The translations under genes and the position numbers were made by a program. A stretch of 64,000 nucleotides of DNA from Escherichia phage 241, in sequence record OR924452; one strand, 5' to 3'. Shown piece by piece: positions 1 through 64,000 of the stretch; positions within the stretch are counted from its first letter, which is position 1, and the number at the start of each line of letters is the position of its first letter. The notes under the pieces were generated by a model that searched no databases, was not told where the DNA came from, and saw only the letters and a list, made by a program, of their open reading frames with translations.

Positions 1-1
1 A

Positions 2-385
2 TCCAGTACTCAACTTTCTTTCAAAGGCACATATTTTGAAACGGGTGACACGTCATTCAATGGTACAGTATTCAGCCTTGTTGGTTGGTGTACTCTTAAC
101 TTTGAAGAATGTCTTGTTTATTTGAACAACACCACAAACTTCGTGTCTTCTGGTGGTTCTGGGCAATCTGCTGGCGTCTTGGGTCTAACGATTAAATCTC
201 AAGGTAACGTGTGGCGTAAAACTGACGCGGGGACAACCACAGTGTTTGCAGTTGACCCAGTCACTAATAAACAAGCCTTAGTTGGATCCGAAATATTGAA
301 TGCTGCGAGTGGGGCAACTATCGCATATTGGGCTGGTGCCGTCCCACCTGGCACATACACGGCTCCAATCAGTGTTGCATTTTAA
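2..385 (+). CDS. tail fibre / tailspike protein, C-terminal fragment (5' end lies outside window)
   Basis: Reading frame open from window start to TAA at 383-385; Gly/Ser/Thr-rich C-terminus; followed by hairpin terminator. Confidence 0.5.
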   Translation, partial: SSTQLSFKGTYFETGDTSFNGTVFSLVGWCTLNFEECLVYLNNTTNFVSSGGSGQSAGVLGLTIKSQGNVWRKTDAGTTTVFAVDPVTNKQALVGSEILNAASGATIAYWAGAVPPGTYTAPISVAF

Positions 386-388
386 TTT

Positions 389-412
389 CCCCCTCCTTCG
401 GGAGGGTTTATT
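389..412 (+). terminator. rho-independent terminator
   Basis: CCCTCC-TTCG-GGAGGG hairpin followed by TTTATT. Confidence 0.6.
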
Positions 413-432
413 AGAAAAACAGGAGATTCATC

Positions 433-2913
433 ATGAATCCGCAATTTGCTCAACCGAAAGGTTCTACTTCAAAAGAAACGAACAAAGATAGCATCGCCCG
501 TAAATTTGGGTGCAAAAAGTCGGAAGTCGTTTATGCCAAAGCGGGACAGTCTTTGTCTGGTTATAAAGTGATCTACGATAAGGTGTCTCAACGTGCCTAC
601 GCTCTCCCTTCTAACATTGGTGCTGTAACGGTCACCAGTTTAGTTGACGGCATCCTCACGCACTCTGGAGGCACTGTAGATTTGGGTGCGCTGGCGGTGT
701 TGCGTGAGGAATACGTCATTCTGATAGAAAATTTCACTTCCGGATTTACGATTCGTGTCAAGAACGAAGTCGTGAGCGATGGAGTGAATTTATACCGCTG
801 GGGTGGTGGTTTACCAAAGACTGTCAATGCTGGTGAAGATCTAGACTCCACTGGAGGGATTAGCGTGGGGGCGTGGATTAGCGCGGGCGTTGCTTCATTG
901 AGGAACGATCTTGCTGCTAATGATGGGTTTAAATTTATTGGGCAATGTCCAGATATAGCAACATTAAGGACAATTGAACCTGGCGTCAATGGTCAAAGAA
1001 TTATATTACGGCAACATACGGCTGGAACTGGTCTTGGCGGCGGTTCATTTAGGGCTGTAGTTGATGGCACCGGATATGAAGACGATAACGGAGTGGTTAT
1101 TAAAACAACTGGCGGTGCCGCCTGGCTACGCCTCAACGCAGATAGAGTTAATCCGTTTATGTTTGGGGCAACAGGTGGTGTGGACGACACTGTGGCTGTT
1201 CAGGCCAGCGTAGATAGTGGTCGAGCCACCGAACTAACTGCGCCATTCAACGTCACTTCCATTAAGCTGAAGAAAAAATCTGCAAGTATCTACGGGTCAG
1301 GTATGCACATCTCAAGGCTAGTGCAAAAACCAGGGGTGGCTGGTGACTGTGTGGTTATTGAAGATACCTGCTCGCTTATTAAATTGGATAATTTCGGTAT
1401 TTACGGAACTGGTGCACAGCAAGATACTGCATTCACTGCGGGAACGCGTGGATTAGTTGTTCCAACCCCCACCGGACTTTCTACAAACTACCCATTTAAC
1501 ACATCAGCAGACCCACGAAGGGATTTGTGTATCAACAACGTGCATATTGCTGGGTTTGATGAGTATGGACTTAAAATCGAAAATGGAAACTTTTCAGTAT
1601 CAACGACAAACCTTCTTATTAACCACATTAATCAAGTTGGTGCGTATTGCGCAACAACAGACTGGACTTGGACAAATATCCAGATAAATACCTGTGGTAA
1701 GGAGTGTCTTGTCTTAGATGGCGCTGGCAACGCCCGTATTATTGGTGCTAAACTTATTTGGGCTAACTGGCAACCATATGCTGCTTCAGGTAGTTACCCT
1801 GGATTGAAGATAAACAATTGTCAAAACATTACTATGAGTGCTACAGAGGTTCAGGACTGCGGTTCTGATGGCATAATCTTTAAAGACAGTTATTCTATTT
1901 CAATTTCAGGACTAAACACGAACAGAAACAGCATAAACAGCAACTACTCATATAACAACTGCGTATTTGATAGTTGCGACGTTACAATTGATGGGTTCGT
2001 TGGTCTTAACTATTCTTCAAACTCAGGTTCGGGGATACCTTCCAGTGCCGCTAATTTTAGATTCCTGTCTTCAGATTGTACCGTAGTCGTAAACGGAAAT
2101 GTAGAGTCAGAGTATCTCGGTATCTTGTTCCGTGGTGATAACAATATTATTCAGCCAACGAATTCAGACCTTAAAATAAATGGATTGATTAATTACGATA
2201 AAACAAGCATTACATTTCAAAATGTAATGCCTTCATTCGATGGTGTTAGTACCACTCCTGTATTCGTTCCCGCCCCATCAATTATAGGCCAGGCAAACGG
2301 ACTTCGTTTGTCACAAGGAAATAAAGACAAAATCAGGTATACAACATCCAGAGTTCCAGCTGGTGGCGTGTCACTATCTGCAATTCTAATACCAACAATA
2401 ACTGGCGCTGAAACGTTTAATATTATTGTTCTGGGTACTGGATTTGGCTCTACCAACAATAGCCTCTACTTTCAGTTAAATGTCGACTCATCAGGAAATC
2501 AAAGCGTTGCATTACTTATCAGTGGCGATGGTCAAACACAAGTTCTTTCTGGGGTGATTCCGGATGAATTTAAGATACAAAGTGGAGTTCCGTACCATTT
2601 TGCATTGGGTGCTGCTCCTGGGAGATTCTGGTGGAGTATATTAAATATTCAAACAGGTTCACGTATAAGAAGGGCATTTAGACGTGATTACTTAAGCGCT
2701 CCATTTAACAGCTTATTTGGTAATGATGTTTCTATAAATTTCTTCTCAGGTGAAGGTTCATCAGATGAAGCATGCTCTGGGATTGGGGCAAAAGTTTATG
2801 CTGGAGCATTCAGTTCTGAATCTGATTATTGCGCAAGCAGATACTACAGTTTGTACAATCCTATAGACCCATCTAAAATGTTTAGCTATAGAACACTTGA
2901 TGGCTCCATATAA
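433..2913 (+). CDS. tailspike protein with pectate-lyase-like right-handed beta-helix (probable polysaccharide depolymerase)
   Basis: 826 aa; motif VNPFMFGATGGVDDTVAVQASVD typical of pectate-lyase-fold tailspikes; repetitive N/S/T/G-rich beta-helix-like segments; AGGAGA RBS before ATG. Confidence 0.7.
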   Translation: MNPQFAQPKGSTSKETNKDSIARKFGCKKSEVVYAKAGQSLSGYKVIYDKVSQRAYALPSNIGAVTVTSLVDGILTHSGGTVDLGALAVLREEYVILIENFTSGFTIRVKNEVVSDGVNLYRWGGGLPKTVNAGEDLDSTGGISVGAWISAGVASLRNDLAANDGFKFIGQCPDIATLRTIEPGVNGQRIILRQHTAGTGLGGGSFRAVVDGTGYEDDNGVVIKTTGGAAWLRLNADRVNPFMFGATGGVDDTVAVQASVDSGRATELTAPFNVTSIKLKKKSASIYGSGMHISRLVQKPGVAGDCVVIEDTCSLIKLDNFGIYGTGAQQDTAFTAGTRGLVVPTPTGLSTNYPFNTSADPRRDLCINNVHIAGFDEYGLKIENGNFSVSTTNLLINHINQVGAYCATTDWTWTNIQINTCGKECLVLDGAGNARIIGAKLIWANWQPYAASGSYPGLKINNCQNITMSATEVQDCGSDGIIFKDSYSISISGLNTNRNSINSNYSYNNCVFDSCDVTIDGFVGLNYSSNSGSGIPSSAANFRFLSSDCTVVVNGNVESEYLGILFRGDNNIIQPTNSDLKINGLINYDKTSITFQNVMPSFDGVSTTPVFVPAPSIIGQANGLRLSQGNKDKIRYTTSRVPAGGVSLSAILIPTITGAETFNIIVLGTGFGSTNNSLYFQLNVDSSGNQSVALLISGDGQTQVLSGVIPDEFKIQSGVPYHFALGAAPGRFWWSILNIQTGSRIRRAFRRDYLSAPFNSLFGNDVSINFFSGEGSSDEACSGIGAKVYAGAFSSESDYCASRYYSLYNPIDPSKMFSYRTLDGSI

Positions 2914-2917
2914 CAAA

Positions 2918-2944
2918 AACCCCGCTTCAGCGGGGTTTTTATTT
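2918..2944 (+). terminator. rho-independent terminator
   Basis: CCCCGC-TTCA-GCGGGG hairpin followed by TTTTTATTT directly after the tailspike stop. Confidence 0.7.
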
Positions 2945-2966
2945 CTATCTGTCTGTTGGCTGTATA

Positions 2967-2974
2967 CTAAATAT
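2967..2974 (+). promoter_or_regulatory. late-promoter-like motif CTAAATAT
   Basis: CTAAATAT about 30 nt upstream of ATG 3006; TATAAAT also present at 2978-2984. Confidence 0.4.
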
Positions 2975-3005
2975 CTCTATAAATGGCACTCGATGGAGCA
3001 TCAAA

Positions 3006-6000
3006 ATGCAATCTACAAATCTAAACCGTCGCCCGTATTGGGACGACTGGAATCCTGGAAAACGGTTTTCACGGATTCTTTTTCGCCCGATGCCTATTAA
3101 AGTTCAGACTCGTGAACTAAACCAGATGCAGACTATTCTGCAAGATCAGATTGAAAAGCTGGGAAACCATTTGTTCAAAGATGGATCTATGGTTATCCCT
3201 GGTGGTCTGACGATTACCAACGCCGCTGTATCTATGAAATTCACTCTGGCTGGCGGTACTGAGTTTACTGATCTGGAAGGGATTACTGAACTTTATGTTC
3301 TGGGAAAAGACAATAATGCCAAAGCGCGTGTGCTATCTCTTGAACGTGATCTGTCTGCTCCGGATACGATGTTGGCCATCCTTGAAATGACAGAAGTGGG
3401 TAATGCAGATGGCTTCCACGTCAACGACAATCTGTATTTCCAAACCTATGACGTCAATGACAACTTCATTCGTATTGGTTATGGTATCGCAGCTGCGGTG
3501 ACTGGTTCTATCGTCGCTCGTATGACGAAGGGCGTTTACTTCATTCGTGGGATGTTCCTTGATGTTGATGACGCGACTCTCATCGTCGATAAAACTTCAA
3601 ACACTTCTTCCCATCGCGTCGGGTTTAAAGTCACTGAAACCATCGTGACTGAATCTGAAGACGAATCCCTTTATTCAAACGCTCAGGGAACGATTAACTC
3701 CAAAGCCCCAGGCGCTCATCGTCTTCGAATAGATCTGGTCTTATCTCGATTTGATTATGATGCTGTGGTTGAAGACTTTGTTGAACTGGCCAAAGTTCGT
3801 GATGGTAAAATCCAGTCTATGGTGACTCAGTCCACCTATAATATTCTGGAAGACACGTTGGCTCAACGGACGTATGAAACCAACGGCGATTACAACGTTT
3901 CAACGCATCAGATCGACATCCGCGAACACCTGAAAGTCAATAACAATGGTGGTGTATTCAATGCTGCTGATGGCGGCGACGAAAGTAAATTCGTGTCTGT
4001 AATGAAACCAGGTATTTCCTATGTTCGCGGTCGTCGTATCGAAAACGTCGGGGAAGAGTTGGTGATCGTTGACAAGGCACGGGATACCGATGTCCTGAAT
4101 AACACGCCTGTCGCAGTTGCTACAGGGAATTATCTGGTCACCAAGAACTCCAAAGGTGTTCCAGTAATATCTCGCACTGTGCGATACAAGTTATTGAACG
4201 CATCTGGCGCTGCTCAAGCCACGGCGTTGTGTATATCCGCTGAACGCAATTCAACTGAATTCCGTCTGTACATGCGTGATTTGGTTGTGACTGGGGACGC
4301 GTCCACTATCACCAAAGTGTCTTATGAAGAAAGTGGTATCACCATGTTCTCTGCTGAACTGGAATCCAACCAGTTTAACCAGAGTTCTATGGTAGACTTG
4401 ATCTTCTCTCTTCCGGTCTTCGGTGTTAAAACATTAGCGCCAACAGGTTCCGTGGATATCAACTACACAGTCCTCAGAACTTATAAGGTGACGCTAGACA
4501 GCAGCGGTTCTGGTTCTATTTCAGCTCCGCTGGGATATAGTTTCTCTCCTGAATTTTCGTTGTATTCTTCTGCGAAATCCGATGGTTCAGAAGCGCAATT
4601 TGATATCTCTGGCTCTTTGTCACTGACTGGTTCTCCGGTGGGTTCGGCTTTGCAGATTTCCCTGGGTAGCGGTAATGCTAACCAGTCAATCAATTTGCTG
4701 GCACTGATGATCCGCACTACGGCCACGATCAAAACGAAGACGATAACTGAAACCACAGAGTCTGTGACTTTTACTTCCCAAACCAGTAGACCTCTGGCAA
4801 ATCACGACGGCTGGAAATTGGTATCTGTCAAAAATGATACTGGCGCGGACGTGACTTCGAGCTTCACCCTCGACGGTGGCCAACGCGATGCGGGATATTA
4901 CAAGGCTAATCTGTTATCCACCGCTGGAGCCATTTCAGGGACGTATACGGTGGTGTATCAATACTTCGCGCATAGTTCGGGGGATTTCTTCTCAGCGGAT
5001 TCGTATACTTCAATGGATTACAAAGATATCCCGAATTATACATCCTCCACATCAGGGGCGGTGTATGGTTTGGCCGATAGCCTTGATTTCCGTCCGAAAA
5101 TTACCAACGGGACATCCGACACTGATATGGTTCGCCCGAATACGGCTGTCATCCTGGACACAGAGTATTATTTGCCTCGTATCGACGCGATTTATCTGGC
5201 AGATAATGGCGTGTTTGGTGTAGCCCGTGGCATCAGTTCCAACAACCTGGCGTCCCCAGCAATACCTGCAAACTCCATGCGTTTGTATGAACTGTTGATT
5301 CCCCCATACACGCCGAATATCGATGATATACAAATTCGCACCATCGATAACCGTCGTTATACGATGCGTGATATCGGTAAACTGGAAACGCGTATTTCCA
5401 ACGTTGAATACTACACCTCTCTGTCGCAGCTGGAATCTTCGGCGATGACACAACAGGTATTTGATCCAATCACGGGTAATCCGCGATTCAAAAACGGTAT
5501 CGCCGCCGATCCATTCAAAGACTTCCGTCTTATTGATGATCTGTCTGAAGATTGGATGGGATCTATCGATACGGAAAATGGACGTTTGCGTCCGTTTGTT
5601 CAACAGAACGCCGTTGACATGACTCCAGTAGGCTGGAACAAAGTGATGGATGGTATGGTGGTTTGTAACTACACGCCTGAAATCTCCGTGAACCAAGAAT
5701 ACGCGACGACGACGATCAACGTTAACCCGTATGCTGTATTCAACTGGGAAGGTTTCTTGAAGATTAACCCGACCACGGATTACTGGTTTGAAAACTACTA
5801 TGTCGCCCCGCGTGTTATCAATGAAACGATCAACACTCGTGGTACTGTACAAGAAGGTTCGGTGTACGGGACGTGGCGTACTGTTTCTGTTTCTGATCGT
5901 GTTTGGGAGCCGCATGGCGCTGGTGGTGTGTGGTGGGGATACCGCTATCGCACGACTGTTTCTGCCCGTGATGTCACCACATACACATACACGGACAAAA

Positions 6001-7844
6001 CAACCACGACCATGACTGGCGAACAGATTGTGGAAACGCAGGTTATCCCATACATGCGCGAAATTGATATTTCTTTCGACGCTTCTGGGTTGCGACCTTT
6101 CACTCGCATGTATGCATTCTTCTCAGGTCGTGATGTGAATCTGTATTGCAAGCCGAATGGTGGTAATTTTGGTGACCCAATCACCACTGATGCCAATGGC
6201 GCAGTCAAAGGCGTGTTCCGCGTTCCTCAGAACGATACGATCAAGTTCAACACAGGTGACAACGTGTTCCGCTTGACGGATAGCCCCGTTGACAGTAAAT
6301 CTGCGGATGATACGCTGACTAATGCTGAAATTGTTCACAAATCTTTCGGTAAGAAACAAGGGATTCAAAAGACCTTTGTCAATACTCGAGTTCTGGGTTA
6401 TACCGCAAGCACCAGCACCGAAACCAGCACTTCTGAAGTTGTGGTCGACCAATGGCGTGATCCAATTGCCCAATCGTTTATGGTGGCAACTAAGATCGGT
6501 GGTGAATATATCGAAGGCGTGGAAGTATTCTTCTCCACCAAGTCACGTGATGTTCCGATCACCCTGGAAATTCGCGAGATGGAGAATGGCTTACCATCCC
6601 ATACCGTCATAACTCGTAAAACTTTGAACCCATCTGAGGTGACGATCTCTACAGACTCGTCTGGCGGTACGAAGTTCACCTTCGATTATCCGGTATACTT
6701 GCAAGCATCGACTGAGTTTGCTATTGTTCTGTTGGCGAATACTCAGGATTACAACGCGTATATCGCGGAAATGGGCAAGAAAAACCTTCTGTCCAACGAA
6801 TATATCGCCAAACAACCGTATACAGGGGTGTTCTTCACTTCTTCAAACGGTTCTACATGGTCTCCCAACCAGATGGCAGATATGAAGTTCCGTGTTTATC
6901 GTTGTAACTTTGCTGCTGGTCAGAACGTTGTAACATTTGATCCGAAACTTGGACCGAAACAACGTCCGCTGGGGTTGAACACTCTCAACTGTGTGAGCGG
7001 GTCTTCTGTCGTGACCGTGTTTGCACCTGGTCATGGTTTGGTTGCTGGGAACAATGTCACTCTGTCTGAATTGACAGGCGGTTGTGGCTTTACTCCTGAA
7101 CAACTTAACAAAACGTTTACTGTGACAGATGCGAGCTATACTTCATTCAAGATTGACGTCGGTTCAGCAGCAGACAGCAACGGGCAAATCGGCGGGGATA
7201 ATGCTTCGTTCTTGGGCAATTATCTGGTTGATATGTTCTATGCGAGTGTTACAAATTCAGCTCTGGAAGGTTCGATTCTGAAATTGGAATACCGTTATCG
7301 CGATGCCACTTCAAATTCTATGTCTGATTGGGCTGAGTTTGAAACTGACACTGACGTGGCGTTGCCGACTGAAGGGATCTATCGTCAGGTTGGGGATTTC
7401 CAGATCCGAGCCACCATGACGCGCAGTGAAAACAACGTGTACACCGCTCCAATGATTGATGGCGATGACCTGAGCGTAATCTTCAACTCATACGGCGTGG
7501 ATCCATTTGAAGATGTCTTCAAATATGTGACAAAAGACATCGGATTTGATAACCCATGTTCGACTGTGAAGTTGTTCTTTGGTGCAATGCTCCCATCTCA
7601 GTCTTCTATGAAGGTGCAGGTGAAACTTCTTAGAGCAGGTCAGGAGATGGATAGTGTGGCTTGGGAAGATGTTACTCCAACGTCGCCTCTGGTCAACGAC
7701 GGTTCTACATTCTTTGAATATGAATACGACAAGACTGTGGCGAGCAATAACCCGTTTGTTGGCCTGAAAGTCCGAGCGCTTGTACGGGGGAACCGCGTTG
7801 CTCCTCCATCATTCAAAGACTTCCGTCTTATTGCTCTGGCATAA
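3006..7844 (+). CDS. large virion structural protein (1612 aa), probable tail fibre / baseplate-associated adhesin
   Basis: Long uninterrupted ORF with late-promoter-like motif upstream; position between tailspike gene and neck gene 13; no specific family recognised. Confidence 0.55.
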   Translation: MQSTNLNRRPYWDDWNPGKRFSRILFRPMPIKVQTRELNQMQTILQDQIEKLGNHLFKDGSMVIPGGLTITNAAVSMKFTLAGGTEFTDLEGITELYVLGKDNNAKARVLSLERDLSAPDTMLAILEMTEVGNADGFHVNDNLYFQTYDVNDNFIRIGYGIAAAVTGSIVARMTKGVYFIRGMFLDVDDATLIVDKTSNTSSHRVGFKVTETIVTESEDESLYSNAQGTINSKAPGAHRLRIDLVLSRFDYDAVVEDFVELAKVRDGKIQSMVTQSTYNILEDTLAQRTYETNGDYNVSTHQIDIREHLKVNNNGGVFNAADGGDESKFVSVMKPGISYVRGRRIENVGEELVIVDKARDTDVLNNTPVAVATGNYLVTKNSKGVPVISRTVRYKLLNASGAAQATALCISAERNSTEFRLYMRDLVVTGDASTITKVSYEESGITMFSAELESNQFNQSSMVDLIFSLPVFGVKTLAPTGSVDINYTVLRTYKVTLDSSGSGSISAPLGYSFSPEFSLYSSAKSDGSEAQFDISGSLSLTGSPVGSALQISLGSGNANQSINLLALMIRTTATIKTKTITETTESVTFTSQTSRPLANHDGWKLVSVKNDTGADVTSSFTLDGGQRDAGYYKANLLSTAGAISGTYTVVYQYFAHSSGDFFSADSYTSMDYKDIPNYTSSTSGAVYGLADSLDFRPKITNGTSDTDMVRPNTAVILDTEYYLPRIDAIYLADNGVFGVARGISSNNLASPAIPANSMRLYELLIPPYTPNIDDIQIRTIDNRRYTMRDIGKLETRISNVEYYTSLSQLESSAMTQQVFDPITGNPRFKNGIAADPFKDFRLIDDLSEDWMGSIDTENGRLRPFVQQNAVDMTPVGWNKVMDGMVVCNYTPEISVNQEYATTTINVNPYAVFNWEGFLKINPTTDYWFENYYVAPRVINETINTRGTVQEGSVYGTWRTVSVSDRVWEPHGAGGVWWGYRYRTTVSARDVTTYTYTDKTTTTMTGEQIVETQVIPYMREIDISFDASGLRPFTRMYAFFSGRDVNLYCKPNGGNFGDPITTDANGAVKGVFRVPQNDTIKFNTGDNVFRLTDSPVDSKSADDTLTNAEIVHKSFGKKQGIQKTFVNTRVLGYTASTSTETSTSEVVVDQWRDPIAQSFMVATKIGGEYIEGVEVFFSTKSRDVPITLEIREMENGLPSHTVITRKTLNPSEVTISTDSSGGTKFTFDYPVYLQASTEFAIVLLANTQDYNAYIAEMGKKNLLSNEYIAKQPYTGVFFTSSNGSTWSPNQMADMKFRVYRCNFAAGQNVVTFDPKLGPKQRPLGLNTLNCVSGSSVVTVFAPGHGLVAGNNVTLSELTGGCGFTPEQLNKTFTVTDASYTSFKIDVGSAADSNGQIGGDNASFLGNYLVDMFYASVTNSALEGSILKLEYRYRDATSNSMSDWAEFETDTDVALPTEGIYRQVGDFQIRATMTRSENNVYTAPMIDGDDLSVIFNSYGVDPFEDVFKYVTKDIGFDNPCSTVKLFFGAMLPSQSSMKVQVKLLRAGQEMDSVAWEDVTPTSPLVNDGSTFFEYEYDKTVASNNPFVGLKVRALVRGNRVAPPSFKDFRLIALA

Positions 7845-7896
7845 ATAATGTTGAAAGGTGGGCGTAAAGCCCACCAAACCAATAGAGGATAAAGAT

Positions 7897-8145
7897 ATGC
7901 GTGGAATGAAAGTACAGGGGCACGCATCCATGTTGAGAAGCAGTTCTTGTCCAGGCGCGATCATTTGTACTGATCATGCTGCAGGTATGGCTGCATTGCA
8001 AGCCCGTCAACGCAACGAAACCCGTGAAGCCACCATTGTTGAACAATCAAACCAGATATCGAATCTGGAGGCGACGATCAAAATGATGGCTGAAAAGTTG
8101 GGGATAGAAATCCCCGAAGGAGGTCAGAATGGCGACGCAAGCTGA
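7897..8145 (+). CDS. hypothetical protein (predicted coiled-coil)
   Basis: ATG at 7897 preceded by GAGGA; ORF track start at 7858 is GTG inside a hairpin. Confidence 0.4.
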   Translation: MRGMKVQGHASMLRSSSCPGAIICTDHAAGMAALQARQRNETREATIVEQSNQISNLEATIKMMAEKLGIEIPEGGQNGDAS

Positions 8146-8470
8146 AAGATCTGGGCTTGATATCCGTGGTATCTTGACTGCTGTCGTGGCTTCTGCATTG
8201 GTCTCGGCGGCGTCGTTCCTTTGGTTTATGGGTGGGATGGAAACACGCGTGAATGTATTGGAGCGAGATTCTAATAAAATGGATCAGGTCCTTCAAAAGG
8301 TGAATGACATGAGTGAGCGCATGGCGATCATGAATACAGACCTCGCATATGTCAAACAAAATATGGCTGAGTTAAAACTCAATAGCAGCAGCCTATCAGA
8401 CGATGTCCGCACATTGCGGATTACTGTATCTGATTTGCAGCAACGAGGGAATAACAATGGCCGTCAATAA
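8129..8470 (+). CDS. hypothetical membrane protein (single N-terminal TM helix plus coiled-coil)
   Basis: Hydrophobic stretch ILTAVVASALVSAASFLWF near N-terminus; overlaps neighbours by short ATGA-type junctions. Confidence 0.45.
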   Translation: MATQAERSGLDIRGILTAVVASALVSAASFLWFMGGMETRVNVLERDSNKMDQVLQKVNDMSERMAIMNTDLAYVKQNMAELKLNSSSLSDDVRTLRITVSDLQQRGNNNGRQ

Positions 8471-9209
8471 AATTCGCGACAAGAAATCTTTTATGAACTA
8501 TGTCTTGCGTAAATTGGGCGCTCCGGTCATCCAAATTAACCTTGACAGTTCACAAGTAGAAGATGCTGTTGATGATGCTCTACAGAAGTTTTGGGAATAT
8601 CATCGCGACGGTAGCCAAGATGCGTTCTTCCTGTACCAAGTTAAGCAAGAAGATATCGACAAGGGTTATATTGAATTCCCAGAAGATATTGACGATGTGA
8701 TTGAAGTTATCCCTGGACCTCCTATTGAGTCAATTGGAAACTGGGCAACTCCTCAATGGCAAATGGCCCAAGCCATGCTTGTACCAAAAGCGGCGCTTGT
8801 GTCTATTCGTCTCATTGATTACGTTTCCATGCAACAGCGCCTGTCTGATATCACAAGCGTCTTGAATGTTCGTCGTAATTTTGTGTACAAGAAGTTCCAG
8901 CGACGCCTTTACCCGCAATTTGCTGCCACCATTGATGAAACTCTGGCTTTCCGTTGTTATCAGAATATCGACCCCGAATCGGAAGAAAACGCTGAAGCAT
9001 GGAATGACATGTGGTTGAAAGCGTATGCGACTGCATTGGTTAAGCGCCGTTGGGCTGAGGTGCTTAAGAAGGCAAGAGGCATCCGTCTCCCAGGTGGTAT
9101 CGAACTGGATGGTGATAGTATGTTCAGTGAGGCCGAGACCGAGATAGAGCGGTTGGAGGAAGAATTGCGTACTGGTCAGCAATACCCTATCGATTTTATG
9201 ATGGGATAA
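8457..9209 (+). CDS. neck protein, T4 gp13-like
   Basis: N-terminal LRKLGAPVIQINLDSSQVEDAVDDAL resembles T4 gp13 LRRLGAPIINVELTPDQI; first gene of conserved 13-23 block. Confidence 0.75.
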   Translation: MAVNKIRDKKSFMNYVLRKLGAPVIQINLDSSQVEDAVDDALQKFWEYHRDGSQDAFFLYQVKQEDIDKGYIEFPEDIDDVIEVIPGPPIESIGNWATPQWQMAQAMLVPKAALVSIRLIDYVSMQQRLSDITSVLNVRRNFVYKKFQRRLYPQFAATIDETLAFRCYQNIDPESEENAEAWNDMWLKAYATALVKRRWAEVLKKARGIRLPGGIELDGDSMFSEAETEIERLEEELRTGQQYPIDFMMG

Positions 9210-9210
9210 G

Positions 9211-9240
9211 AGAAGGCGGGTTATCCCGCCTTTCTTTTTA
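9211..9240. terminator. bidirectional rho-independent terminator
   Basis: AAGGCGGG-TTAT-CCCGCCTT hairpin flanked by A-run and T-run, between convergent genes. Confidence 0.65.
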
Positions 9241-9450
9241 TAACTTGATGTCGCGGTCGGAAGGATTTGAATTTGCTAGAATATAACCATCAACCAAGTT
9301 CTTTTCATCCCACCATTCAATAAAATCATTTCCCTTTTCGTCTTTGATAAGACCCACAATGTTATATGAACCATCGGCGATTTTAGCGTCTACACAGATA
9401 ATTCTCACACGCCTTCCGTCACGAGTTTCTTTAATATCTTCAACCTTCAT
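9238..9450 (-). CDS. hypothetical protein (70 aa)
   Basis: Minus-strand ORF between genes 13 and 14, ends at the bidirectional terminator. Confidence 0.45.
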   Translation of the reverse strand: MKVEDIKETRDGRRVRIICVDAKIADGSYNIVGLIKDEKGNDFIEWWDEKNLVDGYILANSNPSDRDIKL

Positions 9451-9481
9451 TTATCAATTCCTCAAAAGAATTAATGATTGA

Positions 9482-9489
9482 CTAAATAC
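9482..9489 (+). promoter_or_regulatory. late-promoter-like motif CTAAATAC
   Basis: About 22 nt upstream of ATG 9512; followed by CTTCAAAATTGAG, also seen before the sheath gene. Confidence 0.5.
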
Positions 9490-9511
9490 CTTCAAAATTG
9501 AGGGTAAAGTC

Positions 9512-10153
9512 ATGGCTACTTCGAAATATTTCAATTATACAGCACACCAAGGTACTCAGAAATTAATTGACGACTTGGTGGTCGAGATGATACAACTACG
9601 TGGGATTGACGTCAAGTATATTCCACGTTCCATCGTTGAAAAATACCCAATTTTAAACGAGGCTGAACATAAATTCGACCAGGCGTTCGATATCGAAGTA
9701 TACATGCAAGATTACCAAGGCTTTAACACCCAAATGTGGGAGAAGTTTGGCGGTATTCAATTACAAGATGAAGTGACGTTCACCATTGCTCGTCGCCGTT
9801 TTTCAGAAGTGATTGGTAATGGGCCAGGACTTGAGCAGATGCCTCAAGAAGGTGATTTGATATACCTCCCAATGGCGAACAAGATATTCAAAGTGAATAA
9901 CCCGAATAACGACGAAGAATTTATGCAATTCGGTAAATGGTACACATATTCCTTACCGTGCACGTTGTTCCAATATGGTAATGAAGATTTTGATACTGGT
10001 GTATCTGAAATTGACGACATCGATAAACGTTTACAAGATCTAGACGGCGATGGTGTCTACAAAGATGCCAGTCTACAGACAGATAACCAATTTGCGGACG
10101 AAATAGAGAAAGATCTTTCGCCCAATAAAATGAAGATAGACTTCGGGGAATAA
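9512..10153 (+). CDS. neck protein, T4 gp14-like
   Basis: Position and size in conserved 13-14-15 order. Confidence 0.55.
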   Translation: MATSKYFNYTAHQGTQKLIDDLVVEMIQLRGIDVKYIPRSIVEKYPILNEAEHKFDQAFDIEVYMQDYQGFNTQMWEKFGGIQLQDEVTFTIARRRFSEVIGNGPGLEQMPQEGDLIYLPMANKIFKVNNPNNDEEFMQFGKWYTYSLPCTLFQYGNEDFDTGVSEIDDIDKRLQDLDGDGVYKDASLQTDNQFADEIEKDLSPNKMKIDFGE

Positions 10154-10155
10154 TC

Positions 10156-10854
10156 ATGGCCAGACCATTTGAAAAATATTTCTACCATGAATCGTTGTTG
10201 AAATACATTCATGTCTTCAACGCTATCATGTCAGATTTAAAAGTCAAAACCGAACGTGGCTTGATGGAAATCCCGCTGCATATGGCTATTGGCCGTCGCA
10301 ATGACCTCAACAGGAACGTGCCAGCCAATATGCTGCCATTTGCGACTATGTCCTTCGGTCAATTTGAAATTAATAAACAAGTGACCAAGTCGTATCATAA
10401 TCAGATATCGACTGCAACTGCGCGGTCCAAACAACGAATTCCGATCATTATAGATTTTGAATATAACATCAGAACGAAGAAACTGGTCGAAATGCTACAG
10501 GTGTTGGAACAAATTTATTCTGTGTTCACTCCTTCTATTGATTGTCAGATAAAAGACAACGATACGTTATCTCAAGATCAAAACGTGAAGATTATGTTGA
10601 CGTCCCATACCATTTCCGATAACTGGGAAGGGGATGCCGCTGAATCACCCCATATAGATTGCACCTTTAATTTTCAATTACATGGGCACATTTATGGCGA
10701 AGATTATTGGGTCGATGACGGCTCTGGCGGTGGTGATCCGAACGTTATCAAAGAGATAATTATTGAAATGTCTAATGATTTGAACACGCCATGGTCGGAA
10801 CTGCCTGAGTGGTTCCGAGTTGACAAAGATGGCATACATCATCCGGAGGATTGA
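10156..10854 (+). CDS. tail sheath stabiliser / tail completion protein, T4 gp15-like
   Basis: Synteny between gp14-like gene and terminase genes. Confidence 0.55.
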   Translation: MARPFEKYFYHESLLKYIHVFNAIMSDLKVKTERGLMEIPLHMAIGRRNDLNRNVPANMLPFATMSFGQFEINKQVTKSYHNQISTATARSKQRIPIIIDFEYNIRTKKLVEMLQVLEQIYSVFTPSIDCQIKDNDTLSQDQNVKIMLTSHTISDNWEGDAAESPHIDCTFNFQLHGHIYGEDYWVDDGSGGGDPNVIKEIIIEMSNDLNTPWSELPEWFRVDKDGIHHPED

Positions 10855-10856
10855 TC

Positions 10857-11537
10857 ATGAGCAATATGTCAGAAAGGTTACTTGCGACGCTAGACGCGGT
10901 GACTGCCAGAGATGAAGTTGGTAAGGAGGCGATGGAAGCCGTCTCTCCACGTCCAGGTATTGACTTCGATGAAAAAACGGGCGAGTGGTTTGGTGAACGC
11001 CCAGAAGGTTATCAGCCGATTCCAGAACCTCCATCATTGGAAGATATCGCGTCCAAAGAATCCAAGGTTCCGGAGTTTGCGGATACTGATGCCACAACAG
11101 ATTACAAGCGAATACGCGATACGACATACGCCATGCAGGAAGCCACGATGTTCATGATGGGGCAAGCTGCTAAATTAGCTGCATCTACCGAAGCCCCAAG
11201 AGCGTTTTCTGTGTTTCGTGAATTGGGCGAACTCATGCGCGGCCTGAACAAAGACCTGATGGAAAACCAAAAAACCATCAAAGCTGTGACAGGGGATAAA
11301 GAACCGCCGACTGATGACACAACCGTGGATGTTACCACTTCACCCGACGGGACCACAACAGTATCTGTTGGGAAGAAAGCGAGATCTTCGCGCGATTTAT
11401 TGAAAACGATCGAAGATGCACGCCGCCGCGCTGAAGAACGCGCTCAGGCAAAAGCCACCCAACAAACCGAAGATGAAATTATCGACGGTGAAACGGTTGA
11501 CGTGAAGGAAAAAGACGATGGCGTATCAGAAGCGTGA
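10857..11537 (+). CDS. terminase small subunit, T4 gp16-like
   Basis: Immediately upstream of and overlapping the large terminase gene; GGAGGA RBS before ATG 10857; acidic/charged C-terminal region. Confidence 0.55.
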   Translation: MSNMSERLLATLDAVTARDEVGKEAMEAVSPRPGIDFDEKTGEWFGERPEGYQPIPEPPSLEDIASKESKVPEFADTDATTDYKRIRDTTYAMQEATMFMMGQAAKLAASTEAPRAFSVFRELGELMRGLNKDLMENQKTIKAVTGDKEPPTDDTTVDVTTSPDGTTTVSVGKKARSSRDLLKTIEDARRRAEERAQAKATQQTEDEIIDGETVDVKEKDDGVSEA

Positions 11538-13728
11538 TATAGAATATGCTCCGATAAAAACGGGGTTTAAAATCGACGACGTGAAATTGCGTATGGACCA
11601 GACGTTCATGCGCAAGCCTTCTGTGCGCGCTCCACGAGTCGAGTTGATGCTAACAGATGAACAAGAAGACGAATTTGTTGAATGTTCAATGGACGCACAT
11701 TACTTCGCTGCCAATTACTACAAGATAACGACAATCGATAAAGGCTTTATCCTTTTCGATATGCATGATTATCAGAAACAATTATTTCACGATTTTCAAG
11801 ATTATCGTTTCAATGCCGTTGTCCAGGCGCGTCAGTCCGGTAAATGCGTCCGTGGTGATACTCTTGTTTATGTCTATGATACAGTCAGTCAACAAGAGTT
11901 GCATCTCACCATAGAAGAGCTTCACAAGCGCTTCGAAGGACCGAACCATGCTGTGCCACTGAATACCATTGGCAACCACAATAAGTTTGTAGACAGCCGT
12001 TTCGGGAAACGATATTTTGTTGAGTCCGACACTGGCTGGGTTCCGGTTATTGCCGCTCATAAAACGAAAGAATACGCTGAATACGTGGTCAGGACTGAAA
12101 CCGGACGCACAATTCATGTCGCAGATGAGCACATGTTCTTCAATGAATATGGGCGCGAAGTATTTGCTAAAGACATGGAGGCCGGAGATGCCATAATGAC
12201 CCAGGAGGGAATAGAATTCATCTCTGAGATCTGGGAGACTGGTGAGTACCACCACATGTATGACTTGCAAGTCAAGTCCAGCGATCAACGTTATTACACG
12301 AATGGGTTCCTCAGCCATAATACCACGGTCGTGGCTGCGTTTCTTCTTTGGTATGCGATGTTCCACTCAGACAAAGAAATCGCGGTACTGGCAAACAAAG
12401 AGAAACAAGCGATTGAAATTCTTGACCGTATCAGGAAGGCGTATCAGGACCTCCCATTCTTCCTTCAGCAGGGTTGTGAGAAGTTTGGTTCTACACTGAT
12501 AGAGTTTGAGAACGGCTCTAAGATATATGCTTATGCAACGTCTTCGGACTCTATTCGTGGTCGTTCTGTATCTCTCTTGTACGTGGACGAAGTCGCGTTC
12601 ATCGAAAATGACTTTGAATTTTGGGAATCAACATTCCCAGCGATCGCATCTGCTGATACTTCACGTTGTATTCTTACCAGTACTCCGAAAGGCCAGCGAG
12701 GGTTGTTCTATGATATCGTCACCAAAGCAGACCCGCGCCATCCACAATACAACGATTTCCATCTTACCGAAGTCCCTTGGTACAAGGTTCCGGCGTACAC
12801 CAAAGACCCTGATTGGGAAACCAAACAACGCGCTCGTCTGGGGGATGCCCGTTTTGACCAGGAATTTGGAATCAAGTTCCGTGGTTCTGTAGGTTCATTG
12901 ATACCAGCCAAATGCTTGGATAAAATGACATCCAAGTTATATCGAGAGCCTAATGAGTTCACCAAAATTTACAAGGAATATGACCCGCAACGCATCTACT
13001 TCGGGATTGCAGATACGGGGAAAGGTGTTGAAGGAGATTATTCGGTTCTGACAATTCTGGATATAACGGAATACCCGCATGTCATAGCGGCCAAGTACAG
13101 GAACAATACAATACCTCCGATGATGTATGCATACACGATAGCTGATATGTGTACTGAATACGGGGAGTGTCCAGTCCTTGTAGAAACCAACAACGACGTT
13201 GGTGGACAGGTTATTACAATCTTGTATCAAGAAATTGAGTATCCAGAGATTATATTCACGTCGACGGATAACAAAGGGACAGGGAAACGGATTGGTGGTC
13301 GTAAACCAGAGCCAGGCATTAACACCAACAGGAAAGTGCGATCTATTGGTTGTGCTAACCTGAAAGCGCTTATTGAGAAAGAAATGTTGGTGATCGAAGA
13401 CCAAGACACGATAGATGAACTCAGCACATTCGTGTTCCGTGGTGCGCGTTATGAAGCAGATGATGGATGTCACGACGACTGCGTTATGCCGTTGGTATTA
13501 TATTCTTGGGCAGTTAAACAAGAATGGTTCAGTGATCTGACTTCTACCAGTATTTCTCAAGACATGAGAAATAGAATGTCTTCGACTGAGTCACAACAAG
13601 TATTCCCATTTGGTGGTTTAGTCGTGGGAGACACTCCATCTGGAACTGAGCATCTCCCTGGGTTCGGTGGTGTTCAAGTCTTCGACGAACGTTCAGGGAT
13701 GACAATGGACGAGTGGTTTAAGAATTGA
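11518..13728 (+). CDS. terminase large subunit, T4 gp17-like, interrupted by a mini-intein
   Basis: RFNAVVQARQSGK...TTVVAAFLLWYAMF matches T4 gp17 [24 protein letters not shown] once residues 110-268 are removed. Confidence 0.9.
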   Translation: MAYQKRDIEYAPIKTGFKIDDVKLRMDQTFMRKPSVRAPRVELMLTDEQEDEFVECSMDAHYFAANYYKITTIDKGFILFDMHDYQKQLFHDFQDYRFNAVVQARQSGKCVRGDTLVYVYDTVSQQELHLTIEELHKRFEGPNHAVPLNTIGNHNKFVDSRFGKRYFVESDTGWVPVIAAHKTKEYAEYVVRTETGRTIHVADEHMFFNEYGREVFAKDMEAGDAIMTQEGIEFISEIWETGEYHHMYDLQVKSSDQRYYTNGFLSHNTTVVAAFLLWYAMFHSDKEIAVLANKEKQAIEILDRIRKAYQDLPFFLQQGCEKFGSTLIEFENGSKIYAYATSSDSIRGRSVSLLYVDEVAFIENDFEFWESTFPAIASADTSRCILTSTPKGQRGLFYDIVTKADPRHPQYNDFHLTEVPWYKVPAYTKDPDWETKQRARLGDARFDQEFGIKFRGSVGSLIPAKCLDKMTSKLYREPNEFTKIYKEYDPQRIYFGIADTGKGVEGDYSVLTILDITEYPHVIAAKYRNNTIPPMMYAYTIADMCTEYGECPVLVETNNDVGGQVITILYQEIEYPEIIFTSTDNKGTGKRIGGRKPEPGINTNRKVRSIGCANLKALIEKEMLVIEDQDTIDELSTFVFRGARYEADDGCHDDCVMPLVLYSWAVKQEWFSDLTSTSISQDMRNRMSSTESQQVFPFGGLVVGDTPSGTEHLPGFGGVQVFDERSGMTMDEWFKN
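11845..12321 (+). mobile_element. mini-intein (159 aa) inserted in terminase Walker A motif between Lys and Thr of GKT
   Basis: Insert begins with Cys (CVRGDTLV), ends with His-Asn (FLSHN) and is followed by Thr; flanking exteins rejoin to a canonical P-loop; too short for an endonuclease domain. Confidence 0.8.
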
Positions 13729-13731
13729 TCA

Positions 13732-13739
13732 CTAAATAT
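13732..13739 (+). promoter_or_regulatory. late-promoter-like motif CTAAATAT
   Basis: About 40 nt upstream of sheath ATG 13781; followed by CTTTCAAATTGAG. Confidence 0.5.
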
Positions 13740-13780
13740 CTTTCAAATTGAGCGAAACTCTACCGAGAAGGAATAACATT

Positions 13781-15676
13781 ATGGCAACTCAAAGCTTCAG
13801 CGTTGCGCCGTCCGTACAGTGGACTGAGCGTGATGCCACGCTTCAGACTTCTCCGTCCGTGGTTGTTCAGGGCGCGACAGTCGGCAAATTTCAATGGGGT
13901 GAAGTCGAACTCCCAGTGCTGGTGACTGGTGGTGAGACGGGTTTGGTGAAGAAATTCTTCAAACCTAATGACAGCACTGCGACAGATTTCCTTGTGATTG
14001 CAGACTTTTTGTCTTACAGCTCTATGGCATGGGTGACTCGTGTTGTTGGTCCTCTGGCCAAGAACTCTGTCACCAAAGGCCAGACAGCCATCACGATCAA
14101 AAACAAGCTGGATTTTGAAACAGCAAGTCCGTCAGCGTCTATCACTTGGGCTGGTCGTTATCCAGGATCTCTGGGAAATGACATCGCCATCAATGTTTGT
14201 GACTCCGCTGGATTTCCGACCTGGGAATTCCGTAACAACTTTGCGTACGCACCTCAATCTGGTGAATTCCATGTTGTGGTTGTAGACAAAGTTGGGCGCA
14301 TTACTGACTCTGCAGGCGCAGTCGGTCAGGTTGATCGTATATCTGTTTCTGGCACGGCAACTGCAGCTGGCACCATCAGTGTGGCAGGTGAAGATATTGC
14401 ATATCTGGATACTGATACTCCGGCCACTTTGGCGACCAAAATCGGCGCGGCGCTGACGGCGCTGACAGATGTTTATTCTTCTGTCGTTGTTAAGTCTAAC
14501 ACTGTCATCGTGACCCATAAAGCTATTGGTCCCCAGACAGTTACTGCTATTGTTCCAGATGATAAGGGGCTGACTGCAACCGCCGTGATTACCACTGTTG
14601 GCGCATCTGGTTCTATTATCGAAAAATACGAACTCATGCAGAACACACAGGGTTCCAAAAAGTCCGATGGCGCGAATGCGTACTTCAAAGATGTCATCAA
14701 TGATACATCAAATTGGGTGTACACCTTCGCTACCGCTCTGGCCGCAGGTGTTGTTGAATTAGAAGGCGGCGTAGACGACTACAATATCAACCGTGTCGCG
14801 GCTATCCAAGTTCTGAACAACGCCGAAGCATATGATGCGAAGCCAGTATTTGCATACTGTGAAGAGTTGATTGAACAACAGGCATTAATCGACTTGTCTA
14901 CCGAGCGAAAAGACACCGTTTCCTTCGTGTCGCCTTTGCGTGATACTGTGGTCGGCAACCGTGGCCGTGAGATGGACGATGTGGTCGCTTGGCGTGAAAG
15001 TCTGGTGCGCGACTCCTCCTATTTCTTCATGGACGACAACTGGGCATACGTGTACGATAAATACAACGATAAGATGCGCTGGATCCCTGCTTGCGGCGGT
15101 ACAGCGGGTGTTTGGGCACGTAGTATTGAAATCGCGGGTATCTACAAATCTCCTGCGTTCCACAACCGTGGCAAATACAACAACTACAATCGAATGGCGT
15201 GGTCTGCGTCTTCCGATGAACGTGCCGTGTTGTACCGCAACCAGATTAACAGCATCGTGACCTTCTCCAATGAAGGTATCGTGTTGTATGGTGACAAAAC
15301 TGGTCTGACTCGTCCGTCTGCTTTCGATCGTATCAATGTTCGCGGTCTGTTTATTATGGCAGAACAGAACATCGCTGCAATCGCCAAATATTACCTTGGT
15401 GAGAACAATGATGCGTTCACTCGCAGTCTGTTCAGCAACGCTGTTCGTCCTTATATTCGCCAGCTGGCAAATATGGGTGCGATCTACGATGGTAAAGTCA
15501 AGTGTGACGAAGATAACAACACTGCTGACGTCATCGCGGCAAATCAGATGGTCGCTGGTATCTGGCTGAAACCGGAATACAGCATCAATTGGGTGTATCT
15601 TGACTTTGCTGCAGTTCGTCCGGATATGGAGTTCTCTGAAATTGAATCCGGCGGCGGCATCGTTGCTGCTTCTTAA
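13781..15676 (+). CDS. tail sheath protein, T4 gp18-like
   Basis: GKFQWGEVELPV...FLSYSSMAWVTRVVGP resembles T4 gp18 GKFQWGPAFQI...FLQYGNDLRVVRAV; ORF track start 13748 is TTG, ATG at 13781 has GAGAAGGAA RBS. Confidence 0.85.
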   Translation: MATQSFSVAPSVQWTERDATLQTSPSVVVQGATVGKFQWGEVELPVLVTGGETGLVKKFFKPNDSTATDFLVIADFLSYSSMAWVTRVVGPLAKNSVTKGQTAITIKNKLDFETASPSASITWAGRYPGSLGNDIAINVCDSAGFPTWEFRNNFAYAPQSGEFHVVVVDKVGRITDSAGAVGQVDRISVSGTATAAGTISVAGEDIAYLDTDTPATLATKIGAALTALTDVYSSVVVKSNTVIVTHKAIGPQTVTAIVPDDKGLTATAVITTVGASGSIIEKYELMQNTQGSKKSDGANAYFKDVINDTSNWVYTFATALAAGVVELEGGVDDYNINRVAAIQVLNNAEAYDAKPVFAYCEELIEQQALIDLSTERKDTVSFVSPLRDTVVGNRGREMDDVVAWRESLVRDSSYFFMDDNWAYVYDKYNDKMRWIPACGGTAGVWARSIEIAGIYKSPAFHNRGKYNNYNRMAWSASSDERAVLYRNQINSIVTFSNEGIVLYGDKTGLTRPSAFDRINVRGLFIMAEQNIAAIAKYYLGENNDAFTRSLFSNAVRPYIRQLANMGAIYDGKVKCDEDNNTADVIAANQMVAGIWLKPEYSINWVYLDFAAVRPDMEFSEIESGGGIVAAS

Positions 15677-15682
15677 AAGATC

Positions 15683-15708
15683 AACCCCGCTTCGGCGGGG
15701 TTTTCCTT
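15683..15708 (+). terminator. rho-independent terminator
   Basis: CCCCGC-TTCG-GCGGGG hairpin followed by TTTT, after sheath stop. Confidence 0.7.
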
Positions 15709-15732
15709 TATCCCACATATTTGAGTTATTGA

Positions 15733-16191
15733 ATGATATACGCATACAAAATTGAAATGGTTTGTAATGGAAAGGTCTACATCGGTGTGACCAATGACCC
15801 ACAACGAAGATATGATCAGCATTTTGCGAATGCCTTTCATCATGGAGTCCAAAGTGAATTGTATGACGCCATGCGTAAGTATGGAACATCTGGATTTACT
15901 TTCGTTGTAATTGCTCAGACCGATGAAGTCCATAAATGGGAATTAGAGAAGCAACTCATCGCTCAATATAATTCTTATGAGATGGGTTACAACATGAATA
16001 AAGGCGGTAATGATGGAAGTCATATGCTGGGTAAAACTGCAGCAAAATTGACATCCACAGGTGAACACATTGGTCTTGTTTCTCTCATAGATCCCCGTTG
16101 GGAATTGTGTGAAATCGAACCTGTTTCAAGTAATGTTCACCATGGTTTCGATCTTTCTTCTATGAAGATTAAAAGATTGACGACTAATTAG
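15733..16191 (+). CDS. GIY-YIG homing endonuclease (free-standing)
   Basis: N-terminal IYAYKIEMVCNGKVYIGVTNDPQRRYDQH matches GIY-x10-YIG with conserved Arg/His; inserted between sheath and tube genes. Confidence 0.7.
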   Translation: MIYAYKIEMVCNGKVYIGVTNDPQRRYDQHFANAFHHGVQSELYDAMRKYGTSGFTFVVIAQTDEVHKWELEKQLIAQYNSYEMGYNMNKGGNDGSHMLGKTAAKLTSTGEHIGLVSLIDPRWELCEIEPVSSNVHHGFDLSSMKIKRLTTN

Positions 16192-16221
16192 AATTGTGTA
16201 CTCTTATTTGGAGATATAAAA

Positions 16222-16755
16222 ATGGCGACAGTCAATGAGTTTCGCGCAGCCATGTCACGAGGGGGCGGCGTACAACGCCAACACCGCTGGCGTGTGACTG
16301 TAAACTTTCCTTCTTTTGTTGCTGGTTCCGACACAATTCGCGACGTGTCCTTGCTGGCTGTAACTACCAACACCCCGACAGGTCAGCTGGGTGAAATTCT
16401 GGTGCCCTGGGGTGGTCGTGAACTTCCATTCCCAGGCGACCGTCGTTTCGAAGCACTGCCTGTAACATTCATTAACGTTGTGAACAACGCGCCGTACAAC
16501 GCATTTGAAGTGTGGCAGCAATTCATCAATGGTAGTGAAAACAACCGCGCCAGCGCGAATCCAGATGATTATTTCCGTGATATCATCATGGAGCTTCTGG
16601 ATGCGAATGACAATGTCACCAAGACATGGACTTTGCAGGGTGGCTGGCCTCAAAACCTCGGCCAATTGGAACTCGATATGTCTGCGATGGACTCTTATAC
16701 ACAGTTCACCGTCGATCTGCGTTATTTCCAAGCCGTGTCAGACAAATCTTTATAA
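16222..16755 (+). CDS. tail tube protein, T4 gp19-like
   Basis: C-terminal GGWPQNLGQLELDMSAMDSYTQFTVDL resembles T4 gp19 GLWPTNVGELQLDWDSNNEIQTFEVTL. Confidence 0.8.
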   Translation: MATVNEFRAAMSRGGGVQRQHRWRVTVNFPSFVAGSDTIRDVSLLAVTTNTPTGQLGEILVPWGGRELPFPGDRRFEALPVTFINVVNNAPYNAFEVWQQFINGSENNRASANPDDYFRDIIMELLDANDNVTKTWTLQGGWPQNLGQLELDMSAMDSYTQFTVDLRYFQAVSDKSL

Positions 16756-16822
16756 TGTCCTCGGTGCTGGGGGAATCATATTCCCCCTCACTAATTACAA
16801 GAAAATGTTGAGGACTTAGATC

Positions 16823-18505
16823 ATGGCTGGATACGGCAGAGGGTTCTTCGGTTTGTTTGGCGGCGGCGGTTTGGTGAACGCTAAAGTCGACACCGATAAG
16901 TTAGCCCAAAAACAAGATGAACGGTTGCTAACCAAAGCGACAGTTGTTGCTCTGGACGACGCTCAAGACGGTTCTATAATCCTTCAGGGTGGTGCGAACA
17001 CCTACAACTATGTTGGCGTTGAAAGTGAACTTCTCAGCGTTAAAACAGTTGTGGAAGAATATCAGTCCATGGCTCAACAGCCTGAAATTCGCAAAGCGGT
17101 GGACATTATTGTCAATGATGTTGTCACCTGTGAGGAAGATGAAACTCCAGTGACAGTAAACCTTGACAAAGTTGAAGGGATATCTGATACTGTTAAAGAA
17201 TCTATCACTGAATGCTTCAAAGAAGTTATGCACTTGATGGACTTTGACAATACGGCATATCAGAAGATCCGGAAATGGTATGTTGACGGTCGACAAGCAT
17301 ATCATGTCATCGTTGATCCCACGAATAAAAAAGGCGGGATCAAGAAATTGGTTATGCTTGATTCTCGTTGCATTCGTCCTGTCTATATCGTTGAGAAGGC
17401 GATGCGTGAAGGTGGTATCGAAGCAATAGAATCTGTAACGCTGAAATATTATTACAACCCGAATTACAACCGGAACCAATTCACTGGTCAGTCAGGGACT
17501 TCTCAAAACTTCCAGCCTTCACAACAAGAACTCGTATTCGATGACGAAAGCATTGTTTACATCGATAGTGGTGAAGAGCCATTGGCCAATGGTATTGTCC
17601 CAGGCCTTTTAAATCCTGCTATCCGTCCGTTGAACAACCTGGTTACGACTGAAGATGCGACTGTAATTTATGCCATCACTCGCGCCCCTGAGAAACGCGC
17701 ATTCTATCTTGACGTCGGTACTCTCGGTAAGAAATCTGCTGAAGAATACATGACCATGATGATGGGTAAATTCAAAAACCGCAACGCATATGACCGCACC
17801 ACTGGTAAGATAACAGGTAATGCCCATCTTATGGGTATTGCAGAGGATTATTGGTTGCCGCGCCGCGAAGGTCAGAATGCTACAGAGATCGCGACTGTTG
17901 GTGGTGGGAATCAATTGGGCGAAATGGATCACGTGAACTATTTCCGTGAAAAACTCTATGATGCTCTAATGATCCCTAAGAGCCGCCTCCAAGAGGAAGG
18001 ATCTATTAACATTGGGGGTTCTAACCTTGCGGAGATTACACAGGAAGAGCTGCGTTTCAGCAAGTTCTGTGCTGGGTTACGTCGTCGTTACTCCCATTTC
18101 TTTATGGAGTTTTTACGTCGCCAATTAATTTTGAAAGGCGTGACTGACGAAAAAGATTGGAATGAAAAAATCAAGCCGTTTATTAAGTTTGAATTCACTT
18201 CTGATAGCTATATTCGTGAGCAACAAGAAAACGCCATATTAAATGATCGCCTGGCTTCTCTGAACACTGTTGAGCCTTTTGTTGGTTCTATATTCTCCAT
18301 CGATTATGTCATGCGGAATGTTCTGCGTATGTCAGACGAAGAAGTTAAAGAACAACAGGCTAAGATCGCGGAAGAGAAGAAGAAAGGTCTCTATCCGAAG
18401 GTTCAAGCAGATGAAACTGGCAATTATAGTGGTTCAGATGTTAGTCCGTTGAAGTTTAAACCTGAGACTATCCCATTCTCCGGTTCAACAGACGATAGTA
18501 TTTAA
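16823..18505 (+). CDS. portal vertex protein, T4 gp20-like
   Basis: WYVDGRQAYHVIVDP and VIYAITRAPEKRAFYLDVG...EDYWLPRREGQNATE match T4 gp20 blocks. Confidence 0.9.
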   Translation: MAGYGRGFFGLFGGGGLVNAKVDTDKLAQKQDERLLTKATVVALDDAQDGSIILQGGANTYNYVGVESELLSVKTVVEEYQSMAQQPEIRKAVDIIVNDVVTCEEDETPVTVNLDKVEGISDTVKESITECFKEVMHLMDFDNTAYQKIRKWYVDGRQAYHVIVDPTNKKGGIKKLVMLDSRCIRPVYIVEKAMREGGIEAIESVTLKYYYNPNYNRNQFTGQSGTSQNFQPSQQELVFDDESIVYIDSGEEPLANGIVPGLLNPAIRPLNNLVTTEDATVIYAITRAPEKRAFYLDVGTLGKKSAEEYMTMMMGKFKNRNAYDRTTGKITGNAHLMGIAEDYWLPRREGQNATEIATVGGGNQLGEMDHVNYFREKLYDALMIPKSRLQEEGSINIGGSNLAEITQEELRFSKFCAGLRRRYSHFFMEFLRRQLILKGVTDEKDWNEKIKPFIKFEFTSDSYIREQQENAILNDRLASLNTVEPFVGSIFSIDYVMRNVLRMSDEEVKEQQAKIAEEKKKGLYPKVQADETGNYSGSDVSPLKFKPETIPFSGSTDDSI

Positions 18506-18512
18506 AGTTCAA

Positions 18513-18520
18513 CTAAATAT
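18513..18520 (+). promoter_or_regulatory. late-promoter-like motif CTAAATAT
   Basis: About 25 nt upstream of ATG 18547. Confidence 0.45.
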
Positions 18521-18546
18521 AGAAAATTAATTCGGAGATCAAAATC

Positions 18547-18717
18547 ATGAGCGCAATTGATATCGTTCGTGCAGTAATTGACGGTGACACTGAAACTGCT
18601 GTTGCAGAATGCAACATGGAACTTGATGCACGTAGTCAAGAACTATTGAACCAAGGCACAGCATATGTTCTGGATTCTATCGCAGCCGATATGAATTCAA
18701 ACAACAACGGCCAGTAA
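18547..18717 (+). CDS. small head/prohead protein (56 aa), position of T4 gene 67/68
   Basis: Short ORF with GGAGA RBS between portal and prohead protease genes; below the ORF-track size cut-off. Confidence 0.35.
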   Translation: MSAIDIVRAVIDGDTETAVAECNMELDARSQELLNQGTAYVLDSIAADMNSNNNGQ

Positions 18718-18725
18718 GGAGATGC

Positions 18726-19043
18726 ATGATGGAAATCACAGAGATCGCCACGTTCGCTGATTTCCTGGCCTCTCGTATGGACGAGCAGCGAGTCATCGAT
18801 AAAGTGAACGCTCGTGGTAAACGCCGCCGCCGCTTGAAATGTGCCCCTGGGTTCAAATTGTCGGCTGATGGTTCACGTTGTGAAGTTATGGACGCCAGCG
18901 AACGTCGTGTTCGCAAGATCGGCAACCGCAAAGCCCTCCGCTCTAAAAAGCGTATGGGAATGGGCTATCAACGTAAAATCGAGCGCCGCAAGAAAAAGGC
19001 TATGAAGTTCCGCAAAATGATGGGACTGAGTAAGAACAAGTAA
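18726..19043 (+). CDS. prohead core / internal basic protein (105 aa)
   Basis: Highly basic Arg/Lys-rich protein between portal and prohead protease, where T4 encodes prohead core proteins. Confidence 0.45.
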   Translation: MMEITEIATFADFLASRMDEQRVIDKVNARGKRRRRLKCAPGFKLSADGSRCEVMDASERRVRKIGNRKALRSKKRMGMGYQRKIERRKKKAMKFRKMMGLSKNK

Positions 19044-19050
19044 GGAGTTT

Positions 19051-19719
19051 ATGATGAAACTGTTGCGTGAGATCACAGCGATAGGGAAGGATCTTCAAAT
19101 CGGTGAGGCCACAACCTCAACTGGTGGGAAGGCCATGTTCATCGAAGGTCCGTTTGTGATGTGTAACCAAGTCAACCGTAACGGGCGTAACTATGATCTA
19201 CAGAAAGTGGGTATTCCTGCTGTCGAAGCATACGACAAAGAGTATATCCAAGATCGTCGCGCAATCGGTGAAGTCACACATCCTGACTATCCTTTCCCTA
19301 ATTTAGTGGAAGCTGCGCTCAAAACCGAATCCCTTCGCTGGGAAGGCACTAATGCCATCGGTCGGGCGAGAATTTTAAACACACCAAAAGGCCAAATCAT
19401 TCGTGCATTGGCCGAAGCAGACTTCAATCTGGCCGTATCTACTCGTGGCCTGGGTGAGACTAAGTCGGTAAGCGGTTATGATGATGTTCAGCCTGGCTTT
19501 ATGCTTACCGCCGTTGACGCAGTTGACCGTCCTTCTGGACAAGTTTGTTATGTTAAGGCTGTGAGTGAATCTGTTGAATGGCAGCTGGACGAGGCTTCGG
19601 GTATTTGGATGCCTCGTGATGTTAAAGGGAAAGTTGTAGACCAGTTGGTGAAAGCCAATATCCAGGTTGAAGACGATTTCCTGCGCCGCCTTGATGCAGC
19701 ATTGAATCATCTGGGCTGA
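19051..19719 (+). CDS. prohead core protease, T4 gp21-like
   Basis: IGEVTHP, IGRARILN and VSTRGLGE match T4 gp21 GELNHP, YGRARVIEG, VSSRGLGS. Confidence 0.85.
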   Translation: MMKLLREITAIGKDLQIGEATTSTGGKAMFIEGPFVMCNQVNRNGRNYDLQKVGIPAVEAYDKEYIQDRRAIGEVTHPDYPFPNLVEAALKTESLRWEGTNAIGRARILNTPKGQIIRALAEADFNLAVSTRGLGETKSVSGYDDVQPGFMLTAVDAVDRPSGQVCYVKAVSESVEWQLDEASGIWMPRDVKGKVVDQLVKANIQVEDDFLRRLDAALNHLG

Positions 19720-19730
19720 ATTTCAGCTCA

Positions 19731-19738
19731 CTAAATAC
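19731..19738 (+). promoter_or_regulatory. late-promoter-like motif CTAAATAC
   Basis: About 27 nt upstream of ATG 19766. Confidence 0.45.
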
Positions 19739-19765
19739 TGAAAAATCGTTCAGAAGGAAACTATC

Positions 19766-20605
19766 ATGAAACCTGAATTGCAAAATCTGTTTGAAGGCGT
19801 TAACGGCATCAGCCCAGATTTCCTGGATAAAGTATCCAATTTGCTGGAATCGAAAGTTGAAGCGGCTCGTCTGAAAGCTATCCAAGAAACCGAAGCAGCT
19901 GGCAACGTCGAGCGCCTGAATCTGGTAGAATCTCACCAGAAAGAAATCGCCGACCTGAAAGAAAATTTCATTCTGCAATTGGCTGGGAAAGTTGACTCAT
20001 TCCTCAACGCGGTGGTTGAAGAATGGGCTAACAAAAATGCCCCAGCTATTGACGCTCAGATCAAAACTGAAGCTGCTGAACGCTTCCTCACTGGTTTCTC
20101 CAACGTGCTGAAAGAAGCAGGTGTGAGTTTCGCTACTGACCCAGACGGTCAGATTGCCGCCCTCACCAGTCGCCTTGCTGAAGCAGAACAACGCGCCAAC
20201 ATGGCTAATACAGAGTTGAGCCAACTCAAAGAAAGCGAGACTAAACGCCAGCGCACCGACGTAATTGATCGCATTTGTGAAGGTATGGTTGACACCAAGA
20301 AAGACACTGTTGTCAACCTGCTGGAAGGTATTGAATTCCAGACCGAGTCTGAATTCGAATCGCGTGTTCGCACCTTCCGTAATCTGGTAGAAGGTAAAGA
20401 TGACTTCTCTGACAAAGTCGGTAAAGACAATGAAAAGGGTAAGCCAGATGGCGACAAGGCTGAAAAAGACATCAAAGAAGGTAAGAAACAGAAAAAAGAA
20501 GGTGATGTTGTTGACGACGATAAAGACGACGACGACAGAGACGAAGTTGGCAAAGAAGTCAACGAAGCCGTCCGTCGCCAGATCAGCGCCATTCTGAACG
20601 GCTAA
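19766..20605 (+). CDS. prohead scaffolding protein, T4 gp22-like
   Basis: Acidic, alanine/glutamate-rich, coiled-coil-like protein with poly-Asp tail; between protease and major capsid genes. Confidence 0.7.
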   Translation: MKPELQNLFEGVNGISPDFLDKVSNLLESKVEAARLKAIQETEAAGNVERLNLVESHQKEIADLKENFILQLAGKVDSFLNAVVEEWANKNAPAIDAQIKTEAAERFLTGFSNVLKEAGVSFATDPDGQIAALTSRLAEAEQRANMANTELSQLKESETKRQRTDVIDRICEGMVDTKKDTVVNLLEGIEFQTESEFESRVRTFRNLVEGKDDFSDKVGKDNEKGKPDGDKAEKDIKEGKKQKKEGDVVDDDKDDDDRDEVGKEVNEAVRRQISAILNG

Positions 20606-20696
20606 TTTTAGCAGCCACAGCCCTCGAAAGGGGGCTTGATTTTGAACTACTAAGTAATTTCAACTTAACTGAATATCAATGTAAGGAACGAGCATC

Positions 20697-22019
20697 ATGA
20701 CTAAGAAACTTGTAACCGAAGAAATGCGCAAACAGTGGCTGCCAGTTCTCCAAAAAGAATCTGAAGCCATCCAACCTCTGTCTGCCGAAAACGTAACCAT
20801 CCGTCTGATGCAAAACCAGGCCGAGTGGAACGCTAAAAACCTGGGCGAATCCGACGCTCCTGGTTCTGTAAACAGCACTGTCGGTAAATGGCAGCCAGTC
20901 CTGATCGACATGGCAAAACGTCTGGCGCCGATCAACATCGCAATGGACTTCTTCGGCGTTCAGCCGCTGTCTGGTCCTGATGGTCAGATCTTCGCACTGC
21001 GTGCTCGCCAAGGCGTTGGTGACGGTTCTACTACCGCTCAGGCGCGTAAAGAACTGTTCATGAACGAAGCCGATTCCGGCTACTCTGGTGATGGCACTGT
21101 ACAGGCTGGTGACCCGTCAGGCTTCAGTCAGGCTGAGATCGAAGGTTCCGGCTCTGTCGTGACCACTATCGGTAAAGGTATGCCGTCAACCGACGCGGAA
21201 CTGCTGGGTACTACCACCAATCCGTGGGCGCGTGTTGGTATCACCGTTCAGAAAGCGACCGTTACTGCCAAGTCTCGCGGCCTGTATGCTGATTACAGCC
21301 ATGAACTGCGTCAGGATATGATGGCAATTCACGGCGAAGACGTGGACAATATCCTGTCTGACGTGATGGTAACTGAAATTCAGGCGGAAATGAACCGTGA
21401 ATTCATCCGCACCATGAACTTCAGTGCTGTTCGTTTCAAAAAATTCGGCACCAACGGTGTTGTTGATATCGCGCAGGACATCTCCGGTCGTTGGGCGCTG
21501 GAAAAATGGAAATTCCTGACTTTCATGCTGGAAGTCGAAGCGAATGGTATCGGCGTTGACACCCGTCGTGGTAAAGGCAACCGTGTTCTGTGTTCTCCGA
21601 ACGTGGCGTCTGCTCTGGCGATGTCCGGCATGCTGGACTATGCTCCGGTTCTGCAGGAAAACACCAAACTGGCTGTTGACCCGACTGGTCAGACCTTCGC
21701 GGGTGTTCTGTCCAACGGTATGCGCGTCTATGTTGACCCGTATGCTGTAGCAGAATATATCACCCTGGCGTACAAAGGCGCGACTGCGCTGGATGCTGGT
21801 ATCTTCTTCGCACCGTATGTGCCGCTGGAAATGTACCGCACCCAGGGTGAAACCACCTTCGCTCCGCGTATGGCGTTCAAAACCCGTTACGGCATCTGTG
21901 CTAACCCGTTCGTTCAGATTCCGGCTAACCAAGACCCGCAGGTTTACGTGACTGCTGACGGTATTGCTCAAGACAGCAACCCATACTTCCGTAAAGGTCT
22001 CATCAAATCTCTGTTCTAA
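20697..22019 (+). CDS. major capsid protein, T4 gp23-like
   Basis: INIAMDFFGVQPLSGPDGQIFALRARQG matches T4 gp23 NLIAFDICGVQPMNSPTGQVFALRAVYG; C-terminal AFKTRYGICANPF matches GFKTRYGIGINPF. Confidence 0.9.
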   Translation: MTKKLVTEEMRKQWLPVLQKESEAIQPLSAENVTIRLMQNQAEWNAKNLGESDAPGSVNSTVGKWQPVLIDMAKRLAPINIAMDFFGVQPLSGPDGQIFALRARQGVGDGSTTAQARKELFMNEADSGYSGDGTVQAGDPSGFSQAEIEGSGSVVTTIGKGMPSTDAELLGTTTNPWARVGITVQKATVTAKSRGLYADYSHELRQDMMAIHGEDVDNILSDVMVTEIQAEMNREFIRTMNFSAVRFKKFGTNGVVDIAQDISGRWALEKWKFLTFMLEVEANGIGVDTRRGKGNRVLCSPNVASALAMSGMLDYAPVLQENTKLAVDPTGQTFAGVLSNGMRVYVDPYAVAEYITLAYKGATALDAGIFFAPYVPLEMYRTQGETTFAPRMAFKTRYGICANPFVQIPANQDPQVYVTADGIAQDSNPYFRKGLIKSLF

Positions 22020-22039
22020 TCAACAGGTTTTGATAAACA

Positions 22040-22064
22040 AACCCCGCCATGTGCGGGGTTTTTC
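22040..22064 (+). terminator. rho-independent terminator
   Basis: CCCCGC-CATGT-GCGGGG hairpin followed by TTTTT after capsid gene. Confidence 0.7.
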
Positions 22065-22115
22065 TTTATAGGGATATGTAAGATAATAAAGCCTCATTTA
22101 TCAAAGGAGGTTAAA

Positions 22116-22352
22116 ATGTCTCATCAATTATCCGGCGGTGCCATCGATACTCTATTCGTTCTTTTCTGGTTTGGACCTCGTGAAGCTGGGGAAATACCTG
22201 CTAAATCTGGAGAAGCCGAATTGGCATCCCTGGGGTTTTGTAAACGAGTTGATGTTAAAAACGTACCAAAAGGTCGAGATACACATCTGTGTGTACTCAC
22301 CGAGGAAGGTTACAAATACGCATATCTGAAATATGTTTCTCAAAATACGTGA
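22116..22352 (+). CDS. hypothetical protein (78 aa), possible small winged-helix protein
   Basis: Strong AAAGGAGG RBS; function guess is weak. Confidence 0.5.
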   Translation: MSHQLSGGAIDTLFVLFWFGPREAGEIPAKSGEAELASLGFCKRVDVKNVPKGRDTHLCVLTEEGYKYAYLKYVSQNT

Positions 22353-22439
22353 TTGTTTATCGTAACGATTTAATACGCGAATAGTTCAATAACAATTCCT
22401 GTTGTACGATATAACTTTCTTACAACAGGAGTATCAGTC

Positions 22440-22754
22440 ATGACAACCCGAAATATTACCTCTGAACAATCCGTGTCACAAATCCTCATTAATTCCCGCA
22501 CCCAAAAAGAACGTCTTTTTGACATCCTCACTAATGTGATCAATATTCGTCGACAATTAGATGGTGAATTTCCCGAATCTGATTCTGAAGAAAAATCAAC
22601 ATACAATCCAGGTCTTGTTGGTGCTATCCTTAACATACAAGGAGAGCAGGACGATATCATCGATAGAATCAATGCCCACATGGACGTCATCCATACTAAA
22701 CTGGGAACGTTTTATCACCCAAATTGTGAAGACGAGTCTAAAGATAATTGTTAA
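22440..22754 (+). CDS. hypothetical protein (104 aa)
   Basis: ORF with AGGAG RBS. Confidence 0.5.
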   Translation: MTTRNITSEQSVSQILINSRTQKERLFDILTNVINIRRQLDGEFPESDSEEKSTYNPGLVGAILNIQGEQDDIIDRINAHMDVIHTKLGTFYHPNCEDESKDNC

Positions 22755-22815
22755 TGTTTTCAATAAATGGGTAATGAACCATCATTACCCAACTTTCACA
22801 ATAGGAATACAACTC

Positions 22816-23010
22816 ATGGCAAAAGAAACTCTTAACAATGAAAACTCCAACTTTGCAGAATGGCATACCGAATTAGAGCGCGTTGCCCGTTCTCAACATG
22901 GTTCTGCCGCTGATGCAGATGCTTGGCGTGAAGATTATGAATCTGGCAAAACTCCACGTCAGGCTTGGGAAGACGAATGGGGGTGGGATGATGCCGACTC
23001 TAATCCGTAA
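22816..23010 (+). CDS. hypothetical protein (64 aa)
   Basis: ATG at 22816 chosen over upstream non-ATG start that overlaps previous gene. Confidence 0.35.
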   Translation: MAKETLNNENSNFAEWHTELERVARSQHGSAADADAWREDYESGKTPRQAWEDEWGWDDADSNP

Positions 23011-23221
23011 GATATATCTGGATAAGAACTATTTGGAATCTAAAATCGAAATTTTCACGGCTCAAAAAATATTTGAAGACGGTGAAACGAGATATTATCT
23101 GAAGCCAGATCTTTATCTACCAGGAAGTAATTTGAATTGCGACATAACCCAAATGGACGGCACGATCATTCGTTGGGAGTTGGCAAGTCAAGAAGACTCA
23201 TGCAACCATTTATCACTTTGA
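22988..23221 (+). CDS. hypothetical protein (77 aa)
   Basis: ATG at 22988 overlapping end of previous ORF; alternative frame. Confidence 0.3.
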   Translation: MMPTLIRKIYLDKNYLESKIEIFTAQKIFEDGETRYYLKPDLYLPGSNLNCDITQMDGTIIRWELASQEDSCNHLSL

Positions 23222-23236
23222 AGAGAGAACTACATC

Positions 23237-23677
23237 ATGTCAAAAGGAAAATACATATTCATCAGCCCCGCCACGAAAGAGTTCTTCATCTCCGACGTGA
23301 AAGATCGTGTTGAGAAGTTCCGCTACATGCGCAGCTATGGTTTGCCATCTGGTGATATTGATTATCAGTCACTGGACAATGATCGCCAGGATCTGATTGA
23401 TGACGGCTGGCGTTTAGTCCCCTCCCCTCAGTACATCCACATCAAGCTGTACTACATGAAGGACAGCGGGAAGTATTATTCTGAAGGCGAACTTGTCCTC
23501 AATCGCGGCGAGGCCGAGGCCGAACCTGCTAAGAACTGGATGATGGCAATGGATCAAATCCGTGGACTGCTAGATTCCGGCAATCTGCCTGGCCTGATCA
23601 AGGGTTCTAAATTCGACGTGTTCGTTACTGGCCAGGGTCATCCTGGTGGTTATCCGCATTTGTTCCGTATTAACTGA
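23237..23677 (+). CDS. hypothetical protein (146 aa)
   Basis: ORF preceded by AGAGAACTACATC-ATG initiation context. Confidence 0.5.
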   Translation: MSKGKYIFISPATKEFFISDVKDRVEKFRYMRSYGLPSGDIDYQSLDNDRQDLIDDGWRLVPSPQYIHIKLYYMKDSGKYYSEGELVLNRGEAEAEPAKNWMMAMDQIRGLLDSGNLPGLIKGSKFDVFVTGQGHPGGYPHLFRIN

Positions 23678-23685
23678 GGTCCGAT

Positions 23686-23922
23686 ATGAGAATCAAAAAG
23701 ATTGGAGCAAGCCCGTTGACGGGCACTATCTTCCAAGGTACATTGAATACCAAAACCAGTATGTGGGTAGGTGAGAAGACCGACGTGACTAACGACTGTG
23801 TAGCGGCTACGGCTGAACACATGCGCCACATCAAGAAAGACTACTGCTTCCCTACTAAAGACGGCAAGTTCCTGGTGCTGAGCGCTGAGGTTCACGACAC
23901 TCTTCCTGATCGCTTCAAATAA
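23686..23922 (+). CDS. hypothetical protein (78 aa)
   Basis: ORF with GAGG RBS. Confidence 0.45.
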   Translation: MRIKKIGASPLTGTIFQGTLNTKTSMWVGEKTDVTNDCVAATAEHMRHIKKDYCFPTKDGKFLVLSAEVHDTLPDRFK

Positions 23923-23947
23923 ATTTAAAATTTATTCAATAAACGGG

Positions 23948-23976
23948 GTTTACTTCTTCAATAAACCCCGTATACT
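23948..23976 (+). promoter_or_regulatory. sigma70-like early promoter (-35 GTTTAC, -10 TATACT, 17-nt spacer)
   Basis: GTTTACTTCTTCAATAAACCCCGTATACT; same architecture repeated at 58621 and 42577/42929. Confidence 0.5.
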
Positions 23977-24025
23977 TCATTCCATAAGCAGCACAACACT
24001 GACTCTGAAATGAAGGAACTACATC

Positions 24026-24490
24026 ATGACAACCGTAAAAATCTCCGTCTGGGCATTCAACAATTTCACCAAATTTGACGCGTTTGTTAAAAACGCTCTG
24101 GGCATCACCAACATAGAATCTTTCACTTCTTATGACCGCGAAGATCAGGTCAAAATGCTTCGTCCTGAAATCGACCTTGACGCAATGCTGAACGCCATCA
24201 AGAATCACGATGACAATCTGGCTGAATTCGAAAACCTCCGCACCTCTATCTTCAAAAAGAATGGCGGCATCCGTAAGCTGAGCAACAAAACCATCAAATA
24301 TGTCACCGAAGGGTTCTTTGTGGTGTTCGACTTCATAGAAACCAAGCCGAACGAACTTCGTAAAGATTTAGACGGCAACGTTATCACCCTGAAAATGTTT
24401 GGCGAAGCCAAGGCCGATATGATGCGTGATGGCCTGTGTGATGAGACATTCACATACGACGAATATTGCGATCAGTGCCAAGATCTGTAA
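24026..24490 (+). CDS. hypothetical protein (154 aa)
   Basis: ORF downstream of early promoter; GGAACTACATC-ATG context. Confidence 0.5.
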   Translation: MTTVKISVWAFNNFTKFDAFVKNALGITNIESFTSYDREDQVKMLRPEIDLDAMLNAIKNHDDNLAEFENLRTSIFKKNGGIRKLSNKTIKYVTEGFFVVFDFIETKPNELRKDLDGNVITLKMFGEAKADMMRDGLCDETFTYDEYCDQCQDL

Positions 24491-24558
24491 TTTGTTCTAA
24501 ACCATTTGAACGGGTATGTTAAAATCATACCCAACCCCTACAAATAGAGGACTATAAC

Positions 24559-24876
24559 ATGGCTTGTAAAACACCAGAAATGAAATTAGTTGTTTCTTCA
24601 AAGGGGCGTCGCAGCCGCAGTCGAAATCTCATCACCCGTTTAGATATTCTACGTCAAAAATATCAAGCCCACAGCGTATTCACACGCATCCGTAACGCAT
24701 TAAAGGAAGGGCGAACCGAGTTGGAGCTATATCGTCCAAACGGTTCGACTCGTGCGTATCAGACCACCGACGGCTTGCTGGAACTGATCCGCCTGAGTGG
24801 GATGACAATCGAACCCCGCTCGTCAGGGACTCCCCTGTGCTCCCTTTATGTCATCGGCAATCTTGGGGCGCTGTGA
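24559..24876 (+). CDS. hypothetical basic protein (105 aa)
   Basis: ORF with AGAGGA RBS. Confidence 0.45.
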   Translation: MACKTPEMKLVVSSKGRRSRSRNLITRLDILRQKYQAHSVFTRIRNALKEGRTELELYRPNGSTRAYQTTDGLLELIRLSGMTIEPRSSGTPLCSLYVIGNLGAL

Positions 24877-24881
24877 GTTCT

Positions 24882-25304
24882 ATGAAGAAATATGTCGTGC
24901 TCATTACAGGTTCCCGCTCAATAACCGAGCGGGATAAAATCTTCGCCAAACTGGATGAACTGTTAGATCCCCACGAGATCGAAACTTTTATAGAAGGTGA
25001 AGCGGTTGGTGTGGACTTGATATCTCGTGATTGGTGTGAAATCAATTATGTCCATGTTACGCCAATGGGGATCCCTAAGGATTATCACACGATATATGGG
25101 AAAGGCGCAGGAAACCAACGTAACAAAGATATGTTAGACAAAGCTACAACCCTGGCCAAACAAAAAGGTCTTGAGGTCTTTGGAATTGCGTTATGGGATG
25201 GTTCGTCTACTGGGACGCAAGACATGATTACCCGCATGAAAAAAGCAGGAGTCAATGTCAATATCACTCTCATGGGCAAACCCAAAACCAAACGATTGTT
25301 ATAA
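24882..25304 (+). CDS. possible SLOG-family (LOG/DprA-like) nucleotide-binding protein
   Basis: N-terminal VVLITGSRS and GxxxGxD pattern suggest a Rossmann-like SLOG fold; weak. Confidence 0.35.
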   Translation: MKKYVVLITGSRSITERDKIFAKLDELLDPHEIETFIEGEAVGVDLISRDWCEINYVHVTPMGIPKDYHTIYGKGAGNQRNKDMLDKATTLAKQKGLEVFGIALWDGSSTGTQDMITRMKKAGVNVNITLMGKPKTKRLL

Positions 25305-25326
25305 ATATGTTTGCCTTCACACCCAT

Positions 25327-25509
25327 ATGGAGTTAGCTATGCTGCAATTAATTTTGATTCTTTGCGTCGCTTTTACCATGTACTTTCTGGCGCGAATCAG
25401 TTATATCACACTAAATGATCTGAAAAATACACCACGCGAACCTAAATTTATATTTCTAAAGAAATACACCAAAAAGTTCTGCGAGAATTTTATCTATCAT
25501 CTTCCATGA
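25327..25509 (+). CDS. small hydrophobic protein (about 60 aa)
   Basis: Hydrophobic segment LILILCVAFTMYFLA; start ambiguous (25327 or 25339). Confidence 0.3.
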   Translation: MELAMLQLILILCVAFTMYFLARISYITLNDLKNTPREPKFIFLKKYTKKFCENFIYHLP

Positions 25510-25540
25510 TTATAAATACCCCCAAAATTGGGGGTATTTT

Positions 25541-26269
25541 ATGAACGCACAAATCTACGATGTCCTTTCCTCTGGTAACGCATTTAGCAACCCGCTTCCG
25601 TCCCTCTCCGGTCCCTCACAGGATTTAATCACCAGTGGTAGTACCAATATACCATTGATAACTGCCAACGCGACTCCGGAAATGCAGTTGGCTATGTCAG
25701 CAGGTGGATTAACACCAGATAAACTTACAGCAGCCACAAACATGTATAGCTCTGCCAACACGGGGATAACGACACTGAACACATATGGCGACCAGAGCAT
25801 AAATGAAGCGTATTCAAGAATTGGGACTTCCGTTTCATATAAATCAGGTTTGAAAAGTATATCACGGGAACCAAACAATTGTGACCTGATCAACAAAGCA
25901 TTCGGTGTTGTTCAGGATCTAGGCCGCCAATGGTTAAACGCTATGGAAGGCGCTCTCCAGACTGTGACTAACAAGATATCGGAATTGTATGACATGATTA
26001 TGGAAGGTGCCTCAGAAGGTATGGCAAAACTACAGCAATTGGCTGCTGAAGTAACAGGACATATCAATGAGGCAATAACCGCCGTCAATGGAGTTATAAA
26101 CGATATCACCGATGGGATAGCTGCAGAACTTGCTCATATTGAAAGTATGATCAAAGAATGTCTAAACTTCTCTTTTGCGAATGTTCTTGGAGAATGGGCC
26201 AAAGATCTCTGTGCTGGAGGCGTTATTGATAAAATAGGGACTCCAGAATTAAAAGAGTCCCTGAAATAA
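25541..26269 (+). CDS. hypothetical protein (242 aa), possibly late/structural
   Basis: Preceded by TATAAATA (25511-25518) adjacent to a CCCCC-AAAATT-GGGGG hairpin. Confidence 0.5.
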   Translation: MNAQIYDVLSSGNAFSNPLPSLSGPSQDLITSGSTNIPLITANATPEMQLAMSAGGLTPDKLTAATNMYSSANTGITTLNTYGDQSINEAYSRIGTSVSYKSGLKSISREPNNCDLINKAFGVVQDLGRQWLNAMEGALQTVTNKISELYDMIMEGASEGMAKLQQLAAEVTGHINEAITAVNGVINDITDGIAAELAHIESMIKECLNFSFANVLGEWAKDLCAGGVIDKIGTPELKESLK

Positions 26270-26890
26270 TCAATGTCTAGCGGGGAGAACTCCCACTGGT
26301 TCGATACCTTCCATCACCAGGGAGTTCACCCCAACATCACTCATTCGAATCCATACTTTACCGCCTGGTCTTATTTCATAGATGTTCATTTCATTACCCA
26401 CAGCAGATCCATTAACGAAAACACCCTGAGTGGCAATTCGGATCGGAGATTTGGTGTTATTAACTATCTGAAATGATATTGCAACGTCTCTGGTGATTTC
26501 TACGTCCCTTGCTTGAGTATTCCTTCTAAGTTTGTCAAAGAAAGAAGGATTGAAAGTCGCTATGATGCTATTATTCTGAGAGTAATAAATACTTGCGGAT
26601 AGATATGGGATCTTTCCTTCGTCACCTTTCCTCAATAGGGGAATCGTGGTTTTCCAGTATGGTCTCAGTGACTGGTTGTTATCATCAAAACAACCAACAG
26701 CTTGAAGAGTCTGGAAGTTCTGAAAATCAGATACTACTTGATTCAGAATATTTTTATTGCATTTATCAATGTCGGCTGAGATGTTAACAGGTATGGTTCT
26801 GATTTCAGGATCCCAGAGGTCGGTTACAGAAATGACGGACGTGACAAAGATACGGCAACTTGTGAGTGCAAGCACCATTATCATCGTCAT
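26270..26890 (-). CDS. predicted lipoprotein (minus strand)
   Basis: Within ORF 26270-26968, internal Met gives MTMIMVLALTSC signal with lipobox LTSC. Confidence 0.5.
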   Translation of the reverse strand: MTMIMVLALTSCRIFVTSVISVTDLWDPEIRTIPVNISADIDKCNKNILNQVVSDFQNFQTLQAVGCFDDNNQSLRPYWKTTIPLLRKGDEGKIPYLSASIYYSQNNSIIATFNPSFFDKLRRNTQARDVEITRDVAISFQIVNNTKSPIRIATQGVFVNGSAVGNEMNIYEIRPGGKVWIRMSDVGVNSLVMEGIEPVGVLPARH

Positions 26891-26953
26891 GATCCATTTT
26901 CTGAATCCGCGTATCAGGAACACTAAAACGTTCTCCACAGCAAAGGTGCTAAC

Positions 26954-27451
26954 ATGACAGGTGTACAATTCAAAAACGAAAATCCTAATTTCGCGGCTTC
27001 CGATAAATGGCGCTTAACTATCGGAGACCTGATATTGCTTACTCGTTCAATACATGACTTCAGTATTCCTGGAGTGTATTCTGAAGGTATCGAGGGACCA
27101 TCCCCTGGCGATGTGCTCAACTCCATACCTTCAGAACGTCTCACGTATGACCCCATCGTATTTACGTTCGTTATCGATGAGAGTTGGTACAACTGGGAAC
27201 AGATTTACAATTGGATTGCGTCTAATGCTGGATCTGATTTAGCTGTCAGCCGCGACATCACCATCGACCTTCTTGATAACATGAATCGACCTGTTGGTCT
27301 ACAATTGTTGTTGGAAGAAGCCCGTCCCACAGCTTTGGATAACGTATTGGTGGATGTGGATGCTGCGGTTCCCCAACTGGTCACGACTGTCACGTTCAAA
27401 TATTTGAAACTGACTCCGACTCGCGTCACCCGCGAAATTGATAAACAATAA
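26954..27451 (+). CDS. hypothetical protein (165 aa), possible tail-tube-fold baseplate protein
   Basis: Weak similarity in residue pattern to tail-tube family proteins; upstream of uvsY. Confidence 0.3.
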   Translation: MTGVQFKNENPNFAASDKWRLTIGDLILLTRSIHDFSIPGVYSEGIEGPSPGDVLNSIPSERLTYDPIVFTFVIDESWYNWEQIYNWIASNAGSDLAVSRDITIDLLDNMNRPVGLQLLLEEARPTALDNVLVDVDAAVPQLVTTVTFKYLKLTPTRVTREIDKQ

Positions 27452-27489
27452 GTTATAATACAGAGAGTTGAAACAGCAGGGAATAAATC

Positions 27490-27945
27490 ATGAGCGAAAC
27501 AAAACTTGAAACGATGAAAACCGAAGATATAATGGCAGAATTGGAACCTCTTATTTCGGTAAATCCTGAAGACATGAACTTAGACCAAATGTCATTGAAA
27601 ATTGGTCGTTCGTGGATGACTGTGCAACGCCATTATATTCGTGAAGGAAGATATCTGGAGTATCTAACTGGCAAATTCCGCCAAATAGATCTCTATTTAC
27701 GCCGATTTTATGCAGGGGAATTGCCGCCCAACGTTTATGTTGAACGCCCATTAAAAGTTCGACCCCTGAAATCTGATATAGACGTATGGGTAAAAGCAGA
27801 TGATGATTATATCGAATTGTCTAGCATGCTTCAAGAGCAGAAAGCCAAAGTCAAGTTCATCGAAAGTTGCTTAGATCGTTTGAACAAACTCGGATATGAA
27901 GTGAAGAATGCTATTGATTGGCGAAAATATTTGGATGGGATGTAA
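27490..27945 (+). CDS. uvsY: recombination mediator UvsY-like
   Basis: C-terminal CLDRLNKLGYEVKNAIDWRKYLDG resembles T4 UvsY ALDAIKSRGFAIKHIQDMRAFEAG; adjacent to uvsW as in T4. Confidence 0.6.
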   Translation: MSETKLETMKTEDIMAELEPLISVNPEDMNLDQMSLKIGRSWMTVQRHYIREGRYLEYLTGKFRQIDLYLRRFYAGELPPNVYVERPLKVRPLKSDIDVWVKADDDYIELSSMLQEQKAKVKFIESCLDRLNKLGYEVKNAIDWRKYLDGM

Positions 27946-28691
27946 TGGTTTCTCTACAGGCTTTGCGCAAACTTAATGACTTTGAAAATCGTCATCATAC
28001 ATTTCAGCAATATTCCTTGCCGTTTAAGGAACTGACTTGCGTAACTACCGAAAATGGTCGTCACTATGTTTCTCCCACTGGAGTCAAACTAACTTCAGTG
28101 ACGACCATGTTAGGGCGTACTGGTGACCACACATGGTTAGAAGCCTGGCGGGACAAGTTGGGGCATGAAGCTGCTGATATAGAAACACATCGTTGCGCAG
28201 ACCGTGGGGAAAAACTTCATTTGGCTTGTGAGTTGTATCTCAAAAACAGACCAATGAAGGAAGTTCTGGAAGCTGCAGGGGAATACGTGTTTATGTTCAA
28301 ACAGGTTTTCCCCTACCTTAACAAAATGAGCAAGATATATGCACAAGAGATTCCATTATATAGCGAAGTCCTGGGTCTTGCTGGTCGTGTTGACCTTATC
28401 GGGGTTTACGAAGGAATTCCAAGCATAATCGATTTCAAAACATCCAACACCCTGAAAACTCGGAGCATGATAGAAGATTACAGCATTCAACTATGCCTGT
28501 ACTCAGTCATGTTTCAACAGATGTTTAATGTTAAGATCGAACGTTTGGTCAATATTATATCTAATGAAAATTCTCTTGTCCCGACTATAATCGAATTTAA
28601 TCGAAAAGACGTTATTTCTAAAATGTTTGATCGTGTTCGCCTGTATCATAAAATGGATAAAGAACAGAACGGGATCTGGGCGGATCGCTAA
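27945..28691 (+). CDS. PD-(D/E)xK family nuclease (Cas4/RecB-like fold)
   Basis: GRVDLIG...IIDFKTS matches the D...(D/E)xK core; ATG 27945 overlaps uvsY stop (TAATG). Confidence 0.5.
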   Translation: MVSLQALRKLNDFENRHHTFQQYSLPFKELTCVTTENGRHYVSPTGVKLTSVTTMLGRTGDHTWLEAWRDKLGHEAADIETHRCADRGEKLHLACELYLKNRPMKEVLEAAGEYVFMFKQVFPYLNKMSKIYAQEIPLYSEVLGLAGRVDLIGVYEGIPSIIDFKTSNTLKTRSMIEDYSIQLCLYSVMFQQMFNVKIERLVNIISNENSLVPTIIEFNRKDVISKMFDRVRLYHKMDKEQNGIWADR

Positions 28692-28695
28692 ATAC
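28688..28695 (+). promoter_or_regulatory. late-promoter-like motif CTAAATAC
   Basis: About 25 nt upstream of uvsW ATG 28720 (uvsW is a late gene in T4). Confidence 0.45.
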
Positions 28696-28719
28696 TCCAT
28701 AATATTGGGGGAATTAGTG

Positions 28720-30225
28720 ATGTCAGAAATTCAAATAATCAAAGTTAACGAAGTGCGCATGCGAATCTTGGCGGAGGACTATATCCGCGAAGAACTCAAT
28801 GATTACTTCAAATTTGAAGATCCTAATTTCCAACCGAATCCCTTCAGTAAATGGGATGGCGTGGTACGCTTGTTCACAAAGAGTTCTGGTCTTATAGACA
28901 TCGGTCTGTTGTTTGAGGTGTTTAAGTTCTGTAAGATGAATGGTTACACCATCAAATTAGATCCCGCCTTAAAATATATCCAAGATATACCAGACGAAGA
29001 GATACATACATTTATCAATTCCCTGAACGCTGTTTACCGTGATGAAAACAAGCAATACCAAATCGCAACAGTGCGGGACTATCAATTCGACTCAGTGGCC
29101 ACAGCAATACGCCAATCCAGATGCGTGCTAGAAGCGGCTACGAGCGCGGGTAAATCGTTTATTTTGTACATCATGGCGCGTTACTACAGGCAACGCAGAG
29201 AGGCACTGGAAAGCAATCTCAAGACGTTGATCGTTGTACCTTCCATTCACTTGGTGACTCAGTTGTATGACAACTTTGAGGAATACAGCCATGGCACAAA
29301 TTGGAATACCATGATGAATGTCCAGATGATATGTGAAGGCGCAACAAAGGACATATTCAAGCCCATAGTCATTTCTACATGGCAGGGTATTCAGAATCAG
29401 CCCAAAGAATGGTTCCATCAATTTGGGGATATTGTTGTCGACGAAGTACACACATCTAAATCTGAAAAGCTATCTTATATCCTGAACAACTGCATTAATG
29501 CTGACCAAAGATTGGGAGTAACCGGAACCCTCGCGAATACAAAGGTTGCAGGGTTGCAGGTCGTTGCCCATTTTGGAGCATACCATAAAATTATTACAGC
29601 ACGTGATTTAATAAATCTTGGTTATGCCACAGATATCCATGTCAACATGATTGAAGTCATACATCCCATGGCGGATTGTATAGAAATGCATGGTGCTGAG
29701 TATCAAAAGGAAATAGAATTCCTCATAGCGAATGAACGTCGAAACGAGTTAATAGCCAGAATGGCATTGTCTTTGAAAGGTAACGTGGCCGTTATGTTCG
29801 AACGCATTGACGCCCATATGATGATTGTTTATGAAATGCTTTCAGCCGTTAAGAAAAACGTATTTGTCATTAACGGCGAAGTTAAGACAGAAGTTCGTAA
29901 ACAAATTCAGGCAGCGATGGAAGAGGGTGAAGATATAACACTGCTGGCATCTTATGGGACCATGCAACAGGGAGTGTCGATCAAAAAACTTCATCATTTG
30001 ATATTGGCACACCCGAGTAAATCCTATATCCGTGTCATACAGACTTTAGGGCGTCTCATGCGCCAGCACTCTTCAAAGGATGTCGCCAAGATCTGGGATT
30101 TAGTAGACAACTTGCGTTACAATGGATTCTCGTACAACCATGCTCTCAGACATTCGCATGAGAGATATAAATTTTATCTTATGGAGCGACACCCTGTACA
30201 AATGAAGAAAGTGTCGCTCCAGTAA
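28720..30225 (+). CDS. uvsW: ATP-dependent DNA helicase UvsW
   Basis: EAATSAGKSF Walker A, IVVDEVH Walker B; VISTWQGIQNQPKEWFHQFG matches T4 UvsW VVGTWQTVVKQPKEWFSQFG; 501 aa from ATG 28720. Confidence 0.9.
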   Translation: MSEIQIIKVNEVRMRILAEDYIREELNDYFKFEDPNFQPNPFSKWDGVVRLFTKSSGLIDIGLLFEVFKFCKMNGYTIKLDPALKYIQDIPDEEIHTFINSLNAVYRDENKQYQIATVRDYQFDSVATAIRQSRCVLEAATSAGKSFILYIMARYYRQRREALESNLKTLIVVPSIHLVTQLYDNFEEYSHGTNWNTMMNVQMICEGATKDIFKPIVISTWQGIQNQPKEWFHQFGDIVVDEVHTSKSEKLSYILNNCINADQRLGVTGTLANTKVAGLQVVAHFGAYHKIITARDLINLGYATDIHVNMIEVIHPMADCIEMHGAEYQKEIEFLIANERRNELIARMALSLKGNVAVMFERIDAHMMIVYEMLSAVKKNVFVINGEVKTEVRKQIQAAMEEGEDITLLASYGTMQQGVSIKKLHHLILAHPSKSYIRVIQTLGRLMRQHSSKDVAKIWDLVDNLRYNGFSYNHALRHSHERYKFYLMERHPVQMKKVSLQ

Positions 30226-30226
30226 T

Positions 30227-30571
30227 TCATTTGTCTTGGTTCACATAGGCGGGGGTCGCCTCGCCTTCTTTGTCAGAACCGAATAAACAACCCATCGTGC
30301 TGATGCATTGTTGTAGAACTTCTGGATCCAGAATCTGACACAACAGTTGTTCATTACATTCCAGCAATGGGACAACTTTCACTTCCCGCGCCTGTCCTTG
30401 TTGAATAATGCCGACATATAGACCTTTGGTGTCTGGCAGTAACGGGATCACCATCATTGGTGTCACAACAAACTTAGAAGTGCAATAGAGGCTGTGTAGG
30501 TAAACACCTTTCAATGCCGGACATGCTTCTTGTTCTTCCCCCACTGCATATAAACCCACGAATTGTTTCAT
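30227..30571 (-). CDS. hypothetical protein (114 aa, Cys-containing)
   Basis: Minus-strand ORF divergent from gene 45. Confidence 0.45.
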   Translation of the reverse strand: MKQFVGLYAVGEEQEACPALKGVYLHSLYCTSKFVVTPMMVIPLLPDTKGLYVGIIQQGQAREVKVVPLLECNEQLLCQILDPEVLQQCISTMGCLFGSDKEGEATPAYVNQDK

Positions 30572-30906
30572 ATATTACTCTCTTGTTAGTAAACATGACT
30601 ACATAATAATTTCATGCTGTGTTTAGACCAAATAAATTATTTTGCTAGTTGAATAAAAATCGCTTTCTTGTTGAACAAACCGTGCGTAATATACGAGTTG
30701 TGAGCTTTGCGAGCAACGAGTATTATCACGAGCGAAGCGAGTAGACTAATAAAGAAAGGTTTATTAAAACAGAATACTATAAATGCCGTCAGGCATTTAT
30801 TTATCGCGCGTAGGGCATTTTAACACTTGTTCTATAACTGCAAACACGCGATACTAATTTGCGTCAAACATGACTTGAACCCCACTATATTTTGAGGATA
30901 TAAACA

Positions 30907-31575
30907 ATGCAAGAGATCACTCTCTCTGAACGTACTTTACAACTGCTGGCCAACTTTGAAACCATTTGCCCTTCTATCGTTCTGGCACCTGGTAAAAAGC
31001 TGCGCACTGTTAACGACTCCAGCACCGTCATCGCTATCGCTGACATCGACGAAGACTTCCCGTTTGAATTCCCTATTTTGGATCTGACCAAACTTCTGGC
31101 CATTCAGCGTCTGCCTAGTTTCAAAGGCGGTAAAATCGAAATGTCGGAAGATCATATTTTACTGAAAGGTGAAAACTCGCAGCTGCAATTCTGGCGCTCA
31201 GCAAAAGAATTGACTGTCGTTCCTGCCGACAGCATTGATCTCCCGTCCGTTGAATTCGAAGCGACGGTCACTCCTGAAAAAATGAAAGAGCTGACCCGCG
31301 CCTGTTCTACTCTGGGACACAAAACTGTTCGTCTGGTTGCCAGCGGCGGTAAAACCCGTCTGGTCGGTACGACTACGACTATCGATAATTCCAACGATTA
31401 CACCGTTGAATTGGGTGAAACTGCTCTGGCTGATTTCGCTATGCCTGTCGACGTTGTTAACCTGAAAATGATCGAAGGCAACTATGTGATCCGCGCCTGT
31501 GCTGAAATGCAGCTTGTTAACTTCCAGTCGGCTGACGGCACCATCAACTACTACGTTGGCATGCAGCTGGATTAA
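30907..31575 (+). CDS. sliding clamp, T4 gp45-like
   Basis: 222 aa; N-terminal LQLLANFETICPSIVL resembles T4 gp45 TALLKNFATINSGIML; followed by clamp-loader genes. Confidence 0.85.
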   Translation: MQEITLSERTLQLLANFETICPSIVLAPGKKLRTVNDSSTVIAIADIDEDFPFEFPILDLTKLLAIQRLPSFKGGKIEMSEDHILLKGENSQLQFWRSAKELTVVPADSIDLPSVEFEATVTPEKMKELTRACSTLGHKTVRLVASGGKTRLVGTTTTIDNSNDYTVELGETALADFAMPVDVVNLKMIEGNYVIRACAEMQLVNFQSADGTINYYVGMQLD

Positions 31576-31603
31576 TCAATATCGCTTCGGCGCTTTATTA
31601 TCG

Positions 31604-31630
31604 GTGGCGGGGTTATTATCCCGCCCTTTG
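31604..31630 (+). terminator. hairpin terminator / attenuator between genes 45 and 44
   Basis: GGCGGGG-TTATTAT-CCCGCC hairpin followed by TTTG. Confidence 0.5.
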
Positions 31631-31655
31631 AAATGTTTTATCTAAAGAGGCTGCA

Positions 31656-32645
31656 ATGTCCAACATTACTATCGTTACAGACCAATACGCGTGGGAAAAC
31701 AAATATCGTCCTGATAATTTAGATGAGATCGTTCTCCCCTCAGACGTCCGTGCCAAGATCCATGGTTATGTTACCTCTGGCAACGGAAACATCCCCTCTA
31801 TGCTGTTCTACTCCCCTCAGCCTGGTACGGGTAAAACTACTTCTGCTCTGGCCGTGTGCAATGAAATCGGTTGTGTGAAACCTCTGATGATCAACGCATC
31901 GCTTGACAACAGCATTGATGTGATTCGCGATCGTGTTATTCAATATGCTACTGGCGTCAGCGTTTTCGGTGGTCGGAAAGTCGTCATCCTCGACGAAGTT
32001 GAGCGTCTTTCTATGGCGGCTCAGGAATCATTGAAAGGTATCGTGGAAAAGGTTTCCAAGAACTGCTCGTTTATCCTGACCACCAACGCCAAACAGCGTG
32101 TCAATGAGCCTCTGCGTTCTCGTTGCCGTGAAATTGATTTCATCTGGTCCGAAAAAGAAGCCGACGAAGTTAAACTTCAATTTATGCGTCGTTGTGCCGC
32201 TATCCTGACAGAAGAAGGCATTCCATACGAAGCTGGTGTTATTGCGTCGATTGTCAAGTCGTATTTCCCCGACAACCGTAAGATTATGGGCACCCTTCAG
32301 GATAATGCCACCACGTTTGGTAAAATCGATGAACGTGCTTTAGCTCAGGTGAAAGCGGGTGAATTCCAGGCGCTGGTCGATTTCTTAAAGGCCAATGATT
32401 GGGCTGGTATGAAGCAATGGGTGACCGACAACCAAAACTACATTACAGAGGACTTCTACTCTCGGTTTTTCCATTTCTGTGTCCCACAGAACAAAGAGAA
32501 GACTCCTTTGATTCAGAACGAATCTATCCCAGATTTGGTCTGCGTTTGTGGTCAGTCACAGATTGAACATCGTTCAGTTGGAGACGTCTGGTTACACGGC
32601 GTTTACTTCCTGACCAACGTCATGCTCAACATCAAGTGGAAGTGA
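31656..32645 (+). CDS. clamp loader large subunit, T4 gp44-like (AAA+ ATPase)
   Basis: Walker A PQPGTGKTT, Walker B VVILDEVERL; synteny 45-44-62. Confidence 0.85.
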   Translation: MSNITIVTDQYAWENKYRPDNLDEIVLPSDVRAKIHGYVTSGNGNIPSMLFYSPQPGTGKTTSALAVCNEIGCVKPLMINASLDNSIDVIRDRVIQYATGVSVFGGRKVVILDEVERLSMAAQESLKGIVEKVSKNCSFILTTNAKQRVNEPLRSRCREIDFIWSEKEADEVKLQFMRRCAAILTEEGIPYEAGVIASIVKSYFPDNRKIMGTLQDNATTFGKIDERALAQVKAGEFQALVDFLKANDWAGMKQWVTDNQNYITEDFYSRFFHFCVPQNKEKTPLIQNESIPDLVCVCGQSQIEHRSVGDVWLHGVYFLTNVMLNIKWK

Positions 32646-32649
32646 TATT

Positions 32650-33072
32650 ATGGCCGCTCCGTCACTGTTCGATTACCTGGGTGCTCTGAACAGCACCAAA
32701 GAGAATCTGTTGTTGACCGAAGACCCCGAAATCAGAAAGGCATTTGATCCTTTCATGACTCGGCGCGGCCTTGCCCAGAGTAAAGACACGTTGGTGGTTG
32801 CAGAACGAATGAACCACTTTCATGCCATTACTCCTTGGATGCAATGGAACCTTGCGTTTCATAGCATTCCGGCGAAACGCCGTTATGGCAAATGGTCTAA
32901 GAAAGGAGCCATGGACCCTGATGTAAAATTGATTTCTGAGTATTACTACATCAGTCCTGAAAAGGCTTCTGAGTATGTTCGATTCCTGCCGAAAGAAGTC
33001 CTGGCTGAAATCAAGGCGAAGGTCGAACGTTCCAACAGCAACGAAAAAGCTAAACCGCGCAAGGCTAAGTAA
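32650..33072 (+). CDS. clamp loader small subunit, T4 gp62-like
   Basis: AKRRYGKWSK resembles T4 gp62 RGKRYGKWAK; synteny. Confidence 0.7.
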   Translation: MAAPSLFDYLGALNSTKENLLLTEDPEIRKAFDPFMTRRGLAQSKDTLVVAERMNHFHAITPWMQWNLAFHSIPAKRRYGKWSKKGAMDPDVKLISEYYYISPEKASEYVRFLPKEVLAEIKAKVERSNSNEKAKPRKAK

Positions 33073-33101
33073 TTCAAATTATTGTTAAAGGGGTACGAGT
33101 C

Positions 33102-33566
33102 ATGGCGCGTAATACGCTGGACATCTTGAAACTTTCAGCTGTTAACGATGAGGCCAGCATCGTTGATTGTATGGTTGAAGTTCAATTGAACCAAGATAAA
33201 CCAGGAATTTTCCTGGGTATCAAGGAAACGCTGAGCCGCATCGGGGTGAACACTCGTCAAGAGCCGAATACCCTGTACCAAACATGTCATATTCTGCATA
33301 AATTTGGCAGATATCACATCGTGCACTTCAAGCATCTTTTCATGCTGGATGGGCATTACAACGGCTTTACGCGTGAAGATGTCCTGCGTATGAATCGGAT
33401 TATTCGGCTTTTGGAGCAGTGGAATATGGTTAAAATACTGCATCCGGAACAGATTACCGAAGTTGCTGATATGTCTCGAATCAAAGTTGTAAAACATGAC
33501 CAAGTTTCTGATTGGAAACTGGTTCCAAAATATACCATCCGCCCGAGTCGGGCGAAAAGCGAATAA
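33102..33566 (+). CDS. regA: translational repressor RegA
   Basis: QTCHILHKFGRYHIVHFKHLFMLDG and DWKLVPKYTI match T4 RegA; start may be the internal Met at 33171, which aligns with the T4 N-terminus. Confidence 0.85.
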   Translation: MARNTLDILKLSAVNDEASIVDCMVEVQLNQDKPGIFLGIKETLSRIGVNTRQEPNTLYQTCHILHKFGRYHIVHFKHLFMLDGHYNGFTREDVLRMNRIIRLLEQWNMVKILHPEQITEVADMSRIKVVKHDQVSDWKLVPKYTIRPSRAKSE

Positions 33567-33582
33567 CTGGAGTCGCTATATT

Positions 33583-34446
33583 ATGACAACTACATTTAAT
33601 AAAAACGTGAGACTGAATCTGGCTTTTGGTAATGCTGCAGGGGACGTGACCGCCCCCGACTTTAGCAAAATACGCAATCAGGCGAAACTCGTGCTGGAAG
33701 AGACCCGCGAACTTCTGGAAGCGGCTTATTACGATCATCAAGTGGTTCTAACATTAGAATTGAATCCTCGAGAAAGCGAGACGCCGACCACTACCGAAGA
33801 TCTGATGAAAGCCATCATGGACGCGCAGGGTGATATCACTACTGTTAACGACGGTGTGGCCCATATCGCGGGTTTCAATGGCGATGAGTGCTTACAGCGC
33901 GTGTTTGCTTCCAACATGAGCAAGTTTATCCGCTCTGAAGATGAAGTCGGTCCGGCTCTGGACTATTACTATTCTCGCGGTTTCCCTGATGGGCAATTGC
34001 GTGTGGAAGGCGAATTCCCTCAGGCATGTATTAAAGTTAATGAAACTGTCGTTTGGAATGGTAAAGAATATCCTAAAGGGAAATTCCTTAAAAACATGGC
34101 CGTTTTCCAAGAGCCTGATTTTTCTGACATGCTGACCAAAACTCCTTCCCGTCAGATCAACGATATCGTTGCCAGCATGGCGATTGAAGAAGGTCAGGTG
34201 TTTATCGATGATCTCAATGGCGTGGCGTTGGTATCTCCGAACACATTGGGTGTAATCCTTTCCATGGCTGTTGAAAAAACTTCTCAACCTGTAGAGATCG
34301 ACGGGCAAATCGAAAGTTATGTGCCAGCGTTCATCGTGGATGACACCAATATGCCTAAGCTGTGTGGGGTGTGGGGTTCTAATGTTCGTGTTTATGCGAG
34401 CACTCCAGTGCAGAACACGGTAACACACCTCTCCCGTATCGATTAA
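33583..34446 (+). CDS. hypothetical protein (288 aa)
   Basis: ATG 33583 follows regA stop; no family recognised. Confidence 0.5.
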   Translation: MTTTFNKNVRLNLAFGNAAGDVTAPDFSKIRNQAKLVLEETRELLEAAYYDHQVVLTLELNPRESETPTTTEDLMKAIMDAQGDITTVNDGVAHIAGFNGDECLQRVFASNMSKFIRSEDEVGPALDYYYSRGFPDGQLRVEGEFPQACIKVNETVVWNGKEYPKGKFLKNMAVFQEPDFSDMLTKTPSRQINDIVASMAIEEGQVFIDDLNGVALVSPNTLGVILSMAVEKTSQPVEIDGQIESYVPAFIVDDTNMPKLCGVWGSNVRVYASTPVQNTVTHLSRID

Positions 34447-34468
34447 TATAAACCGTTATTCATTAAAC

Positions 34469-34497
34469 AACAGAGGCTATAATGGCCTCTGTTTTTG
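34469..34497 (+). terminator. rho-independent terminator
   Basis: CAGAGGC-TATAATG-GCCTCTG hairpin followed by TTTTTG. Confidence 0.6.
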
Positions 34498-34515
34498 TAT
34501 TCTAGAGAGGATACC

Positions 34516-35739
34516 ATGAAAGATAAACCGTGTGACATTCCTTATTGCGGTGTTCGGGAAACCAAAATTAAATCTGCACACCCCACGTTAAGTCCATTCC
34601 ATAAACAACTCGCATACGAATGGATGAGTGAGCGCTATAAGATCCACGTGAGAAAGGACGTCCAACGTCTTCCTGCTCCTTGGACGGATAATCCCATACT
34701 ACGGCAGGTCAAGTTCTGTAACGTCCGGAGAGAGCACGACAGGCAGTCTCTTAACCTGATCAACAATATCGTCAAGAACGATGCTCTGGGCATGGCCGAC
34801 AAGATGTTCAACTGTGTTCTGTTCCGCATGTTCAACCTCTGGGACCCGATCAAGGCTATCGGTGACGCTCGTACTATCAAAGAGTTCGCAAACATCGATC
34901 TTGATGCAACCCGCAAAAGTCTTCAGGAATTTGAGGCCAACGGTGGTAAGATCTTCACCAATGCCTTCAACACAGGCGGTCTAAAGCAGTGTCTGGCGTT
35001 CCCCGAACTCGTTGTCAACCACAAGGAGCAGCGCTTTGGTGGTATGATGGTTAAGGTACACCGTGTTGGCCAGGGTATCGTTGATGAATTGGATTACAAG
35101 GTCGCCAAGAAGCTGGTTGAAGAAAATCCTGGGGAGTACACGATCGAGGGCTGGGAGCCGTACATGCCGATGCGTGTTATCCGTTCCCTGAAGGCATTTG
35201 TCAACAAGTATCCTGATTATTTCAATGATCTTTTACGTCTTGACTCTCCGCTGAAAGTTTACCAGCGCATGTATGACGACATTGAAGGGCTTGGGCCATT
35301 CCTGGCATATCAGATATGGGTGGACTTCACATACATCCCTGAGTATCCATTCAGTGAGAATCACTTCACCATCGCTGGCCCAGGTTGCCGTGCGGGTATT
35401 GACCTGATGTTCCTGGATAAGGACGGTATGACTCATGAAGAGTGCATCTTCTGGGTTCGAGATCACCAGTATCAATTGTTTGCCCAGTATGGTTATGTCC
35501 AAGAGCAGTTCTGGTCAGCCGAAGCGCCGGAAGATCAGTGCATGAATGTCATGCAGCTGGAGAACATGTTCTGTGAATTGAGCAAGTACACCCGCTGTGT
35601 TGAGGCTATTGAGAGAGGGGAAAAGCCACGCGGCAAGGTCGGTTACGATGGAGGCGGAGAATACAAAAAGCGGTGCGATGAAGTTGTCCTTAAACGCGGT
35701 TCCGTCAATTTGTTAGATCGTTTGAAGAAACCTGAATAA
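34516..35739 (+). CDS. hypothetical protein (407 aa), Cys-rich
   Basis: ATG 34516 with GAGAGGATA RBS; no family assignable by inspection. Confidence 0.5.
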   Translation: MKDKPCDIPYCGVRETKIKSAHPTLSPFHKQLAYEWMSERYKIHVRKDVQRLPAPWTDNPILRQVKFCNVRREHDRQSLNLINNIVKNDALGMADKMFNCVLFRMFNLWDPIKAIGDARTIKEFANIDLDATRKSLQEFEANGGKIFTNAFNTGGLKQCLAFPELVVNHKEQRFGGMMVKVHRVGQGIVDELDYKVAKKLVEENPGEYTIEGWEPYMPMRVIRSLKAFVNKYPDYFNDLLRLDSPLKVYQRMYDDIEGLGPFLAYQIWVDFTYIPEYPFSENHFTIAGPGCRAGIDLMFLDKDGMTHEECIFWVRDHQYQLFAQYGYVQEQFWSAEAPEDQCMNVMQLENMFCELSKYTRCVEAIERGEKPRGKVGYDGGGEYKKRCDEVVLKRGSVNLLDRLKKPE

Positions 35740-35851
35740 AGAATCGCTTTACTTCATTCTTCAATAACCCCCTTTCAACGTATATTGACCTCACTTTAAC
35801 GACGCGCCCATTTAGGGCGCTCAATTTGAACTGAAACAGGAAGACTACACC

Positions 35852-37873
35852 ATGGCAGAATTTAAACCTTTCGCAACGGCTGTTAATGATAACGTGCTGG
35901 CGATGTCCGCAACTGGTCTGTTCATGACCAACGTTGATAAAGATGCTCTGTGGGATTTGTATTTGGCATCCTTCCCAGCTGGTACCAACCCGATGTACCG
36001 CGAACGCACTGAACACGACTGCACCTGCTGTAAACAATTCATCCGTAATATCGGCGGCGTCGTGACTATCGATGCTGACCTGAACGTTATCTCGATTTGG
36101 GACAACATTGAGCTGGGTAACGAATACGATGTGGTCGCGGCGGCGTTATCTGCATATGTCAAACAACACGCAATCGTTGATGTGTATTTCAACGATTCTG
36201 CTAAAGTCGGCCTGTCTCATAACCACGAATCTGGTGAAGACGGCAAAATCCGCACGTATAACCATTTCCACACAGAACTGCTCGGCAGCTATGTCCTGCG
36301 TTCTGATGCTATCGCATCTAAAAAAGGTGAAATCCGACAGGCTATCGAATTATTTGAACGCGGTCTGCGTGAAATTACTCTGGAATCAGCAGAAATCGTT
36401 CTGGAATTGATTGATCAGAATTCTTTGTATCGCGGTGCTGAACATAAAGCTGCGGTGATGGGCTTCGTAGTAGCCAAGACGGCATATGAAGAAATCCCAG
36501 AATCTAACCGTTCTCTGTGGGCATGGCGCACTGGTTATCGTTCAAACAATCATGTTCCACATGGCATTCGCAACACCGTTATCGGTACTCTGTTGACGGA
36601 TATCAGTGAAGGCGTGGAACTGGAAAAGGCCGTTAAGTCGTTTGAAACCAAAGTTGCCCCAGCGAACTACAAACGCCCGACGGCTCTGGTCTCCAAGTCC
36701 ATGATCGAAAACGCTCAGAAAGAAGTGATTGCTCTCGGTCTGGAAGATTCGCTGGCGCGTCGTTATGCAGTTTATGACGACCTGACGATCAATAACGTTC
36801 TGTTTGCAGACCTGGCTGCTCAAAAAGCGATGGATCCATTCGCTCAACTGGCCGCCGAAGTGAAAACGCCGACCAAGTCTCTGGATAAAGTTGAAGAGAT
36901 TGGCATTGATGACTTCCTGAGCAATATTCTGCCGAAAGCGCATTCGATGGAAGTGCTGGTTGAAAACTCGCATACTGGCAACCTTATGTCTCTGGTCGCT
37001 CCGGCTATTGCAGGTGCTCCTAACCTTTTCAAATGGGGCAACGGTTTCTCATGGTCATACAACGGCGAAGTGGCCGACTCCATCAAAGAGCGTGTGAAAG
37101 CGGCTGGCGGTAAAGTCGACGGGTTCCTCCGTGTATCCCTGGCCTGGCACAACAACGATGACCTCGATCTGCATATGTTCTTTAACAATATGGAACATGT
37201 GTACTTCCGCGATCGTCGTTCAATGACTGGTGCTCATCTCGATATCGACATGAACGGTATGGACGGCATCGACCCGAACCGCTCTCCGGTAGAAAACATC
37301 ATCTTCACTGATGAAAGAAAGTTGCGTGACGGTGAATATCGTTTTGAGATTCACAACTACAACCAACGTGAAAAGATCGACGAAGGGTTTGAAATTGAAG
37401 TTGAATACAAAGGCGCTACGCAACGTTTCAGCCACAATGGGTTAAAAGACCAGGGGCGCATCACTGCCGTCGTTCTGACTGTTAAAGACAAACAAGTCGT
37501 TAGCATCAAGTCTGAGCTGGCGAATGTTGATAAATCCAAAGAAATTTGGGGCATTAAGACAGCGACCTTCCAGAAGGTACAGCTGGTCCTGAACTCACCA
37601 AACCATTGGGATGGTGAACAAACTGGCAACAAGCACGTCTTCTTCATCTTGGAAGGTTGTGCGAATCCTGAAGGTACTCGTGGTTTCTACAATGAATATC
37701 TGAAGCCGGAACTGGATAAACATCGTAAGGTTTTTGAAATGCTGGGTAGTAAAATGAAAGTACAACCCAACGAAAACCAACTGTCTGGTCTGGGGTTCTC
37801 GACAACGCAACGCAACCATGTGTTCGTCAAAGTGTCCGGCGCGTTTAACCGTACTGTAAAAGTCATTTTCTAA
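35852..37873 (+). CDS. hypothetical large protein (673 aa)
   Basis: Long ORF with GGAAGA RBS; conserved-looking HDCTCC motif near N-terminus; no family recognised. Confidence 0.6.
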   Translation: MAEFKPFATAVNDNVLAMSATGLFMTNVDKDALWDLYLASFPAGTNPMYRERTEHDCTCCKQFIRNIGGVVTIDADLNVISIWDNIELGNEYDVVAAALSAYVKQHAIVDVYFNDSAKVGLSHNHESGEDGKIRTYNHFHTELLGSYVLRSDAIASKKGEIRQAIELFERGLREITLESAEIVLELIDQNSLYRGAEHKAAVMGFVVAKTAYEEIPESNRSLWAWRTGYRSNNHVPHGIRNTVIGTLLTDISEGVELEKAVKSFETKVAPANYKRPTALVSKSMIENAQKEVIALGLEDSLARRYAVYDDLTINNVLFADLAAQKAMDPFAQLAAEVKTPTKSLDKVEEIGIDDFLSNILPKAHSMEVLVENSHTGNLMSLVAPAIAGAPNLFKWGNGFSWSYNGEVADSIKERVKAAGGKVDGFLRVSLAWHNNDDLDLHMFFNNMEHVYFRDRRSMTGAHLDIDMNGMDGIDPNRSPVENIIFTDERKLRDGEYRFEIHNYNQREKIDEGFEIEVEYKGATQRFSHNGLKDQGRITAVVLTVKDKQVVSIKSELANVDKSKEIWGIKTATFQKVQLVLNSPNHWDGEQTGNKHVFFILEGCANPEGTRGFYNEYLKPELDKHRKVFEMLGSKMKVQPNENQLSGLGFSTTQRNHVFVKVSGAFNRTVKVIF

Positions 37874-37910
37874 TTGATTTGACAACAACTTCGTAATAAG
37901 GAACAAAGAA

Positions 37911-38282
37911 ATGTTTGATCAAGCAACCCGTTTAAAACTGCGTTTTAACTCCAACAAAGGTCTGCTGTCTGTTGAGCAGGTTTGGGATCTGAATCTGAAC
38001 GCACTGAACGAGCTGGCGAAAGATCTGAGCCGTCAGGTGAAAGAAGCAGCCAGTGATGAAGAAGACTTCATCGGTGTGAAAAGCGCGGTCGATTCTCAGT
38101 TACAACTGCGGTTCGATATCGTGAAAGCGATCATCGGTGTTAAACTGAAAGAACGCGATGAAAGCGCGACCGCAGCAGAGCGTAAAGCGAACAACCAGGC
38201 GATCATGGAACTGATCCAGCGTAAGAAACAACAGGAACTGGAAGGTCTGTCTGTTGAAGAACTGGAAAAACTCCTGAAATAA
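37911..38282 (+). CDS. hypothetical protein (123 aa, predicted helical)
   Basis: ORF with AAGGAA RBS, followed by strong terminator. Confidence 0.5.
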   Translation: MFDQATRLKLRFNSNKGLLSVEQVWDLNLNALNELAKDLSRQVKEAASDEEDFIGVKSAVDSQLQLRFDIVKAIIGVKLKERDESATAAERKANNQAIMELIQRKKQQELEGLSVEELEKLLK

Positions 38283-38301
38283 TCTGTCGGCTCCGGCCTG
38301 A

Positions 38302-38330
38302 GAAACCCCGCACACGGCGGGGTTTCTTTT
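38302..38330 (+). terminator. rho-independent terminator
   Basis: GAAACCCCGC-ACACG-GCGGGGTTTC hairpin followed by TTTT. Confidence 0.7.
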
Positions 38331-38341
38331 GGACAAAAATC

Positions 38342-38752
38342 ATGAAATCTATTACGTGTGATTACTGCGGTCAACCTGCCCAATACGTCGGGGGTGATGT
38401 TGTATACCCCCACCGCCCCGATCTCCGCAATCTGAAGTTCTGGGTATGCTCGCCATGCGACGCTCGTGTGGGTTGCCATACCCATGGGGATGGTAGACAA
38501 CCTCTGGGAAGGATGGCGAATGCCGCTCTCCGTGCTGCTAAGCAGGAAGCTCATAGATCGTTTGACCCTATCTGGAAAAGTGGGCAGAGGAGCAGGAGTG
38601 ATGCTTACAGCTGGCTGGCTCATAATTTGGGGATCAAGAAGCGCGATTGCCATATCGGCTTGTTCGATATCGATATGTGCCGTAAAGTAGTCGCTGTGTG
38701 TAATCAACTAAAGGCACAAGATAATGTCAAAGGAAATACAAGAAGCATTTGA
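38342..38752 (+). CDS. zinc-ribbon protein (two CxxC pairs)
   Basis: CDYCG...CSPCDARVGCH cysteine pattern. Confidence 0.5.
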   Translation: MKSITCDYCGQPAQYVGGDVVYPHRPDLRNLKFWVCSPCDARVGCHTHGDGRQPLGRMANAALRAAKQEAHRSFDPIWKSGQRSRSDAYSWLAHNLGIKKRDCHIGLFDIDMCRKVVAVCNQLKAQDNVKGNTRSI

Positions 38753-38975
38753 AAATTTATCTCAGGTAATGACCGACTGCAACCGCCGGAATTATTGTGA
38801 TGAAGCGTATACCAAATTGAAAACTGCTGTTGAAACCGAGCTGGCAGGTCTTTCCGTTTTCAAAGATATTCAGACCGAAGCGCTATATCTGTCGGATGAA
38901 GATTTAAGGCGTTGCCCCCGCAAGATTTACCAATTACTGGATCGTTTGGTGAAAGTGGGGGTGAATAATGGGTAA
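38724..38975 (+). CDS. hypothetical protein (83 aa)
   Basis: ORF overlapping neighbours by short junctions. Confidence 0.4.
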   Translation: MSKEIQEAFENLSQVMTDCNRRNYCDEAYTKLKTAVETELAGLSVFKDIQTEALYLSDEDLRRCPRKIYQLLDRLVKVGVNNG

Positions 38976-39693
38976 TCGTGAAGGGATTAAACTCACACCA
39001 GAACTTCTGAAGTCACATATTGCTGAAGTGATTTATGAAGACCGTGAAGTTGGTGGTCACCGCGTCATTACATGCCATTTCAAGATGGACAATGGGTTCG
39101 TTGTGTGGGGTAAGAATAGTTCCACATCGGTAGACCCTGCCAACTTCGATGAAGAAATAGGCAAGCAGCTGGCCTATGAAAAGACCTTTTCTCAACTGTG
39201 GGAACTGGAAGCATATCGCGCGATGGTAGAAAAGCAGATCATCGATGTGTCTGCCGAAGATGCTAAGATCAACATTGATGAATATGTGTCAGAAAGGGAA
39301 GCGATACATGAGATGGGTGGTTCTGAATTTCTTAAGGGTAAAGGACAATCCATCGTGTTTCGTCATCCCAAAGATCCAAGTCGGGGATTTCGCGTTGAAT
39401 TTGTTCGCACCGATAATGAACGTTATAACGAACGACGCAATGGTGAGGCACGATCTTTGGTGGAAGCGTATCTTCGCTCGTTCATGACTTCTGAAGATCT
39501 AAATTCTGAACTTGTCCTGCGTTTGGCGAAAACGTGTAATGCTGCTTCAGGGGATTATCCGTGGTGTGACCTGTCAGAAGACAAACGCCAAGCAGCCTGT
39601 GATCGTGTTAAGAAATTCTTGTTAGATCCAAAAGCCCAACCTGGCGATTCCGTAGGGGCACTGTATAGAGCCATTGTGGTGTCCTACTTGTAA
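38968..39693 (+). CDS. protein with N-terminal N4-gp49 / Sf6-gp66-like domain
   Basis: VITCHFKMDNGFVVWGKNSSTSVDPANFDEEIGKQLAYEKTFSQLWELEAY resembles the phage gp49/gp66 family signature. Confidence 0.5.
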   Translation: MGNREGIKLTPELLKSHIAEVIYEDREVGGHRVITCHFKMDNGFVVWGKNSSTSVDPANFDEEIGKQLAYEKTFSQLWELEAYRAMVEKQIIDVSAEDAKINIDEYVSEREAIHEMGGSEFLKGKGQSIVFRHPKDPSRGFRVEFVRTDNERYNERRNGEARSLVEAYLRSFMTSEDLNSELVLRLAKTCNAASGDYPWCDLSEDKRQAACDRVKKFLLDPKAQPGDSVGALYRAIVVSYL

Positions 39694-39960
39694 TTCTTCA
39701 AAAGTCTTTCAAAATCAATAACGTCCGGCAAAATGCTGGGCGTTTCAATTAATAAGCCAAGGTATAATGGCCCAACTGAAAACGCGGGGGAATTTCTTTG
39801 TCCAAGCCATTCATTCGTTCCGGAGTTGATTCTCTAGACTCCCAGTTTAAGCCGAGCGAAGTTTTAATCCAACAAATTGAAACCAATCGTGAATTCATAG
39901 AACACATGTTGGCAAAGCCGGAAGGTGAAGCCGCTCAAACCACCAAAGAAGGTAATAACG

Positions 39961-42177
39961 ATGATTGAATCATTAACATTTAAAAATGCGGTAGCAACCG
40001 TCGCGCCGTCTAACCATGTAATCGTTGTGGATATCTCCGGTTCCATGTACCGTTCACTTCCTGAAGTTCGCAAGCATCTGAAGGAAAATCTCCCGTCTCT
40101 GGTTAAACCAGAAGATACCGTCAGCATTCTTTACTTTTCATCCCGTGGTGATTTCGGTACGGTATTCGCTGGCCGTCAGATCAATAGCGCGACCGATCTC
40201 AGTGAAATCAATAAACTGATTGACCGCTTCCTGCAACCGTCCGGTTGTACGGGATTTGTAGAACCTCTGAAGTTGGCTGCTGAAACCGCGTTGAGCCTGA
40301 ACAAACCTGGTTATGTCAATAACCTGGCGTTCATGACCGACGGCTATGACAACTGCTGGCGCTCGAATGAAATTCTGGCAGCAGCTGAAGTACTGCCCAA
40401 GGCGTTCGATAATATTACATTCATCGAATATGGCTGGTACTGTAACCGCGAACTTCTGGCCCTGATGTCCGAGCGTTCTGGCGCGACTCACGTGTTTGCC
40501 GAAGGTCAGACTGAATATCAGACCGAACTGGAAAACGTACTGAAATCATCTACGCCGAAAGTGGTTGTTGATGTTCCCCTGGTTTACACTCATGCCATTT
40601 ACGTTGAAAACGGCGTGGCAACTGTGCTAGCCGTACAACCCGATGAAGAACACCCGATTGGCCACGTCAGCATCCCTGAAAGCGTTTCTCAGCTGTGGGT
40701 TGTAAACCCTGACATGATCGACCAGCTGGATAATCTGGCAGACACCCAGGCGGCATACGTGCTGGCATTCTATGGCGTGTACACCATGGACGCCGATCTG
40801 GTCTGGGCCGCGCTGAAGAAGACGGGTGACGTCCGCTTCATCAAACAATACAGCAACTGTTTCACCAAGCAGGACTATTCCAACATCAAAGTCGATCTGA
40901 CCCAGGCTATCGTGGATGAAACTCTGCGCGGCGTAGATGGCATCGATTACAATATGGTTCCAGCTGAAGATGCAACGACCATTGTTGATGTCTTGACCTA
41001 CCTGGCCGAAGCCGATGTCTCTGTTGTCACTAAGCATCCGCTGTTCTCTTACAACAGCATCGGTCGCGGTACTGTGCAGAAAGTTGATGACACTGAAGAC
41101 AAGCTGGCTGAACAAATCGCCGAAGCCAAAACCAAAGCAGAGCGTAAAGCGCTGGCTCTCAAACTGGCTGAGCACGAAGATTGGACGCCGGAATTTACTC
41201 CGGTTGATGACAAAGGGATTGTCCCAATTAGCAATCTGGTCTACAATTCAGAGCGCCCTAACATCAGCATTCAGACCGTTCAGCATGGGACGGTTGTTGT
41301 GCCGGAGTTCGTACAGAAGAAATATGAACTCCCTGAAGAACTGGGAACCTGGCGTTATCGTAATTACACCATCGTCAAAGATGGAATCATCAACCTGAAG
41401 ACGATGCCGATTACTGCCGAATCTCCGATTGTCCGAGCTAAGGTTGTCCAAGATTTGATCGCCATGGGCGTTAATGTATTTGGTGGACCGGAAATCTTCA
41501 TCGTTAATTTAGAAAGTGTTCCGATGGTCAACCGCGCCATGACCAAGAACATCAGTGCTGCCGAATTCTTCGCTGACAACGTTCGTCGCGAAGCGCTGAA
41601 GGCAAAACAGAAAGTTCTGAAATTCTATCGTGATGAACTGGTTGGCAAAGGCAATGCAACTGGTCTGGCTTCTAAATATGGTAAAGAAGCCGCCGATTTC
41701 TTGTCGGCAAATGGCATTCGCGACTACGGGTTCTCGCCGAAAACTACTTCTGTGGAATCAACCGATGTCTACATGAGCCGTGAGCTGAATGTGAAAATCA
41801 AAGGTGCTTCGTCGCTGCCGAGCATTGCGTCAGTTATCAAAAAGCAAGCAGATGGTAAAAAACTGAATGTCGCTGATCAGTTGATTGCCAATGCTCTGGC
41901 CGAATACGACGCTTTTGTTAAATCTCCAATGATCACCAGCGTACCTGAAGAGACTCAGAAAAAGCTGATTGAAAGCTGGATCGGAGACGCAGCAAAAGCG
42001 GCCATTAACGAAGTCCGCGCCCTGAACAAAACGCTGTCTAAAGTCGTTTACGGCATCGTCGCTGGTCATGGTTGGTTCACTGATTTGGATCTGGAAGAGT
42101 CTACGATGGATGTAGAAGTTGATGGGGTGAAATACACCGTCACTGCCGAACTGGCCGAAAAAGAAATCAAAATCTAA
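39961..42177 (+). CDS. von Willebrand factor type A (vWA) domain protein with long C-terminal extension
   Basis: MIDAS motif VVDISGSM (DxSxS) and downstream MTDGYDN; ATG 39961 preferred over upstream GTG 39925. Confidence 0.65.
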   Translation: MIESLTFKNAVATVAPSNHVIVVDISGSMYRSLPEVRKHLKENLPSLVKPEDTVSILYFSSRGDFGTVFAGRQINSATDLSEINKLIDRFLQPSGCTGFVEPLKLAAETALSLNKPGYVNNLAFMTDGYDNCWRSNEILAAAEVLPKAFDNITFIEYGWYCNRELLALMSERSGATHVFAEGQTEYQTELENVLKSSTPKVVVDVPLVYTHAIYVENGVATVLAVQPDEEHPIGHVSIPESVSQLWVVNPDMIDQLDNLADTQAAYVLAFYGVYTMDADLVWAALKKTGDVRFIKQYSNCFTKQDYSNIKVDLTQAIVDETLRGVDGIDYNMVPAEDATTIVDVLTYLAEADVSVVTKHPLFSYNSIGRGTVQKVDDTEDKLAEQIAEAKTKAERKALALKLAEHEDWTPEFTPVDDKGIVPISNLVYNSERPNISIQTVQHGTVVVPEFVQKKYELPEELGTWRYRNYTIVKDGIINLKTMPITAESPIVRAKVVQDLIAMGVNVFGGPEIFIVNLESVPMVNRAMTKNISAAEFFADNVRREALKAKQKVLKFYRDELVGKGNATGLASKYGKEAADFLSANGIRDYGFSPKTTSVESTDVYMSRELNVKIKGASSLPSIASVIKKQADGKKLNVADQLIANALAEYDAFVKSPMITSVPEETQKKLIESWIGDAAKAAINEVRALNKTLSKVVYGIVAGHGWFTDLDLEESTMDVEVDGVKYTVTAELAEKEIKI

Positions 42178-42183
42178 ATCTAA

Positions 42184-42210
42184 TTGGCGGGGAAACCCGC
42201 CTTTACTTTC
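42184..42210 (+). terminator. hairpin terminator
   Basis: GGCGGG-GAAA-CCCGCC hairpin followed by TTTACTTTC. Confidence 0.5.
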
Positions 42211-42215
42211 AGGAA

Positions 42216-42533
42216 ATGAATATGAGCAACAAACCGACTTATGTTGATGTCATGCGCGATTTGGCCCAATACGCATGTGACAACCTGAACATGGAAACTT
42301 GGCGCAACGGCGATCATAAAGAAAAGTTCGATAATATCGACGACAACATCGATGCGTTGGCTCCTCTTCGGGCCAAGAGCGATCTCGGCGGTGATGATCT
42401 TGACATGATTGAACTCATCATGGAAGTTGAAGAACAATATGATGTTGAAATCAGTGATGACTGGGTAGGCAAACATGGTGATGATCCCACGCTCGGCGAA
42501 TTAGCTGAATTGGTAGTTGCCCTCCGCAAATAG
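42216..42533 (+). CDS. acyl-carrier-protein-like protein with Asp in place of the phosphopantetheine-attachment Ser
   Basis: LGGDDLDMIELIMEVEEQYDVEISDD resembles ACP LGADSLDTVELVMALEEEF...IPDE but has DDL instead of DSL; start may be 42222. Confidence 0.5.
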   Translation: MNMSNKPTYVDVMRDLAQYACDNLNMETWRNGDHKEKFDNIDDNIDALAPLRAKSDLGGDDLDMIELIMEVEEQYDVEISDDWVGKHGDDPTLGELAELVVALRK

Positions 42534-42537
42534 CAGA

Positions 42538-42566
42538 AGTCCCCAACAAACCGTTGGGGATTTTTA
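42538..42566 (+). terminator. rho-independent terminator
   Basis: CCCCAAC-AAACC-GTTGGGG hairpin followed by ATTTTTACTTTT. Confidence 0.65.
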
Positions 42567-42655
42567 CTTTTAGGGGGTTTACTCTAGAGAAAGGATACCC
42601 TATTATCCAATAACACCAAACGTCGGGTTTGGTATTTGAAATGAAGGAATATAAT
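42556..42655 (+). repeat. direct repeat copy A (promoter plus 5' leader), about 100 bp
   Basis: GGGGATTTTTACTTTTAGGGG..TTTAC...CCTATTAT..CAATAAC shared with copy B. Confidence 0.6.
42577..42606 (+). promoter_or_regulatory. sigma70-like early promoter (-35 GTTTAC, -10 TATTAT)
   Basis: GTTTAC, 17-18 nt spacer, TATTAT; within repeat copy A. Confidence 0.45.
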
Positions 42656-42874
42656 ATGGCTATCTCACAAACCGTTGACCTCAAACCGTTTCATCTTAAC
42701 AACTTACCAAACGTGAAACTGGTACTATACAAAGATCCCTCAAATTTTTGTTGGGTGGCCAGTTGTGACACACATAACAACCGCCGTGCTGTTTGGGACT
42801 TCCCTCCAACAGACGAAGGGCGTGTTGAGGCCATCCGAAAACTAGAATTTGAAAATCTAAAACGGACAGCCTGA
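42656..42874 (+). CDS. hypothetical protein (73 aa)
   Basis: ATG 42656 with GAAATGAAGGAATATAAT-ATG context. Confidence 0.45.
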   Translation: MAISQTVDLKPFHLNNLPNVKLVLYKDPSNFCWVASCDTHNNRRAVWDFPPTDEGRVEAIRKLEFENLKRTA

Positions 42875-42892
42875 GATACCAAATAACAGAAA

Positions 42893-42925
42893 TCCCCAAT
42901 AATTTATTGGGGATTTTTACTTTTA
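42893..42925 (+). terminator. rho-independent terminator
   Basis: CCCCAAT-AATTT-ATTGGGG hairpin followed by ATTTTTACTTTT. Confidence 0.6.
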
Positions 42926-43003
42926 GGGGTTTACTTCTTCTAACGAATATCCTATTATTCAATAACTGGCTAACGTGGGGTTGGCTAGAAAAGGAGATAC
43001 AAA
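42909..43003 (+). repeat. direct repeat copy B (promoter plus 5' leader)
   Basis: Imperfect copy of 42556-42655. Confidence 0.6.
42929..42958 (+). promoter_or_regulatory. sigma70-like early promoter (-35 GTTTAC, -10 TATTAT)
   Basis: Within repeat copy B. Confidence 0.45.
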
Positions 43004-43243
43004 ATGAAACTACCAGGTCATATTGAAGTTTATATGCGGTTATACAAAGAAGGTAACGCCGCTGCTAAAGAACTACACGAACTGATTTTGTCATATGGCG
43101 TTAAGTCTGTTACAGAAGTAAAGAACAACAAAATAGACGGCGAATATGTGTCAATCAATGGGCGTGGTCTGAAAACCAACCCAACATATTTTGTGGGTGT
43201 CCATTTAGACACAGGGAAAGAAGTCGTGGAGATCGTGGCATAA
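43004..43243 (+). CDS. hypothetical protein (79 aa)
   Basis: ORF with AAAGGAGA RBS. Confidence 0.5.
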   Translation: MKLPGHIEVYMRLYKEGNAAAKELHELILSYGVKSVTEVKNNKIDGEYVSINGRGLKTNPTYFVGVHLDTGKEVVEIVA

Positions 43244-43482
43244 TGTCTAATAAGAAAGTTGAAACGACGGTAGAAATTGATCGTAATTGGGGATTACTCC
43301 GCGCTAAAGGTTTTCGTCGCGTTTATATGACCAAGGAAGTTTATGTTCAGCGTCGTGACGTTATTATCAGCAAGAAAGGTAAAGACTGGGTTGCCGAAGA
43401 AGTTGATGTTGAGACTGGCGTCGTCGGCAAGGTGAAGGCCAAGGCCGCGATCCTCTTCGCTCTTCTGAAGCATATCAATTAA
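43243..43482 (+). CDS. hypothetical protein (79 aa)
   Basis: ATG overlaps previous stop (TAATG). Confidence 0.45.
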   Translation: MSNKKVETTVEIDRNWGLLRAKGFRRVYMTKEVYVQRRDVIISKKGKDWVAEEVDVETGVVGKVKAKAAILFALLKHIN

Positions 43483-43493
43483 TTCTATAATTT

Positions 43494-43522
43494 ACGGCGG
43501 GGTATGATTATCCCGCCTATTT
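43494..43522 (+). terminator. rho-independent terminator
   Basis: GGCGGG-loop-CCCGCC hairpin followed by TATTTG. Confidence 0.5.
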
Positions 43523-43542
43523 GAAATTGCAGGAACTATATC

Positions 43543-43821
43543 ATGACAGATCAAAGAAGTATTGCTCGTTCGGAAATCAAAGATATTATACAGAGCAAGA
43601 CCAACGAAACTCATGTTCAATCCAGAATGCTATCTCGATTTGTTGAAATTAAGTTCGACATTGAAGAGAATAACAATCGGAGAGCGCTGGAGGGGATGTT
43701 GGCGATTATCTTGCGCCACGTCACCGATTCAACATATGATATGGATGATTTAACTCGTTTGTTGAACGCCCAGAATATCGTTGGGACTTCTGTTCGTGAA
43801 TTGCTGTTTAAGTCTGAATGA
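43543..43821 (+). CDS. hypothetical protein (92 aa)
   Basis: CAGGAACTATATC-ATG initiation context. Confidence 0.45.
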   Translation: MTDQRSIARSEIKDIIQSKTNETHVQSRMLSRFVEIKFDIEENNNRRALEGMLAIILRHVTDSTYDMDDLTRLLNAQNIVGTSVRELLFKSE

Positions 43822-43858
43822 ACTAACTAAGGGATAACCATATATCCCGAGGTGTGTC

Positions 43859-44308
43859 ATGTTTCTTACATCCTTTATTGACTGGATGAATATCATAAAT
43901 GGCCTGAGGATTCCTGTTGGGAATCTCGGGCTTTCTCGTTCTTCTATGCCGCAAATCGATGCAGACAAACAAGAAGATTTTCACAAATATCTTGAAGATA
44001 ATGGCGTGTCCATAGATGCCGCACAAGTGCCCATCAAAATGCTTCGTCTTACCCAGAATGAAATCAATAAAATGAAGGTCTGGAAGATCATGAAGCAAAT
44101 CAGAAATAAGAAACCCATGGGTCGAGTTTGGGTGTCTTCTGACAATTACGTTGTTGACGGTTCTCACCGATTTGTCGCTGCGTTGAACATGGATGGTAAA
44201 CAGCGAATGAAGGTCTACAAAGTTGATTTGCCTGCGATGGAATTCGTAAAACTCGCCAAACAATTTCAGGGTGTGCGGTACAGAACGGTCAGCGATACCC
44301 GTTTCTGA
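43859..44308 (+). CDS. ParB-like nuclease domain protein
   Basis: VVDGSHRFVAALNMDGKQRMKVYKV matches the ParB/Srx DGxHR signature. Confidence 0.5.
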   Translation: MFLTSFIDWMNIINGLRIPVGNLGLSRSSMPQIDADKQEDFHKYLEDNGVSIDAAQVPIKMLRLTQNEINKMKVWKIMKQIRNKKPMGRVWVSSDNYVVDGSHRFVAALNMDGKQRMKVYKVDLPAMEFVKLAKQFQGVRYRTVSDTRF

Positions 44309-44387
44309 ATACGATAGTTTATTGAAACCCTTTACTCAACATGGTGAGCCGACTATCATTTTATCCAATGAAATAAGGAGAATCACC

Positions 44388-45077
44388 ATGAAACGTTTAA
44401 TCATCGGGGTTGTGCTGGCTGGTCTGGCACTTCCTGCCACCGCCAAGCTGAACTCCACAGGTGAAAAACTGTGGTCTGATCTTTCCTACTGTGCTGGGTT
44501 CTCCCAGGCGGTCGCTATCGACAAGTCCGGTTCCATAGAGAATTTTGCTGAACTTTGGAACACGGGTAACGTCTCCACTGCTGTTGTTAATGCTGGGATT
44601 GAGTTCAACCGTTACAAACAGGGAGCCTACAACTTGAAAGGCTACCTGAATGACGATGAATTTAACCGAGGAGGCATGGAGGCTGGCGATCTCATCATGA
44701 CTGGCCGTATGGGTACACAAGGCCGTATGACTGTAAGGCAATGCCGTTCTCTCCCCTCTCCGGCATTACAGAAGGGTGTGCAAATCGGGCGTCGACATCT
44801 GGATCTGATTAATGATGGCAACCAATGCATCAAGGTGTTTGAATATAGTGCCGACCAAGAATCAGATCGACGTTTGAAAAAGGAATGGCGGACACGTGCC
44901 CTTGGATTGAGAGCATGGCTGGTGGAAAATGATCATTATTATGAAGACCGTGTTCAGAATGGTTTGAAAGATCTTTCCACTAATTTGTCTGTCAATCTTG
45001 ATGATCCCAGGCTTGCCCGTGAACTCAAGCAAACAAGAATTGACTGTGATAATATGATGAAGGAGAACGAAAGATGA
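44388..45077 (+). CDS. secreted/periplasmic protein (signal peptide)
   Basis: MKRLIIGVVLAGLALPATA signal peptide; AAGGAG RBS; ATG 44388 inside ORF 44271-45077. Confidence 0.5.
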   Translation: MKRLIIGVVLAGLALPATAKLNSTGEKLWSDLSYCAGFSQAVAIDKSGSIENFAELWNTGNVSTAVVNAGIEFNRYKQGAYNLKGYLNDDEFNRGGMEAGDLIMTGRMGTQGRMTVRQCRSLPSPALQKGVQIGRRHLDLINDGNQCIKVFEYSADQESDRRLKKEWRTRALGLRAWLVENDHYYEDRVQNGLKDLSTNLSVNLDDPRLARELKQTRIDCDNMMKENER

Positions 45078-45394
45078 GAAACATAATATTCTTGTTATTC
45101 TTTTCTATGTTGGCATCATTCCAAGTTGTGGCAACTCCGGCTAGCAAATTGAATATGTGTGCGGCGTGGTTGTCTACTTATCAACAATTTCACCCTGATG
45201 ATAAAGATACATCCATCCTTTTATCAGATTATGAAGGTGAGTTGAAACGCCTTGATCTCTACAGCGTGGATCAAATAGAGAATGCTTTGGATTTGCCAAT
45301 GATGGAGTCCGCTGCCGACAATAGCAAACAGACGATCAAAGATCTGACTATGTGTCGGGAAATAGCGACTAATTTCGTTGGAAATCAAAGATAA
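45074..45394 (+). CDS. small secreted protein (signal peptide)
   Basis: MRNIIFLLFFSMLASFQVVA signal peptide; overlaps previous gene by 4 nt. Confidence 0.5.
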   Translation: MRNIIFLLFFSMLASFQVVATPASKLNMCAAWLSTYQQFHPDDKDTSILLSDYEGELKRLDLYSVDQIENALDLPMMESAADNSKQTIKDLTMCREIATNFVGNQR

Positions 45395-45441
45395 TTTTCA
45401 GGTTAAAATTTAACTTCCATTGAACTGAAAGGAAATACTTC

Positions 45442-46251
45442 GTGATGATTATTACCAAAAAGATCGCCGAATCGATCATTGAAAAGAATAAGATGTTCGC
45501 GCCCAACAAAGCAAAGGTCATTCTGATTCACGAAGACGGGCGCGTCATCTTCGCTGAAAAGTTCGAGCAGGGTTGTGCTTTCTGGTTCGCAGACACTATG
45601 CGCGAAAGTAAGCTGCAGGGCATCATCTATAAACTGACTCTGGTTGCCAAGCGCAATGATCAGGGTGATTGGGTTACGGTCTGCGATTTTAGCTCTAAGG
45701 TTGAAACTAAACCCAAAACCCGCCAAGAAAGGATTTTAGAGGCTCAGGAAAAACTTCGAGTCGCTCGCACATCATCCGCGGAGAAGCCGGAAATCAAACC
45801 AGCCGTTATGCCTGTCACCAATAATCCGCTCCCACCTGTGGGTCAAAAGGCTTTCGAACAATATGTTGAAAAGAGAAGAGAAGAATCCATGAAGCCTCCG
45901 GTAGAAAATAATGATGAGTCCGAATTTATTTCAATACGACAGTTGTGTCCGCAAGAACAACGCTATTCTTCTCCAAATGATTTATTTGTGTCATTCCGAT
46001 GCAACGGAAAGATCATATTGTGTAAAACTCTGCGTGAACAACTACCATGGCCGAACATCAATATGATGGTAAGCCGGAATTTTAAACGATTTGCTATTAG
46101 TGAAGGGAACGATTATCCCGTAAACAAGAGCGGAACGTATGCCAACAAACATATGTCTAGTAAGTTGTCTTTCCCTAACGATTCTGGCACTATTCGTGTT
46201 CGTTTAGAATGGGATGAAACCCTGAACATGTATGTTGGTGATATAAAGTAA
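45442..46251 (+). CDS. hypothetical protein (269 aa)
   Basis: ORF with GAAAGGAAA RBS. Confidence 0.5.
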   Translation: MMIITKKIAESIIEKNKMFAPNKAKVILIHEDGRVIFAEKFEQGCAFWFADTMRESKLQGIIYKLTLVAKRNDQGDWVTVCDFSSKVETKPKTRQERILEAQEKLRVARTSSAEKPEIKPAVMPVTNNPLPPVGQKAFEQYVEKRREESMKPPVENNDESEFISIRQLCPQEQRYSSPNDLFVSFRCNGKIILCKTLREQLPWPNINMMVSRNFKRFAISEGNDYPVNKSGTYANKHMSSKLSFPNDSGTIRVRLEWDETLNMYVGDIK

Positions 46252-46308
46252 TTCAATAACAATCGGGCGGTTATTATTAAACCGCCTTTTATTTGAGAGA
46301 TCTATATT

Positions 46309-46980
46309 ATGGACAAATCTTATCCTATCATCCTTGGCGCAGACCAAGGAAACCTTCGATTCTCAGAACCTTGTTATATTGCTTATGCCCGTGTTGGTGG
46401 GGACAAATACGTGTATTGCCAACATGACTGTGGGCGTGGTACAGGCATCCTTCATTACACGATGAATGACACGACGATGGTCTCTTTGAAGCCAGAAGAC
46501 GTTGTGTTGGCGAGGCGGGTTTACATCGACTTCAACGCGATGCACAATAATGAAATTGACGCACGTTATCATGCCATGAAATGTATGGAAGGTCATGGGA
46601 TTATCTATCGTATTGATCACTTCGATGATTTCACTCAATCGATTGATTGGTTTGTTTCTGACAAAGTGATGGGCGAACGGATTGTTACGACTTCTTGGGC
46701 GCATGCAGAACAACTCAGGGTTTCCACTGATGCTTACGGAGAAGTAGACGCGTTGTGTCATAAATTCCGCATTTCGGTGGATTGTAACGAAGACCTGGGT
46801 GAAGAGATCCAATGGACTGCCGAATCACCACATTTTCGCGGACTTGAGATGCGTTCCGAAAGCCGTTCCCGCGCCGTCGTTCAATTAGTCCTGTGGGCGT
46901 TCTACCAGCGTACCCCGTTCTCTTACATGGGGCAGAAAGGAATTGATGAACTACTTAAATCCCACTCGGTGGAGGTGTAA
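46309..46980 (+). CDS. hypothetical protein (223 aa)
   Basis: ORF; no family recognised. Confidence 0.5.
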   Translation: MDKSYPIILGADQGNLRFSEPCYIAYARVGGDKYVYCQHDCGRGTGILHYTMNDTTMVSLKPEDVVLARRVYIDFNAMHNNEIDARYHAMKCMEGHGIIYRIDHFDDFTQSIDWFVSDKVMGERIVTTSWAHAEQLRVSTDAYGEVDALCHKFRISVDCNEDLGEEIQWTAESPHFRGLEMRSESRSRAVVQLVLWAFYQRTPFSYMGQKGIDELLKSHSVEV

Positions 46981-46981
46981 T

Positions 46982-47269
46982 ATGTCCGGTGTATGGTGTG
47001 ATGTATTATTAGTGAGATTTTCAAACGGGATGGATAATCAGATCATTTCATTCTTTTATCCTGTTCCCTTTTCTTCTATGGGTCTGACTGTCAAGCGCGT
47101 TCTTGACATAGAAGAAAAACTCAACGCCATGCCGTATATGGCGCGACCACACGTGCTGGGTTGTGAACTGTTAAACGAAATGATGATTGACGAGAATCTT
47201 GTTGAAACAATTATCACGCGTGAACAGATGAAAACCATACTGTCTCAGGGAGAACCCCATGTCGAATAA
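46982..47269 (+). CDS. hypothetical protein (95 aa)
   Basis: ATG 46982 directly after previous stop. Confidence 0.4.
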   Translation: MSGVWCDVLLVRFSNGMDNQIISFFYPVPFSSMGLTVKRVLDIEEKLNAMPYMARPHVLGCELLNEMMIDENLVETIITREQMKTILSQGEPHVE

Positions 47270-47579
47270 ACCGTTTGAACTTAAATTTCGCGTTTGGCAT
47301 ATTCCCCAGGTTCCTGGGATCGCTTTTCATGTTGAGGTTCCAACATTTGAAGAAGCGCAGCGCCTGAAGAATACTCTGGCTGATTACGACCTGTTTCAGT
47401 ATAACAATAACATCAAGCCGGATTATTGTAATGCTTCCGGCGTTCAAATATACCAACATGATCTGACTGAAGAAGATCTAAATGATATGGGTCTGGATGA
47501 TCGTTGGGTTGATATCGAAGATATTGACGAACTCAACGATTATTTTGATCATCTGCGTAGCACAGGGTGGGAAATATGA
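47259..47579 (+). CDS. hypothetical acidic protein (106 aa)
   Basis: ORF overlapping neighbours. Confidence 0.45.
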   Translation: MSNKPFELKFRVWHIPQVPGIAFHVEVPTFEEAQRLKNTLADYDLFQYNNNIKPDYCNASGVQIYQHDLTEEDLNDMGLDDRWVDIEDIDELNDYFDHLRSTGWEI

Positions 47580-47785
47580 TCGGGTTAATCCGTTATCTGT
47601 TCATATTCGTAATTTCAACATTCATTTTATTTTTCTTTTTCAAATACTTGAAAGAGACTAAAATCTACCGAAGTAAACGTTGGCGCAAACGGGTGAGGGT
47701 AACTTTCCTGCTGCTGATTTCTTCGGTTACAATAACCGCACTCACATTGGGTGCATATATCTACATTTTTGAAGGGATACATTGA
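47567..47785 (+). CDS. small membrane protein (two predicted TM helices)
   Basis: Hydrophobic segments IGLIRYLFIFVISTFILFFFF and VTFLLLISSVTITALTLGAYIYIF. Confidence 0.4.
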   Translation: MGNMIGLIRYLFIFVISTFILFFFFKYLKETKIYRSKRWRKRVRVTFLLLISSVTITALTLGAYIYIFEGIH

Positions 47786-48576
47786 TGTTCAAGAAATTGG
47801 TGTTCGGTGCAATTATGGTTCTGGCTGCAAGTCTACTTTCTGGTTGTGGTGGCGTTATCGATGAAGGTAATGTCGGCGTTCGCACCCAATGGGGTGAAGT
47901 AGACATGAACCCTGTAACAGCGGGGATCTACACCAGCTTTGTTTCAAGCGTGGATGTTTACACGACCAAAGAAGCCGTTGTGAGTCTGACTAAAATGACG
48001 CCAAAGGCCAAAGACAACCTGACTCTGGAAGACTTGGATGTGGATGTTTATTACACACCCAATGTCGCAAAGGTTCCGTGGTTCCATACCAAATTTGCTG
48101 GCCAGAGCGCTGAACTCGATGATGGCACGATAGCGGTGGGTTTCAATCTAGTTAAAACTGCTGCAGCATCTTCTTCGATGGACGCCGTTTCTTCTCTTGA
48201 TTCTATGACAATCCACACCCAACGTGCTGAATTAGAGAAGATGATTAAAGACCGCACTCAGCAACAATTAGAGACTGCAGCGCCTGGCATGTTCACAATC
48301 ACACGCGTGTTGGTCAAAAAGGCGCTGACGGATCCTTCTATTGAGCAGTCTATCCGTGATAATGTTATGGCGGACAAACGATTGGATACGGCAAGAAAGA
48401 ACGTTGAAATTCGCGAGCAAGAAGCCCAAGCGAACCAGAAACTGACCACTTCGCTGACGCCTGAATATCTTCAACATGAATATAACATGGTATTACAATC
48501 ATGTGCCAACAGTGGAAAATGTACTCTGATCGTTGACGGATCCGGCTCAGGTAAAATGCTGAACGTCGGCAAATAA
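47782..48576 (+). CDS. SPFH/band-7-like lipoprotein
   Basis: Signal with lipobox LLSGC; beta-rich N-region followed by helical Ala/Gln/Glu-rich region, reminiscent of SPFH domains. Confidence 0.45.
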   Translation: MMFKKLVFGAIMVLAASLLSGCGGVIDEGNVGVRTQWGEVDMNPVTAGIYTSFVSSVDVYTTKEAVVSLTKMTPKAKDNLTLEDLDVDVYYTPNVAKVPWFHTKFAGQSAELDDGTIAVGFNLVKTAAASSSMDAVSSLDSMTIHTQRAELEKMIKDRTQQQLETAAPGMFTITRVLVKKALTDPSIEQSIRDNVMADKRLDTARKNVEIREQEAQANQKLTTSLTPEYLQHEYNMVLQSCANSGKCTLIVDGSGSGKMLNVGK

Positions 48577-48659
48577 ACGCTTTATTCAATAATATTTGTT
48601 AGGTAAGCTGTAGTCCTCTTGTAGTGAAACATTGTAAACAACTAACTGGAGTAATCCGA

Positions 48660-48938
48660 ATGAACCGTACTGATTTTATCGCTCACATCGCCCAGACTCA
48701 GGGTATGACCAAAGGCGAAGCAGAGAAGATCGTGGCATCTTTTATCAACGGCGTAAAAACTGCAGTCGCAGCTGGCCAATCTGTCCAATTCGTCGGCTTC
48801 GGCGCGTTTGAAGTTAAACATCAGGAAGCGCGCACTGGCCGCAACCCGCTGAACGGGCAAGCGATTCAGATCGAAGCGAAAAATGTTGTTAAATTCAAAG
48901 TCGGTGAAGGTCTGAAAGCTGCTGCCAACGGCCAGTAA
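48660..48938 (+). CDS. HU-like histone-like DNA-binding protein
   Basis: QFVGFGAFEVKHQEARTGRNPLNGQAIQIEAKNVVKFKVG matches HU/IHF [39 protein letters not shown]. Confidence 0.85.
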   Translation: MNRTDFIAHIAQTQGMTKGEAEKIVASFINGVKTAVAAGQSVQFVGFGAFEVKHQEARTGRNPLNGQAIQIEAKNVVKFKVGEGLKAAANGQ

Positions 48939-48988
48939 TCACATCCAGAGCGGTCGTGCCTAGCACAGCGTGTTAGGCTAAAAGAGAA

Positions 48989-49016
48989 AGCCGAGGTTAA
49001 TGCCTCGGCTTTTTCG
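48989..49016 (+). terminator. rho-independent terminator
   Basis: AGCCGAGG-TTAATG-CCTCGGCT hairpin followed by TTTT. Confidence 0.7.
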
Positions 49017-49063
49017 TTGTTGGAATTCGGGTAAACTATAACAGAACCCAAAGGAGGAACAAC

Positions 49064-50785
49064 GTGACAGCATTTAATCAATACCGAAAGGCAATTGACG
49101 CCATAGGCCGTAAGGTTCCTATAGAAGAAATACAAAGCCTTGCCAAAAACGAATTTCCATATGACAAGGCGAACCAAGGCCAGATGGAATGTATCGTCGA
49201 AGCCGTTGATGCCTTGGTCAACAAAAAGGTCAAACACGTGATCATTGAAGCCCCAACTGGCGTGGGGAAATCTTTGATTGGGACAACAATTCATAAAGTG
49301 ATTCGCCATTTGGTTTTACAGGCCGATCCTTATGGGCAATTCCGCACGTCTATCAGTACGCCCACCAAAGGTCTACAAGATCAGTATGCTGCTGAAAAGG
49401 CGGTGGCGATAGACATCCTGAAAGGCAAGAAGAACTATCGTTGCCACGTACACCCAGATGTGTATTACAACGCCGTGCAATGCCGTATAGCATGCCGCGA
49501 CGGGCATTGTAGCAAACGCCGTTGTCCTTATGTACAGGCGCGCAATTTATGGACTGATATTTCGTCATTGCGTTGCACTAATGCAGCTATGATGATTGAG
49601 ATGTGCACCACCATCTGTATGAAGCCTGAAAACCGTTCCGATATGCTGATCTTAGACGAGTGTCATAAGATGCCCTCTACGCTCCTAGAGCACACGATAA
49701 TGGAATACAATACAAAGGCTGTGGATGGGCTGCGAACTATCCCCGAAGGGAAGGAGATAGTCTCTATCATTGCCGATATCGTAGAACGCACCAAGGACTA
49801 TGTCTTGGGCAAGTTGTATTCCTTGTCCGGTGAAATGCATTCGATGTTTGAAGACCTCCATCTTAAAGTGGAGTCTTTGTTGGAAGTTCTTGAAGAATTG
49901 GTTGAAGATGACCGCCTGAGTGAAAGCCAGGTGATGAAACTCGCCGACATTATCGATGTACTACACAATCTGAGTGATTATTGTGGTATTATGTCTCAGA
50001 CAAAGGCCAGCACCTTTATCGTACAGGAAAAGGGAGATGACTTTATTCGGTTTAAACCCGTCATGCCTTCTGATGTAAGTGAATTTGGATTGTTCAGGAA
50101 AGCCGATTACCATGTTCATATGTCGGCAACAATCTGCGGAATCGATTCATATGCCCGTTCCTTGGGTATCCGCCAGGGGGATTATCATTCAATACAGATT
50201 GGAAATCCAATCCCAATTGAAAATCGGAAAGTCAACTATATGCCCATCGTTAAGATGACCAACAACATGGGCGATTATGAAATGAAAAGGCTGACGGAAT
50301 ACATTGATGAAATAATCGCATTCCATCCAGGGCAATCTGGCATCATACATACAGTGAGCTATGATCGCGCATTAGCAATACAAAAATTCAGCAAATACCA
50401 GAACTTTATCCATGTGCCACGCACCCGAAAGGCGTTGATGGATATTATGGAAAATGCCTTCAGGACAAAAACACCTTGTGTTATTGCCAGTCCGGCCATG
50501 GAAGAAGGATATGACTTCAAAGGTGATTACAGCCGATTCCAAATACTGATCAAAGTTCCTTACGATTATTTGGGTGATCCATTGATCGCACATATTAATT
50601 CAGTGGATCCGTCTGCGTACTTCCGCAACGCAGTATTGCGCATTGTTCAGATGTGCGGACGTTCGGTCAGGGGTGTGGATGACTGGGCTGCAACATACAT
50701 AATCGATTCTTCCTTTGAATCTCTTATGATGCGCAACCCAGAGTTCTTCCCAACCTGGTTCACCGATGCAGTATTTGAAGTTTAA
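49064..50785 (+). CDS. DinG/XPD-like superfamily 2 helicase with Cys-rich (putative Fe-S) insertion
   Basis: Walker A IIEAPTGVGKS, DEAH-type box LILDECHKM, Cys cluster CHVHPDVYYNAVQCRIACRDGHCSKRRCPY between them; GTG start with AAAGGAGG RBS. Confidence 0.65.
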   Translation: MTAFNQYRKAIDAIGRKVPIEEIQSLAKNEFPYDKANQGQMECIVEAVDALVNKKVKHVIIEAPTGVGKSLIGTTIHKVIRHLVLQADPYGQFRTSISTPTKGLQDQYAAEKAVAIDILKGKKNYRCHVHPDVYYNAVQCRIACRDGHCSKRRCPYVQARNLWTDISSLRCTNAAMMIEMCTTICMKPENRSDMLILDECHKMPSTLLEHTIMEYNTKAVDGLRTIPEGKEIVSIIADIVERTKDYVLGKLYSLSGEMHSMFEDLHLKVESLLEVLEELVEDDRLSESQVMKLADIIDVLHNLSDYCGIMSQTKASTFIVQEKGDDFIRFKPVMPSDVSEFGLFRKADYHVHMSATICGIDSYARSLGIRQGDYHSIQIGNPIPIENRKVNYMPIVKMTNNMGDYEMKRLTEYIDEIIAFHPGQSGIIHTVSYDRALAIQKFSKYQNFIHVPRTRKALMDIMENAFRTKTPCVIASPAMEEGYDFKGDYSRFQILIKVPYDYLGDPLIAHINSVDPSAYFRNAVLRIVQMCGRSVRGVDDWAATYIIDSSFESLMMRNPEFFPTWFTDAVFEV

Positions 50786-51549
50786 TAACCTGCAATAAAC
50801 GATAAATGGCACTTGATATTTGGTTCAAGTGTCGTTATCGTGATGATCATATTATCCACATCTTGGCTGAAAGATATATTTGCTATTGGTTTAGTCTGAA
50901 CGTGGTTGTACAGGCTGTATATCAAATCTTCACCACGGTATCCGACTTTACCATCAGTATCCTGCCAATGGCCTAACGTGGATTCATGAGCATGTACTCG
51001 GAATTCTATCATATGGAACAATGCTTTTGGGATTGTTTTCAGTATGCTGGTTCCGACAACAGGGATATCAATAGCAGAGTCGTTGGAATTGCCCTCATAT
51101 ACTGACGCCCAACCAAATGTTGGATCTCCCCCCGCTACTGGAGTTCTCTTCCAGTATTGGAATTCCGGATTTCCAGCAGCATTCTTTTGTAGAAGGATAA
51201 CTTCACCGCCTTCAAAATTAGAAGTGTCTATATCATCACGTGCTAATAAATCAGCTGGAGAACCAATAAATTTCCAGGTTTCGCGATCTAAAATAGACTT
51301 ATAATAATCGGTGAATACGTTACTGTCGTCAGCTGCGTTGATTGCGTCTTTAAGACCTTCACCTGTGACCATCTCATTGAGTTTTAGCCACATGTTTTTG
51401 ACAGCTGACGCAGCTGCGACTTGACCTTCAGTCCCACCCGCCGTGTAGTCATAAACGATGTCCAGCTTTTGTATGGAATCATTTATAGACAAGAGCAAAC
51501 GCTCAATTTCTGGGGCGGTCAGACTGAAACGATATGCGCGTTCTGACAT
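50782..51549 (-). CDS. hypothetical protein (255 aa, minus strand)
   Basis: Opposite-strand ORF between helicase and RNase H genes. Confidence 0.45.
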   Translation of the reverse strand: MSERAYRFSLTAPEIERLLLSINDSIQKLDIVYDYTAGGTEGQVAAASAVKNMWLKLNEMVTGEGLKDAINAADDSNVFTDYYKSILDRETWKFIGSPADLLARDDIDTSNFEGGEVILLQKNAAGNPEFQYWKRTPVAGGDPTFGWASVYEGNSNDSAIDIPVVGTSILKTIPKALFHMIEFRVHAHESTLGHWQDTDGKVGYRGEDLIYSLYNHVQTKPIANISFSQDVDNMIITITTLEPNIKCHLSFIAGY

Positions 51550-51591
51550 GATTCGTTCCTCATCGATAAAACCAGTTTGGGATACTTATAC

Positions 51592-52119
51592 ATGATTGAA
51601 ATATACACTGACGGGGCATCTTCCCCGCAGAAGACACAAGCCGCAGGTTGGGCATTTGCTATCAGTCCAATCACTGGAGAGCAATGGAAAGTGTTTTATG
51701 GGTATTTACCCCCACCGTCAACGAATAATATCGCTGAGTTGCTTGGGGTTATAAATGCCTTGAAGATTCTATGGAAATTCTCTAATTGCGGGGAACGCTG
51801 TATTCCCTCAGCCCGTATTATATCCGACAGCCAATATGTTATCAATAGTGTTTTGGAGTGGCGTAGAAAATGGGAATATGAAGGGATGCCGCCTAAGAAC
51901 ACAGAACTCCTACTCGAATTGTTCAATTATTATGACAAAGTTTGTTCAATTTGTGAACTTGAATTAAAATGGGTGAAAGGTCATGCGGGGAATATCGGCA
52001 ACGAAATCGCAGATCAGTGGAGCGTCAGAGCCAAAGAAAATAGCTCGATGGTTCTTGAAAATAATCGTTTTCTGGTCAGAAAGGTTGTTGGTTCTTTCAA
52101 TGAATTCATTGGTATTTGA
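51592..52119 (+). CDS. ribonuclease H (RNase HI family)
   Basis: IYTDGAS...GWAF...NNIAEL...ISDSQYVIN...KGHAGNIGNEIADQWS match RNase HI catalytic blocks; ATG 51592. Confidence 0.8.
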   Translation: MIEIYTDGASSPQKTQAAGWAFAISPITGEQWKVFYGYLPPPSTNNIAELLGVINALKILWKFSNCGERCIPSARIISDSQYVINSVLEWRRKWEYEGMPPKNTELLLELFNYYDKVCSICELELKWVKGHAGNIGNEIADQWSVRAKENSSMVLENNRFLVRKVVGSFNEFIGI

Positions 52120-52130
52120 GGATTATCACG

Positions 52131-52901
52131 ATGGGTATGAATTTTGTAGACAGGGGTGATAACGTCACCAAATATTTCACTGACGAAGATAATGATCGAG
52201 TTGTGGGGATATTGCGTGATTGGATCCCTGCTCGTAAAAAGGCATTAGCCGAAGGAACACCCCTACCAAGAATCCCCAATTACGTGGCCATGAATGTTCA
52301 GATGATAATCAAGAATATGAGTATGCGCTACAACTACCGTGATTATCCATATCGTGAAGACATGGTGAGTGAAGCGGTTGTGAACATCCTTCGTTACCTT
52401 CACACCTTTGACGTTAGCCATATCGGCAAGAAAGGAAAGATCAACTTCTTCTCTTGGGTGACTATGTGTGCCGATCGATCATTCGCCAAGAAACTCACGA
52501 GTGAAGAAGAACACAACTACATTAAATTGCGTTCCTTTGAAGAAGCAGGTGGGTTCGCAGCTTTATCGGATGACCCAGACTTCCAACAACAAACCTTCGT
52601 TGATAGCACTGGGATAACGATGGACTTTCGTGAACGCATCGGTAATTTCGAAAATAAGAAAGAAGCCCAGCGTGAAAAGGAACGCCAAAAGCAAACGGCT
52701 ATCAAAGAAGAGGAAAAGAATAAGAAAATCCCTCGCGGTATACTTCAATGTCTTACGAAGAGTGAAAATACCATTACCGCTGACGCCGAAGATAATTCAG
52801 ATAATGACTTCGGCTCTACTCAATTTAGTCTTGAAGATATAATGGACAGCCCCACATTGTTAGCCGAATCAGTTGGAGAAAAGAATAATGGCGATTGCTA
52901 A
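52131..52901 (+). CDS. late-transcription sigma factor, T4 gp55-like
   Basis: ILRDW, NILRYLHTFD and NFFSWVTMCADRSFAKKL parallel T4 gp55 IIDWKTEL, IKGLHNFD, AYITQACFNAFVQRIKKE; upstream of genes 47/46 as in T4. Confidence 0.6.
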   Translation: MGMNFVDRGDNVTKYFTDEDNDRVVGILRDWIPARKKALAEGTPLPRIPNYVAMNVQMIIKNMSMRYNYRDYPYREDMVSEAVVNILRYLHTFDVSHIGKKGKINFFSWVTMCADRSFAKKLTSEEEHNYIKLRSFEEAGGFAALSDDPDFQQQTFVDSTGITMDFRERIGNFENKKEAQREKERQKQTAIKEEEKNKKIPRGILQCLTKSENTITADAEDNSDNDFGSTQFSLEDIMDSPTLLAESVGEKNNGDC

Positions 52902-54003
52902 AATTGGCGATTTACACATCGGGAGCCGCAATGGTTCCCGTTACGTTCGTGAATTCATAAAGAATTATCTCATCAACTATTTTATTCCCGAATTGGTAGA
53001 TGCAGACATTAAAGAAGTTTGGCAATTCGGCGACACATTTGATGTTCGTAAATTTATGTACGGGCGCGACAAAGATTGGTTGAAAGATGAACTGACTCCA
53101 GCCCTGAGAAAGGCGGGTATCAAATGGAATGGCATCGTTGGAAACCATGATATCACCTTAGAAGAATCTAACCGTATCAACTGGCCATCCTATCTGAATG
53201 AATTAGCGCCAGACGTCTATCATTATTACAGTGAACCCACTGAAGTTTCGATTGAAGGCGAAAAGGTATTGCTTCTCCCATGGATCAATAAAGAGAATTA
53301 TGATGCATCTGTTAAAGCGATACAAGATACAGACGCCAAGTACTGTTTTGCGCATCTGGAGTTGGCAGGGTTCAAAATGTACCAGTCCTCTGTATGTGAT
53401 AAAGGTCAGATCGACGTGGCGCTCCTTTCCAAGTTCGAACGCGTGGATACCGGACATTTCCATACCCGTTCGATGGAAGGTAACATTCAGTATATTGGGA
53501 CTCCTTATCACCTTACCTGGGAAGACCATAAAGACGGGACGAACCGAGGATTCTATGTAGACGACATGAAAGGCGGGGAATTGTTTATTCCCAACAACGA
53601 GCAACAAACGTTGTTCCGATTCATCGAATACGACTACACCCAAATGTCTTCCGACACCGAAGGAAACTGGATTGACCCAGATTGGCTAAACAATGGTTTG
53701 GGTATTGAAGGGCAAATCGTTAAAGTGATTGTACAGAACCGCGATAATGCCAAGCATTATGAAAAGTTCTGCGACGCGCTGAAGCGCTGTAAATGCATCG
53801 ATTACAACTTTATAGATCGGACTATCACAGTCTCGTCTGAGAAGGTAGAAGTCACTGAAGAGATGGTGGCGACTGATGCTGTGGAAGTCCTGAAGAAAGA
53901 TATCCGCGCCGCCAATAATATCCAGCGCCCTGAAAATGTTTGCAAATTAGCAGAACAATTCTATAATGCTGCCCAACAACGCCTGAACACATTGGATGCA
54001 TAA
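52888..54003 (+). CDS. recombination endonuclease subunit, T4 gp47-like (Mre11/SbcD family)
   Basis: N-terminal IAKIGDLHIG phosphoesterase motif, GNHD and GHFH motifs; synteny with gp46. Confidence 0.8.
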   Translation: MAIAKIGDLHIGSRNGSRYVREFIKNYLINYFIPELVDADIKEVWQFGDTFDVRKFMYGRDKDWLKDELTPALRKAGIKWNGIVGNHDITLEESNRINWPSYLNELAPDVYHYYSEPTEVSIEGEKVLLLPWINKENYDASVKAIQDTDAKYCFAHLELAGFKMYQSSVCDKGQIDVALLSKFERVDTGHFHTRSMEGNIQYIGTPYHLTWEDHKDGTNRGFYVDDMKGGELFIPNNEQQTLFRFIEYDYTQMSSDTEGNWIDPDWLNNGLGIEGQIVKVIVQNRDNAKHYEKFCDALKRCKCIDYNFIDRTITVSSEKVEVTEEMVATDAVEVLKKDIRAANNIQRPENVCKLAEQFYNAAQQRLNTLDA

Positions 54004-54005
54004 TA

Positions 54006-56339
54006 ATGAGCAACGTAGATCTATTATCAAAATTTGGTTCGCTGTTGAAAGAAGCGGACGCTCCTGTTATTGTTGAAGCACCATTTGAAATCCGTGGGGA
54101 TATTACTCACAAACTGACTTTCCATCGTGGTCGCGCTAAGAACTTTCGTTCTATCGGTAATGAATTCATGGAAATTGATTACCAACGCAATTCGGCAACC
54201 TTGGTTACATCCGATGACAATGGCGCTGGTAAATCCACCATGCTTGTCTGGCTGCTGTTCTTCGTTCTGTACAACGACACGTACAGCAAGAAAGAGAAGA
54301 AAGCCGGATTGGTTAACTCTCAAAACAAAAAGGAATGCGTGGGTGAAGTTGAGTTCTCAACTCGCGGTAGTGAATGGAAAGTCCGTCGGGGTATCAAACC
54401 AGATTTTGTAGAAGTTTATCAGATGGTGGAAGGAGAGTGGAAGCAAGTCGTGAACGATGCGGCCAAAGCTGATATGAACAAGTACATCGTGAATCTCATC
54501 GGCGTGGACCAGAAGATGTTCGAGAACTCTTTGGTTTTGGGCAAGGAGAAGTTTATTCCTTTCACAGAGATGTATACCGCTGACCGCCGCGCCATGGTTG
54601 AAACAATTTGGGACTTGGGTTTCTTCAGCCTGATGAATGAGGATGTTAAAGCATCTATCAAGGCGGTAACGAACGAACTCACGACGGTCACCAATGATTA
54701 CGCCTTTCATGATGTGAATCTAAAAGGCCAGCAAGCGCAGTTGGAACAGATCAATAATTCCAATGCGATGATTCAGCAACAATCTGCGGATATCCTTGTC
54801 CAAGAGAAGGAACGTCTGAATAGCCTGAATTCAGATATCGGCGCAGTGCAGGAACAACTGACAGAGTCCCGTGCTCAAGACTCTAAATTGGAATCAGAAT
54901 TATCAGAAGTCCGTAATCGCCTGAACGCTGAAATGAAGGTGGATATCGATGCCATCAATGACGAGTATTTTGCCAAAATTCAAGCGGTTCAGGATGAGGC
55001 TGATACCAAGGCTGAAGACTATGAACGTATCGAGGTGTCTGATGGCGAACGTTCATTACAAGAAATTCGGGAGAGAATGGCGGTAGTCGCGGAACGTAAA
55101 AATGATCTGGTCAGCCAACGGAATGCTAACCTGGATGAACTGAACAAAGCATTAGCGCGGCGTCAGCAGGGTGAGAACTTCCGTATCAAATTCGTAACAG
55201 AAATGGAAGGACATGAATCTGCCATCAAACGTTTCCACGATATGGGCACTTGCCCTACGTGTACGCAATTAGTGTCGGACGATACCAAATCACGCATTGA
55301 AAGTCAATATTATCCGCAAATCAGTGAACTGACTGACAAGATTCTTCAGGTTGACACAGCCCTAGAAGAAGTTAATTCCCTGATTGAGAATTACAACGTC
55401 AAAGATTCAGAATTATCTTCTCAGATTTCGGTTGTTGACAAAGAACTGGATGCTTTGCGCAATGAAATCCGAGAAGCGGAATCAGCGATTGCTGCATTAA
55501 AACGCGACATCCAAGGATTCTATGATGTGGCAGCTGTTGAGAAAACATCTTTACAGCGGGAACAACAGTCCAAAATTAACGATATCCTCAAGGCCGTAGA
55601 CACCCGTTACGAAGATATCACGACGTCAATCCGTCAAGCGCGTGAGCAGCTCTCTAAGAGCATCAACGACACGACTGATAAACTCACCAGCCTGAAATCA
55701 CGCCGTGCCCCTCTGGAGGCATCCATTGCCGATTTAGAGCGTAAATTGGCGGTTAAGCCGACACCAACTGACGCCCTGGAAGAAGAGATCGCTCGCATCA
55801 CGGCGTTAATGGAAGATCTGAATGCGCGGCGCGTAGAGTTGGATGAGAAATTGCAAGACCTGAACCATCTTCTGTTCTTCCTAAAAGATGATCAGACCAA
55901 GGCTCGAATTATCAGCCTGTATTTGCCTTTCCTCAATAGTAAAATAAACGAGTATCTTGAAGCACTCAATATGTTCTTGGATATTGCTGTTGATGACACA
56001 TTTGAAATCACCATGAGCGCTGCAGGCCGTAAAGGGCAAAGCATCTTCTCATTATCTACTGGTCAGCGTAGTCGCCTGAACCTGGCTGTGACATTAGCTT
56101 TACGCGATGTTGCAAACCTCAAGGCGTCAGTGCAATGTAACCTGTTTGTGTTAGATGAAATCCTTGAGAACATGAGTGAGCGCGGCGTACAAGAATCGGT
56201 TGAGATGCTGAAGCATAAATTTGGCGGGAACAATCTGTTCGTTATCAGTCAACGCGAGCAGGAATTCCAAGAGTATTTCCAACACAACATCCGTTATGGT
56301 CTGCGTAATGGTATGACTGAAGTGATTAAGAAGGATTGA
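54006..56339 (+). CDS. recombination ATPase, T4 gp46-like (Rad50/SbcC family)
   Basis: Walker A DDNGAGKST, long central coiled-coil, C-terminal FVLDE Walker B. Confidence 0.85.
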   Translation: MSNVDLLSKFGSLLKEADAPVIVEAPFEIRGDITHKLTFHRGRAKNFRSIGNEFMEIDYQRNSATLVTSDDNGAGKSTMLVWLLFFVLYNDTYSKKEKKAGLVNSQNKKECVGEVEFSTRGSEWKVRRGIKPDFVEVYQMVEGEWKQVVNDAAKADMNKYIVNLIGVDQKMFENSLVLGKEKFIPFTEMYTADRRAMVETIWDLGFFSLMNEDVKASIKAVTNELTTVTNDYAFHDVNLKGQQAQLEQINNSNAMIQQQSADILVQEKERLNSLNSDIGAVQEQLTESRAQDSKLESELSEVRNRLNAEMKVDIDAINDEYFAKIQAVQDEADTKAEDYERIEVSDGERSLQEIRERMAVVAERKNDLVSQRNANLDELNKALARRQQGENFRIKFVTEMEGHESAIKRFHDMGTCPTCTQLVSDDTKSRIESQYYPQISELTDKILQVDTALEEVNSLIENYNVKDSELSSQISVVDKELDALRNEIREAESAIAALKRDIQGFYDVAAVEKTSLQREQQSKINDILKAVDTRYEDITTSIRQAREQLSKSINDTTDKLTSLKSRRAPLEASIADLERKLAVKPTPTDALEEEIARITALMEDLNARRVELDEKLQDLNHLLFFLKDDQTKARIISLYLPFLNSKINEYLEALNMFLDIAVDDTFEITMSAAGRKGQSIFSLSTGQRSRLNLAVTLALRDVANLKASVQCNLFVLDEILENMSERGVQESVEMLKHKFGGNNLFVISQREQEFQEYFQHNIRYGLRNGMTEVIKKD

Positions 56340-56341
56340 TC

Positions 56342-56650
56342 ATGGGAAGTCTGATCCGTGTATCAAAGAAATCCAAGGGCGCTGAAAAGCGCCTGTACAA
56401 AGCCGTTCGCCTGATGATCCTCTACAAGTACACTGCTGAGAATCAATGCTGGCGCAAGAAGACGCGTGTCCGCTACCAAGTCGCCCAGTACCAGATGAAG
56501 CAACGCGTTATCCGTTTGGCGATGAAGATCGCAGGAAATTACAAGTATTGGACATGTGAGGCTGTGGGCAGTCGCAAGGCAATTGACCTTGTCGAAGACC
56601 GGAATCTGTCTTTCCTGATCAATCTATCGGATTATGAGGACATGTCGTGA
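56342..56650 (+). CDS. hypothetical basic protein (103 aa)
   Basis: ATG 56342 with AAGGA RBS. Confidence 0.45.
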   Translation: MGSLIRVSKKSKGAEKRLYKAVRLMILYKYTAENQCWRKKTRVRYQVAQYQMKQRVIRLAMKIAGNYKYWTCEAVGSRKAIDLVEDRNLSFLINLSDYEDMS

Positions 56651-56976
56651 AAGTCGTCCACTTCAAGAAGGAGCCATATGACGTCTACATTGGGCGGCCT
56701 GGCAAATGGGGTAATGACTTCGAAGTCAAAGACCATGGGCGCGGCGTTTGTATCGAGTTATTCGAAGACGATTTGTATGTGCGTCTGATTGAAGGGGAAA
56801 TCACTGAGGATGAACTCCTTGAACTGGACGGAAAGATTCTAGGGTGCTGGTGTAAACCACGCCCCTGCCACGGGGATGTTTACGTCAAAGTGATCGGTCG
56901 TATTAAACTATTCCGTAAGTTGGGTAAATCTTTTACTGAATATTTGAGACAAACATATGTCAGAAGAGAAAGATGA
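56647..56976 (+). CDS. DUF4326-like protein
   Basis: VYIGRPGKWGN and GCWCKPRPCHGDV match the DUF4326 signature; GTG start overlapping previous stop. Confidence 0.5.
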   Translation: MKVVHFKKEPYDVYIGRPGKWGNDFEVKDHGRGVCIELFEDDLYVRLIEGEITEDELLELDGKILGCWCKPRPCHGDVYVKVIGRIKLFRKLGKSFTEYLRQTYVRRER

Positions 56977-57241
56977 AATACAGATTGCTTGTGATATCGC
57001 TGTGGAATTATGGAATCAGCGAAATAAACATCATCAGGTAGCATTGACACCAAAACGTTACCTAGAGCAAGGTGGGTTGATCGTTGTTGACGCCGTCTTG
57101 GGTTTCAACAAGTACACAGATATGCAAATCCTCCAAGGGGATTTCATAGTGGCATCAAAATCAGCATGGGACGATCCTATGGAGTTTGTCTACGGCTGGT
57201 TAGAGTGTATTGAGGAATCATACCATCTGATCTACGAATAA
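56957..57241 (+). CDS. hypothetical protein (94 aa)
   Basis: ORF followed by hairpin. Confidence 0.45.
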   Translation: MSEEKDEIQIACDIAVELWNQRNKHHQVALTPKRYLEQGGLIVVDAVLGFNKYTDMQILQGDFIVASKSAWDDPMEFVYGWLECIEESYHLIYE

Positions 57242-57245
57242 GGTG

Positions 57246-57270
57246 AAGGGCACTAAATATCAAGTGCCCT
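57246..57270 (+). terminator. hairpin terminator enclosing a late-promoter-like motif
   Basis: AGGGCAC-TAAATATCAA-GTGCCCT followed by TTATCTTTT. Confidence 0.5.
57253..57260 (+). promoter_or_regulatory. late-promoter-like motif CTAAATAT
   Basis: Lies in the loop of the hairpin, about 75 nt upstream of ATG 57338. Confidence 0.4.
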
Positions 57271-57337
57271 TTATCTTTTAACCCTGTCAGGAGGCTCAAT
57301 CGAGCTGCAAGTCGACAAACACATAAGGAACGCCATC

Positions 57338-57955
57338 ATGACGATGACAACGTTGAAGGCCATGGCCTTGTCCGTGACCTTTACCATTGCCAGCGGGAGT
57401 GTGCACGCTTCCCAAAGTACCACCCAATGTGATTACGAATTTTCTGATCAGCAACTTTCAACTATGGCCACTGCCTATCACATAGGCAAACAGCAAGACC
57501 TTGGTTTCACCCTAGCCGCGATATCATGGAGGGAAAGCCGCGCCGGAGAAGATGTGGTATCCATGCGGAATAACCTGAAATCGGCTAATATGGGGGCATT
57601 CCAAAATCGAGTCCAAACCGTTGGGAAACGGGAGGGATGCAAAACACAGAAGTGTTACGCCAACGTGGCGATTAAATTGCTGGTCAATCAAGAGTACGCA
57701 GCCAATGCAGCCCTTGATGAAATGAATTTCTGGCTTGGGTATCATAACCAAAACATCCGCAAATCGCTCTCCTCTTACAATGCCGGTTTCAGTCGTAACC
57801 AAAAATCCAATTCATACGCTGCTGATGTCGTGAAGAAGGCTAAATATCTTCAACGATGTGTGTCTTTCAAAGGCATGGCAATAAACCCGAAGGTCGACCC
57901 AGGAGTGATCGCCATGAATAAGCGCACGATTGAGAAACTCAAGAGGACCCGATAA
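57338..57955 (+). CDS. lytic transglycosylase (SLT domain) with N-terminal signal sequence; endolysin candidate
   Basis: Signal-like MTMTTLKAMALSVTFTIASGSVHA; SLT motifs WRESRAG (catalytic Glu-Ser), SANMGAFQ, SSYNAGF. Confidence 0.65.
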   Translation: MTMTTLKAMALSVTFTIASGSVHASQSTTQCDYEFSDQQLSTMATAYHIGKQQDLGFTLAAISWRESRAGEDVVSMRNNLKSANMGAFQNRVQTVGKREGCKTQKCYANVAIKLLVNQEYAANAALDEMNFWLGYHNQNIRKSLSSYNAGFSRNQKSNSYAADVVKKAKYLQRCVSFKGMAINPKVDPGVIAMNKRTIEKLKRTR

Positions 57956-58593
57956 TGAATATCACTCCATCTCAGACCGGATACGAGCACTTAATGGTGT
58001 TTATTGCGATTCAGGGGGCAAAAGAAGGCATCATCAGTTCTGAATATTCTGGAACGATGCGCCTGGCTGATTATGTTGCTCCCGAAGCGTTTATCAAGAA
58101 ATGTGTCGACGCATGGTGCCTTTATGCTATCGGCACGTATCCTACTCCTCCGGCAGGTGAGCTACTGTTTACCGTTCCGACCCCAGCCGCTGGCGACACA
58201 GACGCGATCTTTGCTGATATGTTGGCCAAAGGTTATCTGGCATATGATAGTGCTCACAATGTCTATGACTTCTCGGCGTTGAATCGTATCTTCGGATACA
58301 CCATAACATCCGAAGCCAATATTCCCGACTATGGAATTCTGGCATGGGGTATTGACGGTCTCGGCGCAACATATGCGTCTTCTGATGTTGGTCCTGTATT
58401 GATTGACACAGGTGTGACAATGGAGCAATACATGTCACAATTCCCTCAGCATAATGTTACCGGAAGCGACATCATTATTGTCTATCCTGGTTCTAATGCG
58501 TTGTCCCGCCTGGTGGACGGCTGGAAGCCTCAGCTGAAGGACATCGTTGCTGGAATCAGATTTCACATCCCTGTCGTCAATCCCACACCTTAA
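57955..58593 (+). CDS. hypothetical protein (212 aa)
   Basis: ATG overlaps previous stop. Confidence 0.5.
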   Translation: MNITPSQTGYEHLMVFIAIQGAKEGIISSEYSGTMRLADYVAPEAFIKKCVDAWCLYAIGTYPTPPAGELLFTVPTPAAGDTDAIFADMLAKGYLAYDSAHNVYDFSALNRIFGYTITSEANIPDYGILAWGIDGLGATYASSDVGPVLIDTGVTMEQYMSQFPQHNVTGSDIIIVYPGSNALSRLVDGWKPQLKDIVAGIRFHIPVVNPTP

Positions 58594-58620
58594 ATTATTC
58601 AATAAAAGGGGCAAACGCCC

Positions 58621-58649
58621 CTTTACTTCTTCAATAACCCACGTATAAT
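58621..58649 (+). promoter_or_regulatory. sigma70-like early promoter (-35 CTTTAC, -10 TATAAT, 17-nt spacer)
   Basis: CTTTACTTCTTCAATAACCCACGTATAAT following a GGGGC-AAAC-GCCCC hairpin. Confidence 0.5.
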
Positions 58650-58697
58650 TCTAAACATAAGCAGTACGACACCAACTTGAAAAGCAGGAACTATATC

Positions 58698-59066
58698 ATG
58701 ACCAAAACTGAATTGAACAACATTCTGAACGTTGCTGGGTACAAGAATATTCTTCGTGGGAACAACAAAATCGCGCGTGACCGTAGCAACAAAATCATCA
58801 AGGGGTTTCCCCTGTGTAAAACTGGTCCGCTCGATATCAGCAACCCGTCCAAGCGCTTGTTTAAAGACTTATTGCGTGAACTCGGCACTAAAGGCCTGGT
58901 GCTAGATAAAAAGGATGACCTGGTTGACTTTGGCATCGCGGTTATGAAGATTGCCAAATTCAAAATAACTCTGTGCGTACAGACAATTCAGACATATGAC
59001 TACTCTGAAGGCCGTGACCCGAATTACGAAACAAAATATGTCAACGTAAGGATTGAAGGGTTATAA
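58698..59066 (+). CDS. hypothetical protein (122 aa)
   Basis: CAGGAACTATATC-ATG context; ORF track start 58677 is further upstream. Confidence 0.45.
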   Translation: MTKTELNNILNVAGYKNILRGNNKIARDRSNKIIKGFPLCKTGPLDISNPSKRLFKDLLRELGTKGLVLDKKDDLVDFGIAVMKIAKFKITLCVQTIQTYDYSEGRDPNYETKYVNVRIEGL

Positions 59067-59147
59067 TACGAATATGCGGGGGCTTGATGCCCCTTTCTTT
59101 TCGCTAATTAAGGAAAACCGCACCGATTTATTATCAGGAGAATTACA

Positions 59148-61532
59148 ATGGCCATCCAATCTTTCTTAAATTTCCTTGACGAGTCCAAACAATTGGACGA
59201 AGCGTTTAACTCCGCTCCATACGAATTGACTTTCGGCAAGAAAAATGCTGGTGACATTTTCTTCACGTTCGTAGACGAAGATGAAAAAGAATTCCGCATC
59301 CAATTTTATACCCCGCAGGGGCTGGGCAAGAACGTTCGTCAGGTCTTCATAGGCCAGAAACGTGGTTCAACCTATCCAGACGCAATCGGTCGTTTCAAAA
59401 ACCCAATGCGTGTCATCGCATCCATGATCGAAGCGACTAAACAATTCATGGCGACACCGCTGGGTAAAACCATTGATGGGTTTGCGATTAACTTCTCCAA
59501 GAAAGCTCTAGAACGCGGAACGACGTTACTCCCAAAAATTATTCGTCAATCTGGTCTGAAGCAGAAACTCAACGTCATGGATCTGACTTATACCCCAATC
59601 CCTGACCGTGCCTTCGTATGGGTTGTACGCAAAGGCAAGGATCCTGCTCAGGTATTCGATGGTCCGAAAATGAAAGGCGTGACTTGGGACGACCCAGACA
59701 AAGTCGGTGACGTTCCTGACCAGGCTGCTCGTGACGCCGCACTACAAGGTGACATGGATGATTTGAGCCAATCCATAAATGCCGATTCTCGCTGGATTCT
59801 GACCAAAGCTGATCATACTCAGCCTATGCTGGTCTGGTCTGGTAAAGAACGTGGGCGGACTATTACCGCCAATATCGCACCTCACGCGAATGAACCTGGT
59901 GTGTATGCTGGTAGTATCATGAACGAGAAACGGATCCGCGCTCAATCCCCAGACGCTATTGTACGCCAACTGGGATTACCGCAGATCCCTGTGAATATTC
60001 TGAATGATTTCACCAAGCAGTCGTCCATCTTCTGGAAAGAGATGACGGGGGATTCTGGAAAAATAGACATGCAGACTTTGCCAAAAACAGGATCTGTGGA
60101 TGACTTACGAAATCAGGGTTATATTGCTCGCCTTCTGGGGATTGTAGACACATATGCTCCACAACAGGTCGGTATGTATGCAGGTGAGAAACTAACACGA
60201 ATCGGCGCGGGCAAATATCGTACTTCGGGTGGTCTGGACATTCAGGTTTATTTCTGGGGAATTGTCAACGGAAAACTTTCTGTAGAAGTGGTTTCTGATT
60301 TATCTGGCAATGAACAGCTGATGCTGGAAGGCGACGTGAAAAACGCTGCTTTTGAAATCGTCAGTGCGATATCCCGTGCTGCTGATTCTCAGTTCAAAGG
60401 TGAAGTGGAATGTCGTGTTGTTCCAATCAACGGTGCCCCATACCCGATTCAAAAGGTTTCCCGTTCCCAGGGTTATTCTTATGTCGATTGTATTTCGTTT
60501 ACCTTGAAGATCGCCGATGCATTGTTAAATCGTTTTACTCTGGGTAAGGCAGTCAAACTCGATCTGATAAAAGAGTTCCCTCGAACGACGTTTATTGTTC
60601 GTTATGACTGGCGCAGCAAAGATACTCTGATGGTCCAGTCTTCTGATGGGAAGACTATCTTCGGCGAAATCAACACAAATTCCAGTGATAACGCTGTCAT
60701 CACTGCGAACCTGAAAGCCCCAAGCAATGCGAAGATATTTGGTGAAACCGTTCATGGGTTCTCTGTGGCTTGGGACTTCCAGTTCCCTGCGGGTAGCCAG
60801 CTGCAAGCCGCACGGTTCGTTACGAACGTGACTTACGACTTCGATCGTAATAAGGCCAACATCACGACCATGCTGACCGAAAATGGCCGAAATGTAGTCA
60901 ACAGCAGCGGATATGACATTCAGTTATCTGTCAAGTCTGTGCAAGATGCGTTGAATGAGACTTCACAACGCCTGAAAGACGCTGCGGCTCAATTGAGCCA
61001 TCTCAGTTCATCAAACTATAACCCGAACAAGCTGTTTCTGAATGATATCACCGTCAGTAAGTTTGGTGCAATTATGTTCCAAGACAAAGATCTGGCGCAG
61101 TCTAGAAACCGCACTGCAGTCATTGATGCCCTGGCTCGCGCCAAAGACCAAGCTGCTGGGGGCAAGAACAGCAGCGATCTGGCCACATATTCCGATTCCA
61201 TCCGCAACAGTGCTCCCAACGGACGAGATCTTGATTGGCAGGTATACGTGACCAATAGCGGCGCAGTTCTTAACGTCGATTGGAGTATCACCTTCCGTCG
61301 CAACACAACCGAAGGTGCATATCGTGAGTTCAAAGATCAGATCAACCGTGCTAACCAGTATTTACAAACGGTATACAACGATGCGAAATCGAAGGGATAT
61401 AACCCGACAGAGCCAAACCTGATGACTCTGGCTCGTGCCCAGCAGTCCGACGAATGGGCGGCAAGTAACGGGGAAAGCGCATACAGTGAGTATGAGCAGT
61501 CTCTGGGCGGCAATCTTCAGATTAAGATCTGA
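59148..61532 (+). CDS. large hypothetical protein (794 aa); candidate virion-packaged internal protein
   Basis: AGGAG RBS; amphipathic acidic N-terminus MAIQSFLNFLDESKQLDE; shares SPDAIVRQLGLPQIPVNILNDF module with downstream gene. Confidence 0.5.
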   Translation: MAIQSFLNFLDESKQLDEAFNSAPYELTFGKKNAGDIFFTFVDEDEKEFRIQFYTPQGLGKNVRQVFIGQKRGSTYPDAIGRFKNPMRVIASMIEATKQFMATPLGKTIDGFAINFSKKALERGTTLLPKIIRQSGLKQKLNVMDLTYTPIPDRAFVWVVRKGKDPAQVFDGPKMKGVTWDDPDKVGDVPDQAARDAALQGDMDDLSQSINADSRWILTKADHTQPMLVWSGKERGRTITANIAPHANEPGVYAGSIMNEKRIRAQSPDAIVRQLGLPQIPVNILNDFTKQSSIFWKEMTGDSGKIDMQTLPKTGSVDDLRNQGYIARLLGIVDTYAPQQVGMYAGEKLTRIGAGKYRTSGGLDIQVYFWGIVNGKLSVEVVSDLSGNEQLMLEGDVKNAAFEIVSAISRAADSQFKGEVECRVVPINGAPYPIQKVSRSQGYSYVDCISFTLKIADALLNRFTLGKAVKLDLIKEFPRTTFIVRYDWRSKDTLMVQSSDGKTIFGEINTNSSDNAVITANLKAPSNAKIFGETVHGFSVAWDFQFPAGSQLQAARFVTNVTYDFDRNKANITTMLTENGRNVVNSSGYDIQLSVKSVQDALNETSQRLKDAAAQLSHLSSSNYNPNKLFLNDITVSKFGAIMFQDKDLAQSRNRTAVIDALARAKDQAAGGKNSSDLATYSDSIRNSAPNGRDLDWQVYVTNSGAVLNVDWSITFRRNTTEGAYREFKDQINRANQYLQTVYNDAKSKGYNPTEPNLMTLARAQQSDEWAASNGESAYSEYEQSLGGNLQIKI

Positions 61533-61540
61533 TCATCAAG

Positions 61541-61552
61541 CCCCTTCGGGGG
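61541..61552 (+). terminator. short hairpin
   Basis: CCCC-TTCG-GGGG immediately before the late-promoter-like motif. Confidence 0.35.
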
Positions 61553-61560
61553 CTAAATAC
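61553..61560 (+). promoter_or_regulatory. late-promoter-like motif CTAAATAC
   Basis: About 20 nt upstream of ATG 61582. Confidence 0.45.
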
Positions 61561-61581
61561 ATCAAAATCCTTAGGAGATCC

Positions 61582-62130
61582 ATGATGAAACCGTTTATCG
61601 AATATTTTAAAGAACAAGCCCAGCAGCCGCAAACTCATGGCGGTATACAAGGCAAAAGTGTAACCATCACTAAACAAGCCGATGGAACACAATGGTGCTC
61701 CGGCGCTACCGTGACCCAGATCACTCCTGACAATCAGGCCGATGTCTATAATCTGGAATTGACTAATGGCAACACCATCAAAGTGAAGCTAACTCCAGAC
61801 CAGACCCACGGCATTACCCAAGGCCAAGAAGTTGTTGCCGTCCATGATGGTTTTGAATTTTTCTTCGGCAAGTCAGCTGACAAAGGTCAGGTTACTGAAG
61901 CGGAAGGCTGGCGTTTCGTCGGTGACCGTGGCGCTCATATTCTGATGTATGACGCAAAAGTTGGCGGTGCCTCCACTATCCTTCGCAGTCCAACAGATCG
62001 AACCAAATTTGTTGGTGGTCTCATCAACGGTAGAAAAATTTTGGGTAATTCCCCAGAAGAACTGGCGGCAAAATTAGGTCTTCCAAAAATTCCTGATAAT
62101 TTATTAAAATCGTTTTTTGGTAAAAAGTGA
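61582..62130 (+). CDS. hypothetical protein (182 aa) paralogous over a C-terminal module to the 794-aa protein
   Basis: ATG 61582 with AGGAGA RBS preferred over non-ATG start 61435; C-terminal SPEELAAKLGLPKIPDNLLKSFF. Confidence 0.5.
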   Translation: MMKPFIEYFKEQAQQPQTHGGIQGKSVTITKQADGTQWCSGATVTQITPDNQADVYNLELTNGNTIKVKLTPDQTHGITQGQEVVAVHDGFEFFFGKSADKGQVTEAEGWRFVGDRGAHILMYDAKVGGASTILRSPTDRTKFVGGLINGRKILGNSPEELAAKLGLPKIPDNLLKSFFGKK

Positions 62131-62148
62131 TTATAAAATACAATCCCC

Positions 62149-62156
62149 CTAAATAC
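62149..62156 (+). promoter_or_regulatory. late-promoter-like motif CTAAATAC inside hairpin
   Basis: CCCCCT-AAATACA-GGGGG hairpin with motif in the loop, 30 nt upstream of ATG 62187. Confidence 0.4.
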
Positions 62157-62186
62157 AGGGGGATTTTCTTTTTAGGGGTAAATATC

Positions 62187-62540
62187 ATGGTCAATGCGAG
62201 TATATTCATCAACCGTGGACTGCTTGCTATAGCCCACTCCCATGCCCTCCACTTCGTTACAACGTCCTATGCCAAGCACAAGGCACTCGGGGAGTTCTAC
62301 GGGGAACTGGAGGACTTGCTGGATACCTTCACAGAGGCATATATCGGCGCGGGTGGTGTATATGTCCCAGGGTTTGAGAATATTAAACTGTACAACCCAG
62401 ATCCTATATCGTATGTCAACAGTGTTGTTATCGACGTAAACGGAATTTATGGTCAATGCGACAGCCATCTTCAAAATACGCTTGATGAAATCAAAACTTT
62501 GTGCTATCAAACGATTTACAAACTGAAGCAATTGTCCTAA
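62187..62540 (+). CDS. hypothetical protein (118 aa)
   Basis: ATG 62187 downstream of motif. Confidence 0.45.
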   Translation: MVNASIFINRGLLAIAHSHALHFVTTSYAKHKALGEFYGELEDLLDTFTEAYIGAGGVYVPGFENIKLYNPDPISYVNSVVIDVNGIYGQCDSHLQNTLDEIKTLCYQTIYKLKQLS

Positions 62541-62603
62541 CTCAATAGGATCATCGTCAGGTTATAATTTTGCCCATTCGTCATCAATAGGATACAGATA
62601 ACA

Positions 62604-63221
62604 ATGGGCAAAATCTTTATACCTTCTCACTCAGAAGGTTGTCAAATCGCTGCAAAATTTCTACACAAACAAATGAATTGTGGTGCTGTGTTCGTAGAAC
62701 CAAATTCATTCGATAATCGTGAATCCCCTGACGCCATCGGGTTCAGACCTGGGGGTTGTTCTATATTAATGGAAGTTAAAGTCTCCCGCGCCGACTTCCT
62801 GACAGACAAAAAGAAACCTCATCGCATGAATCCTTCCATAGGCATGGGAGCATATCGTTTCTATGTTTGCCCAGCAGATGTTATTAAAATTGAAGACCTC
62901 CCTCCCAAATGGGGTTTGTTGTACTTCACCCCTAGAAAATCTTTGAAGCCCGTTCACGTTCCGAATATGCAATATTCCTCTTTGTCTTCACCGGAACATT
63001 ATGCATCATATTTGTCTAAATCTTTGGGCAAAAGAAGTCCTACAGATATCCCTCCTTATCTATTAGGGTACAAACAGATGCTGGAAGAATTTGCCCACTT
63101 TGATCGCAATCAGGTTGCGGAACAAAATATTCTGTATGGGGCTTGGCGACAGCTTTGCATAGCTCAAAGTCGCGGGGTGGATTATAATGTGACAGAAGTA
63201 TTCCAAAGGCCAAATATCTGA
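62604..63221 (+). CDS. hypothetical protein (205 aa), possible PD-(D/E)xK nuclease fold
   Basis: PDAIGF...ILMEVKVS resembles a D...ExK core; weak. Confidence 0.4.
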   Translation: MGKIFIPSHSEGCQIAAKFLHKQMNCGAVFVEPNSFDNRESPDAIGFRPGGCSILMEVKVSRADFLTDKKKPHRMNPSIGMGAYRFYVCPADVIKIEDLPPKWGLLYFTPRKSLKPVHVPNMQYSSLSSPEHYASYLSKSLGKRSPTDIPPYLLGYKQMLEEFAHFDRNQVAEQNILYGAWRQLCIAQSRGVDYNVTEVFQRPNI

Positions 63222-64000
63222 TGAAATTCTTAGACGAACAATACATCAATTTTCTCGCCCCCCGACTTGATAAATTCAGTTGGGAACGTGTTGGCGCTGT
63301 CGCCAAATTTCGTTGCCCATTATGTGGGGATTCTAAGAAGAGTGCCAACAAGCGTCGTGGTCACTTCTTTTATGATCGTGATGACGATGTGTTTCGTTTC
63401 AAGTGCCACAACTGTAATGAAATGAGCGGTTGGGCGTTTGAATTCTGGTTGAAGAAGTTTGACGAGCGTCTGTATAATGAATACAACCTTGAAAAATTCA
63501 GAATCATGGGGGATACCAGTTCCCGCCCGTTACAAAAACTCAAACCACTACAGCGCCTGACCCAGACAGCACGTATCGGTTCTCAGGTCGCCAAACGGGA
63601 TGAAGAGCACCTTGGGAATATGATACGCCTTGATCTTCTTGACCGTGATCATATCGCCCGTCGTTATGTTGAAGGCAGGGGAATGCCGGAGAGCACGTTA
63701 TCTTTGTTGTATTACAGCAGGAATTTTCGTCAAGATCTTCTGAGTTTCGAAACGGATGTTGAGAAGCAGAAGAAGATACCCGAAGATGAGCGGCTGGTAA
63801 TCCCATTCTGGACCCAAGACGGGCGCATGAAGATAGTTCAGGGGCGCGCATTCGGCGATAACCTTCCTGATGGGGTATTACGGTATGCCACTGTCAAGCC
63901 TAAGAACGAAGACACTAAAATCTACGGGGAAGAGCGCATCATTTGGAACAAAACAAAGTTGGTAGTAGAAGGTCCAATTGATAGCTTGTTTCTACCTAAT
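63221..64000 (+). CDS. DNA primase, T4 gp61-like (3' end beyond window)
   Basis: Zinc-binding FRCPLCGDSKKSANKRRGHFFY...CHNCN and KIYGEERI...VVEGPIDSLF match T4 gp61 FRCPVCGDSK and KIYGVERV...VLEGPIDSLF; frame open to window end. Confidence 0.85.
   Translation, partial: MKFLDEQYINFLAPRLDKFSWERVGAVAKFRCPLCGDSKKSANKRRGHFFYDRDDDVFRFKCHNCNEMSGWAFEFWLKKFDERLYNEYNLEKFRIMGDTSSRPLQKLKPLQRLTQTARIGSQVAKRDEEHLGNMIRLDLLDRDHIARRYVEGRGMPESTLSLLYYSRNFRQDLLSFETDVEKQKKIPEDERLVIPFWTQDGRMKIVQGRAFGDNLPDGVLRYATVKPKNEDTKIYGEERIIWNKTKLVVEGPIDSLFLPN

Follow-up and report, generated by a model that had tools for sequence, protein, structure and literature searches.

Two described bacterial systems come closest to the SPFH lipoprotein gene of the phage locus reported here. 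In Escherichia coli, HflK and HflC form an SPFH cage with the protease FtsH at the periplasmic face of the inner membrane. In the SPFH–NfeD operons, exemplified by QmcA–YbbJ (PDB 8z5g), the SPFH gene is co-oriented and tightly linked with the gene of a small membrane partner; the SPFH domain of QmcA is cytoplasmic. Among phage envelope proteins, the lipoprotein Llp of T5 and the proteins Imm and Sp of T4 exclude superinfection, and their likeness to the genes considered here is general in kind only: a virulent phage encodes a lipoprotein, a small protein of the inner membrane and small proteins of the periplasm. A phage-borne SPFH protein has been described in Pasteurella multocida, where the prophage-encoded, HflK/C-like PM0222 was found in outer-membrane vesicles (PMC9872710).

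The window analysed, a 64-kb stretch of Escherichia phage 241 (OR924452), belongs to a Kuttervirus (Vi01-like, Ackermannviridae) phage, and the gene island at 44388-48576 is 97.6% identical to Kuttervirus phages. Its SPFH protein, encoded at 47785, shares with HflK/HflC an N-terminally anchored SPFH domain, a long helix and the Band_7 domain, but it is the product of a single gene instead of two paralogues, is shorter (263 aa) and carries a lipid anchor in place of a transmembrane (TM) helix. Unlike the FtsH system, it is phage-encoded and accessory, and its conserved neighbor is a 69-aa hairpin protein and not a protease. The linkage to a co-oriented gene for a small membrane protein recalls QmcA–YbbJ, which provides the best analogy for the pair, with the helices of the partner possibly enclosed by an SPFH ring. 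However, the phage partner has neither an NfeD/OB-fold domain nor a Pfam match, and the SPFH protein is lipid-anchored with a predicted periplasmic SPFH domain. PM0222, compared by description only, is a lead: it is likewise a phage-borne SPFH protein (25–35 kDa) and arrives in the envelope or in outer-membrane vesicles, but the interest there was in virulence and not in phage biology (PMC9872710).

Gene organization and export signals

The following features were assigned in and around the island:
44331..44359, + strand: match to a sigma-70-like promoter (TTTACT-17-TATCAT) ahead of the secreted pair (consensus scan only)
44388..45077, + strand: predicted secreted (periplasmic) protein, 229 aa, PHROG 4260, "i-spanin" in relatives; signal peptide, invariant Cys
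45074..45394, + strand: predicted secreted protein, 106 aa, PHROG 3843 "Rz-like spanin"; signal peptide, no lipobox in Escherichia phage 241
45442..46251, + strand: cytoplasmic protein, 269 aa, PHROG 3828; no hydrophobic segment
46265..46287, + strand: GC hairpin with a T-run after it, resembling a terminator; lies between the modules (consensus scan)
46309..46980, + strand: cytoplasmic protein, 223 aa, "ImpD" in relatives, PHROG 5426
46982..47269, + strand: DUF7425 protein, 95 aa (Pfam PF24200, E 1.3e-51)
47259..47579, + strand: P22 gp17 homologue ("superinfection exclusion gene product 17"), 106 aa, cytoplasmic (Pfam PF17420, PHROG 1510)
47576..47785, + strand: two-TM hairpin protein, 69 aa (72 aa from GTG 47567), from hydropathy; putative partner of the SPFH lipoprotein
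47785..48576, + strand: SPFH/Band 7 lipoprotein, 263 aa (264 aa from TTG 47782), from lipobox, profile and fold
48660..48938, + strand: HU-like DNA-binding protein (PF00216, E 1.6e-29), right-hand border of the island
48987-49012: hairpin terminator after the HU gene (consensus scan)

A ParB-like gene flanks the island on the other side, and the HU-like gene is kept in all related loci. Export and TM segments were called from hydropathy, the −3/−1 rule, lipobox motifs and what is conserved among orthologues. Four of the eight island genes have such a signal at the N-terminus of their product, as do at most two of the 69 ORFs in the rest of the window, an enrichment beyond chance (Fisher p = 7e-4; 5e-5 when two doubtful ORFs are dropped). 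The sequence-only reading had placed two overlapping genes with signal peptides, a small two-TM protein at 47567 and an SPFH/band-7-like lipoprotein at 47782 in this stretch; all four were recovered, and their positions agree exactly or to a few bases. The start codons of the relatives are ATG 47576 for the two-TM gene and ATG 47785 for the SPFH gene. With these starts, the two-TM gene overlaps 47259 by ATGA and the SPFH gene by TGATG. That the exported genes lie together holds for their enrichment, but four genes for non-exported proteins (45442, 46309, 46982, and 47259) are located between them.

The first of these, 45442, is conserved across the Ackermannviridae, with a homologue in all related loci (36–100% identity). 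The 46309 gene occurs as two alleles of only 35–38% identity among otherwise near-identical phages. No export signal was found in the 46982 protein, and neither a signal nor a TM segment in the 47259 protein, which places the latter outside the exported set. The 47259 protein is a clear member of the P22 gp17 family (PF17420, E 1e-49 over the full profile), carried here by a virulent myovirus. It is the sole gene in this region with a "superinfection exclusion" family name.

The secreted pair

The start codon of 44388 is preceded by AAGGAG. The N-terminus of its product, MKRLIIGVVLAGLALPATA followed by KL, has an n-region with KR, a 12-residue hydrophobic core and a P-A-x-A motif, whose P16, A17 and A19 do not vary among 17 homologues; four Cys residues of the family are invariant, too. 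The 45074 gene overlaps 44388 by ATGA; the N-terminus of its product, MRNIIFLLFFSMLASFQVVA followed by TP, likewise ends in an A-x-A cleavage site (VVA before TP), and two conserved Cys were found. The signal peptides previously noted on both proteins were thus seen. Both products would be exported via Sec and probably cleaved by signal peptidase I, with disulfides as a probable feature; they are therefore predicted to be soluble periplasmic proteins.

Essentially, the 44388 family is confined to Ackermannviridae-like phages (of 1.8 billion representatives searched, only 10 reach E<=1e-3). Searches of Pfam, NCBIfam, PADLOC and PDB sequences returned no match for the 44388 protein, and its AlphaFold model (pLDDT 42) was unusable. 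For 44388, 45074 and 47567, no Pfam family was found at E<=0.1, and a sequence relationship to T5 Llp or T4 Imm/Sp was not detected. Cleavable signals also occur in distant homologues, namely P0151, P0152 and the protein of Bue1. Lineages of the 45074 family differ by swapped signal peptides; their mature parts are 76–99% identical. The secreted pair was kept in every Ackermannviridae-like locus examined; both are core genes of the family and are translationally coupled. The candidate promoter upstream of the pair has the same form as TTTACT-N17-TATTAT, a consensus match preceding the small genes 42629 and 43004. Promoter consensus matches in the region numbered 20 versus 15.7 expected, and expression timing can be proposed solely from these weak matches.

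The SPFH lipoprotein and its two-TM neighbor

The lipobox of the SPFH protein is LSGC, with the Cys at position 21 from ATG 47785 (22 from TTG 47782). The Band_7 assignment was borne out by the profile search (PF01145, E 3.2e-13, 50.5 bits; gathering score 23.6), and the fold agrees: the AlphaFold model (pLDDT 78.5) comprises an SPFH alpha/beta domain and a 40-residue helix, and in Foldseek it matched prohibitin, erlin, HflK/C, stomatin and QmcA (E 1e-13 to 1e-9; QmcA E 2.6e-9). Among 120 homologues, 113 have a lipobox, and 82 have at least two Cys among their 45 C-terminal residues, as would suit a protein in the periplasm. The other seven are anchored by an N-terminal TM segment; those with readable context, two in number, are bacterial chromosomal genes, which suggests that the ancestral place is the inner membrane, with the SPFH domain in the periplasm. 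In a preparation of Sajous1, a close relative, mass spectrometry detected the SPFH protein with three spectra (PMC10892097).

The 47576 protein has the two hydrophobic segments claimed for it, separated by a loop with 10 K/R; no Pfam or NfeD match was found. Because the charge sits in the inter-helix loop, an N-out/C-out topology is predicted, i.e., an inner-membrane hairpin with both ends in the periplasm and the basic loop in the cytoplasm. In 29 of 31 distant, non-Kuttervirus loci, the SPFH gene is directly preceded by an ORF of the same architecture; of the approximately 680 other ORFs in these loci, about 12 are built in this way. The pair thus recurs in many unrelated large phages. The homology of the two-TM proteins is unproven, because they are alike in architecture and gene position, yet their sequences have hardly anything in common, with a mean column identity of 31% and not one invariant column.

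Within the Ackermannviridae, the two genes are accessory and are either present together or absent together. In the deposited isolate kage, one in-frame deletion removes both, and two further records match the SPFH C-terminus only; the pair is dispensable, being lost from natural isolates that are viable. In four lineages, it is surrounded by genes of replication and early type rather than lysis genes, and in none of the loci examined is an endolysin located beside it.

One envelope system or two modules

We favor a reading, to which we give an even chance, in which the island consists of two independent modules and, between them, four accessory cytoplasmic genes, and the second module forms a periplasmic SPFH ring around the two-TM partner for accessory envelope conditioning. 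The main alternative, that the four exported proteins form one envelope system and that the intervening cytoplasmic genes of Kuttervirus are later insertions, is unlikely, although it has the organization of two other phages on its side. In a divergent 156-kb phage (L065), the four genes are directly adjacent with gaps of 0–4 nt or overlaps, and in Erwinia phage Bue1 only two small ORFs interrupt their series, which is followed by the 45442 and gp17 homologues. This contiguity means that the modules could work together, which argues against their independence, and all clear exported proteins of the window are located within the island. However, at least 10 related loci from other Ackermannviridae lineages keep the secreted pair, while the two-TM and SPFH genes are absent within the 6-kb flank; many phages have the two-TM/SPFH pair and lack the secreted pair; natural deletions take out the two-TM and SPFH genes only; and in the window a hairpin resembling a terminator lies between the modules. 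The single cluster proposed earlier is therefore recognizable in L065 and Bue1, but in the window it resolves into two modules of different conservation.

Proposed function of the SPFH module and alternatives

In the two-module reading, a lipid at the N-terminus would tether the SPFH protein to a membrane, and the SPFH domain would lie in the periplasm; the protein may oligomerize to a ring or cage at the periplasmic face, most likely of the inner membrane. By likeness to HflK/C–FtsH and QmcA–YbbJ, the most likely arrangement is that this ring encloses the two-TM partner and creates a phage-made membrane microdomain. Such a microdomain might condition the host envelope during infection as an accessory function, by excluding competing phages or guarding against premature membrane collapse. 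Superinfection exclusion, lysis inhibition and envelope remodeling, the roles suggested for the exported proteins from the sequence, are plausible; a role of this module in lysis is less likely. According to the enterobacterial sorting rule, retention in the inner membrane needs Asp at +2 (PMC6469965). The SPFH lipoprotein has Gly at +2 and +3, and Asp occurs in no homologue, so it should reach the outer membrane, where it could not enclose an inner-membrane partner; this counts against the proposed ring.

It is improbable that the lipoprotein is an HflK/C mimic that binds or traps host FtsH from the periplasm and alters how membrane proteins of phage or host are turned over. The SPFH domain would be periplasmic as in HflK/C, the full-length fold matches the HflK/C–FtsH structures 9cz2, 7vhq and 7wi3 (E 1e-12 to 1e-9), and some relatives are annotated as "regulator of protease activity HflC". 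However, prohibitin, erlin and stomatin were matched equally well, the HflC name reflects generic COG-type labeling, and the protein has no NCBIfam match at all and hence no HflK or HflC equivalog hit. There is also one SPFH gene instead of an HflK/HflC pair, and the conserved two-TM mini-protein suggests a self-contained module.

A holin- or pinholin-like two-TM protein, with the SPFH lipoprotein as its regulator in lysis timing or as part of a non-canonical spanin, is very improbable. With about 70 aa and two TM segments, the protein resembles class II holins, Vi01-like phages lack an identified holin, and an inner-membrane gene overlapping a lipoprotein gene is a spanin-like architecture. 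Its charge, however, sits in the inter-helix loop and not in a C-terminal tail, and holin families gave no consistent match (one of 21 members, weak, E 0.03). Other Ackermannviridae lineages, equally "spanin-less", do without the module, and the loss in kage and the two records matching the SPFH C-terminus only, as well as the absence of an adjacent endolysin, speak against such a role.

Least credible of all is that 44388 and 45074 encode a two-component spanin, a 229-aa inner-membrane and a 106-aa outer-membrane subunit fusing the membranes at lysis, since in Escherichia phage 241 the spanin-defining membrane anchor is absent from both products, which are not spanins. As in lambda Rz/Rz1, the two genes lie side by side and overlap, and each codes for a Sec-targeted protein that contains conserved cysteines. 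The smaller orthologue of Marshall has a good lipobox (LIAG–C), a feature of this lineage, PHROG 3843 is named "Rz-like spanin", and Vi01-like phages have no other recognized spanin. The Marshall proteins were listed as a spanin pair by Kongari et al. (2018), but the label in relatives traces to one unverified student annotation of this phage, and the curators' own spreadsheet gives its "i-spanin" zero coiled coil and 35% helix. The same study classed Vi01, Maynard, CBA120, SFP10 and AG3, which have the same genes, as spanin-less. In contrast to Rz/Rz1, the phage 241 proteins have neither a TM anchor nor a coiled coil: the hydrophobic core of the larger protein runs into its invariant cleavage motif, and the smaller one has an A-x-A signal peptide only, without a lipobox, as in 20 of 23 related loci (a lipobox is present in three). 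The C-terminal half of the larger protein is missing in Bue1 and Serratia phage 3M. The pair is located outside any lysis cassette, and in the relative STML-13-1 the annotated endolysin lies approximately 21 kb from the spanin-labeled genes.

Gene content and clustering of exported proteins

The region from 44200 to 48700 shows 97.6% identity to the Salmonella phages STML-13-1, rabagast, and S115 and matches 222 phage records, nearly all of them from Vi01-like Ackermannviridae of the genus Kuttervirus. The + strand carries all genes of the region (↓, predicted cleavage site):

44388-45077, +: 229-aa secreted protein, N-terminus MKRLIIGVVLAGLALPATA↓KL
45074-45394, +: 106-aa secreted protein, ATGA overlap with the 44388 gene, N-terminus MRNIIFLLFFSMLASFQVVA↓TP
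45442, +: cytoplasmic protein, PHROG 3828
46309, +: cytoplasmic protein, 'ImpD'
46982, +: cytoplasmic protein, DUF7425 (E 1e-51)
47259, +: cytoplasmic protein, member of the P22 gp17 family (PF17420; 167 bits, above the gathering cut-off of 25; E 1e-49)
47567/47576-47785, +: small protein with two hydrophobic segments flanking a loop with ten Lys/Arg
47782/47785-48576, +: SPFH lipoprotein, N-terminus M(M)FKKLVFGAIMVLAASLLSG↓C with a textbook lipobox

The sequence-only reading had described a cluster of exported proteins, comprising two with classical signal peptides (44388, 45074), a small one with two transmembrane (TM) segments (47567) and an SPFH/band-7-like lipoprotein (47782). Convincing N-terminal signals or TM segments were found for only four proteins in the whole window (77 non-overlapping ORFs), and these are the same four. 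Since they represent four of the eight ORFs in the region compared to at most two of the 69 other ORFs (Fisher p = 7e-4 or lower), the clustering is confirmed and exceeds chance. The several genes noted between the exported ones are the four cytoplasmic genes. NCBIfam and PADLOC profile searches with the eight proteins returned no matches (PADLOC at E ≤ 0.01). In annotated relatives, the region is flanked on the left by genes for a vWA-domain protein and an acyl carrier protein, and on the right by genes for HU, a helicase, RNase H, and a late sigma factor, which is a replication and early-type neighborhood.

The SPFH lipoprotein

The Band_7 profile of Pfam (PF01145) matches residues 25-217 of the lipoprotein with 50.5 bits (gathering score 23.6; E 3.2e-13) and is present in all of the 120 best homologues; in total, 216 homologous clusters were retrieved at E ≤ 0.001. 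With 21 diverse homologues as input, AlphaFold gave a reasonably confident model (pLDDT 78.5) that comprises strands at 22-92, helices, a strand at 170-182, a 40-residue helix at 184-223, and one more helix. A PDB sequence search gave nothing significant, and Foldseek aligned the model over nearly its full length (230-290 columns) with prohibitin, erlin, HflK/C-FtsH, stomatin, and QmcA-YbbJ in the PDB (E 1e-13 to 1e-9). The viral structure library contained many Band 7 proteins from phages and giant viruses. Judged from the fold matches only, the protein would assemble as large rings or cages. It differs from HflK/HflC, two paralogous TM-anchored subunits, in being the product of a single gene with a lipid anchor, and the NCBIfam HflK/HflC equivalog models did not match it at E ≤ 0.01.

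Lipidation is predicted from an n-region, a hydrophobic core, and the motif [LVI][ASTVI][GAS]C within approximately 35 residues (MFKKLVFGAIMVLAASLLSG↓C, lipobox LSGC); the SPFH alpha/beta domain begins two to three residues past the lipobox Cys. An N-terminal anchor precedes the domain in all of the best 120 homologues, as a lipobox in 113 and as a TM helix with HflK/C-like topology in the other seven. At position +2, Gly predominates (80 of the best 120), followed by Phe (10), Ser (6), Met (5), and Tyr (4); Asp was not found. At least two Cys residues are located in the C-terminal 45 residues of 82 of the 120 homologues, within a conserved LTPEFLQHEYN...C.....C motif, a pattern that fits an oxidizing compartment.

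Both TM-anchored homologues with a readable context lie on bacterial chromosomes, adjacent to argR and argG, and have no two-TM neighbor. On this basis, a cellular SPFH protein, periplasmic and anchored in the inner membrane, seems to be the ancestor of the phage clade. When one genome per bacterial species was scanned with a single exact peptide pattern, only two lipoprotein-type loci were retrieved, suggesting that the lipoprotein clade may be rare in cellular genomes. The closest cellular relatives (approximately 41% identity, TM anchor instead of lipobox) are encoded divergently from argR/argG in metagenomic bacteria (L071 2501-3406).

The protein is produced during infection on the evidence of three spectra from the close relative Sajous1 (preparation purified on CsCl); the authors of that study consider counts this low to be possible contamination (PMC10892097). 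SPFH genes 97-98% identical to the Kuttervirus gene also occur in the records OR844945.1 ('Enterococcus phage Efm 3-10', 7.9 kb) and MN871475.1 ('Pseudomonas phage Pa-sanjiao', 158 kb), both of which are probably mislabelled or contaminated.

Pairing of the SPFH gene with a two-TM hairpin gene

An ATGA overlap joins the two-TM gene to the gp17-like gene, and a TGATG overlap joins it to the SPFH gene. The arrangement was compared in 31 loci outside Kuttervirus (SPFH identity 32-65%), which originate from phage contigs of approximately 110 kb, a 204-kb contig, Erwinia phage Bue1, and two bacterial genome contigs. The ORF directly upstream of the SPFH gene encodes a two-TM protein of 56-70 amino acids in 29 of these 31 loci; among their other ORFs, only about 12 of about 680 encode two TM segments. 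These small proteins have almost no sequence in common between loci and share an architecture of TM1, basic loop, TM2, and a very short tail. Pfam searches with the protein of phage 241 and 20 counterparts assigned no family, including NfeD, and returned scattered weak membrane-protein noise. As in SPFH-NfeD operons, a small membrane-protein gene adjoins the SPFH gene in the same orientation; the two-TM partner, however, has no NfeD (OB-fold) domain. The pair is a variant of the SPFH-partner operons with another anchor and another partner. Public records already name the genes themselves SPFH/Band 7 lipoprotein, 'superinfection exclusion', and 'spanin'; what the present analysis adds is that the two-TM hairpin and the SPFH lipoprotein form a pair that is recurrent and phage-specific. 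A literature search returned no experimental work on such a pairing.

A class II holin was considered for the two-TM protein and rejected, since the charge is located in the loop and not in the C-terminal tail, the holin family match was inconsistent, and no endolysin gene is adjacent.

Within the Ackermannviridae, both genes are present in Kuttervirus-type loci and both are missing from ten loci of other lineages. In phage kage (L066 4450-4701), one in-frame deletion leaves only residues 1-17 of the hairpin, fused to the C-terminal 66 residues of the SPFH protein, and in phages STP55 and GG32 the match to the SPFH gene is confined to its C-terminal quarter. Because all three were deposited as isolated phages, the two-gene module appears to be dispensable for growth on the isolation host. 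They represent ready-made knock-outs.

Between the gp17-like and two-TM genes, many close relatives, among them Vi01, STML-13-1, Guerrero, and kage, carry an additional gene of approximately 300 bp (L004 23377-23685 and, in kage, L066 4145-4453). Its product is a LysM protein of 102 amino acids that has no signal peptide and is often annotated as 'endolysin'. The gene is missing from phage 241 (junction at 47576-47579) and likewise from rabagast and S115.

The secreted pair and its annotation as a spanin

The products of 44388 and 45074 have a positively charged n-region, a hydrophobic core, and small residues at −3 and −1, with putative signal peptidase I (SPase I) cleavage sites A-T-A↓K and V-V-A↓T, respectively. 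The SPase I motif persists in orthologues even where the remaining signal peptide is replaced. In the 229-aa protein, a hydrophobic core of merely 12 residues is followed by P-A-x-A; P16, A17, and A19 are invariant among 17 homologues, as are four Cys residues (35, 119, 147, 220). Cleavable-type signals were also found in distant homologues (34-38% identity) and in the versions of Bue1 and Serratia phage 3M, which are shorter, lack the C-terminal half, and retain the Cys pair of the N-terminal half. We concluded from these features that both proteins are probably soluble in the periplasm in phage 241.

The 229-aa family is restricted to Ackermannviridae-like phages (30 clusters among 5.8 billion proteins) and has no relative in Pfam, NCBIfam, PADLOC, or the PDB. 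An exhaustive HMMER search of 1.8 billion proteins retrieved only ten representatives, all phage-like and none informative on function. PDB sequence searches with the 106-aa protein and the 229-aa family profile gave nothing significant. The AlphaFold model of the 229-aa protein, based on 17 sequences that are all at least 77% identical, reached a pLDDT of only 42 and was therefore excluded from the fold search. The two proteins are not paralogues, as BLASTP detected no similarity between them.

In relatives, the pair is annotated as 'i-spanin' and 'Rz-like spanin' or 'putative lipoprotein', and PHROG 3843 bears the spanin name. The source of this label is phage Marshall as listed by Kongari et al., 2018, in their spanin census (PMC6139136); there the pair is a singleton family and exceeds all others in periplasmic length, and the curators noted that the Marshall 'i-spanin' has no coiled coil and a helix content of only 35%. 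Vi01, Maynard, SFP10, CBA120, PhaxI, ECML-4, AG3, and Dickeya RC-2014 are listed as spanin-less in the same census (PMC6139136), and several of them (Cba120, ECML-4, PhaxI) encode a 106-aa protein with 99-100% identity. The genome announcement of phage Mutine reported neither a holin nor a spanin as reliably identifiable.

The small protein of Marshall does carry a lipobox (LIAG↓C), as expected of an o-spanin. Such a lipobox is present in only three of 23 related loci (L014, L015, L017), whereas phage 241 and the other 19 loci have SPase I signals ending in VVA↓T, VLA↓A, AYA↓A, VHA↓A, or ALA↓V. Signal peptides have been exchanged among lineages, while the mature protein is 76-99% identical; in the L009 homologue, 9 of 21 signal peptide residues are identical compared to 84 of 85 in the mature part. 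Because the signal peptides are swapped while the mature protein stays conserved, the lipid anchor is optional in this family. An o-spanin is rejected for the 106-aa protein of phage 241, which lacks the lipobox Cys for outer-membrane anchoring. The 12-residue core and the invariant P-A-x-A of the 229-aa protein likewise argue against the uncleaved type II TM anchor of an i-spanin, and the curators recorded no coiled coil for its Marshall orthologue. The two genes overlap, and no holin or endolysin gene is close by; the annotated endolysin of STML-13-1 is located approximately 21 kb from the pair, and lysis genes are dispersed in T4-like phages, too. We conclude that the predicted proteins of the secreted pair of phage 241 lack the defining features of a spanin.

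The spanin labels in dozens of Ackermannviridae genomes and in PHROG 3843 derive from one unverified annotation. The analysis documents that this label is unsupported: most members, including the pair of phage 241, lack the defining spanin anchors and should not be counted as the answer to how Vi01-like phages breach the outer membrane.

Two modules in a variable island

The four exported-protein genes could form a single unit. They are directly adjacent in L065, a divergent 156-kb phage, and in Bue1 only two small ORFs separate them, with the homologues of 45442 and gp17 coming afterwards. However, the secreted pair is retained in loci that lack the SPFH module, many phages have the SPFH module but no secreted pair, and in phage 241 a terminator-like hairpin (46265-46287) lies between them. 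The stretch from the secreted pair to HU is a variable island, and because the modules are conserved separately, the hairpin divides them, and the cargo varies, the region is read as an envelope and accessory island of two modules. These may share an ancestral cassette.

Further variation was observed along the island. The divergent relative L069 (2745-3077 and 5782-6189) encodes a third secreted protein and, immediately ahead of HU, a different lipoprotein, Phage_VG64 (PF25682). In Serratia phage 3M (L070 6371-7167), gp17 is located beside a Lar-like restriction-alleviation protein. The 'ImpD' gene (46309-46980) exists as two alleles, 35-38% identical, in phages whose flanking genes are 95-100% identical, which suggests allele replacement. 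The 269-aa ORF at 45442-46251 is annotated as two ORFs in rabagast (L001 4246-4698 and 4695-5057), which may reflect a frameshift or a sequencing error.

Proposed function of the hairpin-SPFH pair

Among membrane organizers, SPFH proteins represent a major unsolved class. To our knowledge, every SPFH relative with a solved structure forms a ring or cage around membrane clients (FtsH, NfeD). The basic loop of the hairpin indicates that both of its ends would be periplasmic, and the SPFH domain would face the periplasm as well, with its lipid keeping it close to a membrane. Because the solved relatives enclose membrane clients and the predicted topology is periplasmic, we infer that the simplest model would be an SPFH ring that surrounds the hairpin at the inner membrane, on its periplasmic side. 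Older reports describe non-canonical inner-membrane retention by Gly, Phe, or Tyr at +2. The main difficulty for the inner-membrane model is that the lipoprotein family has Gly at this position and not Asp, the retention signal of Enterobacteriaceae, to which exceptions such as MexA with Gly at +2 exist (PMC6469965).

We are confident of the anatomy of the region as described. As a tentative hypothesis, the role would be a conditioning of the envelope during infection, by exclusion of competitors or stabilization of the membrane, and not lysis, since the neighborhood is of the replication and early type in four lineages, the module has accessory status, and no lysis genes are nearby. Somewhat more doubtful is the wider proposal that the hairpin and the lipid-anchored periplasmic SPFH protein form an unrecognized, phage-specific 'minimal SPFH cage with built-in client', with which unrelated large virulent phages would wall off or reorganize a patch of host membrane, either to stop the entry of competitor DNA or to blunt membrane-targeting abortive-infection effectors; the Ackermannviridae version might stem from a four-gene cassette with the secreted pair. 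Literature searches returned no publication on phage SPFH proteins in defence or counter-defence, on P22 gene 17, or on Kuttervirus transcription timing. With its lipid anchor, a near-constant partner of 60-70 amino acids, and natural knock-outs, the module is an attractive minimal system for studying SPFH cage function. If exclusion or membrane stabilization holds true, it would be relevant to Kuttervirus biocontrol cocktails against Salmonella and E. coli O157.

Promoter motifs and the left flank

The T4-type late promoter TATAAATA does not occur in the region and is found twice in the window, which is at chance level; a self-made degenerate promoter-tail motif had no matches, the pattern being too strict. 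Left of the island, the gene at 43859-44308 carries the annotation 'putative structural protein' from Dickeya phage Limestone and 'ParB N-terminal domain-containing protein' in Guerrero; its conservation is 83-100% within the main family, compared to 61-70% in divergent relatives. Closely preceding the island, 39925-42533 encodes an unusual pair of a 750-aa vWA-domain protein followed by a phage acyl carrier protein. A repeated unit was detected at 42540-42620 and 42893-42970, just upstream of the small genes 42629 and 43004, and also at 44331-44375 and 58622; the version preceding 44388 is weaker. It consists of a hairpin (AAATCCCCAA...TTGGGGATTT) followed by TTTACTTTTAGGGG(G)TTTACT-N17-CTATTAT(C/T)CAATAAC and may represent a phage early-promoter cassette located after a terminator.

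Follow-up and report, generated by a model that had tools for sequence, protein, structure and literature searches.

The gene at positions 49064..50785 on the plus strand of the window (the whole 64,000-nucleotide stretch of DNA analysed here) very probably encodes a conserved DNA helicase of Ackermannviridae phages that belongs to the XPD/DinG (Rad3-like, SF2) superfamily, that would bind a [4Fe-4S] cluster through a 28-residue four-cysteine module, and that would serve the T4-type replication and recombination machinery as an accessory helicase. The window derives from the genome of a Vi01/CBA120-like phage, a Kuttervirus of the family Ackermannviridae. The gene itself is an ordinary one, already known and labelled as a helicase in public records: more than 200 phage records contain genes 99.9% identical to it under the annotation "DNA helicase" or "ATP-dependent helicase", YP_009101579.1 of phage ECML-4 being one example, and the window copy is typical of the Kuttervirus members of the PHROG 2488 clade. 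Genome announcements list the gene merely as a 'putative ATP-dependent helicase' (PMC10892097), the CBA120 paper speaks of 'helicases' in general terms only (PMC3184105), and a 2025 review on bacterial DinG-like proteins does not cover the phage clade (PMC11981726). A full-text search of the literature returned no study on the Kuttervirus helicase, its clade, phage XPD/DinG Fe-S helicases or the timing of Kuttervirus transcripts.

The coding sequence and its upstream region

The coding sequence, as read from the DNA, is an uninterrupted open reading frame of 573 codons that begins with GTG and ends with TAA. It is preceded on the same strand by the Shine-Dalgarno sequence AAAGGAGG at 49050..49057, which is separated from the start codon by a 6-nt spacer and is found with the same letters in phage ECML-4. 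The GTG at 49064 is the sole canonical start between the upstream in-frame stop, which ends at 49000, and codon 41, and it is required because the conserved Q-motif residues F31, P32, G39 and Q40 of the family precede Met41; the GTG start is a feature of the lineage. A chance reading frame is excluded by the match to PHROG 2488 (E=4.7e-265, 881.8 bits, protein residues 19-573 against profile positions 2-579 of 579) and by the hundreds of homologues. The reading frame, the GTG start and the strong ribosome-binding site, all of which had been proposed in a preliminary description of this DNA, are thus confirmed as genuine.

Between the gene of an HU-like protein (48624-48938) and the helicase gene, the plus strand holds a G+C-rich hairpin, AAAGCCGAGG-loop-CCTCGGCTTT, followed by a T-tract (48987..49012), which by its sequence is a probable intrinsic terminator. 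The helicase gene therefore likely has a promoter of its own or depends on read-through. In the promoter search, sigma-70-like sites occurred at chance frequency and none was convincingly positioned 5′ of the helicase gene, while the T4 late-promoter motif TATAAATA was likewise found at chance frequency across the 64-kb window.

Helicase motifs

The set of ATPase and helicase motifs is complete and comprises the Q motif, Walker A, DECH, SAT and QxxGRxxR elements, all encoded on the plus strand, whose conservation was scored both on 42 homologues (alignment A1) and on 133 full-length cluster representatives. The Q-motif region, FPY...GQ (residues 31-40; 49154..49183), aligns with the 'FPY..P.Q' element of Rad3/XPD. 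Among the 42 homologues F31, G39 and Q40 do not vary, and P32 is conserved to at least 90%; in the cluster representatives F31 is found in 119/133, P32 in 120/133 and Q40 in 130/133, with G39 variable at 50/133. Walker A, or motif I, reads GVGKS (residues 66-70; 49259..49273), with G66, G68 and K69 invariant. Motif II is a DExH box with the sequence DECH (residues 198-201; 49655..49666), in which D198, E199 and H201 are invariant and the position 200 is occupied by either cysteine or alanine in the relatives.

The motif III region, HMSATI (residues 352-357; 50117..50134), contains the SAT triplet at residues 354-356. Its T356 is invariant in the 42 homologues, where H352, M353, S354, A355 and I357 are conserved to at least 90%, and the triplet is retained in most of the 133 cluster representatives (S354 in 129, A355 in 114 and T356 in 127). 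Motif VI, QxxGRxxRG, is present as QMCGRSVRG (residues 529-537; 50648-50674) inside the C-terminal RecA-like domain, and Q529, G532, R533 and R536 occur in all 133 cluster representatives.

Superfamily placement and predicted structure

Membership in the XPD/DinG superfamily, as claimed in the preliminary description, is supported by sequence profiles and by the AlphaFold model. The C-terminal RecA-like domain (residues 465-566; 50456..50761, plus strand) matches Pfam Helicase_C_2 (PF13307) with E=6.9e-12 and 46.2 bits against a cut-off of 25.3, and the same profile is matched by all 42 relatives. Of the two Pfam families that had been suggested for a profile search, this is the one that was found; DEAD_2 (PF06733) gave no match in the helicase protein even at E<=1, and only weak matches in 6 of the 42 relatives (best E 2e-5). 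The miss is likely due to the shortened Fe-S region and is treated here as a limit of profile sensitivity rather than as a sign of another fold. Pfam HBB, at E=0.033, is not a significant match of the helicase protein.

A profile built from the 42 homologues matches E. coli DinG with 1.2e-19 and XPD, Rad3, Chl1 and FANCJ with 1e-11 to 1e-10, residues ~120-290 of the helicase being aligned with DinG 192-358. The best NCBIfam matches, although weak, are likewise DinG, YoaA, DinG-related and Rad3 models. The scores lie far below the cut-offs of the DinG equivalog NF008729 (60.5 bits against 598), the YoaA equivalog NF053712 (53.9 against 680) and the XPD/Rad3 subfamily TIGR00604 (26.8 against 246.95, with only the C-terminal ~90 residues covered), and the protein is not an equivalog of DinG, YoaA, XPD or CasDinG. 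At E<=1e-30 and with clustering at 50% identity the homologues form 4366 clusters, mostly of 520-600 residues, and fold matches within the viral clade in BFVD range from 1e-48 to 1e-33. The members of the PHROG 2488 clade come from Ackermannviridae, Kleczkowskaviridae, Hafunaviridae and many uncultured phages.

The AlphaFold model of the protein (pLDDT 89.5, pTM 0.88) displays an XPD/DinG fold with an Arch-like insertion. Its best 44 PDB matches are all XPD, DinG, CasDinG, Chl1 or Hna structures with TM-scores of 0.55-0.67, the top match being DinG 6fwr with E=3.1e-25, whereas RecQ scores no better than 1e-9. Between motifs II and III the model contains a mainly helical insertion that, as the full-length structural matches to DinG and XPD and the profile alignment with DinG indicate, is equivalent to the Arch domain (approximately residues 205-345; 49676..50098, plus strand) and includes the long helices 256-280 and 287-312.

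The four-cysteine module

The preliminary description noted a cysteine-rich insertion between Walker A and a DEAH box. The segment indeed holds eight cysteines (127, 140, 144, 149, 154, 171, 181 and 185), four of which are invariant, although the box is DECH. These four, C127, C140, C149 and C154, form a compact module in helicase domain 1 (residues 127-154; 49442..49525, plus strand) with the spacing C-X12-C-X8-C-X4-CPY. They are conserved without exception in the 42 homologues, down to 32% identity, and are also retained in the proteins of Vibrio, Aeromonas, Acinetobacter and Rhizobium (31.8%) phages and of a Halorubrum virus (27.8%). Among the full-length cluster representatives at least four cysteines are found in the segment in 123/133, while 9/133 have three only.

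Three of the four cysteines coincide with known ligands: C127, C149 and C154 align with the [4Fe-4S] ligands C120, C199 and C205 of DinG and with C108, C173 and C179 of YoaA, and Rad3 C191 and XPD C190 are included in the alignment as well. To this extent the suggested alignment of cysteine spacings bears out the likeness; it does so less for the second ligand, where the conserved residue is C140 and not the DinG-like C144. The latter would reproduce the C-X4-C spacing of DinG and aligns with DinG C194 and YoaA C168. Since C144 is kept in only 13 of the 42 homologues and C140 is invariant, C144 is the less likely ligand. The four-cysteine module is common to the PHROG 2488 clade and the window copy, and C144 is a lineage-specific feature of the latter. 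The four cysteines are therefore predicted, from the alignments, to form a [4Fe-4S] site where XPD and DinG have their iron-sulfur domain. The distance from the first cysteine to the last is 28 residues, which is also the family-wide median, compared with 72 in YoaA and 86 in DinG, so that most of what separates ligands 1 and 2 in the canonical Fe-S domain is missing. The pLDDT values of 80-88 around the module are the lowest of the model.

The shortness of the module relative to those of YoaA and DinG leaves room for a different geometry, and the cysteines might accordingly bind a structural zinc or form no cluster at all, as a metal knuckle shrunken from an Fe-S domain in a protein of the same fold and helicase activity. 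The unmatched DEAD_2 profile, which spans the Fe-S region, would fit such a reading, as would CasDinG, which shows that the superfamily tolerates a vestigial Fe-S domain (PMC10450177; PMC11981726). However, the CxxC pairs typical of zinc knuckles and ribbons are absent, three of the four cysteines occupy proven ligand positions of DinG, YoaA and XPD, including the GxxNYxC and C-X4-CPY contexts, and vestigial domains such as that of CasDinG lack the cysteines that are invariant here; we consider zinc binding or the loss of the cluster unlikely. Far more improbable still, to the point of being practically untenable, is that the protein belongs to some other SF2 family (UvsW/RecG-like, RecQ, type III restriction Res or SNF2) and that its cysteines are incidental. 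Pfam ResIII (27 bits) and DEAD (23.7 bits) do match the Walker A region, but these matches cover residues 38-111 only and amount to the general likeness among P-loop proteins, the C-terminal domain is of the Helicase_C_2 and not the Helicase_C type, and a true UvsW homologue is encoded elsewhere in the window. Together with the exclusively XPD/DinG-type top structural matches, the Pfam and profile results refute this assignment. Neither of the two outcomes that the preliminary description named as refuting its reading, cysteines that vary among homologues or membership in a different SF2 family, was therefore observed.

Genomic context and proposed role

In the window the helicase gene is surrounded by a replication and recombination module with genes for the HU-like protein, RNase HI, gp55, gp47 and gp46. 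In the relatives the gene lies in the same module or in one like it, close to genes for the clamp, clamp loader, dexA, primase, ligase or PolA. Kuttervirus shares the order helicase, one opposite-strand gene, RNase HI, gp55 late sigma factor and gp47/gp46 with a Vibrio phage that has a 46% identical helicase. In an Acinetobacter relative from the Ackermannviridae the helicase gene directly follows dexA, and in T4 the dda gene lies two small genes away from dexA. The contig of one distant homologue is jumbo-phage-like and carries the anti-defence genes Tad3 and Acb3 close to the homologue.

The T4-like replication context seen in the preliminary description holds as far as the T4-type core genes are concerned, but the phage belongs to the Ackermannviridae and is no relative of T4 in the narrow sense. 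The same description regarded the helicase as an "extra" enzyme beyond Dda, UvsW and gp41, which has to be revised. The UvsW homologue is encoded separately, at 28627-30225 in the window, and a gp41-type helicase and its loader are encoded elsewhere in the genome, outside the window, whereas Dda was undetectable: when T4 Dda was searched by tblastn against the window together with the remainder of a Kuttervirus genome, no hit was better than E=0.35 and none lay in the helicase reading frame. With gp41 and UvsW present and no detectable Dda, the helicase probably fills the 5′-3′ accessory role rather than being an extra enzyme.

In the proposed mechanism, C127, C140, C149 and C154 would hold the [4Fe-4S] cluster, which would stabilise a small domain; this domain and the Arch domain may jointly form the passage for ssDNA and the strand-separating wedge. 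The enzyme would be driven by ATP along single-stranded DNA in the 5′→3′ direction, a polarity that is assumed from its family. As an accessory helicase of the T4-type replication and recombination machinery it may clear R-loops, proteins or branched intermediates. The accessory-helicase niche is held by Dda in T4 and by DinG and YoaA in E. coli, and it is only from the absence of Dda and the gene neighbourhood that we infer a Dda-like or DinG-like role for the phage protein.

A narrower function has some chance of being correct, although a rather small one, namely that the helicase is no general substitute for Dda and teams specifically with the neighbouring RNase HI against RNA-DNA hybrids, such as R-loops and primers, and replication-transcription collisions. 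E. coli DinG, which is the nearest solved structure and also gives the top profile match, unwinds R-loops and has been proposed to resolve collisions of this kind, and the gene arrangement is kept between Kuttervirus and the Vibrio phage; the relatives from Aeromonas, Acinetobacter and Rhizobium phages and from the Halorubrum virus, however, do not show the linkage to RNase HI. A partnership with RNase HI overlaps with the accessory role proposed above rather than excluding it. A defence or CRISPR-related DinG of the CasDinG/Csf4 type, or a counter-defence factor, in place of a replication enzyme was considered for the best PADLOC match, 'typeIV_DinG, CAS-IV-A associated' (E=3.4e-50, 169 bits, full length), and the one distant homologue next to Tad3 and Acb3 could point in the same direction. 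That PADLOC model is generic-looking, though, and the Csf4-specific PADLOC models reach at most 24 bits, while NCBIfam cas_csf4 (TIGR03117) scores 12.2 bits against a cut-off of 400. All four cysteines are kept here, whereas CasDinG lacks the ligands (PMC11981726), and the neighbours are replication and recombination genes, with no csf genes among the annotated or scanned genes around the helicase. The weak Csf4 scores, the retained cysteines and the gene context speak against such a role, whose probability we regard as very low.

With the accessory replication helicase as the preferred reading, a wider picture can be put forward tentatively. The phage protein might represent a large, essentially virus-specific clade of minimal XPD/DinG helicases (~4,400 clusters) with the Fe-S domain cut to a 28-residue C-X12-C-X8-C-X4-C module, which has possibly displaced the SF1B helicase Dda in the T4-type replisome of the Ackermannviridae and could make replication and recombination dependent on the host Isc/Suf systems and iron supply. 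If the cluster is real, the module would rank among the smallest Fe-S modules that occur naturally in the XPD family and offer a handy minimal model for cluster function in the XPD, FANCJ and DinG enzymes, and phage replication would be tied to host iron-sulfur metabolism. More immediately, the label "DNA helicase" of a gene found in all Ackermannviridae genomes examined can be improved to "XPD/DinG-family helicase, probable Fe-S", and the analysis bears on the replisome make-up of such T4-related phages, which have gp41 and UvsW but not Dda. Several Ackermannviridae phages serve, or have been suggested, as biocontrol agents against Salmonella, E. coli O157 and Dickeya; the practical value of the finding is nevertheless modest, and it will not surprise specialists.

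Comparison with known helicases

E. coli DinG (PDB 6fwr/6fws), a 5′-3′ Fe-S helicase, shares with the phage protein the order of the motifs, the Arch-like helical insertion and the Helicase_C_2 domain. The identity between the two is nevertheless only about 15-16%, and DinG is larger (716 against 573 residues), has its cysteines spread over 86 instead of 28 residues, with 4 residues instead of 8 between the second and third ligands, and carries DEGH in place of DECH in motif II. The phage helicase is also a viral and not an SOS gene, unlike DinG. YoaA, an XPD/Rad3-like Fe-S helicase of E. coli that partners the Pol III chi subunit, resembles the phage protein in its superfamily architecture and in the three aligned cysteines but differs in its longer cysteine span, and no evident homologous chi/HolC partner is encoded next to the phage gene. 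YoaA has an accessory helicase function when replication forks run into trouble (PMC9826845).

T4 Dda can be regarded as a functional analogue only. It belongs to SF1B and not SF2, has no sequence similarity to the phage helicase and lacks a metal cluster, and the presumed equivalence concerns the niche of a non-replicative 5′-3′ helicase. The proximity to dexA is a further likeness, seen as direct adjacency to the helicase gene in one Ackermannviridae phage and at a distance of two small genes from dda in T4.

CasDinG (Csf4, type IV-A) and the cyanobacterial sDinG are of the same superfamily and similarly compact, with structural matches to the model at ~1e-19. The Fe-S domain is vestigial and without ligands in CasDinG and absent from sDinG (PMC11981726), whereas the phage protein has its four invariant cysteines and no CRISPR context. 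XPD/Rad3 proteins, such as the Thermoplasma XPD (9p55/4a15) and human XPD in TFIIH, match the fold of the model with E=5e-24 to 1e-19 and have two sequence features in common with the phage protein, FPY...Q near the N-terminus and CPY(F/V) around the fourth ligand; in contrast to XPD, the phage protein has a much smaller Fe-S domain and no TFIIH or NER context. Distant relatives of the phage helicase in haloarchaeal viruses are labelled 'Rad3-related DNA helicase'.

Family assignment and gene structure

The protein encoded at 49064-50785 on the plus strand of Escherichia phage 241 is a member of the XPD/DinG superfamily, yet it belongs to no characterised subfamily, a placement that follows from Pfam, NCBIfam, profile and structure comparisons. 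Of the two Pfam domains by which the preliminary description proposed to recognise the family, Helicase_C_2 exceeds its cut-off and DEAD_2 gives no match; generic ResIII and DEAD matches extend across the P-loop, and HBB is faint. The best NCBIfam matches (DinG, YoaA, the DinG-related exonuclease-helicase and Rad3) all fall far under their equivalog cut-offs. A profile built from an alignment of 42 homologues, reaching down to 32% identity, matches E. coli DinG at 1.2e-19 and Rad3, XPD, Chl1, FANCJ and archaeal XPD at 1e-12 to 1e-9. The AlphaFold2 model built on the same alignment is confident (mean pLDDT 89.5, pTM 0.88), and every one of its best 44 PDB matches is of the XPD/DinG family, led by DinG (6fwr, 3.1e-25) and Thermoplasma XPD (5.5e-24) and followed by CasDinG, Chl1, TFIIH-XPD and Hna; RecQ is the next family, first appearing at about 1e-9. 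The original classification as an XPD/DinG-type SF2 helicase is thus borne out by the Helicase_C_2, profile and structural matches, and the Pfam, PDB and profile matches likewise rule out another SF2 family. Between motifs II and III, at about aa 205-345, the model places a largely helical insertion which corresponds to the Arch domain.

The ORF comprises 573 uninterrupted codons from a GTG start, with AAAGGAGG (49050-49057, plus strand) six bases 5′ of it. GTG 49064 is the only canonical start in the stretch from an in-frame stop, which ends at 49000, to codon 41, and since F31, G39 and Q40 are invariant and P32 is at least 90% conserved among the aligned homologues, all four preceding Met41, it is the correct one. 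The ORF, GTG start and upstream ribosome-binding site first proposed are therefore confirmed, and the helicase record of phage ECML-4 is annotated from the same GTG. Walker A reads GVGKS (aa 66-70), eight cysteines lie between it and motif II, and the latter is DECH (aa 198-201) rather than the DEAH box claimed before.

A compact four-cysteine module

The cysteine-rich insertion noted at the outset is conserved. Exactly four of its cysteines, C127, C140, C149 and C154, are invariant in the alignment, forming the pattern GKxNYxC-X12-C-X8-C-X4-C(P)Y over 28 aa, and C144 is lineage-specific, occurring in only 13 of the 42 sequences. Helicases sharing 27.8-46.4% identity, from phages of Vibrio, Aeromonas, Acinetobacter and Rhizobium and from a Halorubrum virus, retain all four. 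Among 133 full-length cluster representatives, 123 have at least four cysteines in the segment and nine have three, with a median cysteine span of 28 residues. Given this invariance and these counts, the refutation named in the preliminary description, cysteines not conserved in homologues, fails.

E. coli DinG and YoaA were aligned to the same profile. The DinG cysteines C120, C194, C199 and C205 (span 86 aa), the established cluster ligands of that enzyme, with which the alignment numbering agrees, and YoaA C108, C168, C173 and C179 (72 aa) match three of the four positions, as DinG C120/C199/C205 and YoaA C108/C173/C179 align with C127/C149/C154. In contrast, DinG C194 and YoaA C168 align with the non-conserved C144, four residues past the invariant C140. 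C154 further aligns with Rad3 C191 and human XPD C190. We regard the module as a compacted form of the XPD/DinG Fe-S domain. Its ligand positions match and it has no CxxC pairs, for which reasons a cluster is the preferred interpretation: the module probably binds [4Fe-4S], and binding of zinc, or of no cluster, is improbable.

Likely role and gene neighbourhood

The helicase had been regarded as extra to Dda, UvsW and gp41 of T4. A UvsW-type gene (28627-30225, plus strand; Pfam UvsW_N, ResIII and Helicase_C), the second non-replicative helicase gene of the window, is present, and a gp41-type helicase and a gp59-type loader are encoded in the rest of a Kuttervirus genome, but tblastn detects no homologue of T4 Dda in the window and the remaining 100 kb (Sajous1 loci L002 and L003; best E=0.35), so that the helicase is not an addition to the T4 trio. 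It more probably fills the accessory 5′-3′ niche of Dda in T4 and of DinG/YoaA in E. coli, where it would remove R-loops or protein roadblocks and process recombination intermediates. Family membership and gene neighbourhood suggest this role, the 5′-3′ polarity and a wedge function of the cysteine module. A 5-hmdU DNA kinase gene (34495-35739, plus strand; PF18723, E=2.7e-83) is a signature of the pathway by which ViI-like phages hypermodify thymidine, and the helicase would accordingly act on hypermodified DNA.

Beyond a convergent gene downstream lie genes for RNase HI, a gp55-type late sigma factor and the gp47/gp46 (SbcCD-like) recombination nuclease, and a Vibrio phage with a helicase of 46% identity shows this order too. 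A less probable reading, an R-loop function specific to partnership with RNase HI, overlaps with the accessory role. The linkage of the two genes is kept only in Kuttervirus and Vibrio phages; in other relatives the helicase gene is found beside the clamp and clamp loader, directly after dexA, or amid ligase, primase, exonuclease and PolA, and two metagenomic homologues likewise reside in phage-like contigs. A CRISPR- or defence-type DinG is contradicted by this genomic context, despite a match of aa 24-553 (49133-50722) to PADLOC PDLC01439 ('typeIV_DinG, CAS-IV-A associated', 575 positions; 169 bits, 3.4e-50). That model is probably a generic DinG profile, the Csf4-specific models score weakly and far poorer, and the ligand cysteines kept here have been lost from CasDinG, which is devoid of cluster ligands (PMC11981726).

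The convergent gene (50782-51549), alone on the minus strand here, encodes 255 aa of PHROG 3833 without a Pfam domain; its stop codon overlaps that of the helicase in TTAA (50782-50785), and no terminator separates the two genes. It is labelled a structural protein in several records, and Vibrio phage K474 has the same inverted gene between helicase and RNase HI. Immediately upstream of the helicase is an HU-family DNA-binding protein gene (48624-48938), followed by a hairpin with a 10-bp stem and flanking T/A runs on both strands (48987-49012), a possible bidirectional terminator. Further upstream, an SPFH/Band 7 lipoprotein gene (47782-48576, plus strand; PF01145, PHROG 200) adjoins lysis and superinfection-exclusion genes as annotated in ECML-4. 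The gp55-like ORF (52116-52901, plus strand, 261 aa) begins at 52131 in the ECML-4 annotation; only its aa 17-204 are covered by the PHROG profile, and the remaining C-terminal extension, charged and about 55 aa long, runs into the first part of the gp47-like gene. Despite this gp55-type late sigma factor, the 64 kb contain just two exact copies of the T4 late-promoter motif TATAAATA (25300-25307 and 25511-25518), which is chance level; these phages may use a late-promoter consensus other than that of T4.

Distribution and relation to earlier records

The gene is 99.7-99.9% identical in DNA to those of Salmonella and Escherichia phages of the Vi01/CBA120/ECML-4 group (genus Kuttervirus, family Ackermannviridae), whose records label it 'DNA helicase' or 'ATP-dependent helicase'. 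The T4-like replication context first described is fair in a broad sense only, since, according to the CBA120 genome paper (PMC3184105), ViI-like phages possess 38 of the 39 T4-superfamily core genes; the phage itself is a Kuttervirus. By tblastn, homologues occur in 497 phage records, among them every sampled lineage of Ackermannviridae (Kuttervirus, Limestonevirus, Klebsiella and Serratia phages, Tedavirus and one Acinetobacter member), phages of Vibrio and of Rhizobium (the latter Kleczkowskaviridae) and haloarchaeal Hafunaviridae, the last annotated 'Rad3-related DNA helicase'. The protein matches PHROG 2488 ('DNA helicase') at E=4.7e-265, and among 1.84 billion cluster representatives 4366 clusters match at E<=1e-30, mostly of 520-600 aa.

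Public records, PHROG and BFVD already contain the gene, with its annotation as a helicase and its 'Rad3-related/DinG' affinity, and the finding as a whole is known and ordinary; the preliminary description is supported with the corrections made here. A literature search found no biochemical study of any family member, and a 2025 review of DinG-like proteins treats bacterial subgroups only (PMC11981726). Just two points are mildly new, the very compact family-wide four-cysteine module and the absence of Dda. A distant homologue is also found in a jumbo-phage-like contig (GCA_902725575.1, 262 kb; genes around 8001-9614), neighboured by DUF2828/DUF7788, Tad3, Acb3, S-AdoMet lyase and Thg1 and lying near two IS605 OrfB/Cas12f-like (TnpB) genes.

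Follow-up and report, generated by a model that had tools for sequence, protein, structure and literature searches.

Putative late promoters at the apex of terminator-like hairpins in a Kuttervirus genome

Promoters that share their sequence with a hairpin have been described in several phages. The promoter-early stem-loop (PeSL) cassettes of the T4-like phages RB49/phi1, T4/PST and KVP40/nt-1 (PMC2839356; PMC4122927) place a stem-loop mostly between the -35 and -10 elements or "overlapping the -10 box", with a Shine-Dalgarno (SD) sequence and start codon at the 3' end; reporter fusions have demonstrated both their promoter and their terminator activities (PMC2839356). Their proposed role is to stop upstream transcription from spilling into downstream genes, late ones included (PMC2839356; PMC4122927). 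In a different design, found at T4 e, soc, 49, I-TevI, I-TevII, I-TevIII and segB and at Aeh1 mobE, a late promoter lies within a hairpin: late transcripts start past the 5' arm, and the longer early transcripts fold and are silent (PMC3014915, PMC2988022). T4 late promoters have, in addition, an AT-rich melting segment 3' of their box (PMC2988020). RNA polymerase may also stay on the DNA after intrinsic termination (Kang et al. 2020, PMC6978380).

In the Ackermannviridae, the family that includes ViI and CBA120, the control of transcription is essentially unstudied. A literature search on Ackermannviridae/Kuttervirus transcriptomics, start-site mapping and transcript ends found nothing, and the words promoter and terminator are both absent from a 2024 review of the family. 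Here we analyse a window of 64,000 nucleotides from Escherichia phage 241 (OR924452), a segment of a Kuttervirus genome from a ViI/CBA120-like phage. When k-mers were ranked by their enrichment upstream of genes, TAAATA/CTAAATA came first, both in the window and in LIMEstone1. The total count of CTAAATA in the window (11 against 6.3 expected) is by itself unimpressive. Every one of the 11 copies, though, is found on the coding strand. Of the 14 plus-strand copies of CTAA[AT]TA, 12 are located 15-90 nt 5' of a start codon, a zone that makes up 8.4% of the window positions (binomial p = 1e-11). The box of the window is CTAA(A/T)TA, to which two copies of TATAAATA can be added; it matches the T4 late consensus TATAAATA at 6-7 of 8 positions, without a -35 element, and CTAAATA swaps with the canonical TATAAATA at orthologous sites. 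It also agrees with CTAAATAcCcc, the published family motif, which was introduced in a Viunalikevirus paper and is cited in PMC7283392. Neck, sheath, tail tube, portal, scaffold, UvsW, endolysin and tailspike genes are found 3' of the boxes, along with genes for virion proteins confirmed by mass spectrometry. The presumed reader of the box, and a homolog of the clamp, are encoded in the same window:

52131-52901, plus strand: gp55-type late sigma factor (phrog_234 "late sigma transcription factor", E = 1e-53)
30907-31575: homolog of gp45, the clamp (profile match, E = 5e-65)

LIMEstone1, Magnus and Kevin each have an ortholog of the gp55 homolog that is annotated as gp55. An annotated gp33 is present in Sa157lw, which is 97% identical, and also in LIMEstone1. 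A phmmer search of the gp55 homolog against the PDB sequence set (T4 gp55 included, if present there) gave zero matching chains, so the homology rests on the PHROGs profile matches. Considering the upstream enrichment, the interchange with TATAAATA, the gp55, gp45 and gp33 homologs, the late and structural genes downstream and the LIMEstone1 annotation, CTAA(A/T)TA is very probably a T4-type, gp55-dependent late promoter element. An earlier note on this DNA had called the motif late-promoter-like, a description well borne out by its position ahead of start codons and by the encoded gp55 homolog.

The same note had listed four places (57246, 62145, 61541 and 25511) where this motif and a hairpin come together, and inspection of the sequence located all of them. 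At two, which we call sites A and C, the box occupies the apex of a hairpin with the appearance of an intrinsic terminator:

57240-57279, plus strand: terminator-like hairpin of site A (extended 15-bp stem 57240-57277, MFE -22.6 kcal/mol, z = -6.7)
57253-57259, plus strand: putative late-promoter box CTAAATA, site A apex (sequence match)
62142-62173, plus strand: terminator-like hairpin of site C (top match of the terminator scan)
62149-62155, plus strand: putative late-promoter box CTAAATA, site C apex (same geometry as site A)

The 5' arm of site A is AAGGTGAAGGGCACT (57240-57254), with the core AAGGGCACT (57246-57254); the 8-nt loop, AAATATCA, spans 57255-57262, and the 3' arm is AGTGCCCTTTATCTT (57263-57277). 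The core arms are 57246-57254 and 57263-57271, the T-rich tract runs from 57270 to 57279, and the hairpin directly follows the stop codon (57239-57241) of ORF 56957-57241. Site C is made up of AATCCCCCT / AAATAC / AGGGGGATT (62142-62165), with a 6-nt loop, then TTCTTTTT (62166-62173); it begins 12 nt 3' of the stop codon of ORF 61582-62130. The claim that the motif lies in the loop of a GC-stem hairpin at 57246-57270 and 62145-62162 was thus correct, with the refinement that only AAATA is in the loop, the first two bases, CT, closing the 5' arm. The fold z-score of site C is weak (-1.4), because its C5/G5 runs still pair after shuffling. At neither site does the 3' arm contain the SD sequence, which is about 50 nt 3' of the hairpin at site A and 9 nt downstream, at 62174-62178, at site C.

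The site A hairpin carries a "terminator" annotation in Mooltan and Magnus, and the authors of LIMEstone1 label its ortholog a "putative late promoter"; they also annotate the orthologs of site C and of site B (described below) as late promoters. It is kept at Kuttervirus, Limestonevirus, Agtrevirus-like and Taipeivirus loci, and absent from Serratia phage Kevin. The Taipeivirus version carries CTAATTAT; we considered whether its loop was a lost promoter and rejected the idea on recognizing CTAATTA as a second variant of the box, the same one that precedes the tail tube, portal and 794-aa genes. The leader between this hairpin and the next gene (57272-57337) is conserved, and alignment folding of it gave 0 compensatory pairs. 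RegB autoregulation was rejected as an explanation for this leader, the gene 57338-57955 matching only a weak SLT domain and not RegB. Site C is essentially invariant in 19 related IMG/VR loci despite their differing upstream flanks. A gene like LIMEstone1 ORF079 is present or absent right beside this invariant element. In one locus (L016), CTAAATAC is kept at an equal distance from the ATG, the hairpin is gone and the upstream neighbor is divergently transcribed; the promoter and terminator functions are, on this evidence of a box without a hairpin, separable.

A U-rich tract directly 3' of a GC-rich hairpin is present at 57240-57279, at 62142-62173 and at 25514-25542. Given their GC-rich stems and U-tracts just after stop codons (the stops of ORFs 56957-57241 and 61582-62130 precede them by 0-12 nt, and each hairpin closes a co-directional unit) and the terminator calls of independent annotators, the hairpins of sites A and C are probably intrinsic terminators. 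At 2 of the 23 motif sites a hairpin with dG <= -8 spans the motif, where flank shuffling would give 0.06 such sites; this result held in each of two genomes. Among the 18 terminator-like hairpins on the plus strand of the window, three have a loop of at least 6 nt, and two of these three contain the box; the other terminators of the genome have mostly 3-5-nt loops, for example of the UUCG or GNRA type. With a more generous, hand-calculated null that uses the already elevated intergenic motif frequency, the loop occupancy attains no more than p ~0.01. There are only two late apex elements per genome, and both persist across four genera. They share nothing beyond the 7-nt box, which implies that the design arose twice. 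The comparison of more than 20 loci gave no compensatory changes in their stems; the elements are nearly invariant, and their conservation could therefore partly reflect shared descent.

Our preferred reading, which we regard as probable, is that sites A and C are intrinsic terminators with an enlarged loop, into which the -10-like box of a gp55-dependent late promoter is built. A polymerase arriving from upstream would copy both arms and the U-tract and terminate. A polymerase equipped with the phage late sigma factor would instead bind the box in duplex DNA and initiate about 6 nt 3' of it, inside the 3' arm, so the late transcript would have no 5' arm, the terminator could not form on it and it would escape termination. 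For site A the predicted late start is ~57265, within the 3' arm, and the box would serve the SLT-like gene at 57338-57955 as well as the structural gene at 57955-58593. Co-directional early and middle transcription from the gp47/gp46 operon would be kept out of the late genes, and expression of the downstream genes would then depend on the late promoter alone. For site C the start would be at ~62161 and the gene served would be 62187-62540 (DUF5856); mass spectrometry has confirmed its LIMEstone1 ortholog, ORF078, as a virion protein. The gene upstream of site C is itself late, and therefore the rationale of keeping early transcription out does not apply there. It also counts against this reading that a GC-rich 3' arm in place of the AT-rich melting segment might weaken initiation. 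The coupling is not obligatory, since Kevin lacks site A and has the motif of site B (see below) on the other side of its hairpin. Promoter activity, the place where transcription starts, termination and whatever nesting may offer besides compaction are all properties that we infer from the sequence of these two sites. The earlier note had gone further, suggesting that a single element, recurring at all four places, could terminate upstream transcription and initiate late transcription. For 57240-57279 and 62142-62173 this stop-and-start function does seem the best reading, because a late-box motif is combined there with the full set of intrinsic-terminator sequence features, and an analogous double function has been demonstrated experimentally for the PeSL cassettes (PMC2839356); the four places do not, however, represent one mechanism.

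The clearest departure is at 25511, and two further sites of the same kind, at 9482 and 28688, were absent from the list of the earlier note:

25511-25543, plus strand: TATAAATA (25511-25518) fused to the hairpin 25514-25539 (-17.8 kcal/mol, z = -3.6)
9479-9514, plus strand: CTAAATA (9482-9488) in a two-helix structure (-14.3 kcal/mol, z = -5.4)
28684-28722, plus strand: CTAAATA (28688-28694) in a two-helix structure (-15.0 kcal/mol, z = -4.9)

The claim for 25511-25534 was that the motif abuts a hairpin; TATAAATA is indeed beside one, but it overlaps the 5' arm rather than abutting it, and the 3' arm contains an SD site (GGGGG, 25530-25534); a T-run comes next, and then the ATG at 25541. Its own translation-initiation region ranks 1 of 24 as a pairing partner. 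At the 9482 site the inner helix (9487-9494 / 9499-9506) sequesters the SD sequence GAGGG and the outer one (9479-9483 / 9508-9512) extends to the A of the AUG; the gene that follows encodes a gp14-like neck protein (9512-10153). At the 28688 site, ahead of the gene for the UvsW helicase (28720-30225), the inner helix (28695-28699 / 28706-28710) covers the SD sequence GGGG and the outer one (28684-28691 / 28714-28721) covers the AU of the AUG (28720-28722). At all three, then, the box is fused to a 5' arm whose 3' partner is the Shine-Dalgarno site or the AUG. Genes preceded by the motif are 7-8-fold enriched in hairpins that sequester the SD (Fisher p = 0.0026 in each genome), and the 12 nt after the box pair more strongly with their own initiation region than expected (-5.9 against -3.2 kcal/mol; permutation p = 2e-4). 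Because this pairing is gene-specific, the C-run of the published CTAAATAcCcc is best read as an anti-SD arm that lies outside the promoter proper. With the spacing of T4 late promoters (PMC2988020), the predicted starts of these three sites and of sites A and C (25524, 9494, 28700, 57265 and 62161) all coincide with the end of the 5' arm or lie beyond it, as a matter of geometry only; position 25524 ends an 11-bp 5' arm, or opens the loop when only the core 8-bp stem is counted. Read-through transcripts would be translationally silent at the three masking sites, and late transcripts that start from the loop would be translated.

The remaining place, at 61541, is one of several where box and hairpin are simply neighbors, in closer or more ordinary spacing:

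61539-61559, plus strand: site B, UUCG-tetraloop hairpin AGCCCC / TTCG / GGGGCT (61539-61554) with CTAAATA (61553-61559)
19712-19737, plus strand: hairpin TGGGCTGA / ATT / TCAGCTCA (19712-19730), then CTAAATA (19731-19737)
16769-16797, plus strand: hairpin GGGGGAAT / CAT / ATTCCCCC (16769-16787), 3 nt, then CTAATTA (16791-16797)
59078-59110, plus strand: canonical terminator GGGGGC / TTGAT / GCCCCT with TTCTTTTC (59078-59102), then CTAATTA (59104-59110)
2915-2973, plus strand: non-nested comparison, terminator 2915-2940, then CTAAATA 2967-2973

The motif at 61541-61560 had been described as directly following a GC-stem hairpin. It does adjoin the hairpin of site B, overlapping the last 2 nt of its 3' arm, but a terminator label is doubtful because the U-tract is absent; and since the intergenic gap before the next gene (61582-62130) is only 49 nt, such abutment is to be expected. 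LIMEstone1 has TATAAATA in this position, and Kevin keeps the hairpin with CTAAATA 18 nt upstream of it. The hairpin 19712-19730 spans the upstream stop codon, is conserved in LIMEstone1 and precedes the gene 19766-20605; the box at 16791-16797 is 26 nt ahead of the portal gene start (16823). Neither of these hairpins is followed by a U-tract, and the abutment of a box at all three (61539-61554, 19712-19730 and 16769-16787) is probably the result of crowding in short intergenic gaps. At the last two features listed, the boxes are 38 nt ahead of the start of the 794-aa gene (59148) and 33 nt ahead of that of a 1612-aa structural gene (3006).

Nesting is not confined to the late box. Half of the six sigma70-like promoters (3/6, against 0.01 expected) show it as well, and orthologous and paralogous cases of such nested sigma70-like promoters occur in the phage family. 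One example is the following:

34459-34501, plus strand: early-type promoter, TTCATT (34459-34464), 13-nt spacer, TATAAT (34478-34483)

Its TATAAT is at the apex of the hairpin 34469-34493, which is followed by TTTGTATT. The TTCAAT-N14-TATAAT elements of the family, of which this is one, share with PeSL the strong sigma70-type early promoter with an AT-rich upstream region, and match its architecture. A broader proposal would be that the long co-directional gene arrays of the Ackermannviridae are punctuated by superimposed terminator/promoter cassettes, of a sigma70-type TATAAT and a gp55-type CTAAATA class with the box at the hairpin apex, in which nesting is mechanistically active and goes beyond compaction. 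A polymerase that has terminated might pass directly to the nested promoter as soon as the sigma factor for it is available, and the same 30 bp would turn from "stop" into "stop and restart" as gp55 accumulates. We consider this extended version unlikely.

For sites A and C themselves, one alternative is that the box and the hairpins are each real and overlap only because a terminator, a promoter and a ribosome site all have to fit into gaps of 30-100 nt, so that nesting is neutral compaction. Only 6.9% of the window is non-coding, the arrangement varies by lineage (the motif is upstream of hairpin B in Kevin, which has no site A, and the L016 locus has no hairpin), three hairpins that abut the motif have no U-tract, and the plain order of terminator then promoter occurs as well (2915-2973 and 59078-59110). 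Yet a 7-nt box in a loop demands an unusually large loop, two unrelated elements have adopted this design, four genera have kept it while the flanks diverged, and sigma70-like promoters are nested likewise far more often than expected. Moreover, nesting would be consequential whatever its origin, as the promoter's own transcripts lose the 5' arm. Purely neutral crowding thus strikes us as rather unlikely. If the cassettes were instead chiefly PeSL-like promoter-terminator units where genes swap in and out, the lineage-dependent upstream side of site C, with its ORF079-like gene, would be accounted for; against this, sites A and C are similar only in the 7-nt box and hence offer no mutual homology for recombination, and no repeat family was seen. 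We think it quite improbable as the main explanation, though it is compatible with the transcriptional reading.

The loop could also act at the RNA level, as a protein-binding or RNase site on a stable stem, with the hairpins serving as stabilizers or processing sites of mRNA 3' ends. The stable hairpins at 61539-61554, 19712-19730 and 16769-16787, having no U-tract, do resemble RNA stabilizers more than terminators, and the UUCG hairpin at 61539-61554 is conserved in four genera. About 10 other upstream copies of the identical box in the window have no hairpin around them, however, orthologs substitute TATAAATA for the box, the box outlasts the loss of the hairpin in L016, and an Rfam scan of the whole window gave zero matching families; an RNA-level signal is accordingly very improbable in our judgment. 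Finally, the DNA strands themselves might extrude as a hairpin or cruciform that exposes the -10 box in single-stranded form and activates the promoter, much as the early promoters of phage N4 form hairpins. Both promoter classes of the family put the -10 box at the apex of an inverted repeat, and without such a structure the GC-rich segment 3' of the box would melt only with difficulty. But a U-tract right after the stems suits RNA termination and not DNA extrusion, most late boxes have no inverted repeat, the L016 element is presumably functional without one, and the stem-loops of PeSL are demonstrated transcription terminators (PMC2839356). Such a structural promoter seems to us very improbable. 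Of all these, the terminator with a late promoter in its loop is the reading that we retain for sites A and C.

In the map proposed here, the early-to-late boundaries would be gated in two ways, either by termination with a nested restart or by masking of the ribosome site. Many Ackermannviridae are in development against Salmonella, E. coli O157, Klebsiella and Dickeya. For the engineering of these phages (reporter phages, tailspike swaps, genome reduction), elements of about 30 bp would be doubly functional, and cutting or duplicating them would alter read-through and late expression alike.

How do these elements compare with the systems described previously? With respect to canonical Rho-independent terminators, sites A and C have the same GC-rich 9-15-bp stem, U-rich tract and position just past a stop codon, but their 6-8-nt loops contain a conserved promoter-like box. 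Like the gp55/gp33/gp45 late promoter of T4 (PMC2988020), the putative promoters of the window consist of a single AT-rich box of 7-8 bp about one helical turn before the start; unlike it, they have CTAA(A/T)TA, with TATAAATA only occasional, and the segment just 3' is often C-rich. The sites at 25511, 9482 and 28688 resemble T4 e, soc and I-TevI, as do endolysin, tailspike and intron-endonuclease genes elsewhere in the family. Sites A and C differ from these in that their 3' arm contains no ribosome-binding site and a U-tract follows the stem, so the block on upstream transcripts would be termination and not masking. T4 I-TevII, in a scan of the first 50 kb of T4, has TATAAATA at the apex of its hairpin. 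An IMG/VR scan for CCCC-N0-3-TATAAATA-N0-3-GGGG gave >120 matches, a number of the same order as a rough chance expectation; among them are terminator-like examples, such as L077, in which CCCCTATAAATACAGGGG is followed by TTTTTT. A close parallel is PeSL, which likewise superimposes a promoter on a GC-rich stem-loop terminator that overlaps or adjoins the -10 box; an SD and a start codon follow on the 3' side. PeSL, however, has a sigma70-type early promoter with an AT-rich upstream region, and forms a repeated family of ~100 bp that flanks ORFans in hyperplastic regions and recombines, whereas sites A and C have a gp55-type late box without a -35 element and are single, mutually unrelated and set in conserved regions. 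The PeSL phages belong to the Straboviridae and the phage of the window to the Ackermannviridae; the idea of a superimposed promoter and terminator would thereby come to cover late promoters as well as early ones, and a further phage family.

Over its last 9 kb the window is 97% identical to Escherichia phage Sa157lw, and the same 9 kb match numerous Salmonella, Escherichia, Klebsiella and Dickeya phages (family Ackermannviridae, genus Kuttervirus); nearly all of its genes lie on the + strand. Two of them bear on late transcription:

52131-52901, gp55-type late sigma factor (phrog_234, E = 1e-53)
30907-31575, gp45 sliding clamp

A gp33 homolog is annotated elsewhere in Sa157lw (and also in LIMEstone1), so the T4-type machinery for late transcription is in place. 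CTAAATAcCcc already figures in the literature as a "unique regulatory motif" for the Ackermannviridae (PMC7283392), and in the CBA120 paper the late box was still unidentified (PMC3184105). By number alone CTAAATA is unremarkable in the window (11 copies, 6.3 expected); it is the distribution that is notable, every copy being on the coding strand. The late box seems to have a second variant, CTAATTA, each of whose three + strand copies lies 26-38 nt before the start of a late gene (tail tube, portal, 794-aa virion protein), at sites conserved in LIMEstone1:

16184-16190, + strand, CTAATTA
16791-16797, + strand, CTAATTA
59104-59110, + strand, CTAATTA

When both variants are pooled, the interval 15-90 nt ahead of + strand start codons, which takes in 8.4% of positions, holds 12 of the 14 copies (p = 1e-11). 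When k-mers were counted de novo, TAAATA/CTAAATA was the top upstream-enriched word in both the window and the distantly related Dickeya phage LIMEstone1, and CTAAATA swaps with the canonical TATAAATA at orthologous sites, as at site B (61539-61559 in the window) in LIMEstone1. The genes downstream of the box include those for the gp14 neck protein, sheath, tail tube, portal, scaffold and UvsW, along with several proteins found in LIMEstone1 virions by mass spectrometry.

An earlier note had described this motif as coupled to hairpins at four places, so that one element might both stop and start transcription. Motif and hairpin occur together at all four. The terminator features hold at 57240-57279 (site A) and 62142-62173 (site C), where the motif is in the loop and a U-tract follows, but a terminator is doubtful at site B, which has no U-tract; at 25511 the motif, said to abut a hairpin, in fact overlaps its 5' arm. 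A census of motif-hairpin relations, covering the window, the remainder of Sa157lw and 150 kb of LIMEstone1, distinguished three designs. In class II the box is at the hairpin apex, a U-tract follows the hairpin and the ribosome site lies outside it; there are two such sites per genome, A and C being the only members:

57240-57254 / 57263-57277, site A, 15-bp stem (core 57246-57254 / 57263-57271) with loop AAATATCA
57270-57279, site A, T-rich tract
62142-62173, site C, AATCCCCCT / AAATAC / AGGGGGATT then TTCTTTTT

Site A begins at the stop codon of ORF 56957-57241 and folds with an MFE of -22.6 kcal/mol (z = -6.7), while site C is the best terminator-like match of the terminator scan. At both, CTAAATA straddles the stem-loop boundary, its first two bases (CT) closing the 5' arm and its AAATA falling in the loop. 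The box is the sole sequence that they share, so the design arose twice. The LIMEstone1 annotation gives the orthologs of sites A, B and C as putative late promoters, not terminators, whereas those of Mooltan and Magnus give sites A and C as terminators, not promoters; it appears that nobody has combined the two before. Several "terminator" features of the LIMEstone1 record (HE600015; e.g. 54223-54250 and 92858-92885) lie about 25-30 nt off the actual hairpins (e.g. 54279-54253, - strand), which suggests that the deposited coordinates are wrong.

Conservation was followed in LIMEstone1, Magnus (Taipeivirus) and Serratia phage Kevin (Miltonvirus), and in 21 IMG/VR loci coding for the site C downstream protein. 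In 19 of these 21 loci the site C element is all but invariant. The sequence just upstream of it varies by lineage because a small gene (LIMEstone1 ORF079) is either present or absent there (62130-62142 against 10627-10880 of comparison record L002 and IMG/VR loci L008-L026); an indel junction therefore adjoins the cassette, which is reminiscent of PeSL-mediated shuffling (PeSLs being the promoter-early stem-loops, or promoter-terminator cassettes, of T4-like phages). In one locus, L016, the hairpin is absent and CTAAATAC is kept at the same distance from the ATG, which separates the two functions: the box serves the downstream gene and the hairpin the upstream unit. The upstream neighbour of L016 is divergent, so that there is nothing to terminate.

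The site A hairpin, U-tract and 66-nt leader (57272-57337, from the terminator to the SLT-like gene) are conserved in four genera. The Taipeiviruses use the second box variant, CTAATTA, at sites A and B; their site A loop is CTAATTAT, and a G.U pair keeps the stem. Site A is absent from Serratia phage Kevin, and there the site B box is 18 nt upstream of a kept hairpin; the coupling is thus favoured without being obligatory. The compared loci offered no compensatory stem changes. The leader itself is almost invariant, exceeding the flanking coding sequence in conservation; it varies only in the loop of a small hairpin (GGCUC-NNNN-GAGCU) and a short spacer, and no covariation was seen across the four genera. 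The gene that follows (57338-57955) is annotated as "RegB" in several related genomes, a label that looks unreliable: its only matches are a weak one to an SLT (lytic transglycosylase) domain (E = 2.7e-4, below the Pfam cut-off) and a PHROG of unknown function. Within its coding sequence, 109 nt upstream of the structural gene 57955-58593, is a CTAAATA (57840-57846) that is conserved in Kuttervirus, LIMEstone1, Magnus and Kevin, the last without site A, and may be an internal late promoter.

In class I the box runs into the 5' arm of a hairpin that has the Shine-Dalgarno (SD) sequence as its 3' arm, often as ...TAAATA-CCCC...GGGG-TAT...ATG.

25511, TATAAATA overlapping the 5' arm of hairpin 25514-25539; 3' arm is the SD GGGGG; gene start 25541
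9482, class I site
28688, class I site

At the latter two a second, outer helix extends to the AUG (z = -5.4 and -4.9). Elsewhere in the Ackermannviridae the design occurs at endolysin and tailspike genes and at one intron homing endonuclease. SD-sequestering hairpins are 7-8 times commoner at motif-preceded genes (5/21 vs 8/219 and 6/28 vs 7/187; Fisher p = 0.0026 in each of the two genomes). The 12 nt after the box pair with their own initiation region at -5.9 kcal/mol, against -3.2 with those of other genes (permutation p = 2e-4, both genomes), and box-flank/SD pairs co-vary across paralogous sites (CCCCC-GGGGG, CCTTCAA-TTGAGGG, CCTTCGCA-TGCGGAGG). Because of this enrichment, gene-specific pairing and covariation, the "cCcc" of the published consensus is, on sequence evidence, best read as an anti-SD arm. 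By analogy, class I would be the mechanism of T4 genes e, soc, 49 and I-TevI, in which early read-through RNA folds and is untranslated while late RNA begins beyond the 5' arm and is translated (PMC3014915, PMC2988022). Applying the T4 spacing, in which roughly one helical turn separates the box from the start (PMC2988020), places the predicted class I starts (25524, 9494 and 28700) at the junction of 5' arm and loop, on the last arm base or the first loop base.

In class III the box is directly 3' of a hairpin without a U-tract, and plain terminator-then-box arrangements also occur:

61539-61554, class III (site B), UUCG-tetraloop hairpin AGCCCCUUCGGGGGCU, final two bases starting the motif
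19712-19730, class III
16769-16787, class III
2915-2973, terminator then box
59078-59110, terminator then box

As intergenic gaps are 45-60 nt, such abutment is expected from crowding and is given no special weight. The site B hairpin is conserved in four genera, the box following it in Kuttervirus and LIMEstone1 and preceding it by 18 nt in Kevin; an RNA stabiliser, a processing site and a weak terminator are candidate roles. In the stretch 7840-7875, CATAAATA overlaps with the stop codon of the 1612-aa gene; 9 nt after it is a strong hairpin, GGTGGGC / GTAAA / GCCCACC (7857-7875, -14.2 kcal/mol), which a late transcript for ORF 7897-8145 would carry in its 5' leader.

Judging from sequence, sites A and C are probably superimposed intrinsic terminators and late promoters that would shield downstream late genes and restart transcription under gp55. 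The hairpin would block co-directional upstream transcription (at site A, from the gp47/gp46 operon) from those genes. The late starts predicted at ~57265 (site A) and ~62161 (site C) both fall within the 3' arm, so the late RNA, having no 5' arm, would not be terminated and the restart would be immune to the terminator. At class I sites the same insulation problem would be handled at the level of translation.

Neutral crowding of the two elements seems to us unlikely. Of the late-box sites, 2 of 23 in the window and 2 of 27 in LIMEstone1 have an apex hairpin with dG <= -8, where flank shuffles predict 0.06 and 0.07. Among the 18 + strand terminator-like hairpins of the window the loop is 3-5 nt in 15, and the box occupies two of the three longer loops; such loop occupancy reaches a p of only about 0.01 under a generous null, a weak point of the superimposed terminator-promoter reading. 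That reading is also strained at two other points: T4 late promoters are AT-rich where sites A and C have a GC-rich 3' arm, and the gene upstream of site C is itself late. Less weight still goes to an RNA-level signal in the loop, to activation through a DNA cruciform and to a primarily recombinational role. Terminator-like hairpins with TATAAATA at the apex were seen in unrelated IMG/VR contigs (L077 at 1792, - strand; L138, L063 and L093), an example being CCCCTATAAATACAGGGG then TTTTTT in a 107-kb contig; the apex-box design may thus occur in other gp55-bearing phages, the match count being about that of chance by a rough estimate.

The other published motif of the Ackermannviridae, the sigma70-like TTCAAT-N14-TATAAT (early promoters, with N13 or N14), is nested in hairpins more strongly than the late box. 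In each genome TATAAT is at the apex of a GC hairpin in three of six such sites (0.01-0.03 expected), several with a T-run:

34459-34501, nested sigma70-like promoter, TATAAT at the hairpin apex (34478-34483)
39722-39769, sigma70-like promoter, -35 element overlapping the T-run of the preceding terminator at 39744
19331-19380 and 26079-26130 of comparison locus L029, superimposed on terminator hairpins
16240-16290 of comparison locus L030, - strand, likewise superimposed

This nesting matches the architecture of the PeSLs, for which lacZ fusions showed both promoter and terminator activity and which were proposed to prevent spill-over into late genes (PMC2839356, PMC4122927). For class II a geometric precedent is T4 I-TevII, with a late box at the hairpin apex, but there, unlike at sites A and C, the 3' arm is the SD. 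Box, terminators and the two ideas that prefigure the design (T4 late-promoter hairpins, PeSLs) were all known already; what is new is the late box within the loop of a true U-tract terminator, in a different phage family, as well as the reinterpretation of "cCcc" and the CTAATTA variant.
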